Source: Parcubacteria group bacterium
GTDB taxonomy: Bacteria > Patescibacteriota > Patescibacteriia > Magasanikbacterales > GCA-002688135
DNA: 64,000 nucleotides
Direction: 5' to 3'
Assembly: GCA_002688135.1 (NCBI GenBank)
Contig: NZCD01000031.1
Location: forward strand, 4,544-68,543
The notes beneath the pieces were generated by a model. That model made no database searches. It saw only the letters and a program-made list of their open reading frames with translations, and had not been told where the DNA came from. The translations under genes were made by a program, and so were the position numbers. This document shows, piece by piece, positions 1 to 64,000 of the stretch (position 1 is the first letter of the stretch; each line of letters opens with the position of its first letter).

Positions 1-2820
1 GTAGCACAAGTACAATCAGTGTCTAAGGGTGTTGCAACATTCACCAAATCAGGTGGATTGTTCACAGTTCCTGCAGGCGGTACAACAAACTTGGATTTGA
101 GAGTTGATGTAAACAAAGACGCATCAGCAGGAATCACAATTGGATGGAGCTTGGCAGCAGCCGACATTACATCAAGTGCTGATTCTGTATCAGGTTCAGC
201 AAGTGGTGAAAACCACACAGTAGCAGTCGTATCAGACTTGGCTTTCTTGGATGTTGCTAACGTATTACCGGCAGCAGCAGACACGATCGACCCACAAGAT
301 GACTACGACCTATGGACATTCCGACTCGACGCAAACTCACAAGACATGTTGGTGGAATCACTTACATTGACAAACGTGGGTTCAACAGATGACGATGACC
401 TACAAAACCTCGAATTGTGGTACCAAGGCTCAACACAGTTGGGTAGCACATTAGGAACACTCACAAACGGTACAGCAACATTTGACTTGACTGGTTCCGA
501 AGATGGTGGATTCAAGATCACTTCAGGACAACAACGTCAGTTGACTGTTCGTGCCGACATCAAGGGTGGAACTAATCGTACCGTACGATTCGGTATCCAG
601 GAGCAAACAGACATTGTCGTTAAAGACTTGAACTACAACGTCTACACAGTTCCTGCACAAGATGACAATTCTGCATTTGCAGTTACACAAGCTGGTGGCG
701 CAACAACCATTAACACTGGTTCATTGACACAAACCATCTCAACTGATTCACCAACAGGAAACATCCCTGACGGAGCAACAAACGTATTGCTCGCGAAGTT
801 CAACTTCAAAGCTTCAGGTGAGCCTGTGAAGGTGAAGAACTTGGACATTTCATGTACAGGTAATGCAGCAACAAACATCTTGAAGAACGTTAAAGTTTCA
901 TTTGATGGTTCACAAATCGGCTCAACATTGAGCTCATTGACATGTGACGCATCAAGTCCATCAGGAACAGACTTCAGCTTCGGAAACTCCTTCACAATTC
1001 AAGAAGGTGCAACTGGAACTGTAGAAGTTCACGGTGACTTGACTGATTCAACCATCGCTGCATCTGACACAACATCTGTGACATTGGCAGCAGGCTCATC
1101 AAATGCTAATGGTACTGTCTCATTGACAGCACTTTCAACCACAGCAATTTCTGGTCGAACATTGACCGTGAAATCAGGTGCGGTAAGCGTTCGAAAGAAC
1201 CCATCATTGGCAAACTACACATCATCACGTCCATTGGGTGTGCTTGGTTCAGCAAATGTCCGTGCTGGTTCATTCATCATCACTGGTGGAGCAGAAGCAT
1301 CAACCATCTCACAAATTGTGTTGAAGGATGATGTTGATACAACATCAGATGGTGTGACCTTGAAAGACTACTTCGATAATCTTTCAATCAAGCACGGTGA
1401 TACAATGTTGCACTCATCACCGCTGTCATTGACAGACACAGACTCAACAACATACACATTTAACCTATCTCCAAACGTAACGCTTGGTGTTGGTGAAACG
1501 TATGTCGTTGACGTGTACGTTGACATCTTGTCAACAGCTGGTGTTGCTACATCTAACTTGAACGACGACGATACTGATGGTGCTATCCAGGTTGATTCAG
1601 TTGTCGCTACAGGTGTAGAAACAAGTACAACAACATCTGACACATCAACAGATCCACGATTGCAACGTTTGAACATTGCAACTAACGGATCACTTCGTGT
1701 AACAATTGACGGTGACACACCACAAGACGATCAACTTGTCTTGGGTTCAACCGACCAAACGTTTGCGAAGTTCAAGTTGGCTGAAGAATCAAATGCAGAA
1801 GACGTCTTGATCAAAAAGTTCGTAGTTGCGGACGTGATCTCGGTTAATACTGCAGTGCCTTTCAGTTCAACTGGTACAATGCGAAACCTTAAGCTTTACA
1901 ATGGCTCAACACTGTTGGGATCAGTAGACGCTTTGGATGACTCCAAAACATCAACTGTACCTGTAGCTTCATTTGACTTGACTGGCCTTGCTGCTGGTGG
2001 ATTCAAATTGGCAAAGGGATCAACAACTGTATTGACATTGAAAGCTGACTTGACACCGTGGCTAGAGAATGAATCAGCATCCTCAACTCACCGGGCAACA
2101 ATCTTCACTTCAGATGCAGATTTAACAACTGCAGCTCAAGATGATTACATTGACGCTATCGGTTTGGGATCTGGTTTTGCTATCTCAACCACAAATGCTA
2201 CAGCTACATCAGGTCTCGTGATTGGTGTTGCAACAGGTGCAACACAAACTGCCTTGACTGGTAACGTAATGGATGCGTTGAGAACAAAGATCAGCATCGC
2301 CTACTCAGACGACGCTGGTAAGGTCTCACCATCTGGAACTGTAACTAAGTCTTCAGAGCAAACAATCTCGATCTTGAAGATATCTAATACTGCGAATGTA
2401 GGCGGGTACGAAGCAACCATTAAGGGATTGAATCTTGATGTTAACTCATCAGGTATTTCACTTGCTGGAACTCGTGTATTGAAGGTCTACAAAGATAGTA
2501 TTGATTCTGCTAACCAGCTCGCTACAACAACGTACGCGTTGGGAGCAGCTAACGCTGGTTTCTCAGATACAGCGATCGATGCAGCAAACTTCACCGACAT
2601 TACTGTTTCTGCTGGTAGCTCACGTTATGTTTACGTAACGTTGGACACCAATGACTCGTCAATTGGAGCAAACGATACATTGAGTATCGGAATCCAAACG
2701 ACAGCGGTAATAGGTATTGCTGGAGAAGTTATGAGTCCAGTATTGTGGTCAGATGGCTCTGCCCTCACTCTTACAGAGGTTAGAGGAATGCCATTGACTG
2801 GTAGATCAGTTTCCTACTAG
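1..2820 (+). CDS. Large Thr/Ser/Asp-rich repetitive surface protein (S-layer/adhesin-like), 5' partial
   Basis: Frame is open from nt 1 (GTG at 19 is only the first start-like codon). Low-complexity T/S/G/D-rich beta-type sequence. An internal repeat FDLTG..GGFK(I/L)..G...LT(V/L)(R/K)AD(I/L) occurs near aa 160 and aa 655. No catalytic motifs. A strong terminator follows. Confidence 0.55.
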   Translation, partial: VAQVQSVSKGVATFTKSGGLFTVPAGGTTNLDLRVDVNKDASAGITIGWSLAAADITSSADSVSGSASGENHTVAVVSDLAFLDVANVLPAAADTIDPQDDYDLWTFRLDANSQDMLVESLTLTNVGSTDDDDLQNLELWYQGSTQLGSTLGTLTNGTATFDLTGSEDGGFKITSGQQRQLTVRADIKGGTNRTVRFGIQEQTDIVVKDLNYNVYTVPAQDDNSAFAVTQAGGATTINTGSLTQTISTDSPTGNIPDGATNVLLAKFNFKASGEPVKVKNLDISCTGNAATNILKNVKVSFDGSQIGSTLSSLTCDASSPSGTDFSFGNSFTIQEGATGTVEVHGDLTDSTIAASDTTSVTLAAGSSNANGTVSLTALSTTAISGRTLTVKSGAVSVRKNPSLANYTSSRPLGVLGSANVRAGSFIITGGAEASTISQIVLKDDVDTTSDGVTLKDYFDNLSIKHGDTMLHSSPLSLTDTDSTTYTFNLSPNVTLGVGETYVVDVYVDILSTAGVATSNLNDDDTDGAIQVDSVVATGVETSTTTSDTSTDPRLQRLNIATNGSLRVTIDGDTPQDDQLVLGSTDQTFAKFKLAEESNAEDVLIKKFVVADVISVNTAVPFSSTGTMRNLKLYNGSTLLGSVDALDDSKTSTVPVASFDLTGLAAGGFKLAKGSTTVLTLKADLTPWLENESASSTHRATIFTSDADLTTAAQDDYIDAIGLGSGFAISTTNATATSGLVIGVATGATQTALTGNVMDALRTKISIAYSDDAGKVSPSGTVTKSSEQTISILKISNTANVGGYEATIKGLNLDVNSSGISLAGTRVLKVYKDSIDSANQLATTTYALGAANAGFSDTAIDAANFTDITVSAGSSRYVYVTLDTNDSSIGANDTLSIGIQTTAVIGIAGEVMSPVLWSDGSALTLTEVRGMPLTGRSVSY

Positions 2821-2850
2821 TTCGACCGTTGGGTTAGTTACCCAAAACAA

Positions 2851-2878
2851 ATCCCCTCGCAAGAGGGGATTTTGTTTT
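2851..2878 (+). terminator. Rho-independent terminator (ATCCCCTC-gcaa-GAGGGGAT followed by TTTGTTTT)
   Basis: Perfect 8-bp GC-rich stem with a 4-nt loop, then a T-run, 30 nt after the stop at 2820. Confidence 0.8.
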
Positions 2879-2906
2879 GATTTCTTGATCTTGTATATGC
2901 TATAAT
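2877..2906 (+). promoter_or_regulatory. sigma70-like promoter: TTGATT - 18 nt - TATAAT with extended -10 (TGcTATAAT)
   Basis: -35 at 2877-2882, -10 at 2901-2906, preceded by TGC. Shares the motif TATATGCTATA(A/C)T with the sites at 13588 and 39298. Confidence 0.5.
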
Positions 2907-2932
2907 ACCTTTGTATATAATTGAAATATCCT

Positions 2933-4525
2933 ATGTTTATTGCTGCTGCACGAGGTATAAAATCGCTGTTTTTTGTAATTGCCATATCAATGATGTTTAC
3001 ATGGGTTCAAACGGCAAGTGCTCAAGAGCGCTCTATGAAATTATTTTTTATGGCGACCGACGAATTCGGCAATTCGCTCGAGAGGGCACCACAAATACAC
3101 ATATCTGAATGCATGATTCATCAATCAGGAATGGTAAAACCAGATACAACAATTCCAAATCGTTACGAGGTAGAATTGCTATATGACCATGCAATCACAG
3201 GAACCAGGTGTATGGTAACAGTTTCTGCGCCCGGATTTGTATCATCAGAAAAAATCGAATTAGGAAATATTCAGGCCTCATCTGATTTCAATATAATTTC
3301 AAAACCAGTAAAATTGGAATACACACTAGCGGTGCGTCCCTACGACGACGAAGGAGCATCGCTAACAAACGCCGATGTATTTTTTGAAGGAACATCAGCT
3401 CGAGTAAAAAAAGGAGGTACATACTATTTTGCAGCAACTCATTCGGGGGCGCTTGAAATCTCACATCCAACATATGTGAGTCAATCTCAATCCACAGATG
3501 GTCTGCTGGGACTTGTACAGATTTCAAATAATGCAACAACAGCAGTATCATTTAAAGGCACTGGATCCTGCATGAAAAGCGGAACAGTACTCTCATGTGG
3601 TGCTTTGCAAGCATCAGCGAATATTTCGGTTAGAAATAATGCCGACATTTTGATAAGCGGAACAACAGTAACGCTCTACACAGACAAAGCACGCACAAAA
3701 ATTGCAAAAGAACTAGGGGCAGTAGAGCGAGATGCAACACAAATCATAGGTTCAGCGAATGTTAATTTTGCGATAATGTCTGGCACCTATTACGCGACGA
3801 TCCAGAAACAAAGATACAATACAATACATGACACGATACACATCGAAGATGAAGGAAATAATGAAATCGTATACCATCTCGATTTAGAATCACCATCAAA
3901 AATCTCCCCAACACGCTCGGCGGCTACGGTCAGTCGCGTATCCGCAATCGCAGACTTGAACGACACAGTAATTGTAAATGTTGTAGTGAGGTCTTCTGAC
4001 AGCACATTGCTTAAAAATCATGTTATTGAAATCGATACAGGAGATGATACAGACGTTGTGACATTTGATAGCGGATCGCTAACCAACAATCAGGGGTTAG
4101 TTATCGCGTATGTCACTGCCTCAAATGCGGGGGAGCGAACCCTACAGGTAAAAGCAAATGGATTGCTCATATCAAATTTCCCAAAAATTTGGTTTGAATC
4201 AGTGGAGGATGAAGATAGTATCAGCCCAAAAAAAAGCTTCACGGAACAAACACCATCTCCAATCATGGTCGGAGGAACAGAGGAAGTTACGGTGACAGTT
4301 CATGCAAAAAATCACAAGGGAGTATATCTATCAGGGAAAGATGTGGCGCTGACCAGCGATAGAGCCAGCAGTGATGTTATCAGTTGTGATAATGGAAAAA
4401 CTCAGCAAGGAAAAGTAACATGCATATTCTCATCAAATGAGGCGGGAACAAGCATATTGACGGCAACTGTAGATGATGTCATTATAGACAAAATAGCTGT
4501 TTCTGTTTCGCCAATTCCTTCATAA
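2933..4525 (+). CDS. Secreted protein with N-terminal signal peptide and C-terminal bacterial Ig-like (Big-type) beta domains
   Basis: The track ORF begins with TTG at 2921. The first ATG at 2933 gives MFIAAARGIKSLFFVIAISMMFTWVQTASA|QE, a classic signal peptide with an AxA cleavage site. The C-terminus (VTVTVHAKN...GKVTCIF...TSILTATVDD) is Ig-like. Confidence 0.5.
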   Translation: MFIAAARGIKSLFFVIAISMMFTWVQTASAQERSMKLFFMATDEFGNSLERAPQIHISECMIHQSGMVKPDTTIPNRYEVELLYDHAITGTRCMVTVSAPGFVSSEKIELGNIQASSDFNIISKPVKLEYTLAVRPYDDEGASLTNADVFFEGTSARVKKGGTYYFAATHSGALEISHPTYVSQSQSTDGLLGLVQISNNATTAVSFKGTGSCMKSGTVLSCGALQASANISVRNNADILISGTTVTLYTDKARTKIAKELGAVERDATQIIGSANVNFAIMSGTYYATIQKQRYNTIHDTIHIEDEGNNEIVYHLDLESPSKISPTRSAATVSRVSAIADLNDTVIVNVVVRSSDSTLLKNHVIEIDTGDDTDVVTFDSGSLTNNQGLVIAYVTASNAGERTLQVKANGLLISNFPKIWFESVEDEDSISPKKSFTEQTPSPIMVGGTEEVTVTVHAKNHKGVYLSGKDVALTSDRASSDVISCDNGKTQQGKVTCIFSSNEAGTSILTATVDDVIIDKIAVSVSPIPS

Positions 4526-6811
4526 ATGAGTCAAGAAACCACGAAAAACACAAAGAACTGGATTATCCGCGGTTGTGTGGCCGCGGTTTTTTTGCTTCCT
4601 GTTATCACAACACCACCATTAGTTTACGAAGGTCATGTTGGGAAATGGCTCTTAATTCTTGGGGTAACAGTATTCCTTATCATGTACACGTGGATGAAAA
4701 AAAATACATCAGAAGATCCTCTTAATCGATCAATACATTTTGGTTTAACAGCTTTGACAATATATGGGCTAATACTTATTGCATGGTCATTTTTGGGGGA
4801 TGCAACAAAAGGATTGTGGGGAGATGCATTAAGGCTTAATGGAGCAATGGTTTGGCTAGTGATGATTGGATTGGCTTGGTGGTTGAGTTGGTGGGCCAAC
4901 TCACTTCAAAAGAGATTATTTGTTTTGAGAATCCAATCATTTGCAGCAGTAATTGTGACAGCGCTCGCAATTCTTGTACAGTTCTCTCCTGATTTTTTCA
5001 ATGCAATGGTAGGAACTGAAGGTGTGTTGTGGGACAAAAATATTGGGTTTGTCGGAGTTAAGCTCATGGGGTTGTGGGGAAGTTCAACCTATCTTGCGGC
5101 GTATTTGCTCATGAGCTTATTTCTGATGGCGCTGCATATATCCACTGAAAATTCAAAAACAATAAAAAATATATTGAAGTTAGGCATTCTGCTTGTAATA
5201 TTCGGGGTGTGGGGAACCGGTTCGAGGGGGGCGATAATCGGATTAGTGGTTGGATTAGGCTTAATGGGTTGTGCGTATATTCAGGGTAGAAGTAAAAAGA
5301 TGTACACACTCGTGAAGCGTATTGCGATTGCAGCCATCATCGGAACAATTATTGGTATATACGCAACTGCGTTCACTCCGAGCGATCAACAACAACAGCG
5401 CCCGTACCATCCAATGTATTGGTACGAACAGATGGAATCACAAGGTGGTATATCTACTCGTCTACTTCTATGGTCATCAGCCCTTGATGGTATTGCAGAA
5501 AAACCATGGTTGGGCTGGGGTAACGAAATGTATGAAACAGTATTTGATGTGCATTACAAAAAAGAAATGGCACGATTTGGTTTGCAGGAAACATGGGCAG
5601 AGCGCACACATAGTCAGTTACTTGAAGTAACAGTCACAACGGGAGTTATCGGATTGCTCGTATATCTTCTTTTGGTACTCTCACCACTTCTGGCTAAACA
5701 GGCTGAAAATGAAGAACAAAAAACACTACGCATATATGCAGCCGGCACTCTTGGTGCATACGCTGGATTTGGTTTATTTGCATTCAATACACCATCACAA
5801 TTATTACATATTGCACTCATTGTGGGTCTTGGCGCAGCAGTGAGTAAAAAAGTTGTATTACCAGGATGGACTAGGGGTGTCTCAAGTCGAATTATCATTA
5901 TTTGTGCTGCTGTGGCAATACTGTTTACATTAGTTATCAAGCCTTGGACAGAAGCAAAGCAGGTGCAGCAGGTTCGTGACGCACTCGAAAAAGGAGACAT
6001 TACACAATATGAAAAAAAACTCACCTCCGTTCTTGAGTTACAATCTCTCACGCAAACTGATACACTCAAAATACTCACGGATGATTTAGTAAACAACAAC
6101 AATGGGGTGCTGCCCTTAGAATTTTTCCAAATAGGAATACCACTATTACTCAAAGGCCTTGATGCCTACCATGAAACATACAATCCAAGATATGCAATGA
6201 AACTGCGCGAGGTACAACTTAAGAGTCTTGCAGCAGAACATATTGATGCGGCTTCCTACAGGGCGGCAATTGAGCAGGAATATAATGATGTGCGTAAACT
6301 TTCCACAGGACGTCAAACGGTCGATGTTAATCAGATGAATTACTATATTCAGCTGGGAGAGCTTGAAAAGGCGCGTGAATTAATAGAAAAACTTGTTATC
6401 GATGTTCCTTCAAGTAGCGATTTTCAGTGGACACGTGTCATTATTATGTCAGCACAAGAGCAAACGCACGAAGCTGGATTGGTGGCTGCACAACTCATAA
6501 GAAATGACATATTCATACCTCGCATGTCACAGTCAACTCTGGATCTAATTCTTGTCTTACTTGAAGAGGTGGGCGATTATAAGGCAGTATTTCATCAGCT
6601 TAACATACTCCTTAACCTGTCACAGGAAAATCCACACCTTGAAACAGGACACAACTTTTTAAGAAAAGCATACGCAGCCTATAATCTCGATGCATATATC
6701 ATTGCACGTACAGATGCGTTGGCTGCACTTGAGTTGGATTCTGCACTAAAGCCACAGGTAACTGATTTAATAGCTCGAATTGAAGTAGCAACTCAACCAA
6801 CCAATGAATAA
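4526..6811 (+). CDS. Wzy_C-domain (O-antigen ligase / O-oligosaccharyltransferase-like) polytopic membrane protein with C-terminal TPR-like domain, paralog 1
   Basis: About 10 TM helices; WGTGSRGAIIGLVVG (the (T/S)xSRGA motif of Wzy_C) and the periplasmic-loop motif ...RTHSQLLEVTVTTGVIGL (the HNxxLE-type motif). C-terminal ~300 aa soluble helical-repeat domain. Confidence 0.7.
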   Translation: MSQETTKNTKNWIIRGCVAAVFLLPVITTPPLVYEGHVGKWLLILGVTVFLIMYTWMKKNTSEDPLNRSIHFGLTALTIYGLILIAWSFLGDATKGLWGDALRLNGAMVWLVMIGLAWWLSWWANSLQKRLFVLRIQSFAAVIVTALAILVQFSPDFFNAMVGTEGVLWDKNIGFVGVKLMGLWGSSTYLAAYLLMSLFLMALHISTENSKTIKNILKLGILLVIFGVWGTGSRGAIIGLVVGLGLMGCAYIQGRSKKMYTLVKRIAIAAIIGTIIGIYATAFTPSDQQQQRPYHPMYWYEQMESQGGISTRLLLWSSALDGIAEKPWLGWGNEMYETVFDVHYKKEMARFGLQETWAERTHSQLLEVTVTTGVIGLLVYLLLVLSPLLAKQAENEEQKTLRIYAAGTLGAYAGFGLFAFNTPSQLLHIALIVGLGAAVSKKVVLPGWTRGVSSRIIIICAAVAILFTLVIKPWTEAKQVQQVRDALEKGDITQYEKKLTSVLELQSLTQTDTLKILTDDLVNNNNGVLPLEFFQIGIPLLLKGLDAYHETYNPRYAMKLREVQLKSLAAEHIDAASYRAAIEQEYNDVRKLSTGRQTVDVNQMNYYIQLGELEKARELIEKLVIDVPSSSDFQWTRVIIMSAQEQTHEAGLVAAQLIRNDIFIPRMSQSTLDLILVLLEEVGDYKAVFHQLNILLNLSQENPHLETGHNFLRKAYAAYNLDAYIIARTDALAALELDSALKPQVTDLIARIEVATQPTNE

Positions 6812-9068
6812 ACGCGCACTCATAAAATACAGCAGGTGGATATCATGGCTAACAGTCGCACTCATGCCGCTCATAGTATTGCCGTCAGTGATATACCCAT
6901 TCATGTTCGGAAAGACGCTTTTTTTGCATACAACCAGTATTGCTCTGATTATAATATGGGCAGTCTTACTCACGTTTCAAGATCTTCAAAAAAGACTCCT
7001 CACAATCTTAAAAAAACCTATAACAATTTTATTCTCCTTGTATCTTATAAGTGCATGGATCTCATCAATATTTGGAGTCGATCCATCGCGCAGTTTCTGG
7101 GGAACACAATCACGCGGAACAGGACTGCTCACACTCACACAAATATGGCTGTGGTTTGTATTAACACGTGCTACTCACACTACCACAAAAGATTATAAAA
7201 GACTCACACAAATAATTTCAATATCAGGTTTGGTAGTTTCTGGAATTGCACTGGCTCGATTAAAAGGAATTGTATTATTCGGCGTAGATACAGGACTACG
7301 TATTTCCGGAACAATAGCAAATCCAATTTTTTTCGCTGGCATGTTGATTCTCTATATTGGAATAGCTGGATACGGATATTTCACGCATGAAAACAAACTT
7401 TACAAAGCGCTATTTGTATTGCTGGCATTGTTCCAAACACTTATCATGTTTTTCACGCAGACTCGAAGCGCAGCACTTGGATTTGTTGTGGGTGCGATCA
7501 TAGCAGGTATACTTGTTACATTAAGTTCAAAAAGAAAAATAATCCGATACACGACAATTGGATTATTAATCACTGGAATACTCGCAATAACACTAGCAAT
7601 AGCATTTCACAAATCATTTGATGAAAAAGTTCCGCTAATTGGTAGATTGGTAGCTGTCACAACATTACAAGATAGCTCACTCGTTTCGCGCATTAGCGCA
7701 TGGAAAAGTGGATGGCAATCATTTAAACAAAGACCAATACTAGGCTGGGGACAAGAATCATTTATTGCAGCGTTTGATACGAATTACAACCCAGACTCAT
7801 TGTTTCTCGGTTTTGCTGAAACACGATTTGATCGAGCGCATAATTTAATCGTCGAGCTGTTGGTAACAGGAGGATTGATCGGGTTGCTTGCTTACGCAGC
7901 ATTATTACTAAGATTCCTCTATCAACTTTGGCAATCAAGCAAATGGAAACGACCAATAAACATTCTAGCAATCGCCACGCTTGCAGCCTACCTAGTACAC
8001 TTAATGTTTTCATTCGATACGGCAATTTCACTCATTCTATTGTTTTCGCTAATGATATTGCATGAACCAACCACCACACCACAAGAAATAGATAATAAAA
8101 AAATCGAAGGTAAAAAAATTGTGATACTCACCATCGCATCATTAATCGGTTTGATGGGAATCTACCGTTTTGTATATCTGCCTTTAAAGCAATCATCTGC
8201 CCTCATCGATACACTTGTCTTTGCCGCAGAACATTCGCGTCTACAAGCCACGCCTCGTCTACAAGGAGTGCTTAACATACCAACACCTTATAAAACAGAA
8301 GCTCGCAACGAATACGTAAAAAATGTTGTACGGGGTGTACAGGCTGGTGTATATAGTAATGAAGAAGTTGGTGAATTTATACTCCGAGCAGAACAAGTTG
8401 GATTGCAAAATATTGTGGATCATAAATATGATTCATATCACACATACTTAAACGCTGTGTTGTATTATCAAGCGACCAAGTTAGACCCGTCATACGCACA
8501 AAAAAGCATCGATTATTTTAAGGACGCAATTGAAAAATCTGAAAGGCAGCAATACATGTTTGCGCTTGCAGAGCTATATATGAGCATAGGTGATGATCAA
8601 AAGGCGCATGATGTATACAAGCGAGCTCATGATCTTTCAGCGAAAGTGGGGATTGGGCATTGGTACTATGGTTTATCTTTATTAAGAATGGAGCAGAAGG
8701 AGGAGGGCGTGCAAGAGATCATTGAGGCAATAGATTTAGGGTACGTTCCTGTGGAGGGTGATCAGAAAAAATTAACCGCAGGTATTTTATTGGAACATAA
8801 AGAGTATGATCAAGCATTAAAAGTTTATTGGCAGATCATGCATATTGAAGGAAATATTCGAAATCCACAAACATGGGCTGAATATGCAATATATTTGAAA
8901 GAAGGAGGCTATTCACACAGCGCAAAATTAGCTGCCGAAACAGCCGTAAAATTGGATACAGGCTTTAAGCAGGAGGCGGATATGTTTATTGCAGAGCTTC
9001 CGGTCATGAATCATGATGGAAAGACAGAGATAATTCTCAATCTCCGTGAGGATTTTGATATTGAATAA
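6804..9068 (+). CDS. Wzy_C-domain + TPR membrane protein, paralog 2
   Basis: FTQTRSAALGFVVGAII and RAHNLIVELLVTGGLIGLLAY motifs. TPR-like C-terminus (ELYMSIGDDQKAHDVYKRA...). Overlaps the upstream stop, suggesting translational coupling. Confidence 0.7.
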   Translation: MNKRALIKYSRWISWLTVALMPLIVLPSVIYPFMFGKTLFLHTTSIALIIIWAVLLTFQDLQKRLLTILKKPITILFSLYLISAWISSIFGVDPSRSFWGTQSRGTGLLTLTQIWLWFVLTRATHTTTKDYKRLTQIISISGLVVSGIALARLKGIVLFGVDTGLRISGTIANPIFFAGMLILYIGIAGYGYFTHENKLYKALFVLLALFQTLIMFFTQTRSAALGFVVGAIIAGILVTLSSKRKIIRYTTIGLLITGILAITLAIAFHKSFDEKVPLIGRLVAVTTLQDSSLVSRISAWKSGWQSFKQRPILGWGQESFIAAFDTNYNPDSLFLGFAETRFDRAHNLIVELLVTGGLIGLLAYAALLLRFLYQLWQSSKWKRPINILAIATLAAYLVHLMFSFDTAISLILLFSLMILHEPTTTPQEIDNKKIEGKKIVILTIASLIGLMGIYRFVYLPLKQSSALIDTLVFAAEHSRLQATPRLQGVLNIPTPYKTEARNEYVKNVVRGVQAGVYSNEEVGEFILRAEQVGLQNIVDHKYDSYHTYLNAVLYYQATKLDPSYAQKSIDYFKDAIEKSERQQYMFALAELYMSIGDDQKAHDVYKRAHDLSAKVGIGHWYYGLSLLRMEQKEEGVQEIIEAIDLGYVPVEGDQKKLTAGILLEHKEYDQALKVYWQIMHIEGNIRNPQTWAEYAIYLKEGGYSHSAKLAAETAVKLDTGFKQEADMFIAELPVMNHDGKTEIILNLREDFDIE

Positions 9069-9071
9069 TGT

Positions 9072-11243
9072 ATGAAAATTCGCCACTACATCTCAAGTTA
9101 CAATCATTGGCTAATTGCGCTCGTTCTGTGTGCAGTTATTGTGGCACCAACAAGCGTACTCTTTCCTCATACATTTGGAAAAACCTTATTCTTCGTAATT
9201 GCACTAGCAATAATCGCACCGCTAATATTGTTTGGCCAAAAGCAAATTCAGATTCCAAGAAATCACATTACCATCGCACTTTCGCTGTTTATTGTTTCAA
9301 TGATAGTTTCAACAATATTCAGTGTAGATAGTTCACAAAGCTTATGGGGGACGGATACTCGCGGATTCGGACTGTGGGTTTGGGTTTGGATGTGGATTCT
9401 ATATATCCTTCTGTCTAATATACTGAAGCATCAAAATAAGAAGCGATTTCTTACATGGCTAATTATCATGTTGGGAAACACAGCTCTTTTAAAAGTGATA
9501 TCAGAGGTCGTAACGTTCGGATATCAACACCGCGCAGAGTCATTTTTTGGAAACCCGCTCTTATATGCAAATGTCGCACTCTTCCCATTATTTTTTGCAC
9601 TAGAAAGATTTTTTGCAGAGTCTGACACACGTTGGAAAACTGTTGCACTAATTTCGGCAATGGCAAGTGGAGCTGGAATCTATCTTACTCAAACCCGTGG
9701 TGTTATTGTAGGATTGGGAGTCGCTGTGATTGCAATTATTGCATACGGCTTTCGGCCCAAAACACGAAAACAAAAAAAACGACTAGCATTAGCAAGTATC
9801 GCAACAGTAATAATCATTGCAGGATTGTGGACCATCAGAGACACGCGCACTATAAGACAATTTAAAGCACTCAACCGAATCCTCAATATCTCGTTGTCAG
9901 AATCAAGTGCAAACCAGAGGCTAATATTATGGAAATCAGGATTCAAGGCTGCACAAGAAAAACCACTTCTCGGCTGGGGGCCAGAAACATACGACTACGC
10001 ATTTAACAAACATTTTGATCCGATATTCACGCGATTCGGATTCAATCAAACATACTCGGATCGTGCTCACAACATGTACGTGGATGCGCTCATCATGCAA
10101 GGAATCCTTGGACTTCTGATATTTTTGTTTCTGCTATTTGCAATGTTTAGATCGATTGTAAAAAAATCGGATAATACGGACAAAATAAATGTAGTGCTGT
10201 TGGCGTTATTGGTAGCATATGCAGTACAAGCAATATTTTCATTTGATTCACCAGCTACCGCAATACTCTTCATGTTTTTCGCCGCATATCTCACAGCACG
10301 ATCAAATAACAGATCAATATCAGCAAGAGGTGCTGGACTAGCGATAATCTGCGTGATGATTTCAATACCAACATTGTATGTTGCATCACAAGCAATCGCC
10401 AGCTCACAAGCAATAATGACAATTGAGCACCGTAGTGATATAGGACAACCAGAGATACAGCTTGCCAAAACAACACTTGAAAAATGGTCTCCACATCAAA
10501 ATTCTCTAACCCAGCGCTATGTAAATCTAACATTCGAACGCTCAAATAGAGATGATGCACACAAAGCAAATATATTATTGCAATCAGGTATCGATGAGAT
10601 CAATAAGGGTATAGAGCGTAGTCCAGAAAAATTTGAATATCATTTCACACTCGGAAATCTATTGACAAAGGCAGGCTATATCATAGATCCATCATTCACA
10701 GATAGCGCAGAAACCGCTCTCACACGCGCACTATCACTTTCACCTAATCGAGTCGCAGTTCTATTTCAGAATGCAAATTTATATGTCTTGACTAAGGAAT
10801 ATGACAAGGCGGTGGAAGTATTAAACAGAGCAGTAGCATTGGGCCCAGACCTATCTCAATCACATTATCTTAAGGGATTAATATTAACTTATACAGAAAA
10901 AAAGGATGAAGGTTTGGATTCGCTTGCTACGGCTATTCACATGGAAAATCCTTATCTTTCAACGAACGTGCCGGAACTACAGCAGATTGCTCGGGTTGCA
11001 GTGGAGAGAGAGCGTGTTGATATCCTTACATATGTATTCGTTCGTTTAATCCGCATGGATCCACTCACGGAAGAAAATTGGTACAATATGGAACAGTTAA
11101 TGAACCTTGACGGAGTTGAAAAGCCCCCTGTAAGAGATGTTATGCAATACTTGCAAGAGCAAGGATATAATCGAAATCATGACTATGCTGCAGTGAGAGC
11201 CAAGGCAACAGAATTTCTGGAGCAATATAAACTAGAGAATTAA
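9072..11243 (+). CDS. Wzy_C-domain + TPR membrane protein, paralog 3
   Basis: LTQTRGVIVGLGVAVIAI and RAHNMYVDALIMQGILGLLIF motifs. TPR-like C-terminus (LSLSPNRVAVLFQNANLYVLTKEYDKAVEVLNRAVALGP). Confidence 0.7.
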   Translation: MKIRHYISSYNHWLIALVLCAVIVAPTSVLFPHTFGKTLFFVIALAIIAPLILFGQKQIQIPRNHITIALSLFIVSMIVSTIFSVDSSQSLWGTDTRGFGLWVWVWMWILYILLSNILKHQNKKRFLTWLIIMLGNTALLKVISEVVTFGYQHRAESFFGNPLLYANVALFPLFFALERFFAESDTRWKTVALISAMASGAGIYLTQTRGVIVGLGVAVIAIIAYGFRPKTRKQKKRLALASIATVIIIAGLWTIRDTRTIRQFKALNRILNISLSESSANQRLILWKSGFKAAQEKPLLGWGPETYDYAFNKHFDPIFTRFGFNQTYSDRAHNMYVDALIMQGILGLLIFLFLLFAMFRSIVKKSDNTDKINVVLLALLVAYAVQAIFSFDSPATAILFMFFAAYLTARSNNRSISARGAGLAIICVMISIPTLYVASQAIASSQAIMTIEHRSDIGQPEIQLAKTTLEKWSPHQNSLTQRYVNLTFERSNRDDAHKANILLQSGIDEINKGIERSPEKFEYHFTLGNLLTKAGYIIDPSFTDSAETALTRALSLSPNRVAVLFQNANLYVLTKEYDKAVEVLNRAVALGPDLSQSHYLKGLILTYTEKKDEGLDSLATAIHMENPYLSTNVPELQQIARVAVERERVDILTYVFVRLIRMDPLTEENWYNMEQLMNLDGVEKPPVRDVMQYLQEQGYNRNHDYAAVRAKATEFLEQYKLEN

Positions 11244-11245
11244 AA

Positions 11246-11265
11246 AGCCCTCCAGTCGGAGGGCT
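11246..11265. terminator. Bidirectional terminator hairpin AGCCCTCC-agtc-GGAGGGCT between convergent genes
   Basis: Perfect 8-bp stem lying between the + gene end (11243) and the - gene end (11271). Confidence 0.7.
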
Positions 11266-11270
11266 CGCGG

Positions 11271-13490
11271 TTACTTATTAACCTTCACATTATCAATTCG
11301 ATACATCAATCCGGGATTGTAAGTGCCGGGTTGGATCGTGTAGGTAAACGTGACAACGCTCGAGTCTTTGGTAGGGTCTAGTGAAATGAATGTTCCCACG
11401 TCGTTTTCACTGCCACATGATCCATCAACAAGTACATCATCAACATACCAATGAAGATTGCCAACTCCACATGCAATTGTTCCCCAGCGCACAAACGAAA
11501 GCTTCGGATTTTCGCTATTGGGAATCGCAAGTTCAGGCGTCGTGACACTCAAAACTAAAGTTTCTGTAATTGTTGTTTCGGAAACGACCCATACACCCAA
11601 ATAGAAATTTGAGGCATCGCCATTCCACTCATCATCTGTGACATCAAAGATGATAGAGCCTTCAGTATTCTGATCAAAGTTCCAGTTATCTGGAGCTCCT
11701 TGCGTGAAGAACTCCTTGAACAAAACAACTCCAGCACATGATCCGTTTGTGCATTGATCGGTGACAGTATTCTCATCACCATCATCACAAGGCTTTATTG
11801 GACCGGTCTGATAGACACAACCCAAATCCGAGTCACAACTATCATTCGTGCATTGATTTTCATCGTTGCACGTTTTTGTGATACCAGTACAACTGCCGTT
11901 GAGTGAGCACGCATCGTTTGTTGTGCACGAATCTCCATCATCACACAAGGTGTTGGTTGGGGCTTGCGACTCAACACATGCGCCAGTACTTGGTACACAG
12001 CTGGTAACAAGACACTGTCCAATAGGATCGGTGCACTCAACAATAGTAGAAGGATCAATCTCGCATGTCCAAATCGCAGTAGATTTATCACACATGTATG
12101 AACCGTTACACAGATTCAGGTCGTTCTTAGCTGCGCAATCTGCGTTGCTCTCGCACTCACAGACTTGCTCGCCAGCACATGTACTGCCTGAACAAGCATC
12201 TTCGATGGTACAAGGGTCGCCATCATCACACGCATTTGTATTAGGTGTAAAAAGGCAGTCGCCATTTTGACACGAATCATTTGTGCACGAGTTAGCGTCA
12301 TAGCACTCGACATTACTGCCGACGCATTCGAGATCTTCATTGCATGTGTCATTTTCAGTACATGGCTCGCCATCATCACACGGCGCAAAAGATGGAATCG
12401 CTGTGCATCCCGAACTCATATTGCACGTATTCACTGTACAGTCGTCCCCATCATTACAAGAGGGATGATCTGCAGTAAATGTACAACCAACATCCTCTAC
12501 ACAAACATCATTCGTACATCCAATATCATCATTGCAGATTACAGGGGATGATGCGCACGCTCCTGTATCAGGAACGCATTTAACGTTTGTGCAGGTCAGG
12601 CTGTCATCACAGACAATCACACTCGTAGGATCAAGGGAGCAGTCTCCATCAACACAAGAAAGTGTTCCATTGCACAGGCTGTCATCCTCAAGCTCCAAGC
12701 AATCAGCGTCATCAAGACAGGGGCAGGTGATAGAATCACCAGTACACAATCCTGACACACACACATCATTTTCAGTGCAAGGATCACTATCATCGCACGA
12801 AGTTCCATCGTCCATTTTCTGTGGCTGGCAGGTCCCATCAGAAGGGCTACATACCGCAGTGAAACAAGGGAGAGTTGAGGTTGCTGAACAGTCGACGAAT
12901 GTATCATTAAAGACACAACTCGAATCGACGCAATTCCAAGTACCGTTACAAAGATTGTCGTCATCCAGTTTTTCGCAATCATCATCGATCACGCACTCTG
13001 GCTCAACAACATCCTCTGTATCAGTTTGCGTATCAGCTGTATCAGTACTCGAATCAATTTCGATATCTGACGAAACATCCACTGTATCATTCACAGCATC
13101 TCCGGTATCGTCCGCATCACTTGTGTCGCCGACATCATCCGTATCAACAGAGACATCTTCAGTGTCTGGCTCATCAATTTCATCTGTGGCATCGCCAGTA
13201 TCAACGGGAATATCAGCGTCATCAGACACCTCTTCCTGATCAATCTTACCCTCATCACCGTCAGCATCAGAGAAGATATCATTTGTATCCTCACCTTCAT
13301 CGCTAACACGAGGCGATTCATCGAGTGTGACTACGCTATCAACTGAGCGCGGCCCAAGTGTATCATTGCTCACAACCATCTGCGGACAGTCAGGATGATC
13401 CTGGTTTGAAGCACAAAAATCTGCCTGATTAAAATCCGTCTGACATGCGCACACCAAAAGCAGTGTGCTCACAAGACTTAGTCGCTGCAT
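11271..13490 (-). CDS. Secreted/lipoprotein-like acidic cysteine-rich repeat protein with a C-terminal beta-sandwich-like domain
   Basis: N-terminus MQRLSLVSTLLLVCACQ is lipobox-like. A ~100-aa D/E/T-rich low-complexity tract follows. At least 12 copies of the C-x-D-(D/G)-(D/E)-x-C-T-x-(N/D)-x-C and CNG...C modules are present. The C-terminal ~170 aa carry no Cys repeats. An AGGAGG RBS sits upstream. Confidence 0.55.
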   Translation of the reverse strand: MQRLSLVSTLLLVCACQTDFNQADFCASNQDHPDCPQMVVSNDTLGPRSVDSVVTLDESPRVSDEGEDTNDIFSDADGDEGKIDQEEVSDDADIPVDTGDATDEIDEPDTEDVSVDTDDVGDTSDADDTGDAVNDTVDVSSDIEIDSSTDTADTQTDTEDVVEPECVIDDDCEKLDDDNLCNGTWNCVDSSCVFNDTFVDCSATSTLPCFTAVCSPSDGTCQPQKMDDGTSCDDSDPCTENDVCVSGLCTGDSITCPCLDDADCLELEDDSLCNGTLSCVDGDCSLDPTSVIVCDDSLTCTNVKCVPDTGACASSPVICNDDIGCTNDVCVEDVGCTFTADHPSCNDGDDCTVNTCNMSSGCTAIPSFAPCDDGEPCTENDTCNEDLECVGSNVECYDANSCTNDSCQNGDCLFTPNTNACDDGDPCTIEDACSGSTCAGEQVCECESNADCAAKNDLNLCNGSYMCDKSTAIWTCEIDPSTIVECTDPIGQCLVTSCVPSTGACVESQAPTNTLCDDGDSCTTNDACSLNGSCTGITKTCNDENQCTNDSCDSDLGCVYQTGPIKPCDDGDENTVTDQCTNGSCAGVVLFKEFFTQGAPDNWNFDQNTEGSIIFDVTDDEWNGDASNFYLGVWVVSETTITETLVLSVTTPELAIPNSENPKLSFVRWGTIACGVGNLHWYVDDVLVDGSCGSENDVGTFISLDPTKDSSVVTFTYTIQPGTYNPGLMYRIDNVKVNK

Positions 13491-13587
13491 GAAGCACCTC
13501 CTTTTTAGGTAATTTAAAGACCGTTAGATGTCTGTAAAGTAGCACAGAAATGAGTGTTTGTCAAGATCAATCCACATACATATCAAC

Positions 13588-13602
13588 AATATATGCTATA
13601 CT
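13588..13602 (+). promoter_or_regulatory. Extended -10 element TGcTATACT within the conserved TATATGCTATACT motif
   Basis: Same 13-mer as at 2893-2906. It lies only 7 nt upstream of the ATG at 13610, implying leaderless or near-leaderless expression, or some other function for the motif. Confidence 0.3.
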
Positions 13603-13609
13603 ATCGTTC

Positions 13610-16192
13610 ATGCAGGACAACCCAAAAGAACAAGAAGATAAGCAAGAAGAGAGACCCAAAAACAAGGGTCTTCGTTTGTTGTATTTGGTTGGGGCAGCTT
13701 ATGTATTCGCTGCACTTCTCACCCCGCTGATAGTAATTCCTTCGAAATTTATTTTCCCTTTTATATTTCCTAAAGTTATATTCTTGCGTGTTGTGGTGAC
13801 TATTGCAGCAGCATGTATAGGGATTATTCTTATTTGGAACAAGCAACTGCGCTATAAACCAACGCTCATTCACGCGGCTGTTCTATTCTACATTCTCGCC
13901 CTAGGATTGTCTTCATATTTTGGAGTAGATCCTCATCGCTCATTTTGGGGTGGTCATGAGAGAATGCTGGGATTAATCTCTATAATGCATTACGCACTTT
14001 TCTTCTTCCTGTTGGGGTCAGCTGTGCGCGGGTGGAAAGGTGAAAGATTATCTGATTTTAAAATGTTTGGATGGTGCTCTTTATGGTGGGCATTCATTAT
14101 AATAAGTATTGCAATTTCAATTGTGGGACTAGCACAGAGATTTGGAGATGGAGTGCTATTTAATCAGGGCGGGGGGAGAGTCTTTTCAACACTTGGAAAT
14201 TTCATATACTTGGGAAACTTCATGGCGATCAGCATGATTATTGCCATAATGCTTTTTTTAATAGAAAGAAAAAGATTCAAAAAATTACTTCTTATAGTCG
14301 TGGCGGCTTTGAGCGGACTGCTTCTCATATACTCTGGAAGCAGGGGAGCATTACTCGGGTTAATAGCGGGGCTATTTATAACAGGTGTGATTGCAATACT
14401 AAAAGAAAAATCACAAATCAGAAAAATAGCAATAAAAATAATCGCAACCATCGCAATTTTATCAGGTATATTATGGCTCACTCCTGCAAATAAAATACTT
14501 CTCAAAATTCCAGGAGCAAGTCGATTGGCAGATATCACGAGCGATTCTGGGCCTCGTATTGCCGCGTGGAAAGCTTCTGTCGCAGCATGGAAGGAAAAAC
14601 CGTTATTTGGATGGGGTCATGAAAATTTCTATGCCGCATTCAACAAGCATCTCATTCCTGAATCTCTCACAAATTCCTACTACGAATCTTGGTTCGACAA
14701 TGCACATAACGTAATCTTTAATACACTTGCTACTGGAGGAGTCATCGGTATATTGGGATACTTTGGATTATATGTCGCAGCTCTAATTATGTTATGGAGG
14801 AGGAAGAGTGATGACCCAAAACAAAAAATAAAAATATACGCAGCATACGCACTGCTGTTAACAGACTTTTTTTCAAAAATGTTTGTATTTGATACTCCAA
14901 TATCATTTATTACATTATTTCTGACTCTCGCATTCATCCATGAAATAACACGAACAAAAAAAGTATACAGCGAAACAGCGCCAGCTGTTGATGGAAAAAA
15001 ATTAGGGATTAGCATTGCTTTGATCAGTGTAATTGCGCTATCATTTATTTTTGAAATAAATATCAAACCATCTCAAACTAATGCAGCCACACTCAAGATC
15101 CTGGCAGCACTACATCAACAAGGGCCGCGTAATGCAAAGCAACTCATCAGGGCATCGTATGAGTTTGAGACACCACATATCGCAGACATTAGGCTTGATA
15201 TCGGTAGAAAAGTACATGAGCGTTTACCATTCTGGAAACAAAAGTTTCCCAAAGGCGAATTAAAAGAGGTTGTCGAGCTCACGCTTAAAGGTTTGAATGA
15301 GGCTTATTCCAAGCAGCCAAACGAACTGCACATTGCATTAATAGAGCTTGACCTCGCGTCTTTCCTATTACCCGACCCGAAGTGGGAAACATTCATAGAT
15401 GAAAGGTTTACACAAATTATTAATCGATCCCCAAACAGGCAGCAGCTATACATTATTGCTGCAAATATATATGCCAAAAACGGAAAGACTGAAAAAGCAC
15501 TCTCACTAATTAATGAAGCAGTCCGAATAAATGAAGATGTGGGAAGGGTGTGGTGGGAACGAGGGAAGTTGCATTTCAATAGTGGGGACAAAGAGCAAGG
15601 GTGGGATGATATGTATGAGGGGATAATTGTGAGGCAATTTGTTCCAACAAATATACTAGATTTGGAATTAGCTTCACGGGTCATAAAAGAAAATAATTTT
15701 CATGAAACAGGGTTTGTTCAAAGATTGGTAAGCTCGATCAAGAATTCAGGTCAAAGAGTGCCTCCATACGTATATGTTACCGAGGCCCAGTTGTGGAAGA
15801 ATATTGGATATCATGAAAAGGCTCACGAACTCGCGGTTCAGATGAAGGCGCAGTATCCTGATGAGATCGAAACATTTAAAGAGCTTTTAGAAAAACCAGA
15901 GCATGTGATTACACACAAAGAAACACAAGAAACCTTCAATAGGTATATTGTGGAAAAAGGGGGCAGTTGGCATTATAGATATTTGGAAAAAATCGTATTT
16001 GCCGCAGGATACGCACAAGATGATGAGGCCTTTGAACGCATGAAACCGTATTTTGAAACCAACATTGAGGGAATAAATCCAGACGGATTTCTAAAATGTG
16101 TATTTGAAACTGGAAAATCAAAAAAACTGGCTACAGTGCCAGCACGATGGGACGACCATTGCCCACTTCCTAGAAACCAAAAAGCAGGATAA
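13610..16192 (+). CDS. Wzy_C-domain + TPR membrane protein, paralog 4
   Basis: YSGSRGALLGLIAGLFITGV and NAHNVIFNTLATGGVIGILGY motifs. C-terminal helical-repeat domain. The start is uncertain: the track gives 13550, and the ATG at 13610 was chosen because of the adjacent promoter motif. Confidence 0.6.
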   Translation: MQDNPKEQEDKQEERPKNKGLRLLYLVGAAYVFAALLTPLIVIPSKFIFPFIFPKVIFLRVVVTIAAACIGIILIWNKQLRYKPTLIHAAVLFYILALGLSSYFGVDPHRSFWGGHERMLGLISIMHYALFFFLLGSAVRGWKGERLSDFKMFGWCSLWWAFIIISIAISIVGLAQRFGDGVLFNQGGGRVFSTLGNFIYLGNFMAISMIIAIMLFLIERKRFKKLLLIVVAALSGLLLIYSGSRGALLGLIAGLFITGVIAILKEKSQIRKIAIKIIATIAILSGILWLTPANKILLKIPGASRLADITSDSGPRIAAWKASVAAWKEKPLFGWGHENFYAAFNKHLIPESLTNSYYESWFDNAHNVIFNTLATGGVIGILGYFGLYVAALIMLWRRKSDDPKQKIKIYAAYALLLTDFFSKMFVFDTPISFITLFLTLAFIHEITRTKKVYSETAPAVDGKKLGISIALISVIALSFIFEINIKPSQTNAATLKILAALHQQGPRNAKQLIRASYEFETPHIADIRLDIGRKVHERLPFWKQKFPKGELKEVVELTLKGLNEAYSKQPNELHIALIELDLASFLLPDPKWETFIDERFTQIINRSPNRQQLYIIAANIYAKNGKTEKALSLINEAVRINEDVGRVWWERGKLHFNSGDKEQGWDDMYEGIIVRQFVPTNILDLELASRVIKENNFHETGFVQRLVSSIKNSGQRVPPYVYVTEAQLWKNIGYHEKAHELAVQMKAQYPDEIETFKELLEKPEHVITHKETQETFNRYIVEKGGSWHYRYLEKIVFAAGYAQDDEAFERMKPYFETNIEGINPDGFLKCVFETGKSKKLATVPARWDDHCPLPRNQKAG

Positions 16193-16202
16193 TTATAACA
16201 GT

Positions 16203-17486
16203 TTAAAGTAAATCCTGATAAACTTTATCAACCGCTTCAATCATTTTTGAGGCGGTAAGTTTTTTTGTAACATGCTCATGGGCAGCTTTTGCTAATTCAG
16301 AGGATAATGTTTCATGATGCATTAACTCGAGAATATGTTCCGCTAGTTGTATCGCATTGCCAGGCTCGACCAAAATCGCTGTCTTTCTGTTTTCCAAAAT
16401 TTCAGGAATCGCACCAACAGAAGAAGCTACGATAGGAACACCAGCAGACATGGCTTCGAGCAATACAAATGGAATTCCTTCCTTAAGAGATGGTAAAACA
16501 AACAAATCAAATGCTCGCAGATATTTATATGCATCAGGAACTGCTCCAGCCAAAAAAACGAAATCATTAAGCGCTCGCATTGCAATATCTTCAGTCAGCT
16601 CGCCTCGCAACATGCCATCCCCAATAATCACAGACTGAACATACGCATCATACTTCGTGTCATCAATTTGATCATTGACCATCCCAATAGCTTCAACCAA
16701 ATGAGTTAGTCCCTTGTTCGGGTATAAATTAGCCACCGTTCCAACCCAGAAATTTTTTTTATTTAAAAGCTTCGGCGGCTGCATTCGATGCAATTTTCGA
16801 TATATAAAATGCCGAGCTTCTTCGCGAGATAAAAAATCAGACACAGGAATATCAACTCCATTATTGATAATATAAATCTTTTTCTTAGGCATGATGCCGT
16901 GCTCATACGCTAAATCCTTATCAACTCTCGAAAGCACAATAATCGCATCCTTCATTTTGCTCGTGAATCTTTCTGCCCAAATATAAAACCACCGCTTCAG
17001 CCACGAAATTTTCTCAGTAAACACCCACCCATGTGCAGTGTATACGACTTTTGGGCGATAACCACCCTTTTTTTTGTAACGTCTGCCAATTTTTGCAGCA
17101 GCCATTGAACCTAACACGCTCATTTTTGAAGCATGTAGATGAATGATGTCTGGGCGAAGACGCTCAATCAATTTCACAATCTCGTGATAACCAACAGGAT
17201 CATAAAGTGGTGAAATTGAGCGAACAACATGCTTAAGTTCAACTGTCTCAATCCCAGCATTTGCAGCACGAACCAACAACTCTTTTGAAATAGAAATCTG
17301 ACCACTCGCAATAATAGTACGATAGCGATCAGATAATCCAGTCGCGACATCAAAAACATATTTCTGTGCACCACCAAATTCCGCTTGCGTGATGATGTGC
17401 AATACAATTGGCTTATTCTCCTTAGAAGACATATGTGTATAGTTTGTGGTGAGTAGTGCGTAGTGAGTAGTAAATGTATCCAACAA
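16203..17486 (-). CDS. Glycosyltransferase family 4 (GT-B, retaining)
   Basis: C-terminal EX7E-type motif EGIPFVLLEAMSAGVPIVASSVGAIPEIL. The N-terminal GT4 acceptor domain spans the first ~180 aa. Confidence 0.8.
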   Translation of the reverse strand: MLDTFTTHYALLTTNYTHMSSKENKPIVLHIITQAEFGGAQKYVFDVATGLSDRYRTIIASGQISISKELLVRAANAGIETVELKHVVRSISPLYDPVGYHEIVKLIERLRPDIIHLHASKMSVLGSMAAAKIGRRYKKKGGYRPKVVYTAHGWVFTEKISWLKRWFYIWAERFTSKMKDAIIVLSRVDKDLAYEHGIMPKKKIYIINNGVDIPVSDFLSREEARHFIYRKLHRMQPPKLLNKKNFWVGTVANLYPNKGLTHLVEAIGMVNDQIDDTKYDAYVQSVIIGDGMLRGELTEDIAMRALNDFVFLAGAVPDAYKYLRAFDLFVLPSLKEGIPFVLLEAMSAGVPIVASSVGAIPEILENRKTAILVEPGNAIQLAEHILELMHHETLSSELAKAAHEHVTKKLTASKMIEAVDKVYQDLL

Positions 17487-17550
17487 AGTTCGATGTATTA
17501 ATAGGTCGCCTTCGGCGACACATTACTACTCACTACAAACTACAAACTAC
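17438..17550. repeat. Family-A hairpin element (GTAGTGAGTAGTAA / TTACTACTCACTAC arms) with nested UUCG-loop hairpin GTCGCC-ttcg-GGCGAC
   Basis: Imperfect ~30-bp inverted arms flank a ~45-nt loop, in the gap between two minus-strand genes. Confidence 0.6.
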
Positions 17551-17557
17551 CCACTAA

Positions 17558-18544
17558 CTAAGCTAACTCTTTATCCTTGACCTCTTCTGTAACACCAGCA
17601 AACTCTCGTTGCCATGCAATAGCCTTTTTGATTCCTTCTGGAAGTGTGGTAGTAGGTTCAAACCCAAGTAACTCTCGTGCTTCAGAAATATCAGCAATAT
17701 AATATGTAATTTCTCCAGGGCGAGTGGGTTCAATAATAGGATTGATTGTTTTTCCTAAATTCTCCGCAATGAAATTCGCCATTTGAACCAAAGTATAACC
17801 AGATCCACATGCCAGGTTCATGGTTTTATTAACAACACGTTTTGAAGTGAGTGCATCAATACCCTTCACAAGCCCCTGAACTGTGTCATCAACAAACGTG
17901 AAATCAAGTGTTTTTTCAGCACCGAAAATAGTAATCTGTTCGTCCTTCCCGATCTTATTGATGAATAACGGAATCACTCGCTCCATGCGTTCAATATCAT
18001 TATCATATCTTCCATAAACATTTGAAAAGCGAAATACTATGTAAGGAATGTCATAACATTGAGCATATGAATAAATCAGAGATTCACCAGAAACTTTACT
18101 TGCCGAATACGTACTTTCTGTAAAAACGAAATCTGCAGCAGGTTCTTTAATTTCCGTACGAGATGTATCGAACCGATTGATATCTCCGTAAACCTCACGA
18201 GAGCTTCCAAAAATAATTGGTACATTATTCGCACGGCAATACTCCAACACATTGAAAGTAAGAATAATATTATCCAAAGCTCGTTGAGGATCTTCAACCA
18301 ACTCATGTACTTTCGCATTAGCAGCCAAATGAACCACAACATCAGGCTTAGGATAACTTGCTGCTCCAATCCCACCAACAAAGTTATGAAAGCGCTGTGA
18401 CAAATCCTGAAGTAACGTAGGAATACGATCTGTCCATGTGTTCATGCGTTTATCAACACCAAAAACACGATCTCCACGATCGAGTAATTTTAGACCTAAA
18501 TTTGTACCAATTTCACCGCTAGAACCTGTAATAAGGACATTCAT
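17558..18544 (-). CDS. NAD-dependent sugar-nucleotide epimerase/dehydratase (extended SDR; UDP-glucose 4-epimerase-like)
   Basis: MNVLITGSSGEIGTNLG (Rossmann GxxGxxG) and YSASK (YxxxK). The track ORF extends 30 codons further upstream (to 18634) through repeat element A2, so the ATG at 18544 was chosen. Confidence 0.8.
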   Translation of the reverse strand: MNVLITGSSGEIGTNLGLKLLDRGDRVFGVDKRMNTWTDRIPTLLQDLSQRFHNFVGGIGAASYPKPDVVVHLAANAKVHELVEDPQRALDNIILTFNVLEYCRANNVPIIFGSSREVYGDINRFDTSRTEIKEPAADFVFTESTYSASKVSGESLIYSYAQCYDIPYIVFRFSNVYGRYDNDIERMERVIPLFINKIGKDEQITIFGAEKTLDFTFVDDTVQGLVKGIDALTSKRVVNKTMNLACGSGYTLVQMANFIAENLGKTINPIIEPTRPGEITYYIADISEARELLGFEPTTTLPEGIKKAIAWQREFAGVTEEVKDKELA

Positions 18545-18548
18545 ATAA

Positions 18549-18667
18549 TATGAGTAAAGCGTAATGAGTAACGCGTAATGAGGGGATTGTATCGGCGCAG
18601 CCGATGTACTAATATGTCGCTTCTGGCGACTCATTGCCCGAGTTACGCATTACGAGTTACGTATTAC
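18549..18667. repeat. Family-A hairpin element (CGTAATGAGTAACGCGTAATGAG / CTCATT..CGCATTACGAGTTACG arms) with two nested small hairpins
   Basis: Inverted GTAATGAG-type arms. Inner hairpins ATCGGC-gca-GCCGAT and GTCGC-ttctg-GCGAC. Lies in the divergent region between the 17558 (-) and 18708 (+) genes. Confidence 0.6.
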
Positions 18668-18707
18668 GAACAATAGTTGACTTTTAACTAACTTTACACC
18701 ATAATAC

Positions 18708-21026
18708 GTGCAAACTGCGAATAACGCAAGTAATTCTATGGCCAAAAAACCTGTACATGTAGCCATTTTATCAACATTCTACGATCCCTTCATGTCAGGG
18801 GCGGAAATGTGTGTTGAGCAAATCGTCAATCGTTTGGGTCGTAAAGATTCCCATGCATTTACTATTATCACAGCTCGATTGTCAAGAGATCTGCCTCGAG
18901 TCGATAATCGTGGGCGATATGTCATTATTCGTGTCGGGTTAGGATTCAAATTTGATAAATGGCTTTTCCCATTACTTGCGCCTTTCAAAACACTCAAACT
19001 AAAACCAGATATCATTCATGCAGTCATGGAAAGTTATGCAGGAATCGCACTGTGGTTTATCGGAATGTTCTCACGACGATCACGAAGAATACTCACATTG
19101 CAAAGTGGAGATCTCGACGACAAAGCTGCAAAAGGAATGATCCCTGCATGGCTTTGGAAAAAAATTCATACATCCCCAAATCGAATCACCGCGATTTCTC
19201 ATTTTCTTGCTGCTCGAGCTTCACAGCTTGGCGCACGTCATATAGACATTATCCCAAATGGAGTAGAGATGGGGAAGTTGGAGTTCATCAAGAAATCAAA
19301 AAATCTAGAAAGCGAAAAATCAAAGAATATGATTGCGGCAGTTGCACGACTATCTCCAGAGAAGGGGATTATGGATTTGGTGACATCATTTAAAAAAATC
19401 TCGCAAGAAATTCCAGATGCAACATTACATCTCGTAGGAGATGGTGCTCAAAGACGTGAAACAGAAGTACTCATAGAATCTTTGGGATTAAAAAACAAAG
19501 TAACATTGTATGGTCGACTACCTCATGAGGAAGCCATGGCCGTGCTGGCAGGAGCAACAGTTGCAGTAGTTCCATCTCATGGCGAAGGACTTGGAATCGC
19601 AGCACTCGAAGCATTTGCTCTGGGAGTTCCTGTTGTTGCGAGTAATGTCGGTGGAATCCCAGATGTTGTTATTCATGAGCACACTGGTTTGCTGTGCACA
19701 CCAAAAAATACAGATGAATTCGCAGATGCAATTACAAGAATGCTTCATGAAGAAGAGTTAAGAAAAAAGTACGCAAAAAACGCAAAGGAGTTAATCAAGA
19801 ATTTTGAATGGTCAACTATCGCAAAACAATTTCGAAATACATACGATGAAATGATGCAGCCAAAAGTTCTAATCGCCACAGGAATTTTTCCTCCAGATCC
19901 AGGAGGTCCTGCAACATATGTCGCAGCAATTGCATCAGAGTTATCAGAGCGCAGCGTACAAACACGCATCGTATCATTTGGTGAATCAGACACAAAAAAA
20001 TTCGATGGAAATACTACGATAAGATTGATAGATCGAAATCGTCCCATGCTTGTGCGATATTTCAAATATACACGAGCGCTCAAAAAAGCTGCACGAACCG
20101 CAGATCTCATCTACGTACAAGATTCCATGTCCACCGGATTACCTGCTCGAATCGTACAACTATTCGTACGCAGACCACTCATTTTGAAAGTAGTTGGAGA
20201 TCCTGCATGGGAGCGAGCTCGCAACTATGGAGAATGTGATGACATACTCGATGAATTTGAAAACAAACGATATGGATTCAAAGTAGAACTAGTGCGCATG
20301 CTTTCGCGCTGGGTTGCACGCGGAGCACATACAATCATCACTCCAAGTCACTATCTCAAAGGTATCATTACAAAATGGGGAGTAGATAGTGAAAAGATAA
20401 AAGTAGTTTACAACGCCGCACATCTTCCAGAAAAAGCAGAAGTAATTGAAGATTGGCCAGAAGGACCGGTAGTATTGTATGTCGGAAGATTGGTGCCGTG
20501 GAAAGGTATAGACAAAATAATGAATGTATTGGAGCCACTCTCACGAGAAATAAACAACGTCCAATGCGTGATAGTTGGTGATGGTCCGATGCGAGAAGAT
20601 CTCAAGCAAATTACAGTCGCAAAAAAAATCGATCAACGCGTACACTTCATGGGCGCACGACCACACGCACAAGTTGCGTGGGCGATGAAACAATCTCACG
20701 TATTTGTTTTGTATAGCGACTATGAAGGATTGCCTCATGTGCTCATCGAAGCACAATTTTCAAAGTTGCCGATCGTCGCATCGCGCGCCGGCGGAAACGT
20801 AGAGGTAGTCGAACACAAAAAAAGTGGATTACTCGTAGATCTCAATGACAATCTATCGTTATTAAAATCAATTCGAATGATGATTAAAGAACGAGAATTG
20901 GCAAACATTCTTGCACAAACCGCTCACAGTCAAACAGAACGGTTTTCTCGCGAAACTATGATGAATGATACGATTGCATTACTAAAACAAACATATGGAT
21001 CGACAACTAAAAAATCGTCGCGTTAG
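18708..21026 (+). CDS. Tandem GT4-GT4 two-module glycosyltransferase
   Basis: Two complete GT4 units. Unit 1 ends with GEGLGIAALEAFALGVPVVASNVGGIPDVV (aa ~290-320). Unit 2 carries EGLPHVLIEAQFSKLPIVASRAGGNVEVV (aa ~680-710). The start could instead be the MAKKPVHVA at 18738. Confidence 0.8.
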   Translation: MQTANNASNSMAKKPVHVAILSTFYDPFMSGAEMCVEQIVNRLGRKDSHAFTIITARLSRDLPRVDNRGRYVIIRVGLGFKFDKWLFPLLAPFKTLKLKPDIIHAVMESYAGIALWFIGMFSRRSRRILTLQSGDLDDKAAKGMIPAWLWKKIHTSPNRITAISHFLAARASQLGARHIDIIPNGVEMGKLEFIKKSKNLESEKSKNMIAAVARLSPEKGIMDLVTSFKKISQEIPDATLHLVGDGAQRRETEVLIESLGLKNKVTLYGRLPHEEAMAVLAGATVAVVPSHGEGLGIAALEAFALGVPVVASNVGGIPDVVIHEHTGLLCTPKNTDEFADAITRMLHEEELRKKYAKNAKELIKNFEWSTIAKQFRNTYDEMMQPKVLIATGIFPPDPGGPATYVAAIASELSERSVQTRIVSFGESDTKKFDGNTTIRLIDRNRPMLVRYFKYTRALKKAARTADLIYVQDSMSTGLPARIVQLFVRRPLILKVVGDPAWERARNYGECDDILDEFENKRYGFKVELVRMLSRWVARGAHTIITPSHYLKGIITKWGVDSEKIKVVYNAAHLPEKAEVIEDWPEGPVVLYVGRLVPWKGIDKIMNVLEPLSREINNVQCVIVGDGPMREDLKQITVAKKIDQRVHFMGARPHAQVAWAMKQSHVFVLYSDYEGLPHVLIEAQFSKLPIVASRAGGNVEVVEHKKSGLLVDLNDNLSLLKSIRMMIKERELANILAQTAHSQTERFSRETMMNDTIALLKQTYGSTTKKSSR

Positions 21027-21073
21027 CTACACATTAATTTTGCATTTTTCGCTTTTAATTTTAATCTTGAAAC

Positions 21074-22165
21074 ATGAACGTACTCCTTCTTAGTTTTGAT
21101 AAAAAAATCCTCAACAAGGAAACAGAGTCGTACGAACGTATGACTCGTTATGCCGAACACACATCAATGCTCGGTGTTATTGTTCTTTCACGATGCGAAG
21201 AAGAGGGGGTAGAGCACGGATCATTCATCGCAACTGGATTCACAGGAAACCCAATCACAAGATTATGGAAAGCATACAAAACTCTTAAGCGGTGGAATAA
21301 AAAGTACAACGCAAACATCATCAGCTCGCAAGAACCATTTGAAAGTGGTTTCATTGCATGGCTTGTTACTCGAAAAAGCAAGGCTGCACTAGAAGTACAA
21401 CTTCATGGTGATTTCTATGGAAATTCATTTTGGAAAAATCAATCATGGATAAATAAAATTCGAGCAAAGATTGGACTGTTCGTATTAAGACGAGCAGAAA
21501 GCGTACGAGTTGTCTCACAAAGAATTAAAAAAAGTTTGACAGAAAAAGGAATTTCAGAAAACAAAATAACCGTTACGCCAGTTGCCGCCCAAAGTACATC
21601 AGAAATGACGGAGCATGAGTCGCATGATGATTTCACTGTTCTTGTGGTGTCACGCCTAACAAAAGAAAAAAATGTAACATTACTCACAAGAGCAATGCCT
21701 TACATCTGCGGAAGTATTCCAGGGGCGCAATGCTTGGTGATTGGTGACGGACCACAAAAAAATGAAATTCTCGCCAGTGCAAAAAGTATTGGTATTGCGG
21801 AGTCGATTCATCTACACGGATACAAACGAGACCTTTCTCATTACTATGCTCATGCGGATGTTGTTGTCATACCATCGCACACTGAAGGATGGGGGCGTGT
21901 TGCAATAGAGGCAATGTCACACAAAAAACCAATCGTTATGACAGATGTAGGAGTAGCAGGAGAAATAATCAAACACAATCACAACGGACTTGTCATTCCA
22001 GAAAATGATGCAGGGGCGCTAGCAGAAGCAGTGATAAGATTACGAGAAAATAAAGAACTAGCAAAACAACTTGCAACACAAGCACGACGAGATTTCGAAT
22101 CACTCGCACAGGAAAAGGACACACAGGAAATTATGATTGAAACATGGAAAAAAATGCTCGTATGA
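21074..22165 (+). CDS. Glycosyltransferase family 4
   Basis: EGWGRVAIEAMSHKKPIVMTDVGVAGEII motif; size and architecture typical of GT4. Confidence 0.8.
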   Translation: MNVLLLSFDKKILNKETESYERMTRYAEHTSMLGVIVLSRCEEEGVEHGSFIATGFTGNPITRLWKAYKTLKRWNKKYNANIISSQEPFESGFIAWLVTRKSKAALEVQLHGDFYGNSFWKNQSWINKIRAKIGLFVLRRAESVRVVSQRIKKSLTEKGISENKITVTPVAAQSTSEMTEHESHDDFTVLVVSRLTKEKNVTLLTRAMPYICGSIPGAQCLVIGDGPQKNEILASAKSIGIAESIHLHGYKRDLSHYYAHADVVVIPSHTEGWGRVAIEAMSHKKPIVMTDVGVAGEIIKHNHNGLVIPENDAGALAEAVIRLRENKELAKQLATQARRDFESLAQEKDTQEIMIETWKKMLV

Positions 22166-23292
22166 ATATACTCATCATAAACGGAACAAGATCTCATGTC
22201 GTTAAAACAGCGGCTCTACTTCGGTACAACACAGAATTAAAACATGTATATGCAGGAACTGACGATGGAATCGAGAGATTATGCGCAGAGCTTGAAATTG
22301 CGAAACCTCTCTCACTAGTACATATCGATCAAACACAGCCTGACAATGCATTTCCAGAAACCCTCAAAGTATGTGAAGAAGTAATACAAAAAATACAGCC
22401 GGACATGGTATGTGTGATGGGTGAGAGTCTCACAACATACGCCGCAAGCATAGCAGCACACATAATAAAAAAACCACTTATAAAATTAAGTGCGGGAAAT
22501 CGATATCATAAATCATGGATTCGAGAAGAAGCATATGCAATTCTTTCTGACCATATGGCATCAGTATTATGCGCAGATGATGAGTATGCAATGGATAATT
22601 TAGAAAAAGAATCGATAGATCCAAAGAAATGCTATTTGACAGGAGGTTTGCACATTGACTCATTGTTGCGATACGAAAAAATCGCTCCGCACAGCAAGAT
22701 ACTAAAGAAAATAGACCTACCATCTCGGGGCTATGCACTGCTTTCTTTTCATCGACCAGCAAATACTCTGCATTTCAAGAAAGCGCAAGAGCTGTTCGGT
22801 GCAGCATGTGAAATTCATGATATACTGCCAGTAGTCAGCGCGTTGCATCCACACACCCAAAATATTTCAAAAGCTTTCGATTTAAAATGGAAATCGAAAT
22901 ACGCACCACAAGCACTAAAACGCATTCCGTATATAGATCACTTGCATCTCTTACAAAATGCATCTGTAGTCTTAACTGATTCATCATCAGTACAAGATGA
23001 AGCGTCGGCATTGGGAGTACCCTGCCTCACGCTTGCAGATGAAACAAATAGAATGCAATCTATACACGAAGGAACGAATGTATGCGTCGGAACATTCCGC
23101 GAAGATATTGTTCAGCAAACCAGAAAAGCCCTTCGTGGGAATTGGAAGCGCAGATCAATAAATCTGCCACTTCATGATGGGCTATCTGCACAGCGAACAC
23201 TAAGAGCAATCAAACTTGAAGAAGGTGTGCCGAAGTCACGCATCGACATTTTTGTCCCTGAAATGAGAAATCATATGAAAGGGGAGGTATAG
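22144..23292 (+). CDS. Divergent UDP-N-acetylglucosamine 2-epimerase (WecB/Epimerase_2 family)-like protein
   Basis: ILIINGTRSHVVKTAAL resembles the N-terminal xxFGTRPExIKxAPL motif. PDMVCVMGESLTTYAASIAA parallels PDxVLVHGDTTTT. VVLTDSSSVQDEASALGVPCLTL parallels LTDSGGIQEE. The HEAGLR motif is degenerate (KLSAGNR). Confidence 0.55.
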   Translation: MEKNARMNILIINGTRSHVVKTAALLRYNTELKHVYAGTDDGIERLCAELEIAKPLSLVHIDQTQPDNAFPETLKVCEEVIQKIQPDMVCVMGESLTTYAASIAAHIIKKPLIKLSAGNRYHKSWIREEAYAILSDHMASVLCADDEYAMDNLEKESIDPKKCYLTGGLHIDSLLRYEKIAPHSKILKKIDLPSRGYALLSFHRPANTLHFKKAQELFGAACEIHDILPVVSALHPHTQNISKAFDLKWKSKYAPQALKRIPYIDHLHLLQNASVVLTDSSSVQDEASALGVPCLTLADETNRMQSIHEGTNVCVGTFREDIVQQTRKALRGNWKRRSINLPLHDGLSAQRTLRAIKLEEGVPKSRIDIFVPEMRNHMKGEV

Positions 23293-23293
23293 T

Positions 23294-25141
23294 ATGTGCG
23301 CAATCAATGGATTCACATGGCGCGATCTTGATACGATCACAGCCATGAACAACATCACGAAACACAGGGGGCCGGATGATTCCGGTGTCTTTTGTGATGA
23401 CGGAATTTCGTTGGGGCATAACAGACTCTCAATTATCGATCTCTCTCAAAAAGCACATCAACCCATGAAAACAGAAGATGGCAGATTTACAATTTCGTAT
23501 AATGGAGAACTTTATAACTTCAAAGAACTTAAAAAACAGTTGAGCGAAAAAGGTGTTCAGTTTAATTCAGACTCAGACACAGAAGTTATTCTCAAATTAT
23601 ACAAAGAAAAAGGCATTGAGATGCTACAAGACTTAATCGGAATATTCGCAATTTCAATTTGGGATAATCACAAAAAAGAATTATTTCTCGCTCGCGACCA
23701 CTTCGGCATCAAACCACTCTACTATCACTACGATGGCGCGCGACTCATCTTCTCATCAGAAGCAAAAGCACTCTTTGAACACACCATTTCAAAAGATGTA
23801 GATCCAATTTCACTGAACAATTATTTGAGATTCCTATATTGCGTTGGTCCGCGCACAATGTGGCAACACATCAAAAAAATGCCAGCCGGATCATACGGAA
23901 TCTACAAAGATGGAAATTTTCAAATTAAAAAATACTTCTCGCTCAAAACAAAAGACATTCCAGAAAAGAAACATGAAATCGAAGAACTCATTCGAGGGCA
24001 CGTCAGAGAGGCTGTAAAATCACAACTCATATCAGATCGACCTGTTGGAATATTTCTCTCCGGAGGATTAGATTCCTCTATCGTCGCAGCAATAATGGCA
24101 CAAGAAGCATCTGGAACAATAAACTCATTTTCAGTCGGTTTCGACACAAAAGTAAATCCAGAAAAATTCAATGCAGATTTTAAAATAGCTGCCCAAACAG
24201 CAAAACATTTTGGCTTTAATCATCACGAAGTGACTATCACAAATCAAGACATGGTAGATCATCTGGAAGATTGCATCTATTCAATGGATGAGCCTGTTTC
24301 AAATCCTATTCAAGTTGCAACATACATACTCGCAAAAAAAGCAAAACAGGATGTTGCAGTAGTTTTGGGTGGAGATGGCGGAGATGAATTATTTGGTGGA
24401 TATGATAGATATTATTACTACAGAATGCTTGATCGAATACAGAAAATCGCGCCATTTGTAAAAAATAAAAAGAATGCAAATTTGATTGCAAAGCTATTCA
24501 AAAAACCAGCTCTCGCACGAAAACTCCAATCCGAGCCAGGGCTGGGTCGTTTCTTCACAATGATGGCACAAAAAGAAGATCTATTAAGAAAATTCGTAAA
24601 ACCAGGATACAACAACGGTATACTATCAATAGGATCATACAAGCAATTTTTTGACAATAATCTTGAAGATCCAATTAACAAAATGATGTGGGCAGACGCT
24701 CAAACATGGCTCACAGATGAATCCCTCATCAGATCAGACAAGCTCACGATGGCGCATGGTTTAGAGCAGCGTGTACCACTTCTTGATCCGCGTCTGGTAG
24801 AATTGGCATATTCAATTCCATCACATCACAAACTCCACTCAAAATCAGAAGGCAAAAAAATATACAAAGACGCATTCGCACCAATGCTTCCAGAATTTGT
24901 ATTAGAACAAAAGAAACGAGGATTCTTCTCGCCAACTGCAAAATGGCTTCGCGAAGAACCTCTAAAATCATACATCTACAAAATCCTCTCGCCAACATAC
25001 TGCCCACAAACCGCAGACTGGTTCGATTGGGACGCAATCAAAAAAATCACAGACGACCACATAAATTTCAAAGGATACGCACTCAACACAATTTGGTCGA
25101 TTGTCACCCTACAAATCTGGGCTAAGAAATTTCTGAATTAA
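23294..25141 (+). CDS. Asparagine synthase (glutamine-hydrolysing) family amidotransferase (AsnB/WbpS-like)
   Basis: N-terminal MCAINGF puts the Cys2 nucleophile of class-II glutamine amidotransferases in place. SGGLDSS is the PP-loop ATP pyrophosphatase motif. Typical ~615 aa size. A GGAGG RBS is present. Confidence 0.85.
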
Positions 25142-25142
25142 T

Positions 25143-26609
25143 ATGGATACACAATGCTACGACATAATGAATCAACAGGAGGAGAAGCATTGGTGGTTTC
25201 GCGCCAAGGCAGATATTGTAATTCGATTATTAGAAAAAAATATCGGTCCACTTATAGGTAAAAAGATTTTGGATGTTGGATGCGGCACGGGGTACATGTT
25301 ACAAAGACTCACTGATAAAGGCGCAGTAGTCTATGGAATAGACCCCAGCTGCAGCGCAGTTGGATATGCAAAGAAAAAATCTAACTCAACAGTGGTATTG
25401 GGAGAAGGAGAATCAATTCCATTTCCATCAAACTCATTTGATGTGGTGTGCGCATTAGATGTATTGGAACACCGCGAAAATGACAAAAAAGCTATAGAAG
25501 AAATCAAGCGAGTTTTGAAACCAAATGGATATGCACTCATAACAGTTCCTGCGTTACAATCACTTTGGACAAAGCAAGACGAGCGACTACATCACCATCG
25601 TAGATACGCAAAAGATGAGTTGCGAGATATTATTCAACCGCTCGGAGAAATTCACAAAATAAGTTATTACAATTCATTTTTATTTCCTCCAATCGCCACA
25701 GTAAAAATTGCAAAAAGATTCATCCCATCACTCGATACAAAAGATGAAGTGGACATGACACCAAAAGGATGGATCAATAATGCGTTATATAAAATATTCT
25801 CATCAGAAAAGCACCTCATCACTCGCATGTCGCTCCCAATCGGAGTTTCATTGCTTTCGCTAAGTCAATATTGCCCAAATCAAGAAAATCAGCTACCATG
25901 GCAACTTATGAAAGTTTCAATAATCATTCCGTGTTACAACGAAAAAAAGACAATTCGCGAGATTGTCTCTCGTGTAAAAGCATCTCCAATTTCAGAAGAA
26001 AAGGAGATTATTATTGTTGACGATTTCTCAACAGATGGAACGCGAGACATTTTGGCAGAAATAGAAAATGAGGGAGTCACTGTCGCATACCAAAAAGAAA
26101 ACCAAGGAAAAGGTGCGGCACTTCGCGCGGGATTTGCAAAAGCAACGGGAGATGTATGTATCATTCAAGATGCAGATTTAGAATATAATCCTGATGAATA
26201 CAATCGACTGCTTGATCCTATTCGTGATGGCAACGCAGATGTAGTTTATGGATCAAGATTTGTTGGTTCTGATGCTCATCGTGTTTTATACTATTGGCAT
26301 TCAATAGGAAATAAATTTCTAACATGGATGTCCAACATGTTCACAAATGTGAACCTAACTGATATGGAAACATGCTACAAAGTATTCAAAACACCAATCA
26401 TAAAAGAAATCCTACCACACTTAAAATCCGACAGATTTGGATTTGAACCAGAAGTCACTGCGCGTCTTGCTCGTCGACGAGTCCGCATGTACGAAGTTGG
26501 AATTTCATATCAAGGGCGAACATACGAAGAAGGAAAAAAGATCGGATGGTGGGATGGAGTAAAAGCGATTTTTTCAATTTTCTACTTCAACGTCATAGAT
26601 AGAAAGTGA
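25143..26609 (+). CDS. Bifunctional class-I SAM methyltransferase (N) - GT2 glycosyltransferase (C) fusion
   Basis: N-terminal [11 protein letters not shown] (motif I) and [12 protein letters not shown] (post-II). The C-terminal half carries [25 protein letters not shown] and QDADLEY (DxD), the motifs of DPM1/GtrB-like GT2 enzymes. Confidence 0.75.
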
Positions 26610-26642
26610 CACGCAGTGTCATCCCGGCGCAGGCCGGGATCC
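26606..26642. repeat. Family-C element, half copy (GTGTCATCCCGGC-gcag-GCCGGGATCC)
   Basis: Hairpin TCCCGGC/GCCGGGA with a tetraloop plus a GGATCC site, starting at the stop codon of the upstream gene. Confidence 0.65.
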
Positions 26643-26648
26643 AGTATT

Positions 26649-28841
26649 ATGAATAATAAGATTCCGTGTTCAGTCACGATTCTCACACTAAACAATGAAG
26701 ATACGATTAGACAGTGCCTCGACTCTGTCTCTTTTTGTGATGACATTATCGTACTGGATGGAAACTCTACAGATAAAACAGTTGAGATCGCAAAGGAGTT
26801 TGGAGCACGTATATACCCCCAAGTTGAAGGGCCACATGCAAATATAGCGATTCAGAACTTCACACAGATGCGCGTGAAATCATTTAACCTCGCAAAAAAC
26901 GACTGGGTATTTTATGTTGATTCAGATGAGTATATTGATGAAGACTTGAAAGAAGAAATTCAAAAACTCGTACAAGACAATGACAAAAATATAGTAGGAC
27001 GATTCCGTCGCATTGCAATCGTGGAAGGAAAGAAAATCGACAAAGCATATTTCTATCCAGAATTTGCAGATCGTCTCATAAACAGAAAAGCCGGAATTCA
27101 TTGGAAGCCAGGATCGCGCGTACATGAATCTTTAGTCTTTCCAGAAGGAGCTGAAAAGAAAGAATTAAAAGGAGAACTGTTTTCATATTGGCCAGATTTA
27201 GAAAAATGCAAAAAGAAGGACAAACATTATTTGAAATTGGCACGGGAAAAATTTATTGATGCCGCACACAAAACAAAATGGACAGATTTTTTGAGAGGAT
27301 TATGGAAGAATACACTCCGAGCAAAAAAAGTGTTCGCTCTTGCGCTGTGGCTTCCGCTACGATATCGAGACGAAAATGTCCTCCCATTTCGTTATCATAT
27401 GAGATTTTTTTGGTACAACCTGATCCATGCCTGGCATCCTGTAAAATTTAAAGCACTCATTGTAGCATCATGGAAACGACTTCCCAAAATGCTCAAAACA
27501 ATCATGATGGCTGCACTAGTAATTAGAGTAGTATTATTTGCAGTCCTTCTCATCACACAAGGACAATCAAGTTTTGTATATGGACCAAACGGTGATGCAG
27601 TAGAATTCGTCACAATCGCAGAAAACATAAAAAATCACGGAGAATTTTCATTATCAGAAAGTGAGCCATTTTTAGCCAATGACTTCAGAACACCCGGAAT
27701 GCCAGCATTCCTATTGCTCACCGGCGGCGCGCATGGAGCATACTGGCCAGGAGTAGTCGTTCAGATCCTCGCATCATTGGCGCTAATTTTAATGATCTAC
27801 TTTTTCACAAAAAGATACTTCAATGAAAACATCGCATTCATCGCAGCCGGCCTCGCAGCACTCGAACCAAACATGTGGTACTGGCCAACACAGTTAATCG
27901 GAGAATCACTTTTTACAGTTTTCCTATTTGGTGCAATATATTGCTTCGTAGATTATTTAGAATCCAAAAGAATGGGTGTATTGATCGGATACGCAATCCT
28001 ATTAGCAATCGCAACATACTTAAGACAAATATCATATCCACTAATTTTCCTTCTGCCGCTCGTCGGATTATTGAGCATTAACAAACAACGATTCACAAAA
28101 ATGGCAATCGCCGTCATGATGCCGCTCGTTCTTCTCGCACCATGGTTCTACAGAAACCATGTCGTGCTCGGAGATTTCACATACGGTTCATCATTCGCAG
28201 TTCGTGGAAGCGTAGGAAAATACGTGGAAAGCTACACACAAAAGAAATTCCAAAAGCCACCAATAGAAGTATATGAAGAATTGCAAAATGTTTCAGGAGA
28301 AGATGCAGCAGGCGCTATGATGGGAGTAGCACTCAAATCACTAGCAAAAGATCCGCTTGCATATATTGGAATCGGAGCAACAACTCTCGTACCATTTTTC
28401 GCATCAGATGGTTGGTTCACTATCGCAAAATCTGTAGAGCCAACATTTGAAATCGGAGCATTCGACAAAACATGGCTGGGAGAACCGGGAGCCTTCGAAA
28501 CATTCGTTTCAAATTATGTTCAATCTGGCGGAATCGTATTTCTCATCGCAAAAGCACTATATGCATTATTGACGCTCGCAATCTTATTCGGTTTACTCAT
28601 AGCATTGAAAGATAAGCAAAGCAGAAAGTTAGTGCTGTTACTTTTTCTTGTAATATTATATTTCGCTGCAGCATCGGGACTCGGCAGCTATGCAAGATTC
28701 CGCTATCCTATTCAGCCAATACTATTCATTTTCGCTGCAATTTTTCTAGCTCGATACAGCAGGCTGTCATCCCAAGCCAATAGGCTGTCATCCCGAGCCA
28801 ATAGTCTGTCATCCCGAGCGAAGTCGAGGGATCCCTCTTAA
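26649..28841 (+). CDS. GT2 glycosyltransferase domain fused to a C-terminal polytopic membrane domain (GT-C/ArnT-like?)
   Basis: N-terminal MNNKIPCSVTILTLNNEDTI...YVDSDE is GT2 with a DxD motif. About 12 TM helices follow. The track start (26616) lies inside element C1, so the ATG at 26649 was chosen. The last ~25 aa (LSSQANRLSSRANSLSSRAKSRDPS) are encoded by tandem family-C repeat units. Confidence 0.6.
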   Translation: MNNKIPCSVTILTLNNEDTIRQCLDSVSFCDDIIVLDGNSTDKTVEIAKEFGARIYPQVEGPHANIAIQNFTQMRVKSFNLAKNDWVFYVDSDEYIDEDLKEEIQKLVQDNDKNIVGRFRRIAIVEGKKIDKAYFYPEFADRLINRKAGIHWKPGSRVHESLVFPEGAEKKELKGELFSYWPDLEKCKKKDKHYLKLAREKFIDAAHKTKWTDFLRGLWKNTLRAKKVFALALWLPLRYRDENVLPFRYHMRFFWYNLIHAWHPVKFKALIVASWKRLPKMLKTIMMAALVIRVVLFAVLLITQGQSSFVYGPNGDAVEFVTIAENIKNHGEFSLSESEPFLANDFRTPGMPAFLLLTGGAHGAYWPGVVVQILASLALILMIYFFTKRYFNENIAFIAAGLAALEPNMWYWPTQLIGESLFTVFLFGAIYCFVDYLESKRMGVLIGYAILLAIATYLRQISYPLIFLLPLVGLLSINKQRFTKMAIAVMMPLVLLAPWFYRNHVVLGDFTYGSSFAVRGSVGKYVESYTQKKFQKPPIEVYEELQNVSGEDAAGAMMGVALKSLAKDPLAYIGIGATTLVPFFASDGWFTIAKSVEPTFEIGAFDKTWLGEPGAFETFVSNYVQSGGIVFLIAKALYALLTLAILFGLLIALKDKQSRKLVLLLFLVILYFAAASGLGSYARFRYPIQPILFIFAAIFLARYSRLSSQANRLSSRANSLSSRAKSRDPS
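28762..28837. repeat. Family-C element, tandem variant (3x GGCTGTCATCCCRAGCCAATA units ending ..CGAAGTCGAGGGATCCCTC)
   Basis: Three direct repeats of a ~21-nt unit carrying the TGTCATCCC core; they form the 3' end of the upstream CDS. Confidence 0.6.
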
Positions 28842-28845
28842 CAAT

Positions 28846-29535
28846 ATGAAAAACATAAGTTTCATCATCCCCGCATACAACGAAGAAAAATCAATTCGAA
28901 CTGCGATTGAGGAGGTTTTGAAATACGCTGATGAAAATTTAGACACATGCGAAGTAATCGTAGTTGATGATGGGAGCGCAGATGGAACCGCGACATACGC
29001 GTCAGCTTATCCAGATCAGCGAGTAAAACTAATCAAACACAAAACAAATAAAGGAAAAGGCGCGGCAGTAAAAACAGGAGTTGATGCAGCGACGGGGGAA
29101 TGGATTATTTTTCTTGATGCTGATCTTTCAACTCATCCGAGAGATGTCGAAACTCTCAAACCATTCGCACACACACACGACATCATGATCGGCTCACGTG
29201 CACTCCCAGAATCAAACCTCACCAAACGACAACCAAAACGAAGAGAATTACAAGGGCGATTATTCAACAAAGTAATTAAAAAATTCCTAGGACTTCCTTT
29301 TGAGGACACGCAATGCGGATTCAAAGCATTTCACAAAAAAACAAAACACATCTTTTCTGCTCTCCAAACAGACGGCTGGATCTTCGATGTAGAACTCTTA
29401 AAATTCGCACAAAAAAATGGATACTCCATAAAAGAAGTGCCCATCACCTGGCAGGATGATCCGGATTCTCGGGTGAGATCATCTCATGCCATCCAAATCC
29501 TCCGCGACCTCTACAACGCAAAACGCAGAATATAA
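28846..29535 (+). CDS. GT2 polyprenyl-phosphate glycosyltransferase (DPM1/GtrB/ArnC-like)
   Basis: ISFIIPAYNEEKSI, VVDDGSADGT and LDADLS (DxD) motifs; 229 aa. Confidence 0.8.
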   Translation: MKNISFIIPAYNEEKSIRTAIEEVLKYADENLDTCEVIVVDDGSADGTATYASAYPDQRVKLIKHKTNKGKGAAVKTGVDAATGEWIIFLDADLSTHPRDVETLKPFAHTHDIMIGSRALPESNLTKRQPKRRELQGRLFNKVIKKFLGLPFEDTQCGFKAFHKKTKHIFSALQTDGWIFDVELLKFAQKNGYSIKEVPITWQDDPDSRVRSSHAIQILRDLYNAKRRI

Positions 29536-29557
29536 AAAAACCGCGTACGCGGTTTTT
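29535..29557. terminator. Bidirectional terminator AAAAAACCGCGTACGCGGTTTTT between convergent genes
   Basis: 6-bp GC stem with an A-run and a T-run on either side, immediately after the stop at 29535. Confidence 0.75.
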
Positions 29558-29562
29558 GTGAA

Positions 29563-30123
29563 TTACTCGTTTCTTTCCCCAGCATGCTCTAAAATTTCTT
29601 CTGGATCGCTGGGCGACACCTCAAGATTTTCAATCCTGAAACTCCAGTTATTATAAATACTCTCCATCATGCGATGATTAAACTCAGACTTTTGACCGAT
29701 TGAAGTAATTCGTTCTTTCGATTCGTATGCTTGGGCTACAACATACTCACGAAAAGATTTGTATTCCCTTTTGTGACCCCTATAGTCAAGTCGTAGATCA
29801 CCTACGATCTCTGTGAGTGCATTGAAACTAGTTATAAGCCTGTCCTGCAGTTCTGACAGTCCATTGATATTGTTCGCTGAAACTGAATTGCTCTCTGACA
29901 TCGCTAGCTGCCCAATCGAGATTACTGAAATTCGATTCTGATGTGAATACAGAATATACGCCTGAACTGCGCAAATTATAAACAGCATCAGAGTTGCGAA
30001 TTTTAGAAATCGAATATCAGACAGAATTATTTCATGCGACTTACTCTCTTGTTCATCCTGCCATTCTGGCGGCATTTCGTCTGTCATCTGGAGCCTCCTA
30101 TTGCCGTACAATGACCTAGACAC
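29563..30123 (-). CDS. Hypothetical single-pass membrane protein (downstream of MBOAT in the same operon)
   Basis: One TM helix (FATLMLFIICAVQAYILY). No recognisable motifs. Confidence 0.35.
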   Translation of the reverse strand: MSRSLYGNRRLQMTDEMPPEWQDEQESKSHEIILSDIRFLKFATLMLFIICAVQAYILYSHQNRISVISIGQLAMSESNSVSANNINGLSELQDRLITSFNALTEIVGDLRLDYRGHKREYKSFREYVVAQAYESKERITSIGQKSEFNHRMMESIYNNWSFRIENLEVSPSDPEEILEHAGERNE

Positions 30124-30154
30124 AGGCTAGCAGAATTTGGGATGTATGTCAAGA

Positions 30155-31552
30155 TTAAAACTGATAATAGAGGAAGACTTGTTGTGTGTAGTTCATTAAA
30201 ATTAAACTAACGACAAACAAGAAAGCGAGCAGTATTGCGACGCTTTTTTTGGTTGAGTATTTTATTTCGAATGAGTTTGGCGCGAAGAGTGCAATGAGGG
30301 CACCAACAAAAAGCATGCCAAATAATATAATTTGAGATTCGAGATTCCATGCAGCAGGCATGGTCCAATTATCAAATGAGAACATCGCACGAAGCATGTT
30401 CGTAGAATCACCAAACGTGATGTTGCGGAAAAATACCCAGGAAATCATTACCAAGAAAAGTGTGAGAAATCGGCGGAACCAATAATTAAGTTTGTCATGC
30501 CATGGCTTAATAATCTTCGTCACGCCCAAAAGCGTTCCATGAATTCCACCCCACACAACAAAATTCCACGAAGCGCCATGCCACAAACCACCCAACAACA
30601 TCGTCAGCATCATATTTATAAATGTCCGAACTGTTCCTTTTCGAGAGCCTCCCAAAGGAATATATAAATAATCTTTCAACCACGCAGAAAGCGACATATG
30701 CCAACGCCGCCAAAAATCCTGAATATCAACAGCCTTATATGGCGAATGGAAGTTCTGTGGGAATTTCAAACCGAACAATAAACCAAGTCCAAGTGCCATA
30801 TCCGAATATCCAGAGAAATCAAAATACAATTGAAGTGTGTAACCGATAATCGCTACCCAAGCAGTGAGTGCATATAAATCACCAGTATTAGCAAACAATG
30901 GATTGATGAAATGCGCGATCGTATCAGCGATAATAACCTTCTTCGCCAAACCAACAAGAAACATCGAACCTCCACGATGAAACGATTGTGTGCGACCATG
31001 CTGATCAATATTCTCCAAATCACTATCAATATCAGAAAATCGGACAATCGGCCCGGCGACAAGTTGTGGAAATAGCGAAACATAACATGCAAACTCCATG
31101 AAATTTTTCGTAGGCTTCAATTTCCCACGATACACATCAATCGTGTAACTCATGGTTTGGAAGGTAAAGAACGAAATTCCAACCGGCAAAATGATATCGA
31201 GATTCGGCAAAGTAGGGGAGAGTTGGAATAGCGTAAAGAGTGATTGTAGCGAATCGATCGAGAAATTGAAGTATTTAAAGAATCCCAACATCCCCAAATT
31301 CGCAGCGAGAGAAATCAACAGCACCATCTTCTTTTTCTTCCCCTCATGTTTTGGAATCTGTCGAGCAACGTAAAAATCGATAATCGTAGAAACGAGTAAA
31401 AGTGCAGTAAATCGCCAATCCCAATATCCATAAAAAATATAAGACGCCAAGGTCAACCAAATGTATCGAGGTTGCTTTCCACGCAACATCCAAAAACCAA
31501 GCCATGCGATTGGGAAAAATACAAACAGGAAAATGTAGGAATTGAAAATCAT
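30155..31552 (-). CDS. MBOAT-family membrane-bound O-acyltransferase (AlgI/DltB/PatA-like)
   Basis: WRRWHMSLSAWLKDYLYIPLGG and GLWHGASWNFVVWGGIHG carry the conserved MBOAT His and the surrounding motif. The track ORF runs to 31657 through element C3 (MLISMDPGLRRDD), so the start was placed at the ATG at 31552 (MIFNSYIFLFVFFP...). Confidence 0.8.
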   Translation of the reverse strand: MIFNSYIFLFVFFPIAWLGFWMLRGKQPRYIWLTLASYIFYGYWDWRFTALLLVSTIIDFYVARQIPKHEGKKKKMVLLISLAANLGMLGFFKYFNFSIDSLQSLFTLFQLSPTLPNLDIILPVGISFFTFQTMSYTIDVYRGKLKPTKNFMEFACYVSLFPQLVAGPIVRFSDIDSDLENIDQHGRTQSFHRGGSMFLVGLAKKVIIADTIAHFINPLFANTGDLYALTAWVAIIGYTLQLYFDFSGYSDMALGLGLLFGLKFPQNFHSPYKAVDIQDFWRRWHMSLSAWLKDYLYIPLGGSRKGTVRTFINMMLTMLLGGLWHGASWNFVVWGGIHGTLLGVTKIIKPWHDKLNYWFRRFLTLFLVMISWVFFRNITFGDSTNMLRAMFSFDNWTMPAAWNLESQIILFGMLFVGALIALFAPNSFEIKYSTKKSVAILLAFLFVVSLILMNYTQQVFLYYQF

Positions 31553-31617
31553 AATCGAGAAGCAGGAATTAAGAATTAAGAATACGCTTCGCTTGGCTGT
31601 TACACAGCTTGTAGAAT

Positions 31618-31686
31618 TGTCATCCCGGCGAAGGCCGGGATCCATGCTGATTAGCAAGATGGATCCCGGCCTTCGCCGGGATGACA
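31618..31686. repeat. Family-C element, full palindrome (TGTCATCCCGGCGAAGGCCGGGATCC - 17 nt - GGATCCCGGCCTTCGCCGGGATGACA)
   Basis: Perfect 26-bp inverted arms, each itself a hairpin with a GAAG loop. Creates spurious ORFs on both strands. Confidence 0.8.
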
Positions 31687-31704
31687 GTCTAGGGGCTGCG
31701 ATGG

Positions 31705-32721
31705 TCAGTAAAAAATGGCTTCGGTTATTAATCGGGTGTTTGCGATGTTGGGATGGGTTGGGTCATTGAATCCTTCTTCGGATCCTCCGAAGCTTTGAAC
31801 TTCAGAGAAATTATAGAAGCTTATGTTGTCTGGCATCTCATCTGTAAAGAAAGTAATCAACCGTTCCTCAATCGCAATCAAATCCGTATCTTCAATCAAT
31901 CGTGCGCGTGTGATGGATGGCATAGGCAATAATACCACTTTCACCTGAAAATTGTTATCAATCGAATATCTAGCAAGCGAACGAAACGCTTCAAGTCGTT
32001 CCCACTGCGGCTCCGAAACATTCTCAAACAATGCGAGTGCGCGATAATAATTATCATCAATCTTAGCCTCATCATAAGGTGAATCTTGTGTATCTTGCAT
32101 GCCATTTGGCAAAAAGCTCACACGATCAGTTGGGAATCCAGATGCATGGAAAAATACTGCACGAAACATGTCAGCAATGTATTGTGCATTCAATTTATCT
32201 TTCAATGTGCGAGGAGCACGCTTCCTTAAAGGAGTTGGCGGTTCAGCTAAATATTGTTTGAGGTATTTGTTATTCAAAAGTTGTGTCTCAATTGGGTCAT
32301 TATTGAAAGCACCTGCAGAAAAACCAATAATCAAAGTTTCAGGATGAGCAATTTGCTGTTCAGCCAAATAATGGATGATCGCGTCATGATCTTCGCTACG
32401 ACCATAAGAAACAGAAGCATTAAAAGCTCGTTTTCCTGTAAGCTCAAAAATCTGTGCAGGATCCATTGTAAATGTTCGAGATGATCCAAAAATCAAAATC
32501 TCTGGTTTCTCATCCAGTGATGTGATCATTTCCAATTTTTCAGATCTGTTGGTAAGTACAAGTGGTTCAACCAATCCTGTTCCAAAGTCTTCATGCGGAT
32601 CAATGAGAAATGCACCAGCTAGAACAAACAACGAGAAAACAAGAAATCCAGAAATCAGAAAAACAAAAAATTTGCCCTCTGCTGTTTTCAGTGCGGTTTT
32701 CCATCGCGAAAGGAATGACAT
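31705..32721 (-). CDS. Membrane-anchored protein upstream of MBOAT; possible DltD/AlgJ/PatB-like acyl-transfer partner
   Basis: N-terminal TM anchor (FFVFLISGFLVFSLFVLAGAFLI) and a large extracytoplasmic domain. Assigned only by position next to the MBOAT gene; the IFGSSRT block is weakly SGNH-like. Confidence 0.35.
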   Translation of the reverse strand: MSFLSRWKTALKTAEGKFFVFLISGFLVFSLFVLAGAFLIDPHEDFGTGLVEPLVLTNRSEKLEMITSLDEKPEILIFGSSRTFTMDPAQIFELTGKRAFNASVSYGRSEDHDAIIHYLAEQQIAHPETLIIGFSAGAFNNDPIETQLLNNKYLKQYLAEPPTPLRKRAPRTLKDKLNAQYIADMFRAVFFHASGFPTDRVSFLPNGMQDTQDSPYDEAKIDDNYYRALALFENVSEPQWERLEAFRSLARYSIDNNFQVKVVLLPMPSITRARLIEDTDLIAIEERLITFFTDEMPDNISFYNFSEVQSFGGSEEGFNDPTHPNIANTRLITEAIFY

Positions 32722-32817
32722 AGTGGGCTATTTTAGGCATATTCACCCTGCATGTCAAAAGGTTGCTTTTCGCACAATGTCATGATACGATACGAATCAA
32801 TAATTTCATATAAATCT

Positions 32818-33369
32818 ATGGAAAAACCAGCATACAAAACGCTATCAAAAGAGGTGTTTTTCAAAACGCCGTGGACGACATTCATGCACAATAAATTCGC
32901 CATGCCAAACGGCAAAGAGGGCAATTATTGGTATGTACACACAAAAGGATCATCATTTGTGATTCCAGTACTACAAGACGGACGAATCCTCTTGGGACAT
33001 CAATACAGATATCTCACAGACCGAATGTCATACGAATTTGCTGGCGGAAGTGTAAATGAAGATAAGACATATGAAGAAGCAGCACGACAAGAATTAGAAG
33101 AAGAGTTGGGATACACCGCACAAAACATAAAAGAGGTTGGCGAGTTTTGTCCGATGAATGGTGTAACAGATGAAATCTGCAAAGTGTACGTTGCGACAGG
33201 AATTGAAAAGACAGCACAAAATTTGGAAGAGACAGAACAGATCGAAGAACTCACATTTTCACCAGAAGAGTTTGATAGAATGATTGCAGAGGGAAAGATG
33301 GATGATGGCATGACACTGGCCGCTTGGGCACTCGCACGACCACATTTAGGAGTAACTTGTAAGGAATAA
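32818..33369 (+). CDS. Nudix hydrolase (sugar-nucleotide / ADP-ribose pyrophosphatase-like)
   Basis: Nudix box GGSVNEDKTYEEAARQELEEELG matches Gx5Ex7REUxEExGU. The track start (32752) was trimmed to the MEKPAYKTL ATG. Confidence 0.8.
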   Translation: MEKPAYKTLSKEVFFKTPWTTFMHNKFAMPNGKEGNYWYVHTKGSSFVIPVLQDGRILLGHQYRYLTDRMSYEFAGGSVNEDKTYEEAARQELEEELGYTAQNIKEVGEFCPMNGVTDEICKVYVATGIEKTAQNLEETEQIEELTFSPEEFDRMIAEGKMDDGMTLAAWALARPHLGVTCKE

Positions 33370-33380
33370 ATTATTAACCA

Positions 33381-33449
33381 TGTCATTCCGGCGAAGGCCG
33401 GAATCCATCTCGATAGTCAGCATGGATCCCGGCCTTCGCCGGGATGACA
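33381..33449. repeat. Family-C element, full palindrome variant (TGTCATTCCGGCGAAGGCCGGAATCC ... GGATCCCGGCCTTCGCCGGGATGACA)
   Basis: Inverted arms with 2 mismatches and a 17-nt spacer, between the Nudix and LbH genes. Confidence 0.8.
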
Positions 33450-33458
33450 AGAAAAAAT

Positions 33459-34172
33459 ATGCAAAACGAATTTGCAGCAGAACAATACTTCGACCTATCC
33501 GGCTACATGCACAAAGAGCTATTCGAAGGAACAGAATTTGTCTGGGAAGCATTTAACAACTCGGAAAAATATTTAGAAAAACTATTTTCAGAAACTCCTA
33601 AAGACCAATGGCACCAAGGAAACATTTCTGACCAAGCAATTATCAAAGGAGATGTGATTATTGCTAAAGATGCAAAGATTGAACCAACTGCATATATCGA
33701 AGGACCATGTTATATCGGGCCTCGTGCAATTGTTGGAACAGGAGCGTATATTCGTGGATTAACAATTCTAGGCGAACGATCAATCATCGGACATTGTACA
33801 GAAGCAAAAAATACAATCATGCTTGATTACGCATGCGCACCACACTTCAACTTCATCGGCGACTGCATCATGGGAGCACGATCAAACATCGGAGCAGGTG
33901 TGATTTTGGCAAACTTCAGATTAGACGCAAAAGAAGTGCCAGCTGGAAACACCACGACAGGAATGACAAAGTTTGGTGCAATTTTGGGTGACGACGTAAA
34001 AGTTGGATGTAACGCAGTTCTCGAACCAGGCATGTTTATTCAGAAGGATGCATGGGTTGGCCCAACACAATATCTACGACGAGGGGTATACAAAAAAGGA
34101 GAACGTCATGCAGATTTAATTCGATTTGAAAAGGAGATGTTGATGATAGCAAGGGAAAAAGAACTAGCGTAA
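33459..34172 (+). CDS. Left-handed beta-helix (hexapeptide-repeat) protein, acyl/nucleotidyl-transferase C-terminal-domain-like
   Basis: Hexapeptide repeats IGDCIMGARSNIGAGVILANFRLD and VKVGCNAVLEPGMFI. The track start (33444) is inside element C4, so the ATG at 33459 was chosen. Confidence 0.6.
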   Translation: MQNEFAAEQYFDLSGYMHKELFEGTEFVWEAFNNSEKYLEKLFSETPKDQWHQGNISDQAIIKGDVIIAKDAKIEPTAYIEGPCYIGPRAIVGTGAYIRGLTILGERSIIGHCTEAKNTIMLDYACAPHFNFIGDCIMGARSNIGAGVILANFRLDAKEVPAGNTTTGMTKFGAILGDDVKVGCNAVLEPGMFIQKDAWVGPTQYLRRGVYKKGERHADLIRFEKEMLMIAREKELA

Positions 34173-34269
34173 AAAAGCTAGGTGTAAGGTTTTAGGTGTA
34201 AGGTGTAAGCAAAAAAATCGCGAAGCGATCCTTAAACCTCAAACCTAAAACCTTACACCTAAATCCAAT

Positions 34270-34914
34270 ATGCACACAAAAGAACAACTCGAAGAAATCT
34301 ACGAACAAGTCCCGGCAACATACTGGGACGATTCGTATGCTAACAATCGAATGCAGAAACTGTATTATGATATGCGATTCAAACATGTGAATCGTATGCT
34401 CGCAGACGTTCCAGAAGCGGGAAGAGTTTTGGATGTTGGATGCTCATCAGGATTTTCGTTGAGCCACTACTCCAAGGCGCGCCCTGATATTCATTATGCT
34501 GGAGCAGATGTTGCGGAACATCATATTGCATATGCAAAACAAGAGCGTCCGCAGTTTACATTTGCGCATGCTCCAGCAGAAGCTCTACCATTTGAGGAAA
34601 ACACATTCGACGCAGTCACGATGCTGGATGTAATAGAGCATGTTGTTGATTTGGATAAAACTCTTTCAGAAGTAAAACGTGTATTAAAACCAGGAGGAAG
34701 TTTCATTGTATTTGTTGTTGAAGAACATCATGTGGTATTCCAAGTGATTTGGTGGTTCTGGTTAAAAACAAAAGGAAAAGTTTGGGAGGAAGCACATTTG
34801 CGAGATTATGATAAGAAGAGTTTGATTGCTGATTTGGAAAAAGCTGGATTTACAATTGATGAATTTAAAAGATCGCATGGGACGACATGTCTCATTGTGA
34901 AGGCAATATGTTGA
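34270..34914 (+). CDS. Class-I SAM-dependent methyltransferase
   Basis: VLDVGCSSGFS (motif I) and LKPGGSFIVFV. Confidence 0.75.
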   Translation: MHTKEQLEEIYEQVPATYWDDSYANNRMQKLYYDMRFKHVNRMLADVPEAGRVLDVGCSSGFSLSHYSKARPDIHYAGADVAEHHIAYAKQERPQFTFAHAPAEALPFEENTFDAVTMLDVIEHVVDLDKTLSEVKRVLKPGGSFIVFVVEEHHVVFQVIWWFWLKTKGKVWEEAHLRDYDKKSLIADLEKAGFTIDEFKRSHGTTCLIVKAIC

Positions 34915-37517
34915 CGATCGTCATTCCTTGTTACAACGAAGAAGATAATATTCCAGGATTAAAGACCATTCTAGAACCAGAGCTCAAAGCTCTGGATCTT
35001 GATTATGAGATTGTGGCGATCGATGACGGAAGCATAGATAGTACGCAGGCACGCTTATATGAAAGTGATGTAGAAAATTTACGAGTCGTTCAGCATTTCA
35101 AAAATGGGGGAGTCGGCGCTGCAATCAGAACAGGAATTGCACACGCGCAAGGAGATCAAATTGTATTGCTGGATTCTGACATGACATTTCATCCAAAGTA
35201 TATTAAAGATTTAAAAGAGAGATACGACCAAGGTGATGTAGAAGCTGTGATAGGATCGCATGGGTTGGCTGGATATGCAGATGACATTCCAAAATGGCGT
35301 GTAGGGGTAAGCAAGGCAGCGAATCTTGCATACTCGCTTGCGGCTGGAACACGAGTCCATGGAATAAGTTCCATTTTCAGAATAATGGATGCAGAAGCAG
35401 CAAGACGAGTAAAACTCGAAACAACAAGTTTTGATACTCCAACAGAATTATTTTTCAAAATGCATTTCGATGGATCACGATATGTGGAAATCCCAACACC
35501 AATCGGCAATCGTGAATTCGGATCATCAAAATTAGATTACAAAAAAGAAATCCCTCGCCACATGAAATTACTTTCGAGAGTATTTGGGTGGCGACTCAAG
35601 TCTAAAAAAAAAGCGATAAGTGCCAAAGGCACTTGTCGTCCCGGCGAAGGCCGGGATCCAGTGAGGAAACCACATAAGCTTGCATGGCTGGTAGCGCTCG
35701 CAATTGTTGCGCTCTATGCACTCCCACACGTTCTCATCCCTCAATGGCAAGCAGCTGCTGGAATTGAAGGATATCACCCATACTCGCTAAATGTTCCTAT
35801 ATTAGATGACGTAGCAGCATACGGAACAAGAATGCGCGAGGTGTTTGATGGACACATCGCGGACGGAGATGCATATCTCGCAGAATATAAAAATCATGAC
35901 ACAGCTTGGGGAAATATCGCACTAGCTTTTATATTAGGATTACCTGGACTGATCTTAGGATTAACTGATCCCACAAACTTATTCCTATTTTATTCAGTCA
36001 TATTTCCAGCCCTAGCTTTTTTCGTACTATACAAACTCTCATACAAAATACTCGGAAAGCGAGAAATTCCAGCGGTACTGCTCGCACTTGTCACAACGAT
36101 ATTCCCCAACATCCTCATTGCAATCCGCGCAGGATTATCTAACCCTTCGCTCTTCCACCCATTTCAATTTGTCGCCACCGCATTTGATCCAGCACTCACC
36201 CGAAGCTTCATACCATCACCAGGAATAATAATTTGGTTTGGATTCATGTATATGCTGTATCGTGTGGTGGTCGAAAAAAGAAAACAAGATATCATGAAGG
36301 CAGGCCTGCTCTTAGGCGCGCTATTTTATGTCTACTTCTACTATGCTGCATTTGCAGCATTCACAACAATCATAATCACCGCACTACTGTATTTCAGAAA
36401 ACGAGCGCATGAAACAATGTTGGTGGGCATAACCGGTCTTATTGTCGCATTACCATATTTCATCAAAACATTTAGTTTACAGGCACAACCATACTATCAC
36501 GCAATGTCAGAGCGAGTTGGGTTAGTATTCGGAAGAACATTTGATCAGTCATCTTACAAAACCATTCTCATCACATTATTTGTGATTGCTATCGCCGGTA
36601 TTGTCATCAAAAACAAAAATAAAGTAACGTTTCTTGCAGGAGCTTTATTGCCAATTGGAATCGTATTAAATCTTCAATTGTTACTCGGATTCAACCCACA
36701 ACCAGATCATTGGGGATCTCGCGTAAACGTTTACATGCTTGTCTGGACAATTGGTGTCGTTACATACGCTATCTACCACAAAATAAAACCAGATAAGAAT
36801 TGGAAAAAAGCGGAGCGACTTTCCATGCTTGCGGTGATCTTACTATTGTTGGGAAGTGCATTTCACATACATCTCAACGAAAGAAAAGTAACTGCAGCTC
36901 GCTATACAATCGCGCCAGATATTCAGGAATCATTTGCATGGATCAATGAGAATGTAGATAAAGATAGCGTGATAATCTCACCATCAACCAGAACAAGTAC
37001 CTACACACCATTCTTCACACATGCAAATGTATATGTACCCCTCGCATGCTACACCGTCGCAGATCACGATGAAGTTATAGAAAGATACAACTACACTCGT
37101 CATCTATTTCGCGTGACACAGGAAATGACAAACAACACTCTCAAAGGTTCATACAACGAGTTCGAAAATCCGGTGCGTGCAATTGATTTGGATAATATTT
37201 ATACGGTATTTTGTGATACATTAAGAACACGCTACGGAAAGGACTACACAAATTCAGGAAGTGAAAGAGTATTGCCAGAAAAAGAAGAGAAGCAAATTCA
37301 GGATAGCTACGACAGTATACAGCTTTCAGGAATAGTAAAGCTCCCACATCAAGCAAACTACATCTATAATGGCCCGCATGAAAAATTCCTGGGAAATTTC
37401 AATCCAGATGAATGGGATAACATCGAACAAGTATATAGCGAAGGCCAAGTAGACATCTATAAAATCCTGGATCCCGCCGAAGTTTATGCTGGCGACAGCG
37501 AGGCAGTGCGGGAATGA
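34887..37517 (+). CDS. GT2 glycosyltransferase (DPM1-like) fused to a large polytopic membrane domain with a C-terminal extracytoplasmic domain
   Basis: N-terminal LTIVIPCYNEEDNI, VAIDDGSIDST and LDSDMT. After aa ~250 the linker AISAKGTCRPGEGRDPV is encoded by a family-C half element. About 13 TM helices and a ~250-aa soluble tail follow. The membrane part is paralogous to the 42373 protein. The start may instead be 34908 (MLTIVIP). Confidence 0.65.
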   Translation: MSHCEGNMLTIVIPCYNEEDNIPGLKTILEPELKALDLDYEIVAIDDGSIDSTQARLYESDVENLRVVQHFKNGGVGAAIRTGIAHAQGDQIVLLDSDMTFHPKYIKDLKERYDQGDVEAVIGSHGLAGYADDIPKWRVGVSKAANLAYSLAAGTRVHGISSIFRIMDAEAARRVKLETTSFDTPTELFFKMHFDGSRYVEIPTPIGNREFGSSKLDYKKEIPRHMKLLSRVFGWRLKSKKKAISAKGTCRPGEGRDPVRKPHKLAWLVALAIVALYALPHVLIPQWQAAAGIEGYHPYSLNVPILDDVAAYGTRMREVFDGHIADGDAYLAEYKNHDTAWGNIALAFILGLPGLILGLTDPTNLFLFYSVIFPALAFFVLYKLSYKILGKREIPAVLLALVTTIFPNILIAIRAGLSNPSLFHPFQFVATAFDPALTRSFIPSPGIIIWFGFMYMLYRVVVEKRKQDIMKAGLLLGALFYVYFYYAAFAAFTTIIITALLYFRKRAHETMLVGITGLIVALPYFIKTFSLQAQPYYHAMSERVGLVFGRTFDQSSYKTILITLFVIAIAGIVIKNKNKVTFLAGALLPIGIVLNLQLLLGFNPQPDHWGSRVNVYMLVWTIGVVTYAIYHKIKPDKNWKKAERLSMLAVILLLLGSAFHIHLNERKVTAARYTIAPDIQESFAWINENVDKDSVIISPSTRTSTYTPFFTHANVYVPLACYTVADHDEVIERYNYTRHLFRVTQEMTNNTLKGSYNEFENPVRAIDLDNIYTVFCDTLRTRYGKDYTNSGSERVLPEKEEKQIQDSYDSIQLSGIVKLPHQANYIYNGPHEKFLGNFNPDEWDNIEQVYSEGQVDIYKILDPAEVYAGDSEAVRE
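35634..35659. repeat. Family-C half element (TTGTCGTCCCGGCGAAGGCCGGGATCC) lying in-frame inside a CDS
   Basis: Exact GGCGAAGGCCGGGATCC core at the GT2/membrane domain junction of the 34887..37517 ORF. Confidence 0.65.
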
Positions 37518-37520
37518 CAT

Positions 37521-38480
37521 ATGAAAAAAGTCGCACTCAACGTAAATTTTGATTCCCTATATTTTCCACTTTCAATAGATCGGAAAAGAAATTTAGATCC
37601 AACATTTTTTAAAGTTGCAGATAGATTTTTTGAGATGGCAAAAAAATATGACTTCAAGTTTTCCATTTATGTGATTGGAAGGGATTTGGAAAATGAGCGT
37701 GTTGCAGATCAAGTAAAAAAATGGCACGAGGCTGGACATGAAATCGGAAATCATTCTTGGACACATCACGGAAATCTCGGCGCAACAGAACCACAAAAAC
37801 AAAAAGATGAAATTATGCGAACGCATGAAAGAATTACAGAAGTGATTGGAGAAGAACCGAAAGGATACATTTCACCAACATGGAGCATGAGCCCCACATC
37901 AATTCAGACATTATTAGATTTGGGATACATATACGATACTTCTGCATTTCCATCACCAGTTATGTTGGCAGCAATTGCCAAGTTAAAATTCAATTCAAGA
38001 ACAGACCAAAAATTCGATGCAAACTTCATGTCACGAAATGACAAACGAGTATTATTATATGGAACAAGAAAACCATACTTGATAAGACCAGAAAAACTAC
38101 ACAAACCAAACACAGAAGGATTGCTCATGCTGCCAGTCCCAACTGTCACACCGATGCGGCTCCCAGTCTGGCATACCATGGCATTCATGTGGCCTTTAAA
38201 AATTCATCTCTGGGCGCTCAAACAAGCAATGAAAAAAGATGGATTCTACTACATCATGCATCCTGCTGATATTGCGAATTATGAAGAAGATTTTGATCCT
38301 GCTATTGTAAAAGAGTATAAAGACGAGCTCGCAGTATTTGAAAGAATGTCAGACACCATCGAAAAGAAAATGTATCTATTCGAATCTGCAATCAAAACAA
38401 TGTCGACAAACGCAAAACTGGTAACTGTTCGTGAGGTAGCTGAAGACATCCTAAAAGAAAAAAAATATGCACAAGGATAA
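37521..38480 (+). CDS. Polysaccharide deacetylase (CE4 / NodB-homology)-like protein
   Basis: HEIGNHSWTHH matches the CE4 motif-2 (H-S/T-x-x-H) zinc ligands. The other motifs are divergent. Confidence 0.45.
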   Translation: MKKVALNVNFDSLYFPLSIDRKRNLDPTFFKVADRFFEMAKKYDFKFSIYVIGRDLENERVADQVKKWHEAGHEIGNHSWTHHGNLGATEPQKQKDEIMRTHERITEVIGEEPKGYISPTWSMSPTSIQTLLDLGYIYDTSAFPSPVMLAAIAKLKFNSRTDQKFDANFMSRNDKRVLLYGTRKPYLIRPEKLHKPNTEGLLMLPVPTVTPMRLPVWHTMAFMWPLKIHLWALKQAMKKDGFYYIMHPADIANYEEDFDPAIVKEYKDELAVFERMSDTIEKKMYLFESAIKTMSTNAKLVTVREVAEDILKEKKYAQG

Positions 38481-39243
38481 ACTTCGCATAGCAATCTTCA
38501 CAGAACAAGACTACGCATTTCTATTTCCCGCATGGAAAAAGTTTTTAGATTCAGAAGAAAGCTATCAGGTGGTCGGAATTTTCGTATTTCCTAATTTGCT
38601 CGGCAAACACAAAGGGCTACAGGTCCCACTTTACTATCTCAAAACATTTGGAATTATCACGGTATTGAAATTAATTTGGATTACAACGGTCGCAACATTC
38701 AAGCGATATTTCACCGATGGCCCACATTCATACAAAGATCTCGCACATAGACATTCAGCTGCATTTGAAAAACATTCAAATCCAAATAAACAAAATGTCA
38801 TAGATCGAATGAAAGAGCTCGACGTTGATATTATACTTTCAACTTGCGGCTATATTTTCAAAAAGAAAATTCTCGAAGCCCCAAAAATCGGAGTGATAAA
38901 TAAGCACGCGGGACCACTCCCATCTTACAGAGGATTGATGCCGGTTTTCTGGACACTACTTGAAGCAAAACAAAAGGTAGGTGTAACAATTCATTTTATG
39001 GATGAAAAGATTGATAAAGGAACTATGATTCTTCAGCACAACTACAAACAGGATTTTAAAACGGTTGAAGAAGCCTACACGCAAGTATACAAAGATTTCC
39101 CGAAGATGATGTGGGACGCGCTGGACATCGTGCAAGCCGGTGGACCATATCCAAAATACCCAGAACGCGATCAATCCTACTTCTCACTCCCAACCCGAAA
39201 CGACAACAAATGGCTTAAAAAGCAGGGTAAACGCTTTATTTAG
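38467..39243 (+). CDS. Formyltransferase (Fmt/ArnA-N/PurN fold); likely sugar N-formyltransferase
   Basis: INKHAGPLPSYRGLMPVFWTLLE...GVTIHFMDEKIDKGTMILQ matches the N10-formyl-THF transferase catalytic core (N..H..SLLP.G....W.....G.T.H..D...D.G.I..Q). Overlaps the upstream gene. Confidence 0.8.
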   Translation: MHKDKLRIAIFTEQDYAFLFPAWKKFLDSEESYQVVGIFVFPNLLGKHKGLQVPLYYLKTFGIITVLKLIWITTVATFKRYFTDGPHSYKDLAHRHSAAFEKHSNPNKQNVIDRMKELDVDIILSTCGYIFKKKILEAPKIGVINKHAGPLPSYRGLMPVFWTLLEAKQKVGVTIHFMDEKIDKGTMILQHNYKQDFKTVEEAYTQVYKDFPKMMWDALDIVQAGGPYPKYPERDQSYFSLPTRNDNKWLKKQGKRFI

Positions 39244-39250
39244 CAAGAAA

Positions 39251-39280
39251 AATCCACTACGATATATGTGGGTTTTTTGA
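39251..39280 (+). terminator. Weak terminator-like hairpin followed by a T6 run
   Basis: CCAC...GTGG short stem and then TTTTTT, straight after the stop at 39243. Confidence 0.35.
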
Positions 39281-39309
39281 TTGACATTTTAGCCACAGAT
39301 GCTTATACT
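39281..39309 (+). promoter_or_regulatory. Consensus sigma70 promoter TTGACA - 17 nt - TATACT (TGcT-extended)
   Basis: Perfect -35 at 39281-39286, 17-nt spacer, and -10 TATACT at 39304-39309 preceded by GATGCT. Confidence 0.6.
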
Positions 39310-39480
39310 CTGAAGAATCTAGTAAGGAAATAACGTTCGGTAGATTAGGTTGATATTGGTCTTCAGTGCTGTGCATAAGCGAGAAGGCGATGTATGCGCA
39401 TCGCCGACGAGCTTTAAGCAGTACTGAAGAGGAAGAGCATCCTAAGATACCAACTTTATTTCCTTAATAGATTCTAGATT
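39310..39480 (+). promoter_or_regulatory. ~170-nt structured 5' leader (candidate cis-regulatory RNA) ahead of the methyltransferase gene
   Basis: CTTCAGTGCTG (39361-39371) pairs with CAGTACTGAAG (39419-39429) and encloses the GGCGATG-tatgcg-CATCGCC hairpin. No CDS; no tRNA-like features. Confidence 0.3.
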
Positions 39481-40101
39481 ATGCAAGACGCGATTCAAGT
39501 GCCAAAAAGCCATTATGACATGAAATATGACCACAAAGCGCGGTGGTTGTCGTATTGGTATCAGATTCAATTGGTGATGAGTTTCAAGCCTGAAACTGTG
39601 CTTGAGGTTGGCTTAGGAAATGCACTTGTGAGAAACTATTTAGTGAGGCAGGGGGTGCGTGTGACTACAATTGACATTGATGAAGAATTGCATCCAGATA
39701 TTCTTGGATCAGCCACAGACATTCCAGCAGGAGATAATACATATGATGTTGTGCTTGCAGGACAGATCATCGAGCATCTCCCATACGAAGACGCAAAAAA
39801 AGCAATGCGAGAAATTCATCGAGTTTGCGCAAAGGGTGCGATGATTTCAGTTCCGGATTCACGAAAGACATTATTCAAAGCAGGATTCCACATTCCAAAA
39901 ATTGGATGGAAAGATTTGTTTGTGAAAATCCCATCAGGAAAAGTTCATGAGTTTGATGGACAACATTATTGGGAAATAGGAAAGCGTGGGCATTCACTCA
40001 AAAAAGTTCGAAAGGATTTAGGAGATGCTGGCTTCACTATCGAATCAGACATGGTTCCAGCAGACGTTCCAACCAAACATTTTTTCAGATTGGAGAAGTA
40101 A
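39481..40101 (+). CDS. Class-I SAM-dependent methyltransferase
   Basis: LEVGLGNALV (glycine-rich motif I), DVVLAGQIIEHL and MREIHRVCAKGAMISVP blocks. Confidence 0.6.
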   Translation: MQDAIQVPKSHYDMKYDHKARWLSYWYQIQLVMSFKPETVLEVGLGNALVRNYLVRQGVRVTTIDIDEELHPDILGSATDIPAGDNTYDVVLAGQIIEHLPYEDAKKAMREIHRVCAKGAMISVPDSRKTLFKAGFHIPKIGWKDLFVKIPSGKVHEFDGQHYWEIGKRGHSLKKVRKDLGDAGFTIESDMVPADVPTKHFFRLEK

Positions 40102-40102
40102 T

Positions 40103-41236
40103 ATGAAATTATCCTACATCGCAAACATGAGGCTTCCATCAGACCGCGCACATGCATGGCAAATTATGCGCATGTGTCAGGCTTTTGCGAACAATAATCA
40201 TGATGTCACGCTCTACGTTCCAAAACGTAAAACAGATAGTGATAAAAATCCGTTCGAGTATTACAACTTACAACCAAATTTCAAAATCAAAAGAATTCCA
40301 GTCATTGATCTATTTCCTATCAAATGGATGCCACGCAAAATCGCGTACTGGGTAAACACATTCACGTTTTCAATCGGACTCATGTTCAAATTGGGAAAGA
40401 TGAAAAAAGGTATCGTATATTCCCGTGATCCATTCTCAACCTTCGCAATCGGAAGATTCGTGAAAGATTGGTGTTACGAAGTTCACGACTCCCCTAAAAA
40501 AACATTTCTCAATAAGATTCTCTTTGGCGGAATCAAGCATGTTGTTGCGACAAATACATGGAAAAGAAATCAGCTCGCTGATACTTTCAATCTAAACAAA
40601 GATGAAATGAACATCGCGCATCATGGGGTTGATGTAGATGTATTTGCAGAACTCCCTCAAAAGCATGAGGCATTTCGCGTAACAGGATTATCACCGCAAT
40701 ATAATCACGTGGTATACACAGGCCATTTATTTGAATGGAAGGGTGTATATGCACTAGCACGAGCTTCACGATTTCTCGATCAAAATACACGCGTTGTGCT
40801 GGTGGGAGGGACTCCAGAAGATGTAGAAAAGATGCAGGATTTCATCGATAGAGAGCAATTAGACCGCGTACAATTAACAGGTTTCAAACAGCGAGCCGAC
40901 ATGCTACACTATGTGGCTTGTGCTGATTTATTCGTCATTCCAACTTCAGCGAAATTCCAAATTGGAATGTATGAATCATCACCACTCAAGTTATTTGAAT
41001 ACATGGCAACTGGAAAACCTATTGTTGCGACAGACCTTCCAGCTATACGTGATATTGTAGATGAGACCATGGTAGAGTTTTGCGAACCGGACAAGGCTTC
41101 GCAGTTAGCACAAATCATCACGCAAACATTAGAACAACCATCACAACAAAAAATACAAACAGCTGCTGACTATGTGAAAAAGAATACATGGGAAGCACGC
41201 GCAAAAAAATTAGTAACATTCATACATGGAAAATAG
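40103..41236 (+). CDS. Glycosyltransferase family 4
   Basis: ESSPLKLFEYMATGKPIVATDLPAIRDIV (EX7E). The track start (40025) overlaps the upstream gene; the ATG at 40103 follows a GGAGAAG RBS and the upstream stop. Confidence 0.8.
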   Translation: MKLSYIANMRLPSDRAHAWQIMRMCQAFANNNHDVTLYVPKRKTDSDKNPFEYYNLQPNFKIKRIPVIDLFPIKWMPRKIAYWVNTFTFSIGLMFKLGKMKKGIVYSRDPFSTFAIGRFVKDWCYEVHDSPKKTFLNKILFGGIKHVVATNTWKRNQLADTFNLNKDEMNIAHHGVDVDVFAELPQKHEAFRVTGLSPQYNHVVYTGHLFEWKGVYALARASRFLDQNTRVVLVGGTPEDVEKMQDFIDREQLDRVQLTGFKQRADMLHYVACADLFVIPTSAKFQIGMYESSPLKLFEYMATGKPIVATDLPAIRDIVDETMVEFCEPDKASQLAQIITQTLEQPSQQKIQTAADYVKKNTWEARAKKLVTFIHGK

Positions 41237-42179
41237 CGAGCAATGCCCAGTATGCGCATCGACTGAAAGAACAGTTGTTGCAACCATCGGTGATTTAAAT
41301 AAACCGCTCACCAACGTGATTTGCGAATCATGTGGTTTGATTTTTATTACCCCGCGAAAACAAATCGCAGAAGTAGAAGAATTCCATGTAGAAGATTTTT
41401 TGAAAAATAAAGGATACGAAGAAGCTGATCACTTTGAACACAAATTGAGTGCATCAGAAATTCCAACGAAAAAACGCATCGCAGAAGTTATCATTCCTCA
41501 TATGCCAGGCGGGGGAACGGTGTTAGATGTTGGGTGTGGAATTGGAACGCTCGTAAGTATTTTGCTGGACCGAGGGTACAAGGCTGAAGGGATTGAATTA
41601 GCACGAATCGAGATTGAAGCAGCAAAGAAGTTCTATGATGTAGACCTATATTTGGGAAGCTTAAGAAAATACGCTACAGAACATCCGGAAAAGAAGTTCG
41701 ATATGATCGTTCTGCATCACACACTCGAACACATGACAGACCCACAAGGCGAACTACACTTCATGAAATCAATGCTATCTGAAAATGGAAAAATCTATAT
41801 CGGCGTACCAAATGTAACAAACATGAAAAAAAGACCAGAAGTCTATTTTGAATCAGGTCATGTTGTAACATACTCGCCGCGCTCGCTAGCTCACGCACTG
41901 GAAGCACAAGGACTATATCCATCATACTTCTCAACCAAGGCGGTGTATCCAGGAGGAATGGGTGTGATTGCTGGAACTAAGCCCGCAGACAACACAGCAT
42001 TATTACAAAAAGAAATGAAAGGTATGGGTCATCCAAAAGATGTGAAATATTACATCAAGAAAAAGGGTGCTCAATTTGCTACAGCTCGTGTCTGTCGAGA
42101 TATTGGATTATTCTTCATTCCGAAAAAAGCTCGAGTCAAAATAGGTCGGGCAATTTCAAATTGGATGAAAAATAGATAG
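41226..42179 (+). CDS. Class-I SAM methyltransferase with N-terminal Cys4 zinc-ribbon
   Basis: CPVCAS...CESCG zinc ribbon; VLDVGCGIGTL motif I; MLSENGKIYIGVP. Paralog of the 49228 gene. Confidence 0.75.
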   Translation: MENSEQCPVCASTERTVVATIGDLNKPLTNVICESCGLIFITPRKQIAEVEEFHVEDFLKNKGYEEADHFEHKLSASEIPTKKRIAEVIIPHMPGGGTVLDVGCGIGTLVSILLDRGYKAEGIELARIEIEAAKKFYDVDLYLGSLRKYATEHPEKKFDMIVLHHTLEHMTDPQGELHFMKSMLSENGKIYIGVPNVTNMKKRPEVYFESGHVVTYSPRSLAHALEAQGLYPSYFSTKAVYPGGMGVIAGTKPADNTALLQKEMKGMGHPKDVKYYIKKKGAQFATARVCRDIGLFFIPKKARVKIGRAISNWMKNR

Positions 42180-42180
42180 A

Positions 42181-42367
42181 CCACGAATGGTACAAATCAA
42201 ATACAAATCTACAAATCTCCGCTAAGTCACTAGGAGTGTCATCCCGGGCTTGATCCGGGATCCAAAGTTCGCAGCTGGATCCCGGATCAAGCCCGGGATG
42301 ACAGTCGGTCTGGTTGTTGCTAGACGAGCATTTGTAGATTTGTAGAAAATTTGTATTATTCGAGGGA
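42181..42367. mobile_element. Family-B MITE-like element (~187 bp) with ~37-bp terminal inverted repeats CCACGAATGGTACAAATCAAATACAAATCTACAAATC; carries a nested family-C palindrome
   Basis: Left TIR at 42181-42217 and right TIR at 42329-42367 (GCATTTGTAGATTTGTAGAAAATTTGTATTATTCGAGGG). The inner palindrome spans 42237-42303. Confidence 0.7.
42237..42303. repeat. Family-C-related perfect palindrome (TGTCATCCCGGGCTTGATCCGGGATCC ... GGATCCCGGATCAAGCCCGGGATGACA) nested in MITE B1
   Basis: 27-bp arms around a 13-nt spacer. Shares the TGTCATCCCGG / GGATCC cores with family C. Confidence 0.75.
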
Positions 42368-42372
42368 AAAAC

Positions 42373-44220
42373 ATGAAAAACCCACTAACAAACAAAACCC
42401 TACAAATAATCATAGCTGCGACACTCGCGGGGTTCTTTTTTATAGGAAGACATTTGACGATGTGGTGGTATCAGCTGCAGCAGGGCGCACCATTCAACTT
42501 TTTTACTTTTGAGCAAATCGATCCGCTTTCAAATCTCGCGCCTATTTTCAGACAGGTTTTGGATGGGGGGTTATATGTTACGGATGGACGAGTTTTGGAA
42601 TGGGTTGCAGGACCAAGTCTGTGGTCGATATTATCTCCAATAGTCGGATATCCAATTTTAGCTATCACACAAAACATATCTCTAACATTTTTGATTGGAA
42701 CATTACTATCAGCAGTCTTAACATTTATCGCAGCATACGCAATCGCAAAACATCTAACGAAAAATCACTGGTGGGCGATCTTATCATCATTTATATTTGT
42801 AAACGCAACACTCATTGTATTATTTATTCTGCCGATTGATATTGAAGGATTAAAAGTTCTAGCAAGATCATTTTGGCTAGGTTCACCTCCAGGAGATATT
42901 TTGATGAGTAGATATGTCAGTTTTTCAGTTTTCCCAACCTGGCCAGTATTTGTATTTTCATTACTTGGATTATTAAAACTTGCAGCAAACCCAACATCAA
43001 AAAAATGGTTCTGGTTCACCGCAATCTCGTGCGCAATGCTCACACACATGTATGTCACAGATGCGATGTACATTTTCGGCGGGATGGCATTAATGGTGGT
43101 TTGGTTCTTTTTACAAACAGATACACAACGAGCAAAAACATATCTTAAAACAATATTTCTTTCTACTGCATTATCAGCGCCATACATTTTCAATTATCTC
43201 TCAATCCAAGCTCTCCCGCATGCACAAGAGTTAGTTGAACGACTCGGCGCAGAATTCACACATAGTTTTCGTGTAAGCGCATGGCCACAATATTTGGTAA
43301 TGATAATTCTAGCCTACGGAGTTTGGAAATGGGGGAAAGCAGAAAACAGAACTCCAGAAGCAACAGTAATTGGATCTTTAGTTCTCGGTGGAATCGGAAT
43401 TTTGAACATGCAATTGATTTTGGGATTCAATCCACATCCTCCGGTTTGGCCTGTACATCAATTTTATTTAGGATATGCCGCAGCATTCCTTGTAATCGCG
43501 CATCTATTTATTACACATGGATTAAGATCAGCATGGCTTAAAAAAGCCGGAACAACAGTTTTAGTAATTGCATCAGTCGCAGTTATTGGACGAGCAATCC
43601 AAGCAGAATTTATTTCAGGGACACACTTTCAAGAATCATCAGTCATGCCAGAAAATATCCGAAACTCACTAGAATGGATTAACGATAATACACCAACAAA
43701 CAGTGTCGTCGCATCACCATCAGCAACAACAAATAGCTTAATTCCTGTATTTACCGGGGCACACTCAATCCAACCTCTTGCTGTTACCTCCGCCGCGCCA
43801 CTATCAGAAGTAGTTGGACGCTGGTTGACCATCTCAAAGCTCTATGGTATTCCTGAAACAACTCTGGTAACATCTCTGAAAAAAGAGCACACAGATATCG
43901 ACAATTTTGCTCTCGATTCAGAAAACGCAACTGCCATATTCCTCTTCGATACATTCTTCTGGAAAAAGGGATTGGGCGCATTCGATGAAGGCCGACAATT
44001 ATTCATTCCAGATGAAGCGATCGAAAAGATTATTGCCGAATATCAAGCGCTTCCAGAGGGTGAAGAATTGCTTAAAACATATCGAATGGATTATCTATAT
44101 GTTGGACCATACGAACGGGCACTTGTCATGAAAGACCTGGACTACGAATTTCTTAAAAAAGTCTATGACGAAGATGACGTTCAAATTTATAAAATCAATC
44201 AATCATTTCTAGAATTATAG
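42373..44220 (+). CDS. Polytopic membrane protein with C-terminal extracytoplasmic domain; paralog of the membrane moiety of the 34887 GT2 fusion (candidate GT-C-like transferase/polymerase)
   Basis: Shared blocks: LGGIGILNMQLILGFNPHPPVW vs LPIGIVLNLQLLLGFNPQPDHW; PENIRNSLEWINDNTPTNSVVASPSATTNS vs PDIQESFAWINENVDKDSVIISPSTRTST; and C-terminal QIYKI vs DIYKIL. Confidence 0.55.
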   Translation: MKNPLTNKTLQIIIAATLAGFFFIGRHLTMWWYQLQQGAPFNFFTFEQIDPLSNLAPIFRQVLDGGLYVTDGRVLEWVAGPSLWSILSPIVGYPILAITQNISLTFLIGTLLSAVLTFIAAYAIAKHLTKNHWWAILSSFIFVNATLIVLFILPIDIEGLKVLARSFWLGSPPGDILMSRYVSFSVFPTWPVFVFSLLGLLKLAANPTSKKWFWFTAISCAMLTHMYVTDAMYIFGGMALMVVWFFLQTDTQRAKTYLKTIFLSTALSAPYIFNYLSIQALPHAQELVERLGAEFTHSFRVSAWPQYLVMIILAYGVWKWGKAENRTPEATVIGSLVLGGIGILNMQLILGFNPHPPVWPVHQFYLGYAAAFLVIAHLFITHGLRSAWLKKAGTTVLVIASVAVIGRAIQAEFISGTHFQESSVMPENIRNSLEWINDNTPTNSVVASPSATTNSLIPVFTGAHSIQPLAVTSAAPLSEVVGRWLTISKLYGIPETTLVTSLKKEHTDIDNFALDSENATAIFLFDTFFWKKGLGAFDEGRQLFIPDEAIEKIIAEYQALPEGEELLKTYRMDYLYVGPYERALVMKDLDYEFLKKVYDEDDVQIYKINQSFLEL

Positions 44221-44221
44221 T

Positions 44222-45160
44222 ATGGAACGAAAACGAGTTTTAGTAACAGGAGGAGCAGGATATGTGGGATCAGTATTGGTCCCGGAACTTTTGAGTAAGG
44301 GATTCGAAGTGACTGTTCTTGATAACCTATCATACAATAATGGTCGCTGCATTTTACAAAATTTCTACAGCAATCATTTTCAGTTTGTGAAAGGGGATAT
44401 ACGAGATCGCGTTTTGGTAGATAAACTCGTTGGTCAGGCAGACCACATCATCCACCTAGCAGCGATTGTGGGATATCCGGCATGTCGCAAAGATGAACGT
44501 TTAGCCCAAGAAGTAAATGTGATCGGAACAGAAAATATTGCACGTGCAGTGCAGCCTCATCAAACAATTCAATTCGCTTCAACAGGTTCTGTATACGGAG
44601 CGATTGGAGAAACATGTACGGAAGAGACTGTGGCGAATCCACTCACGATCTACGGAAAAAATAAACTCGATGCTGAAAACATTTTGAAAGAACACTGCAC
44701 ACCAATCATCTATCGCTTCGCAACTGCGTTTGGATTGGCCGGTCGCTTACGAATGGATTTGATGATTAATGATTTTGTATATCAAGCAATTCATACGAAA
44801 CACCTAATCGTGTATGAAAAGCATTTCCGACGTACATTCATTCATGTGAGAGATATTGCGCGTGTGTTTGTGCATGGTCTGGAAAAGTATGAAGAAATGA
44901 AGGGACAAACATACAATGTGGGACACGAAACAATGAACTACACAAAAGAAGACATTGTGAACAAAATTCGAGCACGCGTGCCATTTTATCTTCACTTTGC
45001 GGAGTTTGCGAAAGATCAAGATCAACGAGACTACGAAGTAAACTATCAGAAAATTCGTGCAACAGGATTTGAAACAAAAATTTCAATGGACACAGGATTA
45101 CGTGAGTTGATGGACGCGCTAGAAATCGTCACTATCCCTAATCCATACTCAAATATATAG
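44222..45160 (+). CDS. NAD-dependent sugar-nucleotide epimerase/dehydratase (extended SDR)
   Basis: VLVTGGAGYVGSVLV (GxxGxxG); STGSVYG; YGKNK (YxxxK). Confidence 0.8.
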   Translation: MERKRVLVTGGAGYVGSVLVPELLSKGFEVTVLDNLSYNNGRCILQNFYSNHFQFVKGDIRDRVLVDKLVGQADHIIHLAAIVGYPACRKDERLAQEVNVIGTENIARAVQPHQTIQFASTGSVYGAIGETCTEETVANPLTIYGKNKLDAENILKEHCTPIIYRFATAFGLAGRLRMDLMINDFVYQAIHTKHLIVYEKHFRRTFIHVRDIARVFVHGLEKYEEMKGQTYNVGHETMNYTKEDIVNKIRARVPFYLHFAEFAKDQDQRDYEVNYQKIRATGFETKISMDTGLRELMDALEIVTIPNPYSNI

Positions 45161-45381
45161 CCCACGAATGGTACAAATCATTTACAAATCTACAAATCCT
45201 CGATTAGCAACAGCCCGACCAACTGTCATTGCGAGCGTTTTAGCTAAGCAATCTGATTCCACAAACTGGATTCTATCGACGGAGCCTGCACTGGAGTAAA
45301 GTGATAGGGACTCCAGAATGACGCACTAAGTAGTTAGGCGGAAATTTGTAGATTTGTAGTAGATTTGTAATATTCGTGGGA
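45161..45381. mobile_element. Family-B MITE-like element (~220 bp) with the same TIRs; inner part carries the TGTCATTGCGAGCG motif
   Basis: TIRs CCCACGAATGGTACAAATCATTTACAAATCTACAAATC / GGAAATTTGTAGATTTGTAGTAGATTTGTAATATTCGTGGG. Confidence 0.7.
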
Positions 45382-45389
45382 ATAAAAAT

Positions 45390-46358
45390 ATGAATTTAAA
45401 AAACTATTACTTAGGAAAGCGAGTCATGATCACCGGCGGTGCCGGATTTTTGGGCAGTGAGATTATCAAACAACTCGCAGGGTTTGATTGTGAAATTATT
45501 GTACCTCGAAAAAAGAATTACGATTTAACAAGTCAGGAAGATGCGTTGGCATGTGTACGACAATCTAAACCCCATGTGATTATTCATGCAGCAGCATGGT
45601 ACGGAGGCCCTCCAATTCACGAAGCATACCCTGCAAAAATGTTTTACGAAAACACGATGATGGGAATGAATGTTATGCATGCATCACATCTGTGCGATGT
45701 AGAAAAAGTTGTGATCATCGGATCAGATTGCGCATATCCCGGATATCTCGGAAAAGAAGTATTATCAGAAGATGATTTATTTTCTGGAAAACCACATGCA
45801 TCAGCAATTGATTACGGAATGGTAAAACGATTCCTTTCGGTGCAAGCATGGGCATACAACAAACAATACGGATTAAATGCAAACTTCCTCATTCTCACAA
45901 ACATGTACGGAGAAGGGGACAACTTCAATCCAGAATCATCACATGTTGTTGGCGCACTTATTCGAAGGTTCACTGAAGCAGTAATAGAAAATAAAGATGA
46001 AGTAGAAGTTTGGGGATCAGGAAAACCAACACGAAACTTTTTGTATGTGAAAGATGCAGCGCAAGGTGTGATTCGTGCGACAGCGTTATATGATTCTCAC
46101 GAACCAATCAACATTACAACAGGACAAGGAAACTCAATTAAGGAGCTTGCTGAAACAATTGCAGAAGTCACAGGATTCCGCGGACGACTAAAATGGCTCA
46201 CAGAAAAACCAGACGGACAAATGAAAAAAGTTCTGGATGTTTCAAGAATGAAAGAACATTTGAATTGGCAGCCGGAATTTACACTGAAACAAGGATTAGG
46301 AAACACTGCGAATTGGTATAAGGCGAATAAGGAGGTCGCAGACGCTAAAAAGAAATAG
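45390..46358 (+). CDS. fcl: GDP-L-fucose synthase (GDP-4-keto-6-deoxy-D-mannose 3,5-epimerase/4-reductase)
   Basis: VIIHAAAWYGGPPIHEAYPAKMFYENTMMGMNVMHASHLCDVEKVVIIGSDCAYP and NMYGEGDNFNPESSHVVGALIRRF align block-for-block with Fcl/WcaG (VYLAAAKVGG..NTYPADFIYENL..NVIHAAH..V.KLLFLGSSCIYP; NLYGPHDNF.P.NSHVIPALLRRF). 322 aa. Confidence 0.85.
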   Translation: MNLKNYYLGKRVMITGGAGFLGSEIIKQLAGFDCEIIVPRKKNYDLTSQEDALACVRQSKPHVIIHAAAWYGGPPIHEAYPAKMFYENTMMGMNVMHASHLCDVEKVVIIGSDCAYPGYLGKEVLSEDDLFSGKPHASAIDYGMVKRFLSVQAWAYNKQYGLNANFLILTNMYGEGDNFNPESSHVVGALIRRFTEAVIENKDEVEVWGSGKPTRNFLYVKDAAQGVIRATALYDSHEPINITTGQGNSIKELAETIAEVTGFRGRLKWLTEKPDGQMKKVLDVSRMKEHLNWQPEFTLKQGLGNTANWYKANKEVADAKKK

Positions 46359-46560
46359 CCCGCGAATATTACAAATCAACTACAAATCTACAAATCCTTG
46401 ACTAGTAGCTCTGTAAATAGGCTGTCATTGCGAGCGCTTTAGCGTGGCAATCTGAAGCCAGATTGAGATTGCCACGCTAAAGCGCTCGCAATGACGTGTT
46501 GGTCGAGTGGTTGCTAAACGAGCATTTGTAGATTTGTAAAAGATTTGTACTATTCGTGGG
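46359..46560. mobile_element. Family-B MITE-like element (~200 bp); inner part is a TGTCATTGCGAGCGCTTTAGCGTGGCAATC ... palindrome
   Basis: TIRs CCCGCGAATATTACAAATCAACTACAAATCTACAAATC / GCATTTGTAGATTTGTAAAAGATTTGTACTATTCGTGGG. Inner 28-bp perfect inverted arms at 46424-46496. Confidence 0.7.
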
Positions 46561-46571
46561 TCAAAAAGGTT

Positions 46572-47285
46572 ATGCAGCCAAAAGTTTCAATCATGATTCC
46601 AATATGGTCCGAGGTAGATTCTCTCAAAGTGGTAGTCGACGGACTCTACGAACGAATCGGAGATTACATACATGAAATATTTTTCATCGTCGCGCCGCAG
46701 TCATCTGCTGCGTGTTTTAATATGTGCCAAAGATTGGCGTCGGAACATCCAGAAATACAAGTGATGATTCAAAAAGTATGCCCGGGGTTGGGACATGCAT
46801 ATAAACAAGTATTTCCACATGTCACAGGAACACACATGCTAGTCATTGATGCAGATGACGAAATGGATTTAGACACAGTCCCTAAAATGGTAGCTGCCGC
46901 AGAACAAGGATATGATTTAGTTTTACCTACGAGATGGATGCCAGGAGGAGGAGTAAAAGGATACGACACCATGACGTATATTTTAAATAGAGGATTCCAA
47001 ACAATTTTCAGATTAGTATTTCTAACACCCGCACGCGATCTCACATACGGTTTCAAACTATTCAATACAAGACTCATCAATGAAGTTGATTGGTGGGGAG
47101 AATGGCATGAGATCGCCATGGAAACAACACTCAAGCCACTCAAGCTCGGATACAAATACATTGAAATACCAACCTGGTGGAAAGCGCGCACACAAGGAGT
47201 TTCAAAAATAAACACTCTCAAAAGAATGCGATACGTAAAATTCGCACTACGTATTAGATTCGCAAATATCAAAAAGCGTATTTAA
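46572..47285 (+). CDS. GT2 glycosyltransferase (DPM1-like)
   Basis: VSIMIPIWSEVDSL and LVIDADDEMD (DxD). The track start (46545) was trimmed to MQPKVSIMIP. Confidence 0.65.
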   Translation: MQPKVSIMIPIWSEVDSLKVVVDGLYERIGDYIHEIFFIVAPQSSAACFNMCQRLASEHPEIQVMIQKVCPGLGHAYKQVFPHVTGTHMLVIDADDEMDLDTVPKMVAAAEQGYDLVLPTRWMPGGGVKGYDTMTYILNRGFQTIFRLVFLTPARDLTYGFKLFNTRLINEVDWWGEWHEIAMETTLKPLKLGYKYIEIPTWWKARTQGVSKINTLKRMRYVKFALRIRFANIKKRI

Positions 47286-47881
47286 TTTCTCTCCCACACA
47301 CTCAACCATTGTGGTGTGTTCATGAATTTTAAGGTAGAATAGGTCTGCGTTATCGGCAGATCTTTTGTTATGGTATCAAGTTTTTTAGGGTTAAGTTTGT
47401 TGACATGCATGTCACGCGAGCGCATCGGATTTCCATATAATGTAATCGCTGCGCGCGTTGCAGCCATCCCACGGAATAATTCCCATGGATAGACAGCAAC
47501 ATATTTCCCACCAGGTTTTAAAACACGAGCAATCTCCTCAAAGTGTTTGAGAAGTTCTGGGATATGTTCAATCGTATGAGATGAGTATGCCCGATCAAAT
47601 GACGAATCAGGAAATGTCATTGCTGTGCCGTCCATCACTATTGCCTCGTTGCCAGTATTCTGTGAAATCGCAAACTCATTAATATCAATTCCTACACATC
47701 TCTCAACCGCAAGCTCAAACTTCCGCTGCGTATACCCAACATCACATCCAACCTCAAGCAAATGATGATCACTACGCAATTCCAATAAATCAAAAAGCGC
47801 GGCGTCTACCGCGTCATAATTCATGATAATGTCATTTTCGCGATCACGAAGCACCTCTTGTGAATACCGTCTATCGTACAT
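47282..47881 (-). CDS. Class-I SAM-dependent methyltransferase (antisense to the surrounding operon)
   Basis: LLEVGCDVGYT (motif I) and LKPGGKYVAV. Its stop overlaps the stop of the 46572 gene (TTAA). Its ATG abuts the ATG of the 47882 gene (CATATG). Confidence 0.7.
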   Translation of the reverse strand: MYDRRYSQEVLRDRENDIIMNYDAVDAALFDLLELRSDHHLLEVGCDVGYTQRKFELAVERCVGIDINEFAISQNTGNEAIVMDGTAMTFPDSSFDRAYSSHTIEHIPELLKHFEEIARVLKPGGKYVAVYPWELFRGMAATRAAITLYGNPMRSRDMHVNKLNPKKLDTITKDLPITQTYSTLKFMNTPQWLSVWERN

Positions 47882-49222
47882 ATGAACTTGTTACGAAACT
47901 TATTTCGATCAAAACGTGAGACAAGTATATTCTTTTTTGCGCTAGCCGTCCAGTCTATTATTCTCTATCTCACAATGAAAACCGCTTCTGGTGGTTTTTT
48001 GTGGACATCAGATGCAGAACTCTATTTTGATTTAGGACGAAACCTCCTCGAGACAGGAGGATTTTACATGCATCCAGATCTCGACCCGCAAACCATCCGA
48101 ACGCCACTGTATCCATTATTTGTCGCAGGATTATACGGACTCACACACTCACTATTTTTTGTCATCGCAATTCAAAATATAATCGCTGCGTATGTACTAG
48201 TGATTATCTATCGCATTGGTGCAACACTTGTTTCAGAAAGAGTAGCATTAATCGGCACAGTATTATTTATGCTCGAAGCTCGCCGATTGACCAACGCATC
48301 ACAACTCATGTCAGAAACACTTTTCATGCTATTTTTCGCTCTAAGTATCTACTGGCTGATAATATATCTCAAAACAAAACAAGACAGAAAACTAATCATC
48401 GGAAGCGCGATTGCTGCAGGACTCGCTATTATGACACGACCATTTCTGATCCCAGTCATTCCACTTTTTGTATTACTCATCCTATTTGTTTTTTGGAAAA
48501 AGAAGTTTGCTATCAAACATGCTGCGCTCTATGTGATTCTCGTAATCGCTGTCATCATGCCATGGTCCGCCCGAAATTATTATCACTTCAAAACAATCAA
48601 TCCAATCTCAACTGCTGGTGCAAATGCATATTTAACAGCAGCACCACGCTTCCTGGAATATTATGAACCAGGAGAAGAAAGGTATGCAGGGCTCGTGACA
48701 CAGGCAGTGGGAGATCTCAATTACACGGGACTACCACATCTCACACCAGAAGAATCATTTGTGAGATTCGGAATTTTCGAATTTCAATATCAAGATTATC
48801 TAACCACGCACGCACGCGAAATCATCTCTCAAGATTATCTTTTATTCGGACGTGTTATCGCACAAAAGATGGGAGTATTTTTCATAGAAAGTTCTGCATC
48901 AAGATCCTATAGCATACTATTCCACCAACTAAATCCACCACAACAAATCTTCTATCCATTCCTATATTTCGGCGGGCGAATCTGGTGGGCAATTATGTTC
49001 TTGCTGATGGCATTTGGATTCTGGAAATATCTTGCCACTCACAAAGACAAAGCTTCGCGAGGTATCATAGCAACAATAATCATCATGATGTTATTCTTCG
49101 CTTTTATATCATCAATGAATAAAGATACTCCGCGATTACGAATTCCAATCACACCATTTATAACCTTGTTTGCGGCCTACGGTGCAACTATTGCCATGAA
49201 GTATAAATTGTGTAAGGATTAG
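47882..49222 (+). CDS. Polytopic membrane glycosyltransferase, GT-C-like (ArnT/PMT_2/GT39-83-like)
   Basis: About 11-12 TM helices. First extracytoplasmic loop TSDAELYFDLGRNLLETGGFYMHPD resembles the ArnT/PMT acidic first-loop motif. No soluble domain. Confidence 0.45.
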   Translation: MNLLRNLFRSKRETSIFFFALAVQSIILYLTMKTASGGFLWTSDAELYFDLGRNLLETGGFYMHPDLDPQTIRTPLYPLFVAGLYGLTHSLFFVIAIQNIIAAYVLVIIYRIGATLVSERVALIGTVLFMLEARRLTNASQLMSETLFMLFFALSIYWLIIYLKTKQDRKLIIGSAIAAGLAIMTRPFLIPVIPLFVLLILFVFWKKKFAIKHAALYVILVIAVIMPWSARNYYHFKTINPISTAGANAYLTAAPRFLEYYEPGEERYAGLVTQAVGDLNYTGLPHLTPEESFVRFGIFEFQYQDYLTTHAREIISQDYLLFGRVIAQKMGVFFIESSASRSYSILFHQLNPPQQIFYPFLYFGGRIWWAIMFLLMAFGFWKYLATHKDKASRGIIATIIIMMLFFAFISSMNKDTPRLRIPITPFITLFAAYGATIAMKYKLCKD

Positions 49223-49227
49223 CTTTT

Positions 49228-50154
49228 ATGAAAACCATTCCAGAAACAATAGAAATGGAGTCAGTAAAACAGTGTCCAATCTGCGCGCATACAACATTCA
49301 GCAAAATCGCAGACAAAGGTATTGTCGAAAAAGCTGGCGAACCATACGCAATGACAAATGTGATTTGCACACGATGTTCATGTGTATTTTTAAATCCACG
49401 ACCAACAGAAAATGGATATGCGGAATTCTATAAAACGCTCTACGTTTCAGATCGAGGAGAATCAACAAGAGAGGGTGAGGGTATTGTGATGAACAAAGAT
49501 ACAAGCAAAAAAACAGGATCAATCGCGCTCGCGTTGGAACCGCACATTAAGAAAGGGGATCGCATTTTGGTGATCGGCGGAGGATTGGGAATGGCATCGG
49601 CACATCTGCGAGATTATTTTGAAGCACATGTAGAAATGATTGAACCCTCACAAGAACAAGCAGGGCATGCATCAAACAAATACAATCTTGAAGTTCACAA
49701 CATGGATTGGGAAACATTTACAAAAACGCATTCTGAAAAAAAATACGATGCAATTGTCATGCATCATGTACTCGAACACTTTCCGCATCCCGTAACAATG
49801 CTCACAGAAGCGCGAAGCTATCTCAAAACAAATGGAGTATTATATATCGAAGTACCAGACGCAAATGACTACAAAAAACCAAAAGCACATTTTTTCGATT
49901 TACTTCATCCAATTAGTTTCTCACCATCTTCTATGTTTTGGACATTGCACTACGCAGGCCTCAAAGCAATTTGGAAAAATGAAAACAAAAAAACAAGATT
50001 ACAAATTATTGTACAAAAAGCAGAAGATGCTCAAGACAAGCAAAACATCCTATCTGCAAAAAAATTGGGTACACCCATAACAGTGTGCTATGGGCTCTAC
50101 AGAACAATGTGGGAGATCGCATACAACATAAAGAACTTTAAGAAAGCTGCATGA
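49228..50154 (+). CDS. Class-I SAM methyltransferase with N-terminal zinc-ribbon (paralog of 41226)
   Basis: CPICAH...CTRCSC; ILVIGGGLGMA; LKTNGVLYIEVP. Confidence 0.75.
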   Translation: MKTIPETIEMESVKQCPICAHTTFSKIADKGIVEKAGEPYAMTNVICTRCSCVFLNPRPTENGYAEFYKTLYVSDRGESTREGEGIVMNKDTSKKTGSIALALEPHIKKGDRILVIGGGLGMASAHLRDYFEAHVEMIEPSQEQAGHASNKYNLEVHNMDWETFTKTHSEKKYDAIVMHHVLEHFPHPVTMLTEARSYLKTNGVLYIEVPDANDYKKPKAHFFDLLHPISFSPSSMFWTLHYAGLKAIWKNENKKTRLQIIVQKAEDAQDKQNILSAKKLGTPITVCYGLYRTMWEIAYNIKNFKKAA

Positions 50155-51512
50155 ATCCGACCTTACTACAAATAATCCGAGGAATCGGAGCAATAGCAGT
50201 TTCAAATGTGGTGGGACGATTAAGCTCATTTACAACAGTCGTTCTACTGACGACTGCGTTGTCATTATACGAATATGGTTTGGTGATGTTGGCTCTTGCA
50301 ATAACCGGGCCAGTTTTGGCAATCATGTCTCTCGGGTTGGATGATATGATTCTAGCCGACACATCACGCTATCTCGCAGACGGAAAAAGATCACACGCAA
50401 AAAGAATGCTCGTGGGGTATCTATCAGTAAAAGCAGTTCTGCTTGTCGCGCTAATTATAAGTGGTTATTTCTTCCGTGATTTTCTCGCGACAAAATACGG
50501 AACACTCATTACAGACGCTTCACTCATCCTATTACTCTATGTAGTTCTTCAGTATTTTAGAACCTCATACAACACAATTCTACACATCCACAAAAGATTC
50601 AAAACCCTTGCATTCTGGAATTCAATCGAGCCAATCGCCCGACTTATATTCGTGGCTGTAGCATTTGCAGTAGGAGGAATTAATGTGATGGTTGCGCTAG
50701 CGTCATATGTCGCATCTTCTGCGGTGACTATTGTAGGAGCAACACCACAACTTCTTGCAATAGCAAAGACATATCTCAAAGTTCCAAAACTACAACAACC
50801 ACTTTTTAGAATCGCCATGAAAGCTCATGGAAAATGGCAATCCGCACTTTCAATGCTAGGAAGTTTCACAGGTGCAGCCGGAGTATATATCATCAAATAT
50901 TTACTCTCTACAGAAGCAGTTGCTATTTTCTCGGTCGCACAAAGCATGTTCTCTGCGATCGCATCACTCACTCCAATTAAAACTGTCATGGTGCCATTCA
51001 TATCACAATGGTCTACAAATAAAGAACGTCTCAATCAGGTGCTGAAAAAAATTACCAAATATTCCATGTTGATGTACGGGGTAATTATGATAGCTGCAAT
51101 TACTATAGGTCCAGAATTGATACATGTATTCTTTCCAAAATACACAGCCTCTATTCTTGTCTTTCAGATACTTTCTATTCGGTTGTTACTCAACACATTT
51201 TCAATTACGCAATCACCGACGCTCACTGCACTACGTGATCAAAAGTTCATGTCCGGTTTGAGCATATTCAAATTGATTATGCTAGTACTCCTAGCACCTC
51301 CACTGATTATGAAATTCGGAGTGATTGGGGCAGTTCTCGAAATTATCATCACAACTGCAATAATAGAACTTATTCGAGAATGGAGACTACGAACCCGCTA
51401 TGGAATCAAAACAACAACAATTCAGTCATTTTTCACTTTCGATCATATCGATAGGATGATTCTAAACCGAATGAAACAGTTCGGTCATATCATCAAGCAG
51501 AAACTTAAATGA
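50151..51512 (+). CDS. Polysaccharide/oligosaccharide flippase-like membrane protein (MOP superfamily, Wzx-like)
   Basis: 453 aa with ~12-14 TM helices. N-terminus LLQIIRGIGAIAVSNVVGRLSSFTTVVLLT is typical of the Wzx/PST family. Overlaps the upstream stop. Confidence 0.5.
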   Translation: MNPTLLQIIRGIGAIAVSNVVGRLSSFTTVVLLTTALSLYEYGLVMLALAITGPVLAIMSLGLDDMILADTSRYLADGKRSHAKRMLVGYLSVKAVLLVALIISGYFFRDFLATKYGTLITDASLILLLYVVLQYFRTSYNTILHIHKRFKTLAFWNSIEPIARLIFVAVAFAVGGINVMVALASYVASSAVTIVGATPQLLAIAKTYLKVPKLQQPLFRIAMKAHGKWQSALSMLGSFTGAAGVYIIKYLLSTEAVAIFSVAQSMFSAIASLTPIKTVMVPFISQWSTNKERLNQVLKKITKYSMLMYGVIMIAAITIGPELIHVFFPKYTASILVFQILSIRLLLNTFSITQSPTLTALRDQKFMSGLSIFKLIMLVLLAPPLIMKFGVIGAVLEIIITTAIIELIREWRLRTRYGIKTTTIQSFFTFDHIDRMILNRMKQFGHIIKQKLK

Positions 51513-51720
51513 GACCGGTACGATACTCCTGTGCGGGTGTAATGTAGATATTTTTTTCTCAGTTGTGTGAAAAACGACGAGGAAATATGGATCTATTGCC
51601 GAGGAGTTTTGAGCACATCTGAGGAAAAAAGAGCACATCACGCGTGTGCACGGAGTATTGTGCCGGTCTATCAAAAAACCCTTGCGAAAATAGGAGATAT
51701 GCGGTAAGATTCCGTCCACT

Positions 51721-53163
51721 ATGAAGACTATATTCATGACCATTTCTAGGGGTGGAACCGCACGAAATCTCTTGCAAAGTGAGGTATTTAGTGCGCTCAA
51801 AGAGTCTGGAAACAAACTGGTTATTATTGCACCTGCATCAGAGGATGGGACTTTTCAGAAACTCTGTGATGCTCCAAATATACATCTTGAAAAAATGGTT
51901 GAGCTGCCGTGGCGATGGGCAGATCGAGTTTTGGTAGGGATTCACAAGGGACTAATTTACAATAAGAGCACGATGTTCCGTGATAAGTTCGGAATTTACG
52001 ATCCTAAAGAGGGGAGCATGTTCAAGTACTGGATGCGAAAAATTTTTATTGCGCCATTTTCAAAATCAAAATCTCTCAAAAGATTTGCTAGAAAATTAGA
52101 TAAAGTAATAGCACCCGCACGACACTACGAAGAAATTTTTTCAAAACACAAACCAGACGTTCTTTTTTCGACAAGCATGATTGAAGATCAAGAAGTTGAA
52201 ATCATGAAACAAGCGGAAGCTCATGGTGTGCCAATAATCGCAATGCCAAAAACATGGGACAATCCATCAAAAATAAATCTTCGAGTAAAACCGAATAAGA
52301 TAATTGTGTGGGGAGAATATTCAAGAGATGAGGTGGTAAAATATTCGGCAATAGACGAAAAAGATATTGAGGTGTGCGGAATTCCACAATTCGACACATA
52401 TCGAAATATCGATCTGATTGATACACGCGAAGAATTTTGCACAAAATGGGGATTTGATCCAAACAAAAAAATTATTGTATTTGGATCTGAAGGCCGCATC
52501 ACACCACAAGATAAAGACATCGCCAGTCAGATTGCCGCTTGGGTAAAAAATGGTGGGATTGAAAATTCGCAATTGTTCATACGGCCTCACTTCATGTATC
52601 CGGAAGATCCCAAAAAATTCAAAAACATCGAAGCACAAGAAAATGTAAAAGTTGATAATTCTTGGAATCGAATTGATGGGTTTCGTGACAATTGGGATTA
52701 TTCAATGAAACAAATTTCACATTTCGCAAATCTGATGGTTCATGCGGATCTAATGATAACAACAGGCTCAACACTTTCAATAGACGCAGCTGCAACTGAC
52801 ACGCCAGTCATCAATATATATTTTGACACGCCAGATCCAAAACCATTTAACGAATCTGTGAGACGCTGGTACACATCAGAACATTACTCTCATGTGCTTG
52901 AAACTGGAGCTGTAAGTTTGGCACATTCAATGGAAGAGCTGAAAGAATACACAAAACGATATCTCAAAACACCATCTATCAGACAACAGCAAAGAAAAAA
53001 CTTGATTGAAAAATTTGGATACAAAAACGACGGAAAATCCGCAGAAAGAATCGCAGCTTCTGTTCTTGCGTTTATTGGCGAAGAACCTAAATCTCACACA
53101 CACCATGATTCTGTATTAATAACTAAGAGTGAAAAACAAGAACAGAAAGTAATGAGTAATTAG
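51721..53163 (+). CDS. GT-B-like transferase with RPH motif; TagB/TagF (CDP-glycerol glycerophosphotransferase)-like. Alternative reading: CMP-sugar (sialyl/Kdo)-transferase-like
   Basis: Motif order FGSEGRI ... IRPHFMYPED ... LMITTGSTLSIDAAATDTPVINIYFD mirrors the TagF-family order YAPTWR ... K/RPHP ... ISDYSS..D..LL.KPII. Paralog of the 56029 gene. The last codons lie in element A3. Confidence 0.4.
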   Translation: MKTIFMTISRGGTARNLLQSEVFSALKESGNKLVIIAPASEDGTFQKLCDAPNIHLEKMVELPWRWADRVLVGIHKGLIYNKSTMFRDKFGIYDPKEGSMFKYWMRKIFIAPFSKSKSLKRFARKLDKVIAPARHYEEIFSKHKPDVLFSTSMIEDQEVEIMKQAEAHGVPIIAMPKTWDNPSKINLRVKPNKIIVWGEYSRDEVVKYSAIDEKDIEVCGIPQFDTYRNIDLIDTREEFCTKWGFDPNKKIIVFGSEGRITPQDKDIASQIAAWVKNGGIENSQLFIRPHFMYPEDPKKFKNIEAQENVKVDNSWNRIDGFRDNWDYSMKQISHFANLMVHADLMITTGSTLSIDAAATDTPVINIYFDTPDPKPFNESVRRWYTSEHYSHVLETGAVSLAHSMEELKEYTKRYLKTPSIRQQQRKNLIEKFGYKNDGKSAERIAASVLAFIGEEPKSHTHHDSVLITKSEKQEQKVMSN

Positions 53164-53238
53164 TAATGAGTAAAGCGGTCGGCGAAGCCGACAAAAAGCC
53201 ACAGGCTTTACCTCATTACTAATTACTCATTACGCGCT
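53148..53238. repeat. Family-A hairpin element (AGTAATGAGTAATTAGTAATGAGTAAAGC / GCTTTACCTCATTACTAATTACTCATTAC) with nested GTCGGC-gaa-GCCGAC hairpin
   Basis: ~28-bp near-perfect arms. The inner 57 nt are near-identical (3 mismatches) to the copy at 62575. Overlaps the stop codon of the 51721 gene. Confidence 0.75.
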
Positions 53239-53250
53239 ACTAAATTTTCT

Positions 53251-54639
53251 ATGAAAATTTCACAACTCCGAAAAATCTGCCAAACAAGCTCAAGCTCACC
53301 ATCGGCAGCATCACAAACCATCTGGGGCCAAACCAACAGATTCTTTTCGATATACCTAACTCGACTTTTCATCAACACTAAAGTCACTCCTAACCAAATC
53401 ACTATTTTGGGGTCTGCGGTTTTCATCGCGGGTTGTACACTTTTTGTGTTCGGTACAATGAAGTTCAATCTTATCGGATTTGCAATGGTTGTACTGGCTT
53501 ACATTCTGGATGCATCAGATGGAGAACTTGCTCGCTACAGACGTCATCAAGGTCAAACTTCAAAGTACGATCTCGGAGGAGTATATGTAGAGCCAACATC
53601 ACACGACACACAATACGGATTCATGCTGGTTCCCATGGGATATGGAGCGATGATTGCTACAGGCTCTGCCTTACCATTAGTAGCCGCAGCATTTGCAACA
53701 ATTGGAAAACTCATGTTTCGATTACTGGAATTTCGATACATGGCTGCAGCGCGTCATATCGATGAAATTCAAGGCGCAACATATGGCTGGAAGCAAAACG
53801 TACAAACGCCAACCACACTCACGTATCGACTCTATAGAAATTTCTCAACGGTGTGTGGAATGATGCCACTATTGCTAATTGCTATTCTCGTTGACAGAAT
53901 CGATATATTTTTATATGCTTATGCAGTTCTCTTTATAGTATTATGGGCGGTGAAATTTGATCGAAATGTAGAAAAGATACAAAAAAAGATGCAAAAAAAT
54001 GAGACGACAAATCTGCCCAAAATCATCCTATTTGATTTTGACGGAACACTTGTAGATACTATGCATGGATACGCAGATCTAGCTGCGCAAATAATGCATG
54101 AGGCTCATGGAGCCCCGACAGATGAGGCACGTGATGCATATATGCATACATCAGGATTACCATTTTGTCAGCAACTGGAAGTAATCTATCCTCAAGATGA
54201 AAAGAATACTGGAGCAGCTGAAAGATTTGAAAATGAAAAACTCGAGATTATGTGGGCAGCTAATCCTGATGAGGATTGTGATGAGGTATTGACGAAGCTC
54301 AAAGAAAAAGGAATCACTGCAATCATCTCAAGCAACAACACTCAAGAAAATATTACAGCATATTCGCAAAAACATGCACTGAAAGTAGATGATGCGCTCG
54401 GTTACAAAGAAGGATTTGCAAAAGGCCGAGATCACGTCGAACACATAAAAGAAAAGTATAATGTATCTGAATCAGACTTATGGTTTATCGGAGATTCTTT
54501 CGCAGACGGAAAAAAAGCCCACGCACTAAACATCAACTTCATCGCTCGAACAGGAACAAATTCAGCAGACGCATTCTTAGAAAAATTTCCAAATATACAA
54601 ACTATCGATTCTCTAAGCGAGCTACTCAAACTTTTATGA
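53251..54639 (+). CDS. Fusion protein: N-terminal CDP-alcohol phosphatidyltransferase-family membrane domain + C-terminal HAD-superfamily phosphatase
   Basis: N-terminal half: ~6 TM helices with DASDGELARYRR, which fits the D-G-x2-A-R CDP-OH phosphotransferase motif. C-terminal half: ILFDFDGTLVDT (HAD motif I, DxDGT), ISSNNTQ (motif II) and GDSFADGKK (motifs III/IV). Confidence 0.65.
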   Translation: MKISQLRKICQTSSSSPSAASQTIWGQTNRFFSIYLTRLFINTKVTPNQITILGSAVFIAGCTLFVFGTMKFNLIGFAMVVLAYILDASDGELARYRRHQGQTSKYDLGGVYVEPTSHDTQYGFMLVPMGYGAMIATGSALPLVAAAFATIGKLMFRLLEFRYMAAARHIDEIQGATYGWKQNVQTPTTLTYRLYRNFSTVCGMMPLLLIAILVDRIDIFLYAYAVLFIVLWAVKFDRNVEKIQKKMQKNETTNLPKIILFDFDGTLVDTMHGYADLAAQIMHEAHGAPTDEARDAYMHTSGLPFCQQLEVIYPQDEKNTGAAERFENEKLEIMWAANPDEDCDEVLTKLKEKGITAIISSNNTQENITAYSQKHALKVDDALGYKEGFAKGRDHVEHIKEKYNVSESDLWFIGDSFADGKKAHALNINFIARTGTNSADAFLEKFPNIQTIDSLSELLKLL

Positions 54640-55874
54640 ATCACGAGAATAAAAAACGAAAAATCTGTGTCACCCTAATCAACCGCGCAAATTACGGTCG
54701 ATTAAAATCAGTGATGACAGCCATAAAAAATCATCCAGACTTGGAACTCCAGGTTATTTGTGGTTCAGCAATGTTGATTTACAATTATGGAAATGCGATA
54801 GATGTGGTTGAGCGTGACGGCTTTAAAGTTGACGAGAAAATCTTCATGCACGTTGCCGGTGAGACACCCATGACGATGGCAAAGTCAGTTGGAATGGGAA
54901 TGATAGAATTCCCTGCAGCATATGACAGATTAAAACCAGATATTGTAATGGTGAATGCAGATCGATATGAAACATTGGCTATTGCAGCATCAGCATCATA
55001 TATGAACATTCCAGTAGCACATCAGTTGGGTGGAGAATGCACAGGAACTATCGATGACTATGTCAGGCATGCAGTAACAAAACTTTCAGATATTCATTTT
55101 GCAGCTCACACAAAAGCAGCAGAACGCGTCGTTATGATGGGAGAGGATCCATCACGAGTATACGTCACAGGAAATCCGTCACTAGATGTTATTCATGAAT
55201 CACAATCAAATGTCACGAATCAACAATTCTGGGAGAAGTATGGAGGAAAAGGTGGTGGTGTAAATATTGATGAACCATTCTTACTCTCAATTTTCCATCC
55301 CGTTACAACTGATTACGGAAAAAACCGCACAAATGCAGAAGCACTCTTAAGCGCAGTTGATGAGTTAGAAATTCCAACAATCATGCTCTGGCCAAACAAT
55401 GACGCAGGGTCAGATGAAATTGCAAAAGCAATGCGTGTGAGATTCGATCAGGGAAACATGGAAAACCTTCACTTCATCAGAAACCTAGCTATTGAAGATT
55501 ACCTAACTCTCATGGCACGCTCATCTGCTGTGATCGGAAACTCATCATCAGGAATTATGGAAGCAGGATTTTTAGGAGTTCCATGTGTAAACATCGGAAA
55601 CAGACAAGAGGGGCGCGAGCAAACTCACAATGTAATCAATGTAGAACCAAATAAAGAAAAGATAATCGAGGCAATCAAACAATCAATTGAAAAGAAATCA
55701 TATCCAAAAGACCCGCTATTTGGTGATGGAAAATCAGGAAAACGAATCGCAGACATTCTCGCAACAATCCCACTAATGCGACCAAAGATTTATTTTGAAG
55801 CTTCAGATGAGACGAAGAAGAGTTACGTAGATCTTGTTGAACGTGAAGTGAAGCAACGAATGACAACGGAGTAA
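54636..55874 (+). CDS. UDP-N-acetylglucosamine 2-epimerase, hydrolysing type (NeuC/LegG-like)
   Basis: KICVTLINRANYGRLKSVMTAI; QLGGECTGTIDDYVRHAVTKLSDIHF matches the NeuC G-G-E-x-T-x-G...D...RHAITKLS.LHF block. The start ATG overlaps the upstream TGA (ATGA), so the track start 54480 was trimmed. Confidence 0.7.
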   Translation: MNHENKKRKICVTLINRANYGRLKSVMTAIKNHPDLELQVICGSAMLIYNYGNAIDVVERDGFKVDEKIFMHVAGETPMTMAKSVGMGMIEFPAAYDRLKPDIVMVNADRYETLAIAASASYMNIPVAHQLGGECTGTIDDYVRHAVTKLSDIHFAAHTKAAERVVMMGEDPSRVYVTGNPSLDVIHESQSNVTNQQFWEKYGGKGGGVNIDEPFLLSIFHPVTTDYGKNRTNAEALLSAVDELEIPTIMLWPNNDAGSDEIAKAMRVRFDQGNMENLHFIRNLAIEDYLTLMARSSAVIGNSSSGIMEAGFLGVPCVNIGNRQEGREQTHNVINVEPNKEKIIEAIKQSIEKKSYPKDPLFGDGKSGKRIADILATIPLMRPKIYFEASDETKKSYVDLVEREVKQRMTTE

Positions 55875-55989
55875 ATAGAAGAGCTGCTTTTGAGAACGCA
55901 GTGCTCAAAAGCGTTACTATAAAACGAAAAAGGTTTGGTGGGAATAATATAGAATGGCTGCGATGGTATAGGAGGATCAATACTAATAC

Positions 55990-56017
55990 GGGATCCCTCC
56001 TATTGTCGGGATGACGT
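55990..56017. repeat. Family-C half element (GGGATCCCTCCTATTGTCGGGATGACG)
   Basis: GGATCC plus the GGGATGAC core, preceded by an ATAGGAGG...CCTCCTAT short inverted repeat. The track ORF start at 56011 lies inside it. Confidence 0.5.
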
Positions 56018-56028
56018 GGAACGAAGTT

Positions 56029-57402
56029 ATGAAAAAAATCTTCATGATGTTATCGCGCGGATTCGTCGCGCGCAACATGCTTCAAACTGAAGTAAAAAAA
56101 ACAATACTCGAGCAAGAGGATGTACAACTCATCCTCTTTGTTCCATCTAACATTCCTGATCACTTTCACAAAGAGGCAAATCATCCGCGCATCACAACAA
56201 TAGAATGTGAGGATGTGCAGTATGGTCCATTGCGTCGTAGATTCGCGCGATCAATGCAAAAGATGGTGTATTCAAAAACTGCGCAATATCTATTGCATTA
56301 TGGTGGCCGTCCATCAAAGAAGAATATGTCGTGGCCGTTTTTTATTGTTGCACATGGATTCTTCAAATTACTCTCATCAATGAAATTCTTTATTCCAGTC
56401 TGGAGATGGCTGGAGATCGCGACATGGCCAGACAAAATATATGATGAGCATTTCAAAGAACATAAACCAGATTTGGTAATTGCGACAAGTCTTAAAACAA
56501 AACGAGATGCAGCTATTTTGAAATCTGCAAAACGATTCAATGTGAAACCGATTGGTATCACACGAAGCTGGGATAATTTGGATCGAATGTTATTGCAAGT
56601 TGTGCCAGACAAGTTGGTAGTACAAAATGAGGCAATGAAAGAAATTGCAATAAAAGATCATGCGATAGATGAGAAAACTATTTTTGTTGCAGGATTCCCG
56701 CAGTTTGATTTGTATGATAATTCAGAAACATTCGACGACTACGAAACATTTCTAGAAAAAAGAAATTTCACGCCAGATCGAAAAGTCATATTCTTTGGTT
56801 CTGAAGGAGCATGGGCGCCGTATGGATACATGATTGCACAGGAGCTGATCGATATGGCAAACAAGGATGAATTTGTGCATCCAGTTCAGGTGATTGTGAG
56901 ACCGCACTTTTCAGATATTAACTTTGACAAAAAAAATGTATATGACGTAGTTGAGGGTAGACCGCTCACATATTACGACAATTACTTCCGTGTCTCAAAA
57001 ATGTTTACCGACAAATGGGACCCTTCATGGGAGGAAATGACAAACCTCGCAAACCAACTCAAGCATTCAGATATGCTCATCACATACGCCTCGACATTGT
57101 CACTAGAAGCAGCTATACTCGATACACCAATAATCAATATCGATTATCAGGCAAGACAAGAACCAAAAGGTGGACCATTCATGGGAACATTCTACCAATC
57201 CAGTCACTATTCTAGAATGGCAAACTCTGGAGCAATCAAATTTGCGCATTCACGAAATGAATTGAAAGCGCTCGTAAATCGATATCTTGAAAATCCAGAA
57301 TACGAAAAAACAGAACGAAAAAAATTCGCAAACTGGCTTGCGCCTTACACAGGAGAGGCTGGAAAGAGACTTGGCGACTTTATTATTCAACAGCTGTCGT
57401 AA
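56029..57402 (+). CDS. GT-B-like transferase with RPH motif, paralog of the 51721 protein (TagF-like)
   Basis: FFGSEGAW ... VIVRPHFSD ... MLITYASTLSLEAAILDTPIINIDYQ. The N-terminus MKKIFMMLSRGFVARNMLQTEV parallels MKTIFMTISRGGTARNLLQSEV of the paralog. Confidence 0.4.
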   Translation: MKKIFMMLSRGFVARNMLQTEVKKTILEQEDVQLILFVPSNIPDHFHKEANHPRITTIECEDVQYGPLRRRFARSMQKMVYSKTAQYLLHYGGRPSKKNMSWPFFIVAHGFFKLLSSMKFFIPVWRWLEIATWPDKIYDEHFKEHKPDLVIATSLKTKRDAAILKSAKRFNVKPIGITRSWDNLDRMLLQVVPDKLVVQNEAMKEIAIKDHAIDEKTIFVAGFPQFDLYDNSETFDDYETFLEKRNFTPDRKVIFFGSEGAWAPYGYMIAQELIDMANKDEFVHPVQVIVRPHFSDINFDKKNVYDVVEGRPLTYYDNYFRVSKMFTDKWDPSWEEMTNLANQLKHSDMLITYASTLSLEAAILDTPIINIDYQARQEPKGGPFMGTFYQSSHYSRMANSGAIKFAHSRNELKALVNRYLENPEYEKTERKKFANWLAPYTGEAGKRLGDFIIQQLS

Positions 57403-57470
57403 TGAGTAATGAGTAATGCGGGCTATCGCCTTGCGCGATCGCTTTACGCTTTACTCATTACGCATTACGA
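57397..57470. repeat. Family-A hairpin element (CGTAATGAGTAATGAGTAATGCG / CGCTTTACTCATTACGCATTACG)
   Basis: Inverted GTAATGAG arms overlapping the stop codon of the 56029 gene. Inner GC-rich palindrome GCGATCGC. Confidence 0.65.
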
Positions 57471-57476
57471 ATCTAT

Positions 57477-58601
57477 ATGAAACTAGCAATTGTCTTGGGA
57501 ACAAGACCAGAAATAATCAAAATGGCACCAATTGTAAACGCATGCAAAAAAATGAATGTGGATTTTTTCATTTTGCATACTGGGCAGCATTACTCTGAAA
57601 ACATGGATTCAGTATTTTTCAAGGATTTGGAGCTGCCACAGCCGGATTACAATTTAGGAGTGGGGAATCAACCACATCGCAAACAAGTTGGGTTGATGAC
57701 ACGTCACATGCTCGAGGTATTCAAACAAGAAAAGCCAGATGTGGTGATTGTTCAAGGTGATACAATTTCAGTATTGTCTGGAACGCTCGCTGCAAAACGT
57801 CTGGGAATAAAAGTTGCACATCATGAAGCGGGACTACGAAGTCACGATCCATCGATGATTGAAGAAACTAATCGAGTAACCACAGATCATTTATCAGACT
57901 TTCTATTTGCACCAACAAAAGAAGCAACAAAAAATTTAGTAGAAGAAGGATACACAAGTGATCGAATTTTTGAAACAGGAAACACGATTGTTGATGCAGT
58001 TTTATACGCTAAAGATTTAGCAGAAAAAAAATCGAAGATTCTAGAGAAATTAGACCTTGTTAAAGGTAAATACGTTCTGATCACAGCTCATAGAAGTGAA
58101 AACGTAGATAAACGAACAAACCTCAAGGACATGATTCGCGGGATCGAATCAACAGCTGCATCATATCCAGAATTAACCTTCGTATATTCAATGCATCCTC
58201 GCACAAAGAAAATGATCGACCGTTTTGGACTTAATATGCCGCAGCACATGAAAATCATCGAACCAGTTTCATTTCTAGATTTTCTACAACTTGAAACACA
58301 CGCACGACTCATCATGACAGACTCAGGAGGCTTACAAGAAGAAGCCTGTATTTTAAAAGTTCCGTGTGTAACGATGCGCCTAAACACAGAACGTCCAGAA
58401 ACAGTTCGATTAGGAATAAATACATTAGCTGGAACACACCCCGATATGATCCGAGCAAAAGTAAAAGAAATGATGTCAAAAGATAATATCGAATGGAAAA
58501 ATCCATTTGGAGACGGAAAAGCAGCAGAACATATTTTGGAGATATTAGAAAAAGAAATGCAAACTCAACCTGAAAAGGTTGCAGAGTTGACAAATCAATA
58601 A
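57477..58601 (+). CDS. wecB: UDP-N-acetylglucosamine 2-epimerase (non-hydrolysing)
   Basis: MKLAIVLGTRPEIIKMAPIV; HHEAGLRS; MTDSGGLQEEA; 374 aa. These are canonical WecB/MnaA motifs. Confidence 0.9.
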   Translation: MKLAIVLGTRPEIIKMAPIVNACKKMNVDFFILHTGQHYSENMDSVFFKDLELPQPDYNLGVGNQPHRKQVGLMTRHMLEVFKQEKPDVVIVQGDTISVLSGTLAAKRLGIKVAHHEAGLRSHDPSMIEETNRVTTDHLSDFLFAPTKEATKNLVEEGYTSDRIFETGNTIVDAVLYAKDLAEKKSKILEKLDLVKGKYVLITAHRSENVDKRTNLKDMIRGIESTAASYPELTFVYSMHPRTKKMIDRFGLNMPQHMKIIEPVSFLDFLQLETHARLIMTDSGGLQEEACILKVPCVTMRLNTERPETVRLGINTLAGTHPDMIRAKVKEMMSKDNIEWKNPFGDGKAAEHILEILEKEMQTQPEKVAELTNQ

Positions 58602-58637
58602 TATTAACTACACTGTGCGAAGCACACAGGAGAAAAT

Positions 58638-59615
58638 ATGCAAAACGATTACTACAAAGGAAAAAGGGTTTTAGTCACTGGCGCAGACGGCTTCATGGGG
58701 TCACATCTCGTGGACGCATTATTAGCGCAGGGAGCTGAAGTTTCTGTGTTTGTGCGCGGAAATTCTGTAACAGGCACCAACATTAATCAGTTAAAAAATC
58801 TGTCACACGCAGAAGGTAAGCTCAATAAGGTGATAGGTGGTGATGTAGGAAATCCCGATACGATTTCGCTCATTAAAAACAGCGCACCAGAAATCGTTTT
58901 TCATTTAGCAGCTGACGCATACGTTCCAAAGTCTTTCGAGCAGCCTCTTGAGGTTTGGCAGACAAATGCTACGGGGACGTTGCATGTGCTTGAAGGAGCT
59001 CGTGCATGTGGTGCACAACGCATAGTCTGCACATCAAGTTCAGAGGTATATGGGCATTGTGCTGGGTCAATTGATGAGCTTACGGAAATGCGGCCAACAT
59101 CAATCTATGGAGCCTCAAAATGTGCCGCAGATAGAGTAGCGTTCGCACATCACACACAGTTCGGTACACCAGTTGCAATTGTGAGACCGTTCAATACGTA
59201 TGGCCCCCGACATACATATGATGTAATCCCGTACTTCATTAAACTAGCGTTTGATGGAAAAGATCTGACAGTTCATGGAGATGGAACACAAACTCGCGAC
59301 TTTACCTATGTTGATGACACGGTCCGGGGATTCCTTATCATGGGAGAACATCCAGATGCAGTTGGAAGAGCTGTGAATTTTGGAACTGGTACTGACACAA
59401 CAGTAAATGAAATCGCAGTGGCAATTCAAAAACATACCGGAACAGGAATCGGAATTATCCACGGAGAAGCTCGTATGGCAGAAGTTCAAAAAATGCGCAG
59501 CAACCCAGGACTTGCAAAAGAACTGTTTGGATGGGAGGCACAAGTAAGTATTGATGAAGGAATTCGTCGAAACGTAGAACACGTGAGAGCAGCACAGAGG
59601 GTTGTTGCCGTATAA
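58638..59615 (+). CDS. NAD(P)-dependent sugar-nucleotide 4,6-dehydratase/epimerase (extended SDR; Gmd/RfbB-like)
   Basis: VLVTGADGFMGSHLV; TSSSEVYG; YGASK (YxxxK). The N-terminal layout is loosely GDP-mannose-4,6-dehydratase-like. Because fcl is present in the locus a Gmd would be expected, but the specificity is unproven. Confidence 0.7.
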   Translation: MQNDYYKGKRVLVTGADGFMGSHLVDALLAQGAEVSVFVRGNSVTGTNINQLKNLSHAEGKLNKVIGGDVGNPDTISLIKNSAPEIVFHLAADAYVPKSFEQPLEVWQTNATGTLHVLEGARACGAQRIVCTSSSEVYGHCAGSIDELTEMRPTSIYGASKCAADRVAFAHHTQFGTPVAIVRPFNTYGPRHTYDVIPYFIKLAFDGKDLTVHGDGTQTRDFTYVDDTVRGFLIMGEHPDAVGRAVNFGTGTDTTVNEIAVAIQKHTGTGIGIIHGEARMAEVQKMRSNPGLAKELFGWEAQVSIDEGIRRNVEHVRAAQRVVAV

Positions 59616-59780
59616 TCTTTGTGATAAAACTTTCAAGTTTCGGGGTATAATCGATGAACACTTGATGAGATATAAGCCGTAGCTTAGTCGAAGAAAGTTG
59701 AGTCGATTATAACCGAAAATTGAATTTTTTAGCCGAAGACTTATATGGAAAGAGCCCTCATAAAAGGAAAAGGTAGTCGT

Positions 59781-60389
59781 ATGATTAAGGAGAGAGTAAA
59801 GCTTCATCCTACTGCTGAAATCGGCGAAGGTGTCGAGATTGGTGATGGTACTAAAATTTGGGCGCAAGCACAGCTCGGCGCAGGCGCTCGACTGGGTGCT
59901 AATTGCGTAGTTGGAAAAGGAGCATACATTGATCGCGGAGTAAGAGTTGGAAATAATGTTATGATTCACAATTATGCATTATTGTACCGGCCGCTTACGG
60001 TGGAAGACAATGTGTTCATCGGACCACAAGTTGCAAATGCAAACGACCCAACCCCTATCGCAAACGTAATTCGCGACACTGCTAAGGATCCGGGTACGAC
60101 TTTCAAAAAAGGATGTCGTATCGGCATGGGCGCAACACTTGCACCAAATCTGACCATTGGCGAATACGCACAAGTAGACATGCGAGCACTCGTAACTCGA
60201 GATGTTCCGCCTCATGCTATTGTGAGAGGTGTGCCTGCAAAGATTGTCGGCTTCGCATGCTTTTGTGGAAAGAAGTTGGGGAAACATCCTGAAATTCAAA
60301 TGGGCGCAAGCATCCATCATAGATGTGCTGACAGCAGCTGTGCTAAAACAGTAACAATCCCACTTGAAAACTACAAAAGAATGAAATAA
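59781..60389 (+). CDS. Hexapeptide-repeat (LbH) acetyl/acyltransferase (PglD/NeuD/WbbJ-like)
   Basis: Hexapeptide repeats IGDGTKIWAQAQLGAGARLGANCVVGKGAYIDRGVRVGNNVMI. The track start (59745) was trimmed to MIKERVKL. Confidence 0.65.
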   Translation: MIKERVKLHPTAEIGEGVEIGDGTKIWAQAQLGAGARLGANCVVGKGAYIDRGVRVGNNVMIHNYALLYRPLTVEDNVFIGPQVANANDPTPIANVIRDTAKDPGTTFKKGCRIGMGATLAPNLTIGEYAQVDMRALVTRDVPPHAIVRGVPAKIVGFACFCGKKLGKHPEIQMGASIHHRCADSSCAKTVTIPLENYKRMK

Positions 60390-60444
60390 AATACGAGCAA
60401 CTCAATAGAGTTGCTTTTTACTACTCACTACAAACTAAACAGAT

Positions 60445-61602
60445 ATGACCTTAGAAGGAGTCACTACGAAAGTAGCAGATAGAACAAAGAGTGTTTCTTT
60501 GGTGAAAGATTGGATTCTACATTCCGGAATCCAAAACCAAAGCGAAAATAAAAAATTACACGGTGCATTTAATGCGTGGCATGACATCACAAACAACACC
60601 TATCCATACATGTATTCAGAAATCACAGGATATGGATTATCAACTCTCGCGCACATCGCAGCAGAATTTGGTGATAATGAATTGATCAGACAAAAAATTA
60701 CAGATGCGCATGTGTGGCTGCGGGATGTTGCATTGCATGAAAGTGGAGGAGTGAGAACACGAGATTACTATCCCGGAAGCTCTGCATACAACGAACACTT
60801 CGATTTCAAAAATGAAACACTCTATACATTCGATACCGGAATGGTATTGAATGGATTGATGTCAGCATACAATCTAACAAAAGACGAAACACTTTTAGAG
60901 ACGGCAAAAAAGAATGCAGACTTTCTGCTAAAAGCACAAAAAGAAGATGGATCAATCTACGCATATTGGGAAGCTCATAAAGATGAATGGGTAGACAGAC
61001 CAGAAAAATGGTCGTCACAAAGCGGGGCTTATCATGCAAAATGTGCTATCGGATTATATGCATTGGGGAAAGTTGCAGAAAACAAAAGCTGCATAGAAGC
61101 AGCGCTGAAGCTGTGTGAATACGCACTTACACTCCAACATGAAGACGGACGATTCGTTTCATTCCGCGAAACAACAAACACAGAGCTTCATCCACACACA
61201 TACACAATTGAGGGATTGATGTATGTTGCGCAGCAAGAAAATAATCAAAAATACAAAGAGGCTTGTAATCGAGCAATAGAATGGAGTTTCACCTTGCAGC
61301 GATCCAAAGGTGGAGTATCAAGGAGTGTGCACAATAACACTCCAAACGATAATGAAAGGGTAGACGTACTCGCACAAACACTGCGGATGGGAGCTGTCTT
61401 AAATCAATCAGAAGAAAAGCTTCAAAAACTAGAAAAGCAATTATCCTCATACCAAACAGAGGGCTTCATATACGGTTTTGATAATGATGGAAACAAGTTA
61501 TCTCACACAAATGCATGGGTTTCAATGTTCGCCATTCAGGCATTTTCATGCAGAAAAACGCAGGAAAAAGGCGAAAAAATCGATCTGATCAATCTCATCT
61601 AA
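60445..61602 (+). CDS. Hypothetical protein, probably (alpha/alpha)6-toroid fold (N-acylglucosamine 2-epimerase / six-hairpin glycosidase superfamily-like)
   Basis: 385 aa of helix-rich repeats of ~50 aa with aromatic/Gly turns (SEITGYGLSTL, DTGMVLNGLMSAY, TIEGLMYVAQ). No NeuB or TIM-barrel motifs. Low confidence. Confidence 0.3.
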   Translation: MTLEGVTTKVADRTKSVSLVKDWILHSGIQNQSENKKLHGAFNAWHDITNNTYPYMYSEITGYGLSTLAHIAAEFGDNELIRQKITDAHVWLRDVALHESGGVRTRDYYPGSSAYNEHFDFKNETLYTFDTGMVLNGLMSAYNLTKDETLLETAKKNADFLLKAQKEDGSIYAYWEAHKDEWVDRPEKWSSQSGAYHAKCAIGLYALGKVAENKSCIEAALKLCEYALTLQHEDGRFVSFRETTNTELHPHTYTIEGLMYVAQQENNQKYKEACNRAIEWSFTLQRSKGGVSRSVHNNTPNDNERVDVLAQTLRMGAVLNQSEEKLQKLEKQLSSYQTEGFIYGFDNDGNKLSHTNAWVSMFAIQAFSCRKTQEKGEKIDLINLI

Positions 61603-61627
61603 CGAGAGGTATCGCAACCTTCTTAAG

Positions 61628-61726
61628 TGTCATCCCAAGCGCTTATTCTAAAAAATATTTTTCTCTGGAGCCTGCCCTCGCGGATGCGGGGGAGGGATCC
61701 CTCGACTAAAACGCTCGGGATGACAG
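61628..61726. repeat. Family-C element variant (GTGTCATCCCAAGCG ... GAGGGATCCCTCGACTAAAACGCTCGGGATGACAG)
   Basis: Termini TGTCATCCC / GGGATGACA with an internal GGATCC. The right half is the reverse complement of the C2 terminal unit. Confidence 0.6.
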
Positions 61727-61835
61727 TTTCCGAATGCATTCAGGTATCCTCACAGCAACCTTGACAAAAGGCCGCAAAAAAAGTAGCATAACCGAAATAC
61801 TTGATACTTTATTCTTAATACTTGATACGTATTTC

Positions 61836-62579
61836 ATGTACAAAAATAAGCGATTTTTCGCGGTGATTCCAGCCAGAGGAGGATCAAAAGGAATACCTCG
61901 AAAAAACATCAAAGAGTGTGCTGGAAAGCCACTCATACAATGGACGATCGAAGCAGCAAAAAAATCTGCACTGCTCGATCGTTTTGTTGTTTCTACAGAT
62001 GATGAGGAGATTGGGAGAATTGCAACTGCGTGTGGCGCGGATATGCCGTTTGTACGACCAGAAGAATTATCTACAGATTCAGCCCGCGGAATCGATGTAG
62101 CAGCTCATGCGCTGCAATGGGCAAATGAAGAAAGTGGACCATATGATTATTGTCTCATCCTACAACCCACTTCGCCGCTTCGAAGCGTTGAAGACATTGA
62201 TGAATGCATACGCAAAGCAGTAGATACGAATGCGGATTCAGTGATGAGCATGTATGAAATTTCTGACATGTCGCCACGAAAGTTCAAGAGAATTGTGAAC
62301 GATAAAATTCTACCCATGGCAGCGGATGAAGGCGCAACAACTGCAGATCGACACGACAGCGAACCAATTTACAAACGAAATTGCGCGGTGTATCTCACGA
62401 AAGCAGAAGTAATGCTGCGCGGTGAATTGTTTGGCGATGACTCTCGTCCATACATCATGCCAGCAGACCGCTCAATCGACATTAACGAAACGTTGGATTT
62501 CAAGTTTGCCGAATTTCTGTTAAGCGAGCGGAGATCTAAGAAAGGTGCTGATCAACAGCAAGTAAAGAGTAAAGCGTAA
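61836..62579 (+). CDS. Acylneuraminate cytidylyltransferase family (CTP_transf_3; NeuA/PseF/KdsB-like) nucleotidyltransferase
   Basis: FFAVIPARGGSKGIPRKNIKECAGKPLIQW is the hallmark N-terminal motif of CMP-NeuAc/CMP-Kdo synthetase-type enzymes. The track start (61734) was trimmed to MYKNKRFFAVIP. Confidence 0.8.
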   Translation: MYKNKRFFAVIPARGGSKGIPRKNIKECAGKPLIQWTIEAAKKSALLDRFVVSTDDEEIGRIATACGADMPFVRPEELSTDSARGIDVAAHALQWANEESGPYDYCLILQPTSPLRSVEDIDECIRKAVDTNADSVMSMYEISDMSPRKFKRIVNDKILPMAADEGATTADRHDSEPIYKRNCAVYLTKAEVMLRGELFGDDSRPYIMPADRSIDINETLDFKFAEFLLSERRSKKGADQQQVKSKA

Positions 62580-62650
62580 TGAGTAAAGCGGTCGGCGAAG
62601 CCGACAAAAAGCCGTAGGCTTTCCCTCATTACGCTTTACTCATTACGCGT
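62561..62650. repeat. Family-A hairpin element, near-identical core to the 53148 copy
   Basis: GTAATGAGTAAAGCGGTCGGCGAAGCCGACAAAAAGCCGTAGGCTTTCCCTCATTAC. Overlaps the stop codon of the 61836 gene. Confidence 0.75.
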
Positions 62651-62660
62651 CACTAATTTT

Positions 62661-64000
62661 ATGAAAATAGTAATTACCGAGTCAAAAGACTACTCAAAGG
62701 AAGCAATCGATCTGTATGGTTCGATGGGCAATGTTGTGGTATGTAATAATCTCACACGTGCGGAATTTCTAAATATAACACAGGATGCAAAGCTTGTTGT
62801 GGTTCGTCTGGATCACACGCTAGATAGAGAATTTTTTGAAAATGCAAAAGAATTGAAAGCAATTGGAACGCCAACAACAGGTCTCGATCATATTGATAAA
62901 GATGCAGCAAAAAAACATGGAGTAAATATATATTCACTTCGTGGCGAACAAGCATACCTCGAATCAATTGCAGCAACGCCAGAGCACACTCTTGCACTCT
63001 TACTCTCTTTACTGCGAAGAGTACCAGCAGCACATAAACATGTGATGGAAGGTGGGTGGAACAGAAATTTATTTAAGGGGCATGAGATCAAAGGGTCAAC
63101 AATTGGTATTTACGGATTCGGAAGAGTCGCGCGATTATTCGCAAGTTATGTGCATAATATGGGAGCGAAAGTAACTGCTTTTGATCCCTATGTAGATAAA
63201 CGTGTGATGGAAGATCATGATGTTATGTGGGTTGAGCGAGATGAGCTTTTCAAGCAGAGCAATATTTTGATGATTCACGCACTACTTACACCACAAACCA
63301 AAAACTCAATTGGTGAAAAAGAATTAGCCTTACTTCCACAAGGAGCATTTATCGTAAATACAGCGAGAGGACAAATCATTGAGGAAAAAGCACTTGTTGA
63401 AAGATTGCATCTCAAGAGCATAGCGGGGATCGCAGTTGATGTGTTAGCAGACGAACGCGATGATGGAGATTGGTTCAAAACAAGCTTGTTACACGAATAT
63501 GCCAAGCATCACGAAAATGCTATCATTACGCCTCACATTGCAGGAGCAACATACGACTCAATGGAATCAACAGAAAATTTTATTGCCAAAAAATGCATCA
63601 GATTTATGACAGGTAAAAACACAGAACAGGACAATAAACACTTTGACGATAAATGGATGGAAGCAATCACAAAACGAAAGGGACAGGAATTTTCCCTGTA
63701 TGTACCTGAAGATGAGAAACCAAAAACACAAAGACAATTCAACTTGCATAACTATATGGAATTCATCGGAAAGCAAGTGAAGGGCAGGGGTTTTACATCA
63801 TCGCTTGAGCTCGGCGCAGGGCGCGGGACAATTTCGCTATATTTGAAAAAAAGATTTGGATTCGATGTCACACTTAACGATGTTTCAGATAATGCGATGG
63901 AACTCGCGCGTGCAAACTTTCAATACTTCAATGAATCAGCAGAATTTCAAGTTGGTGACGCTGCAACACTTCCATTTCCAGATAACTCTTTTGATGTTGT
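62661..64000 (+). CDS. Fusion: D-isomer-specific 2-hydroxyacid dehydrogenase (N) + class-I SAM methyltransferase (C), 3' partial (runs off the window)
   Basis: Translated manually; the ORF is absent from the track because there is no stop in the window. GIYGFGRVARLF (GxGxxG NAD site), NTARG and PHIAG are D-2-hydroxyacid-dehydrogenase motifs. After aa ~330, LELGAGRGTISLYL and LPFPDNSFDV are methyltransferase motifs I and post-I. Confidence 0.7.
   Translation, partial: MKIVITESKDYSKEAIDLYGSMGNVVVCNNLTRAEFLNITQDAKLVVVRLDHTLDREFFENAKELKAIGTPTTGLDHIDKDAAKKHGVNIYSLRGEQAYLESIAATPEHTLALLLSLLRRVPAAHKHVMEGGWNRNLFKGHEIKGSTIGIYGFGRVARLFASYVHNMGAKVTAFDPYVDKRVMEDHDVMWVERDELFKQSNILMIHALLTPQTKNSIGEKELALLPQGAFIVNTARGQIIEEKALVERLHLKSIAGIAVDVLADERDDGDWFKTSLLHEYAKHHENAIITPHIAGATYDSMESTENFIAKKCIRFMTGKNTEQDNKHFDDKWMEAITKRKGQEFSLYVPEDEKPKTQRQFNLHNYMEFIGKQVKGRGFTSSLELGAGRGTISLYLKKRFGFDVTLNDVSDNAMELARANFQYFNESAEFQVGDAATLPFPDNSFDV

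Follow-up and report, generated by a model that had tools for sequence, protein, structure and literature searches.

In this study, we investigated a gene at the end of a 64-kb stretch of DNA from a Parcubacteria group bacterium (the whole 64,000 nucleotides being called the window here), together with its neighbours in a glycan island of about 50 kb and its relatives in other assemblies. The gene joins a dehydrogenase to a methyltransferase, and the features around it are collected in Table 1.

Table 1. Features of the fusion gene and its surroundings in the window.
Feature	Position	Strand	Remarks
Second BFO_1060-family / TIGR04396-like putative ulosonic-acid transferase	51721..53163	+	
HAD phosphatase-like domain fused to a weak CDP-alcohol-phosphatidyltransferase-like N-terminus	53251..54639	+	
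NeuC-type hydrolysing UDP-GlcNAc 2-epimerase	54480..55874	+	TIGR03568 396 bits, cut-off 236
BFO_1060-family / TagF-like putative ulosonic-acid transferase	56011..57402	+	homologous to C-terminal domain of P0015, E 7e-78
WecB 2-epimerase	57477-58601	+	syntenic in L001 and L006
LegB-like SDR dehydratase/epimerase	58638-59615	+	syntenic in L001 and L006
NeuD-like hexapeptide acetyltransferase	59745-60389	+	syntenic in L001 and L006
385-aa (alpha/alpha)6-toroid-like protein	60445-61602	+	syntenic in L001 and L006
PseF/NeuA-like cytidylyltransferase (CTP_transf_3)	61734..62579	+	directly upstream of the fusion ORF
Intergenic palindromic heptad-repeat element	62580..62660	.	ends just before the ATG
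Dehydrogenase-methyltransferase fusion ORF	62661..64000	+	446 codons in the window; full protein about 616 aa; stop about 510 nt past the window end
NAD-dependent D-2-hydroxyacid-dehydrogenase-family domain	62661..63626	+	aa 1-322
Short variable linker, then conserved N-terminal methyltransferase cap	63627..63803	+	cap HF..W.EA..K.KGQEF.L.V...P.TQRQFNL.NY
Start of class-I SAM methyltransferase Rossmann core	63804..64000	+	motif I LELGAGRGT, acidic D407, DNSFDV; truncated by window end

The product of the gene before the fusion matches CTP_transf_3 with 85.6 bits, above the Pfam cut-off, and its best NCBIfam match is PseF (TIGR03584, 158 bits vs a cut-off of 205.7); because of this neighbouring cytidylyltransferase, the first-pass annotation was right to speak of a CMP-sugar-type operon. 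A second cytidylyltransferase copy follows the fusion ORF in the syntenic relative L001, which also carries three copies of the palindromic heptad-repeat element; another copy of this element lies at about 53140-53250 of the window. The two BFO_1060-like paralogs (46 and 69 bits vs a cut-off of 200) form one homologous group with the C-terminal domain of P0015, a fused relative described below. The NeuC-type gene probably starts about 60 codons downstream of its listed ATG, and the HAD phosphatase-like fusion gene is kept in gammaproteobacterial relatives (Gammaproteobacteria being the label of the NCBI MAG record). Neither phmmer searches (two NeuB queries, one DegT query) nor Pfam scans of the ORFs between 13.5 and 64 kb detected a NeuB or DegT gene in the window. 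A NeuB/PseI/LegI-type synthase had no match in the 64-kb window, L001, L004 or L006, and neither a NeuB-type synthase nor an aminotransferase was found in the 64-kb window plus about 10 kb, for the window and its close relatives. An Rfam scan of the window gave no match, and a scan for promoters and terminators around the fusion gene gave nothing above shuffled expectation.

It had been proposed from the letters of the DNA that an uninterrupted ORF of at least 446 aa begins at the ATG at 62661, and translation bears this out, with 446 codons free of stops up to the window end. This ATG is the first start after an in-frame stop, and the N-terminus (MKIVITES..) aligns with those of all homologs. 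The missing C-terminus was supplied by a metagenomic fragment (P0009) that is 100% identical over a 221-aa overlap and extends the protein to 616 aa. The same in-frame fusion was recovered from ENA, Logan and NCBI assemblies as ORFs of 590-624 aa (P0001-P0008) and is also present in loci L002-L006; altogether it is kept in nine sequences with 54-77% identity, eight of them from other assemblies, and the linker/cap motif is invariant. The two domains are annotated apart solely in L001, because a run of ten Ns falls in the junction (L001 9969-9979). A stop or frameshift between the domains, which the earlier reading had named as a possible flaw, is thus out, as is an assembly artefact, since independent assemblies carry the fusion in frame. 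The ORF encodes a genuine bifunctional two-domain enzyme of about 616 aa, an NAD-dependent 2-hydroxyacid dehydrogenase (2HADH) joined to a SAM methyltransferase.

The N-terminal part was read in the first pass as a D-2-hydroxyacid dehydrogenase, and all the motifs quoted for it are present, namely GIYGFGRVARLF at aa 148-159, NTARG at 233-237 and PHIAG at 291-295. Both Pfam families of the superfamily score above their gathering cut-offs, with 159.9 bits for 2-Hacid_dh_C (PF02826; cut-off 25.1, E 5e-47, aa 111-294) and 57.2 bits for 2-Hacid_dh (PF00389; cut-off 24.6, E 2e-15, aa 4-321). The Rossmann motif G152-F-G154-R-V-A157 and the acidic D175 ('AFD') are invariant across the nine fusions, from which the domain probably prefers NAD. 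The catalytic triad of R236 (NTARG), E265 (DVLADE) and H292 (TPHIAG) aligns with the structures 1wwk and 3ddn and is invariant in the clade. As in phosphoglycerate dehydrogenase (PGDH), R49 and W133-x-R135 are present and align with R51 and R132 of the Mycobacterium tuberculosis enzyme, which presumably bind the substrate phosphate. The substrate loop, G69-TPTTGLDHID, is PdxB-like, and a five-residue insertion with a conserved SL(R/K)GE is specific to the clade.

With respect to known families, the best sequence matches are type III SerA PGDHs (Pyrococcus horikoshii 1WWK, at 135 bits; M. tuberculosis 3DDN/1YGY; human PHGDH), with which the domain shares the two-lobe 2HADH architecture, the acidic NAD motif, the catalytic Arg/Glu/His and the two arginines. 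It differs from them in falling far below the SerA equivalog cut-offs (209 bits vs 454 for TIGR01327, its best NCBIfam match, and 154 vs 404 for NF008759), in having GTPTTGLDH in place of the SerA-type loop R-A-G-x-G-x-D-N ('ARAGVGxDN'), in the SL(R/K)GE insertion, and in lacking both the ACT/ASB domains and any link to serC/serB, its C-terminus being a methyltransferase instead. PdxB (erythronate-4-phosphate dehydrogenase; 3OET, 5DT9, 2O4C) is a 2HADH of the same superfamily that oxidises a phosphorylated sugar acid, 4-phosphoerythronate, at C2. The resemblance to PdxB is limited to the in-register loop GT-x-T-x-G-x-DH-[IV]-D and the N-terminus, whereas overall identity is only 26% (E 6e-13), the PdxB cut-offs are far away (95.5 bits vs 434 for NF001309, 53.7 vs 687 for NF011966), and PdxB has an alignment gap at the W-x-R segment that SerA and our domain possess. 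PdxB, unlike our enzyme, also has its own C-terminal dimerisation domain and serves vitamin B6 synthesis rather than glycan loci. The suggested classification as PGDH, GDH or LDH-D clade gave none of the three, as the domain scores below every NCBIfam equivalog cut-off and its loop is PdxB-like rather than SerA-like. Its motifs show a catalytically complete NAD-type member of the 2HADH superfamily that forms a distinct and widespread clade, SerA-like overall with a PdxB-like loop, and this loop suggests a polyhydroxy sugar acid as the substrate.

The methyltransferase part of the window runs from about aa 366 to aa 446, and the class-I motifs that had been named for it, LELGAGRGTISLYL at aa 382-395 and DNSFD at aa 441-445, were found. 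Even as the fragment cut by the window end (aa 382-446), it passes the gathering scores of Methyltransf_25/11 (E 6e-13 / 2e-11), and the Methyltransf_11/25 scores rise from 49.7 and 44.7 bits for this fragment to 82.3 and 76.9 bits for the completed domain (Methyltransf_11 E 4e-23). An AF2 model of the 95%-identical P0017 displays a seven-stranded Rossmann-like fold with a core pLDDT above 90, and Foldseek matched it to many SAM-methyltransferase structures with probability 1.00. The C-terminal domain is accordingly shown to be a class-I SAM methyltransferase. The methyl acceptor could not be diagnosed by the PDB sequence search, the AF2 model or Foldseek; the nearest structures, at similar scores, include N-methyltransferases (PMT), a C-methyltransferase (TleD), sugar O-methyltransferases (AtmM, RebM) and a carboxyl methyltransferase (LahSB). 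The N-terminal cap also occurs in stand-alone orthologs of the domain, which are normally separate genes within the same cassettes and sometimes follow the dehydrogenase gene directly (L032, L077, L083, L089 and L090).

The dehydrogenase clade is spread over Gammaproteobacteria, Bacteroidota, Desulfobacterota, Chloroflexota, Patescibacteria and Asgard archaea, in at least 278 metagenomic loci. A census was made of 85 non-redundant loci, with denominators that vary with the availability of adequate flanks, and the context in these 85 loci is exclusively glycan biosynthesis. A CTP_transf_3 gene lies within 300 bp of the dehydrogenase in 44 of 61 loci and within 3 kb in 29 of the 33 loci with adequate flanks. 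NeuB or NeuC is found within 5 kb in 22/28 loci, and a NeuB-like synthase, always under the NeuB/PseI cut-offs, adjoins the dehydrogenase in 19/28; five loci whose flanks reach 8 kb or more in each direction, one of them the syntenic relative of the window, are without NeuB. Half of the loci that could be scored (12/24) have a BFO-like transferase within 10 kb, 11/24 have an ortholog of the methyltransferase within the same distance, and a DegT aminotransferase is present in only 5/23. AsnB-family genes are often directly downstream. Genes for acyl-activating enzymes (acyl-CoA/ACP ligases), carrier proteins or dedicated acyltransferases do not accompany the dehydrogenase in any conserved way. 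Annotated examples are the order NeuB-NeuC-CTP-DH in Flavobacterium amniphilum (DH being the dehydrogenase, MT the methyltransferase and CTP the cytidylyltransferase) and NeuB-NeuC-MT-[CTP::DH] followed by KpsC/S-like genes elsewhere, and the minimal gammaproteobacterial locus (NCBI MAG label), L004, consists only of CTP, DH::MT, a transferase, AsnB and EamA. Apart from the fusion studied here, the dehydrogenase is fused to the cytidylyltransferase in P0115 and to a BFO_1060-type transferase in P0015, and the methyltransferase is fused to AsnB in P0121 and to the cytidylyltransferase in P0173. A passing remark in a Leptospira paper describes a NeuB of Leptospira santarosai with a 'phosphoglycerate dehydrogenase domain', and this was the only relevant statement found in the dehydrogenase and sialic-acid-synthase literature, where no characterisation of the clade was met with. 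The NeuB-like, PseF-like and BFO_1060-like partners all score under their curated family cut-offs, which means that the sugar is none of the textbook ones (sialic, legionaminic or pseudaminic acid). The analysis shows that the clade is functionally coupled to the putative CMP-activating enzyme.

We consider it rather probable, from gene content and fusions, that the two-domain enzyme is part of a module which tailors a 2-ulosonic (nonulosonic, sialic-acid-like) sugar and activates it with CMP, the sugar serving to decorate the surface glycan of the island. Since the family almost always adjoins the presumed CMP-activating enzyme, its most likely task is the tailoring of a sialic-acid-like surface sugar by a reaction that nobody has yet described. 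The adjacency and the fusions to the CMP-ulosonic-acid synthetase, the BFO_1060-type transferase and NeuB argue that the ulosonic sugar acid, or the compound directly before it, is what the dehydrogenase acts on. The canonical chemistry of 2HADH enzymes is NAD(H)-dependent and takes place at C2 of a 2-hydroxy or 2-keto acid, yielding or consuming a D-2-hydroxy acid. The dehydrogenase would then use NAD(H) to oxidise or reduce the free sugar acid, or the acid that immediately precedes it, at the alpha-hydroxy/alpha-keto-acid end, the only position that would fit this chemistry; the methyltransferase would methylate the same molecule, the dedicated cytidylyltransferase next door would form the CMP-sugar, and the BFO_1060-like enzymes would transfer it. 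The fusion itself would have arisen in a particular lineage, when two tailoring genes that lay side by side were joined. It counts against this proposal that CMP activation of an ulosonic acid requires C2 as the anomeric centre, so that a simple reduction there is incompatible with glycosyl transfer. Other points against it are that the window and its close relatives are devoid of a NeuB-type synthase and an aminotransferase, and that the best matches are PGDHs whose anion-binding arginines are retained; this similarity would agree as well with a small substrate of the phospho- or dicarboxylic acid type.

Among systems already described, EpaA/EpaB of Acinetobacter baumannii prophages, which convert Pse5Ac7Ac to 8-epi-Pse5Ac7Ac and in which an oxidoreductase is fused to a dedicated CTP_transf_3, resemble the cytidylyltransferase-dehydrogenase fusion of P0115 and the strict adjacency of the two genes, by analogy only. 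EpaA has a reductase of the aldo-keto type and EpaB belongs to the SDRs, folds other than that of 2HADH, and they have no methyltransferase; their function is backed by NMR of the capsule. The EpaA-type architecture is not matched in the window, where the dehydrogenase is fused to the methyltransferase and the cytidylyltransferase gene is separate. The nonulosonic acid loci of Tannerella forsythia (Pse5Am7Gra or a legionaminic acid derivative) share with the window the logic of CMP activation and probably the kind of transferase (BFO_1060 family). BFO_1060 (Tanf_01245-type) is genetically implicated as a transferase of a legionaminic-acid derivative, though the two window transferases match its model only weakly, and the loci offer a chemical precedent for unusual substituents, both N-acyl and methyl, to which no genes have been assigned. 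They are described with a complete Pse or Leg pathway and with no 2HADH gene, such a gene having no mention in the T. forsythia papers, whereas the window has neither synthase nor aminotransferase. In the 2HADH classification of Matelska et al. 2018 (the 2HADH knowledgebase), the domain falls clearly within the superfamily; the text does not refer to sialic or neuraminic acid, cytidylyltransferase, polysaccharide or methyltransferase contexts, and the glycan role of the clade appears not to have been noted there.

The first-pass annotation suggested instead the synthesis of a methylated glycerate- or lactate-type substituent. On that view, the dehydrogenase would reduce hydroxypyruvate, phosphohydroxypyruvate or pyruvate to D-glycerate or D-lactate, the methyltransferase would O-methylate the product, and the result would become an N-acyl, O-acyl or phospho-linked substituent on a CMP-sugar or glycan. 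We regard this as unlikely, in spite of the domain's best family and structure matches, which are PGDHs and glyoxylate/hydroxypyruvate reductases, and of the aligned phosphate-site arginines. Precedents exist in N-glyceroyl and di-O-methylglyceroyl pseudaminic acids: the genetic basis of glyceroyl-substituted nonulosonic acids was stated as unknown in 2017, and a review mentions that pseudaminic acid of Campylobacter can be modified with di-O-methylglyceric acid. The frequent AsnB-family neighbours, one of them fused to the methyltransferase (P0121), are carboxylate-adenylating enzymes and might appear to serve such a purpose, but they are intact glutamine-hydrolysing amidotransferases (TIGR01536 418 bits; GATase domains) and so are expected to deliver ammonia rather than to couple an acid with the amine of a sugar. 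The comparative evidence does not support the substituent, as no acyl machinery is conserved, the aminotransferase that would provide a free amine is rare, and the dehydrogenase is tied by its fusions to a cytidylyltransferase and a glycosyl-type transferase instead of acyl-handling enzymes. The substrate loop is also not GhrB-like, any more than it is SerA-like, and the description of the Pse5Am7Gra locus of T. forsythia names no homolog of the dehydrogenase.

Less probable still is a route without a synthase. Here the dehydrogenase would turn an aldonic-type sugar acid, which may be phosphorylated, into a 2-ulosonic acid by oxidation at C2; the cytidylyltransferase would capture this acid directly and the methyltransferase would methylate it. 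The clade would then create the ulosonic acid and not decorate it, and the fusion and cytidylyltransferase of window-like lineages would lead in a new way, with no synthase, to a methylated ulosonic sugar activated by CMP, which we hold to be quite improbable. No other reaction agrees at once with canonical 2HADH chemistry and with the strict coupling and fusion to the cytidylyltransferase, and the PdxB-like loop and N-terminus, being in register, are in favour of this route, as is the minimal cassette of L004. Since NeuB is missing from the glycan island of the window, as from the five loci with long flanks, such a route may be kept in consideration for these genomes; a NeuB could nevertheless sit elsewhere in incomplete MAGs. 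In the 19 of 28 loci where a NeuB-like synthase adjoins the dehydrogenase, NeuB already yields the 2-keto acid, so the dehydrogenase cannot generally be the ulosonate-forming step. No glycan is known to us in which a CMP-activated hexulosonic or nonulosonic acid that is not 3-deoxy comes from the oxidation of an aldonic acid.

The idea of a housekeeping PGDH of serine biosynthesis lying beside, or artefactually joined to, an unrelated methyltransferase has a top NCBIfam match to PGDH, the JGI automatic name 'D-3-phosphoglycerate dehydrogenase' of many clade members and one relative annotated as two genes to recommend it, but is effectively refuted and most improbable in view of the SerA scores and missing ACT/ASB domain, the exclusive glycan context, and in-frame fusions from different samples and lineages, the split being due to the gap of Ns. 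Since there are PGDH-like phosphonopyruvate reductases, a phosphonate (PepM-linked) route was also weighed by analogy, and was rejected on finding no PEP-mutase family in the annotated neighbour loci.

Sialic-acid-like sugars shape how bacterial and archaeal surfaces are displayed to hosts, phages and immune systems, and the enzymes that diversify them are largely unknown. This study reveals that a 2HADH clade automatically annotated as 'phosphoglycerate dehydrogenase' is a conserved and uncharacterised part of sialic-acid-like sugar cassettes, which corrects a systematic mis-annotation, and that in one marine lineage it has been fused with the methyltransferase of the cassette. If the synthase-independent reading were true, these genes would represent a previously unknown route to a CMP-activated methylated ulosonic sugar. 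One polypeptide and one neighbouring gene make a compact target for finding a new sugar-acid modification or route.

On the + strand, translation of the gene under study (DH::MT) gave 446 codons free of stops, as the first-pass annotation had claimed, and all the motifs quoted there were found in the frame. Pfam placed 2-Hacid_dh at residues 4-321, 2-Hacid_dh_C at 111-294 (E 5e-47) and Methyltransf_25/11 at 382-446, the last cut by the window end, in keeping with the assigned N-terminal dehydrogenase (DH) and C-terminal SAM methyltransferase (MT). The missing C-terminus was taken from P0009, a metagenomic fragment of the TARA_039 mesopelagic sample with 100% identity over 221 overlapping residues, giving a 616-aa protein; rather than failing methyltransferase models, the completed domain matched Methyltransf_11 at E 4e-23. 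The AlphaFold model of P0017, a 95% identical protein used as structural model, displays a class-I Rossmann core with pLDDT above 90 and matched many SAM methyltransferase structures. With the full C-terminus, the MT call can be regarded as solid.

Among ENA, Logan and NCBI assemblies, a search for homologous fusions disclosed eight more proteins of full length with the same architecture (590-624 aa; 54-77% identical), and the linker/cap motif HF..W.EA..K.KGQEF.L.V...P.TQRQFNL.NY is invariant among the fusion proteins. No stop or frameshift separates the domains. The sole split case is the syntenic relative L001 (GCA_964536205.1), annotated with a 312-aa DH, which has no Pfam hit on the public record, and a 300-aa MT (P0017); since ten N bases lie exactly at the junction (ENF[N10]AKKCIRFMTG), inside the gene, the split is an artefact of assembly and annotation. 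In the reference-genome collection the fusion was found only in three MAGs labelled 'uncultured Gammaproteobacteria', and an exhaustive MT-domain search of 1.84 billion representative proteins yielded no more than 23 clusters at E ≤ 1e-30, the majority being stand-alone proteins of ~270 aa. The fusion is real, and its domain architecture is new.

The best DH matches were short (type III) phosphoglycerate dehydrogenases (1wwk, 135 bits; TIGR01327, 209 bits), and DH fell far under every cut-off of the NCBIfam equivalogs for PGDH, glyoxylate reductase, D-LDH, PdxB, GhrA/B and FDH. DH retains the catalytic residues Arg236, Glu265 and His292 as well as the NAD motif, including D175. In the alignment, R51 and R132 of PGDH correspond to Arg49 and Trp133-x-Arg135. 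Where SerA has the loop ARAGVGLDN, DH has GTPTTGLDH, in register with GTATAG(T/M)DH of solved erythronate-4-phosphate dehydrogenases (PdxB). This loop, together with a five-residue insertion carrying a conserved SL(R/K)GE, is common to the ~40 stand-alone homologs inspected. Since the matches are SerA-like overall and the substrate loop PdxB-like, DH is assigned to a distinct clade.

The surroundings of DH were compared in 12 genome loci, 80 metagenome loci and four Pfam-annotated contigs (85 non-redundant) by phmmer, with the window's own proteins plus NeuB, DegT and others from annotated loci as queries; denominators are loci with adequate flanks for the given distance. A PseF/NeuA-like cytidylyltransferase (CTP_transf_3) was observed within 300 bp of DH in 44 of 61 loci and within 3 kb in 29 of 33. 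Within 5 kb, 19 of 28 loci harbor the sialic-acid-type synthase NeuB, 13 harbor NeuC and 22 one or the other; within 10 kb, BFO_1060-like transferases occur in 12/24, orthologs of the fused MT in 11/24, AsnB in 6/24 and the aminotransferase DegT in 5/23. The MT ortholog lies directly 3' of DH, as in the fusion, in L032, L077, L083, L089 and L090, and AsnB often takes that place (L028, L058, L060, L080, L084). Typical orders are NeuB-NeuC-CTP-DH (for example in Flavobacterium amniphilum), CTP-DH-NeuB' and CTP-DH-MT-NeuB', and hosts include Gammaproteobacteria, Flavobacteriia, Desulfarculaceae, Chloroflexia, Phycisphaerae, Saccharibacteria/Parcubacteria and Promethearchaeota. All NeuB-like and PseF-like partners are under the curated Neu5Ac/Pse cut-offs, so the sugar is probably other than textbook sialic, legionaminic or pseudaminic acid. 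The recurrent NeuB' subfamily beside DH (N-terminus IAEFCQNHNGD, no SAF domain, conserved tail NRDYYRGRFAS) reaches only ~160 bits with the NeuB model, whose cut-off is 400, and because its loci are usually without NeuC, its aldose substrate is probably different. In Patescibacteria-type loci, the DH cassette has at its flanks between one and three large proteins that combine a CotH (kinase-like) domain with NosD/beta-helix domains, and in L020 genes for VTC and inositol-1-phosphate synthase flank it as well; this suggests a phosphorylated surface polymer.

Further fusions were observed: CTP_transf_3::DH (P0115), DH::BFO-like transferase (P0015) and, with the same or a related methyltransferase, AsnB::MT (P0121, 864 aa) and, more weakly, CTP_transf_3::MT (P0173, 527 aa). 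The AsnB::MT fusion and AsnB downstream of DH hint at a carboxylate or amide on the sugar as common target. In locus L019, two KpsC/S-like (Kdo-transferase-like) genes follow the CTP::DH gene. A published remark notes that in Leptospira santarosai a sialic acid synthase carries a phosphoglycerate dehydrogenase domain, and BFO_1060 of T. forsythia is genetically implicated in legionaminic acid derivative transfer. Judged by this context and these fusions, DH and MT belong to the module that activates, tailors and transfers a CMP-ulosonic acid.

From ~13.5 kb on, the window is one large surface-glycan island with a Wzy/O-antigen-ligase-like protein, many GT1, GT2 and GT4 glycosyltransferases, PMT_2 proteins, AsnB, MBOAT, formyltransferase, deacetylase, several methyltransferases and a Wzx flippase. 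Its last 12 kb run BFO_1060-like transferase, HAD fusion protein, NeuC (above its curated cut-off), second BFO_1060-like transferase, WecB, LegB-like SDR, NeuD-like acetyltransferase, (alpha/alpha)6-like protein, PseF-like cytidylyltransferase and DH::MT, after which L001 continues with a second cytidylyltransferase, another methyltransferase and an EamA transporter. Neither NeuB-type synthase nor DegT was detectable in window 1-64000 or the fusion loci L001, L004 and L006, though NeuC, WecB, the SDR, the acetyltransferase, cytidylyltransferases and BFO_1060-like transferases are present; a synthase encoded in another part of the genome, scavenging of the sugar acid or a different way of making it would each account for this.

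Several neighbours were also recorded. The (alpha/alpha)6-like protein weakly matches toroid families (GH127, GH88, pectate lyase, squalene cyclase, glucuronyl C5-epimerase C-terminus); of the loci examined, only L001 and L006, both close and syntenic relatives, have a detectable homolog, placed between the acetyltransferase and the cytidylyltransferase. The domain pair of the HAD fusion protein recalls a CDP-alcohol transfer with subsequent dephosphorylation, and because the protein overlaps the listed NeuC start by 160 nt, the true start is probably further downstream. The window MBOAT strongly resembles the one next to DH in F. amniphilum and, though 31 kb off, may belong to the same modification system. 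A conserved intergenic element of ~100 nt runs from direct heptads (GTAAnGn) through the core GGTCGGCGAAGCCGAC-AAAAAGCC..AGGCTTTCCCTC, holding two small hairpins, to inverted heptads (ATTACnC), and ends a few bases ahead of the next ATG; two copies of its 16-nt core are present in the window where 0.01 would be expected by chance, and the element resembles a palindrome of REP/MITE-like or regulatory type.

Positions of the features discussed, in the window and in compared loci
Feature	Locus	Position	Remark
DH::MT	window	62661-64000 (+)	runs off window
Intergenic element	window	53140-53250; 62565-62660
Intergenic element	L001	2780-2900; 8945-9050; 14860-14995
10-N run	L001 (CAZHVT010000005.1)	9969-9979	DH/MT junction
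Double GT4	window	18708-21026	772 aa; unusual multi-domain glycan enzyme
Methyltransferase::GT2	window	25143-26609	488 aa; likewise
GT2::PMT_2	window	26616-28841	741 aa; likewise
MBOAT O-acyltransferase, membrane	window	30155-31657 (-)	E 9e-82 to L018 MBOAT
MBOAT	L018 (F. amniphilum)	11046-12479	immediately 3' of DH
HAD fusion protein	window	53251-54639	462 aa; weak CDP-alcohol-phosphatidyltransferase-like N-terminus (aa 36-102) + HAD phosphatase
Match of P0015 C-terminal domain	window	55987-57399	E 7e-78
(alpha/alpha)6-like protein	window	60445-61602	385 aa
NeuB'	L089	11701-12708
NeuB'	L100	1786-2757
NeuB'	L074	11076-12062
NeuB'	L012	8217-9245
NeuB'	L010	10929-11915
CotH flanking of DH cassette	L020	12332-18619
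CotH flanking of DH cassette	L021	7404-10004
CotH flanking of DH cassette	L017	13621-16320
CotH flanking of DH cassette	L023
CotH flanking of DH cassette	L024

What the domains are, that their motifs for catalysis and cofactor binding are intact and that they belong to the module is established. Beyond this, we infer that DH would act in an NAD(H)-dependent manner on the free sugar acid, or on an acid precursor of it, before the dedicated cytidylyltransferase next to it makes the CMP-activated form; the same molecule would be methylated by MT and finally transferred by BFO_1060-like enzymes. EpaA/EpaB, an oxidoreductase fused to a dedicated cytidylyltransferase that makes 8-epi-pseudaminic acid, is a precedent for such a fusion in nonulosonic acid tailoring. 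The first-pass annotation had instead proposed a methylated glycerate- or lactate-type substituent made by DH and MT. DH does have PGDH-like features, and N-glyceroyl and di-O-methylglyceroyl pseudaminic acids exist, their responsible genes being unknown as of 2017. However, the conserved module holds no acyl-activation or acyl-transfer component, an aminotransferase occurs in few loci (DegT, 5/23), the AsnB partners are ordinary glutamine-dependent amidotransferases and the fusion partners are nucleotidyl- and glycosyl-type transferases, and we consider this substituent unlikely.

Canonical 2-hydroxyacid dehydrogenase chemistry takes place at C2 of a 2-hydroxy or 2-keto acid, and C2 of an ulosonic acid is the anomeric carbon, which is the chemical weak point of the proposed DH step and leaves three options. 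The clade may have drifted to another hydroxyl, or a precursor, or else a second carboxylate end, may be its target. That DH itself generates the 2-keto group by converting an aldonic acid, in the manner of PdxB, would account for the loci that have no NeuB (L001/window, L013, L020, L021), but it cannot apply generally because most loci have NeuB, and it seems very improbable. Literature searches found no published characterisation of the clade in ulosonic acid loci, and its members are publicly annotated as 'D-3-phosphoglycerate dehydrogenase' or 'NAD(P)-dependent oxidoreductase'; they are uncharacterised enzymes inside a known kind of pathway.
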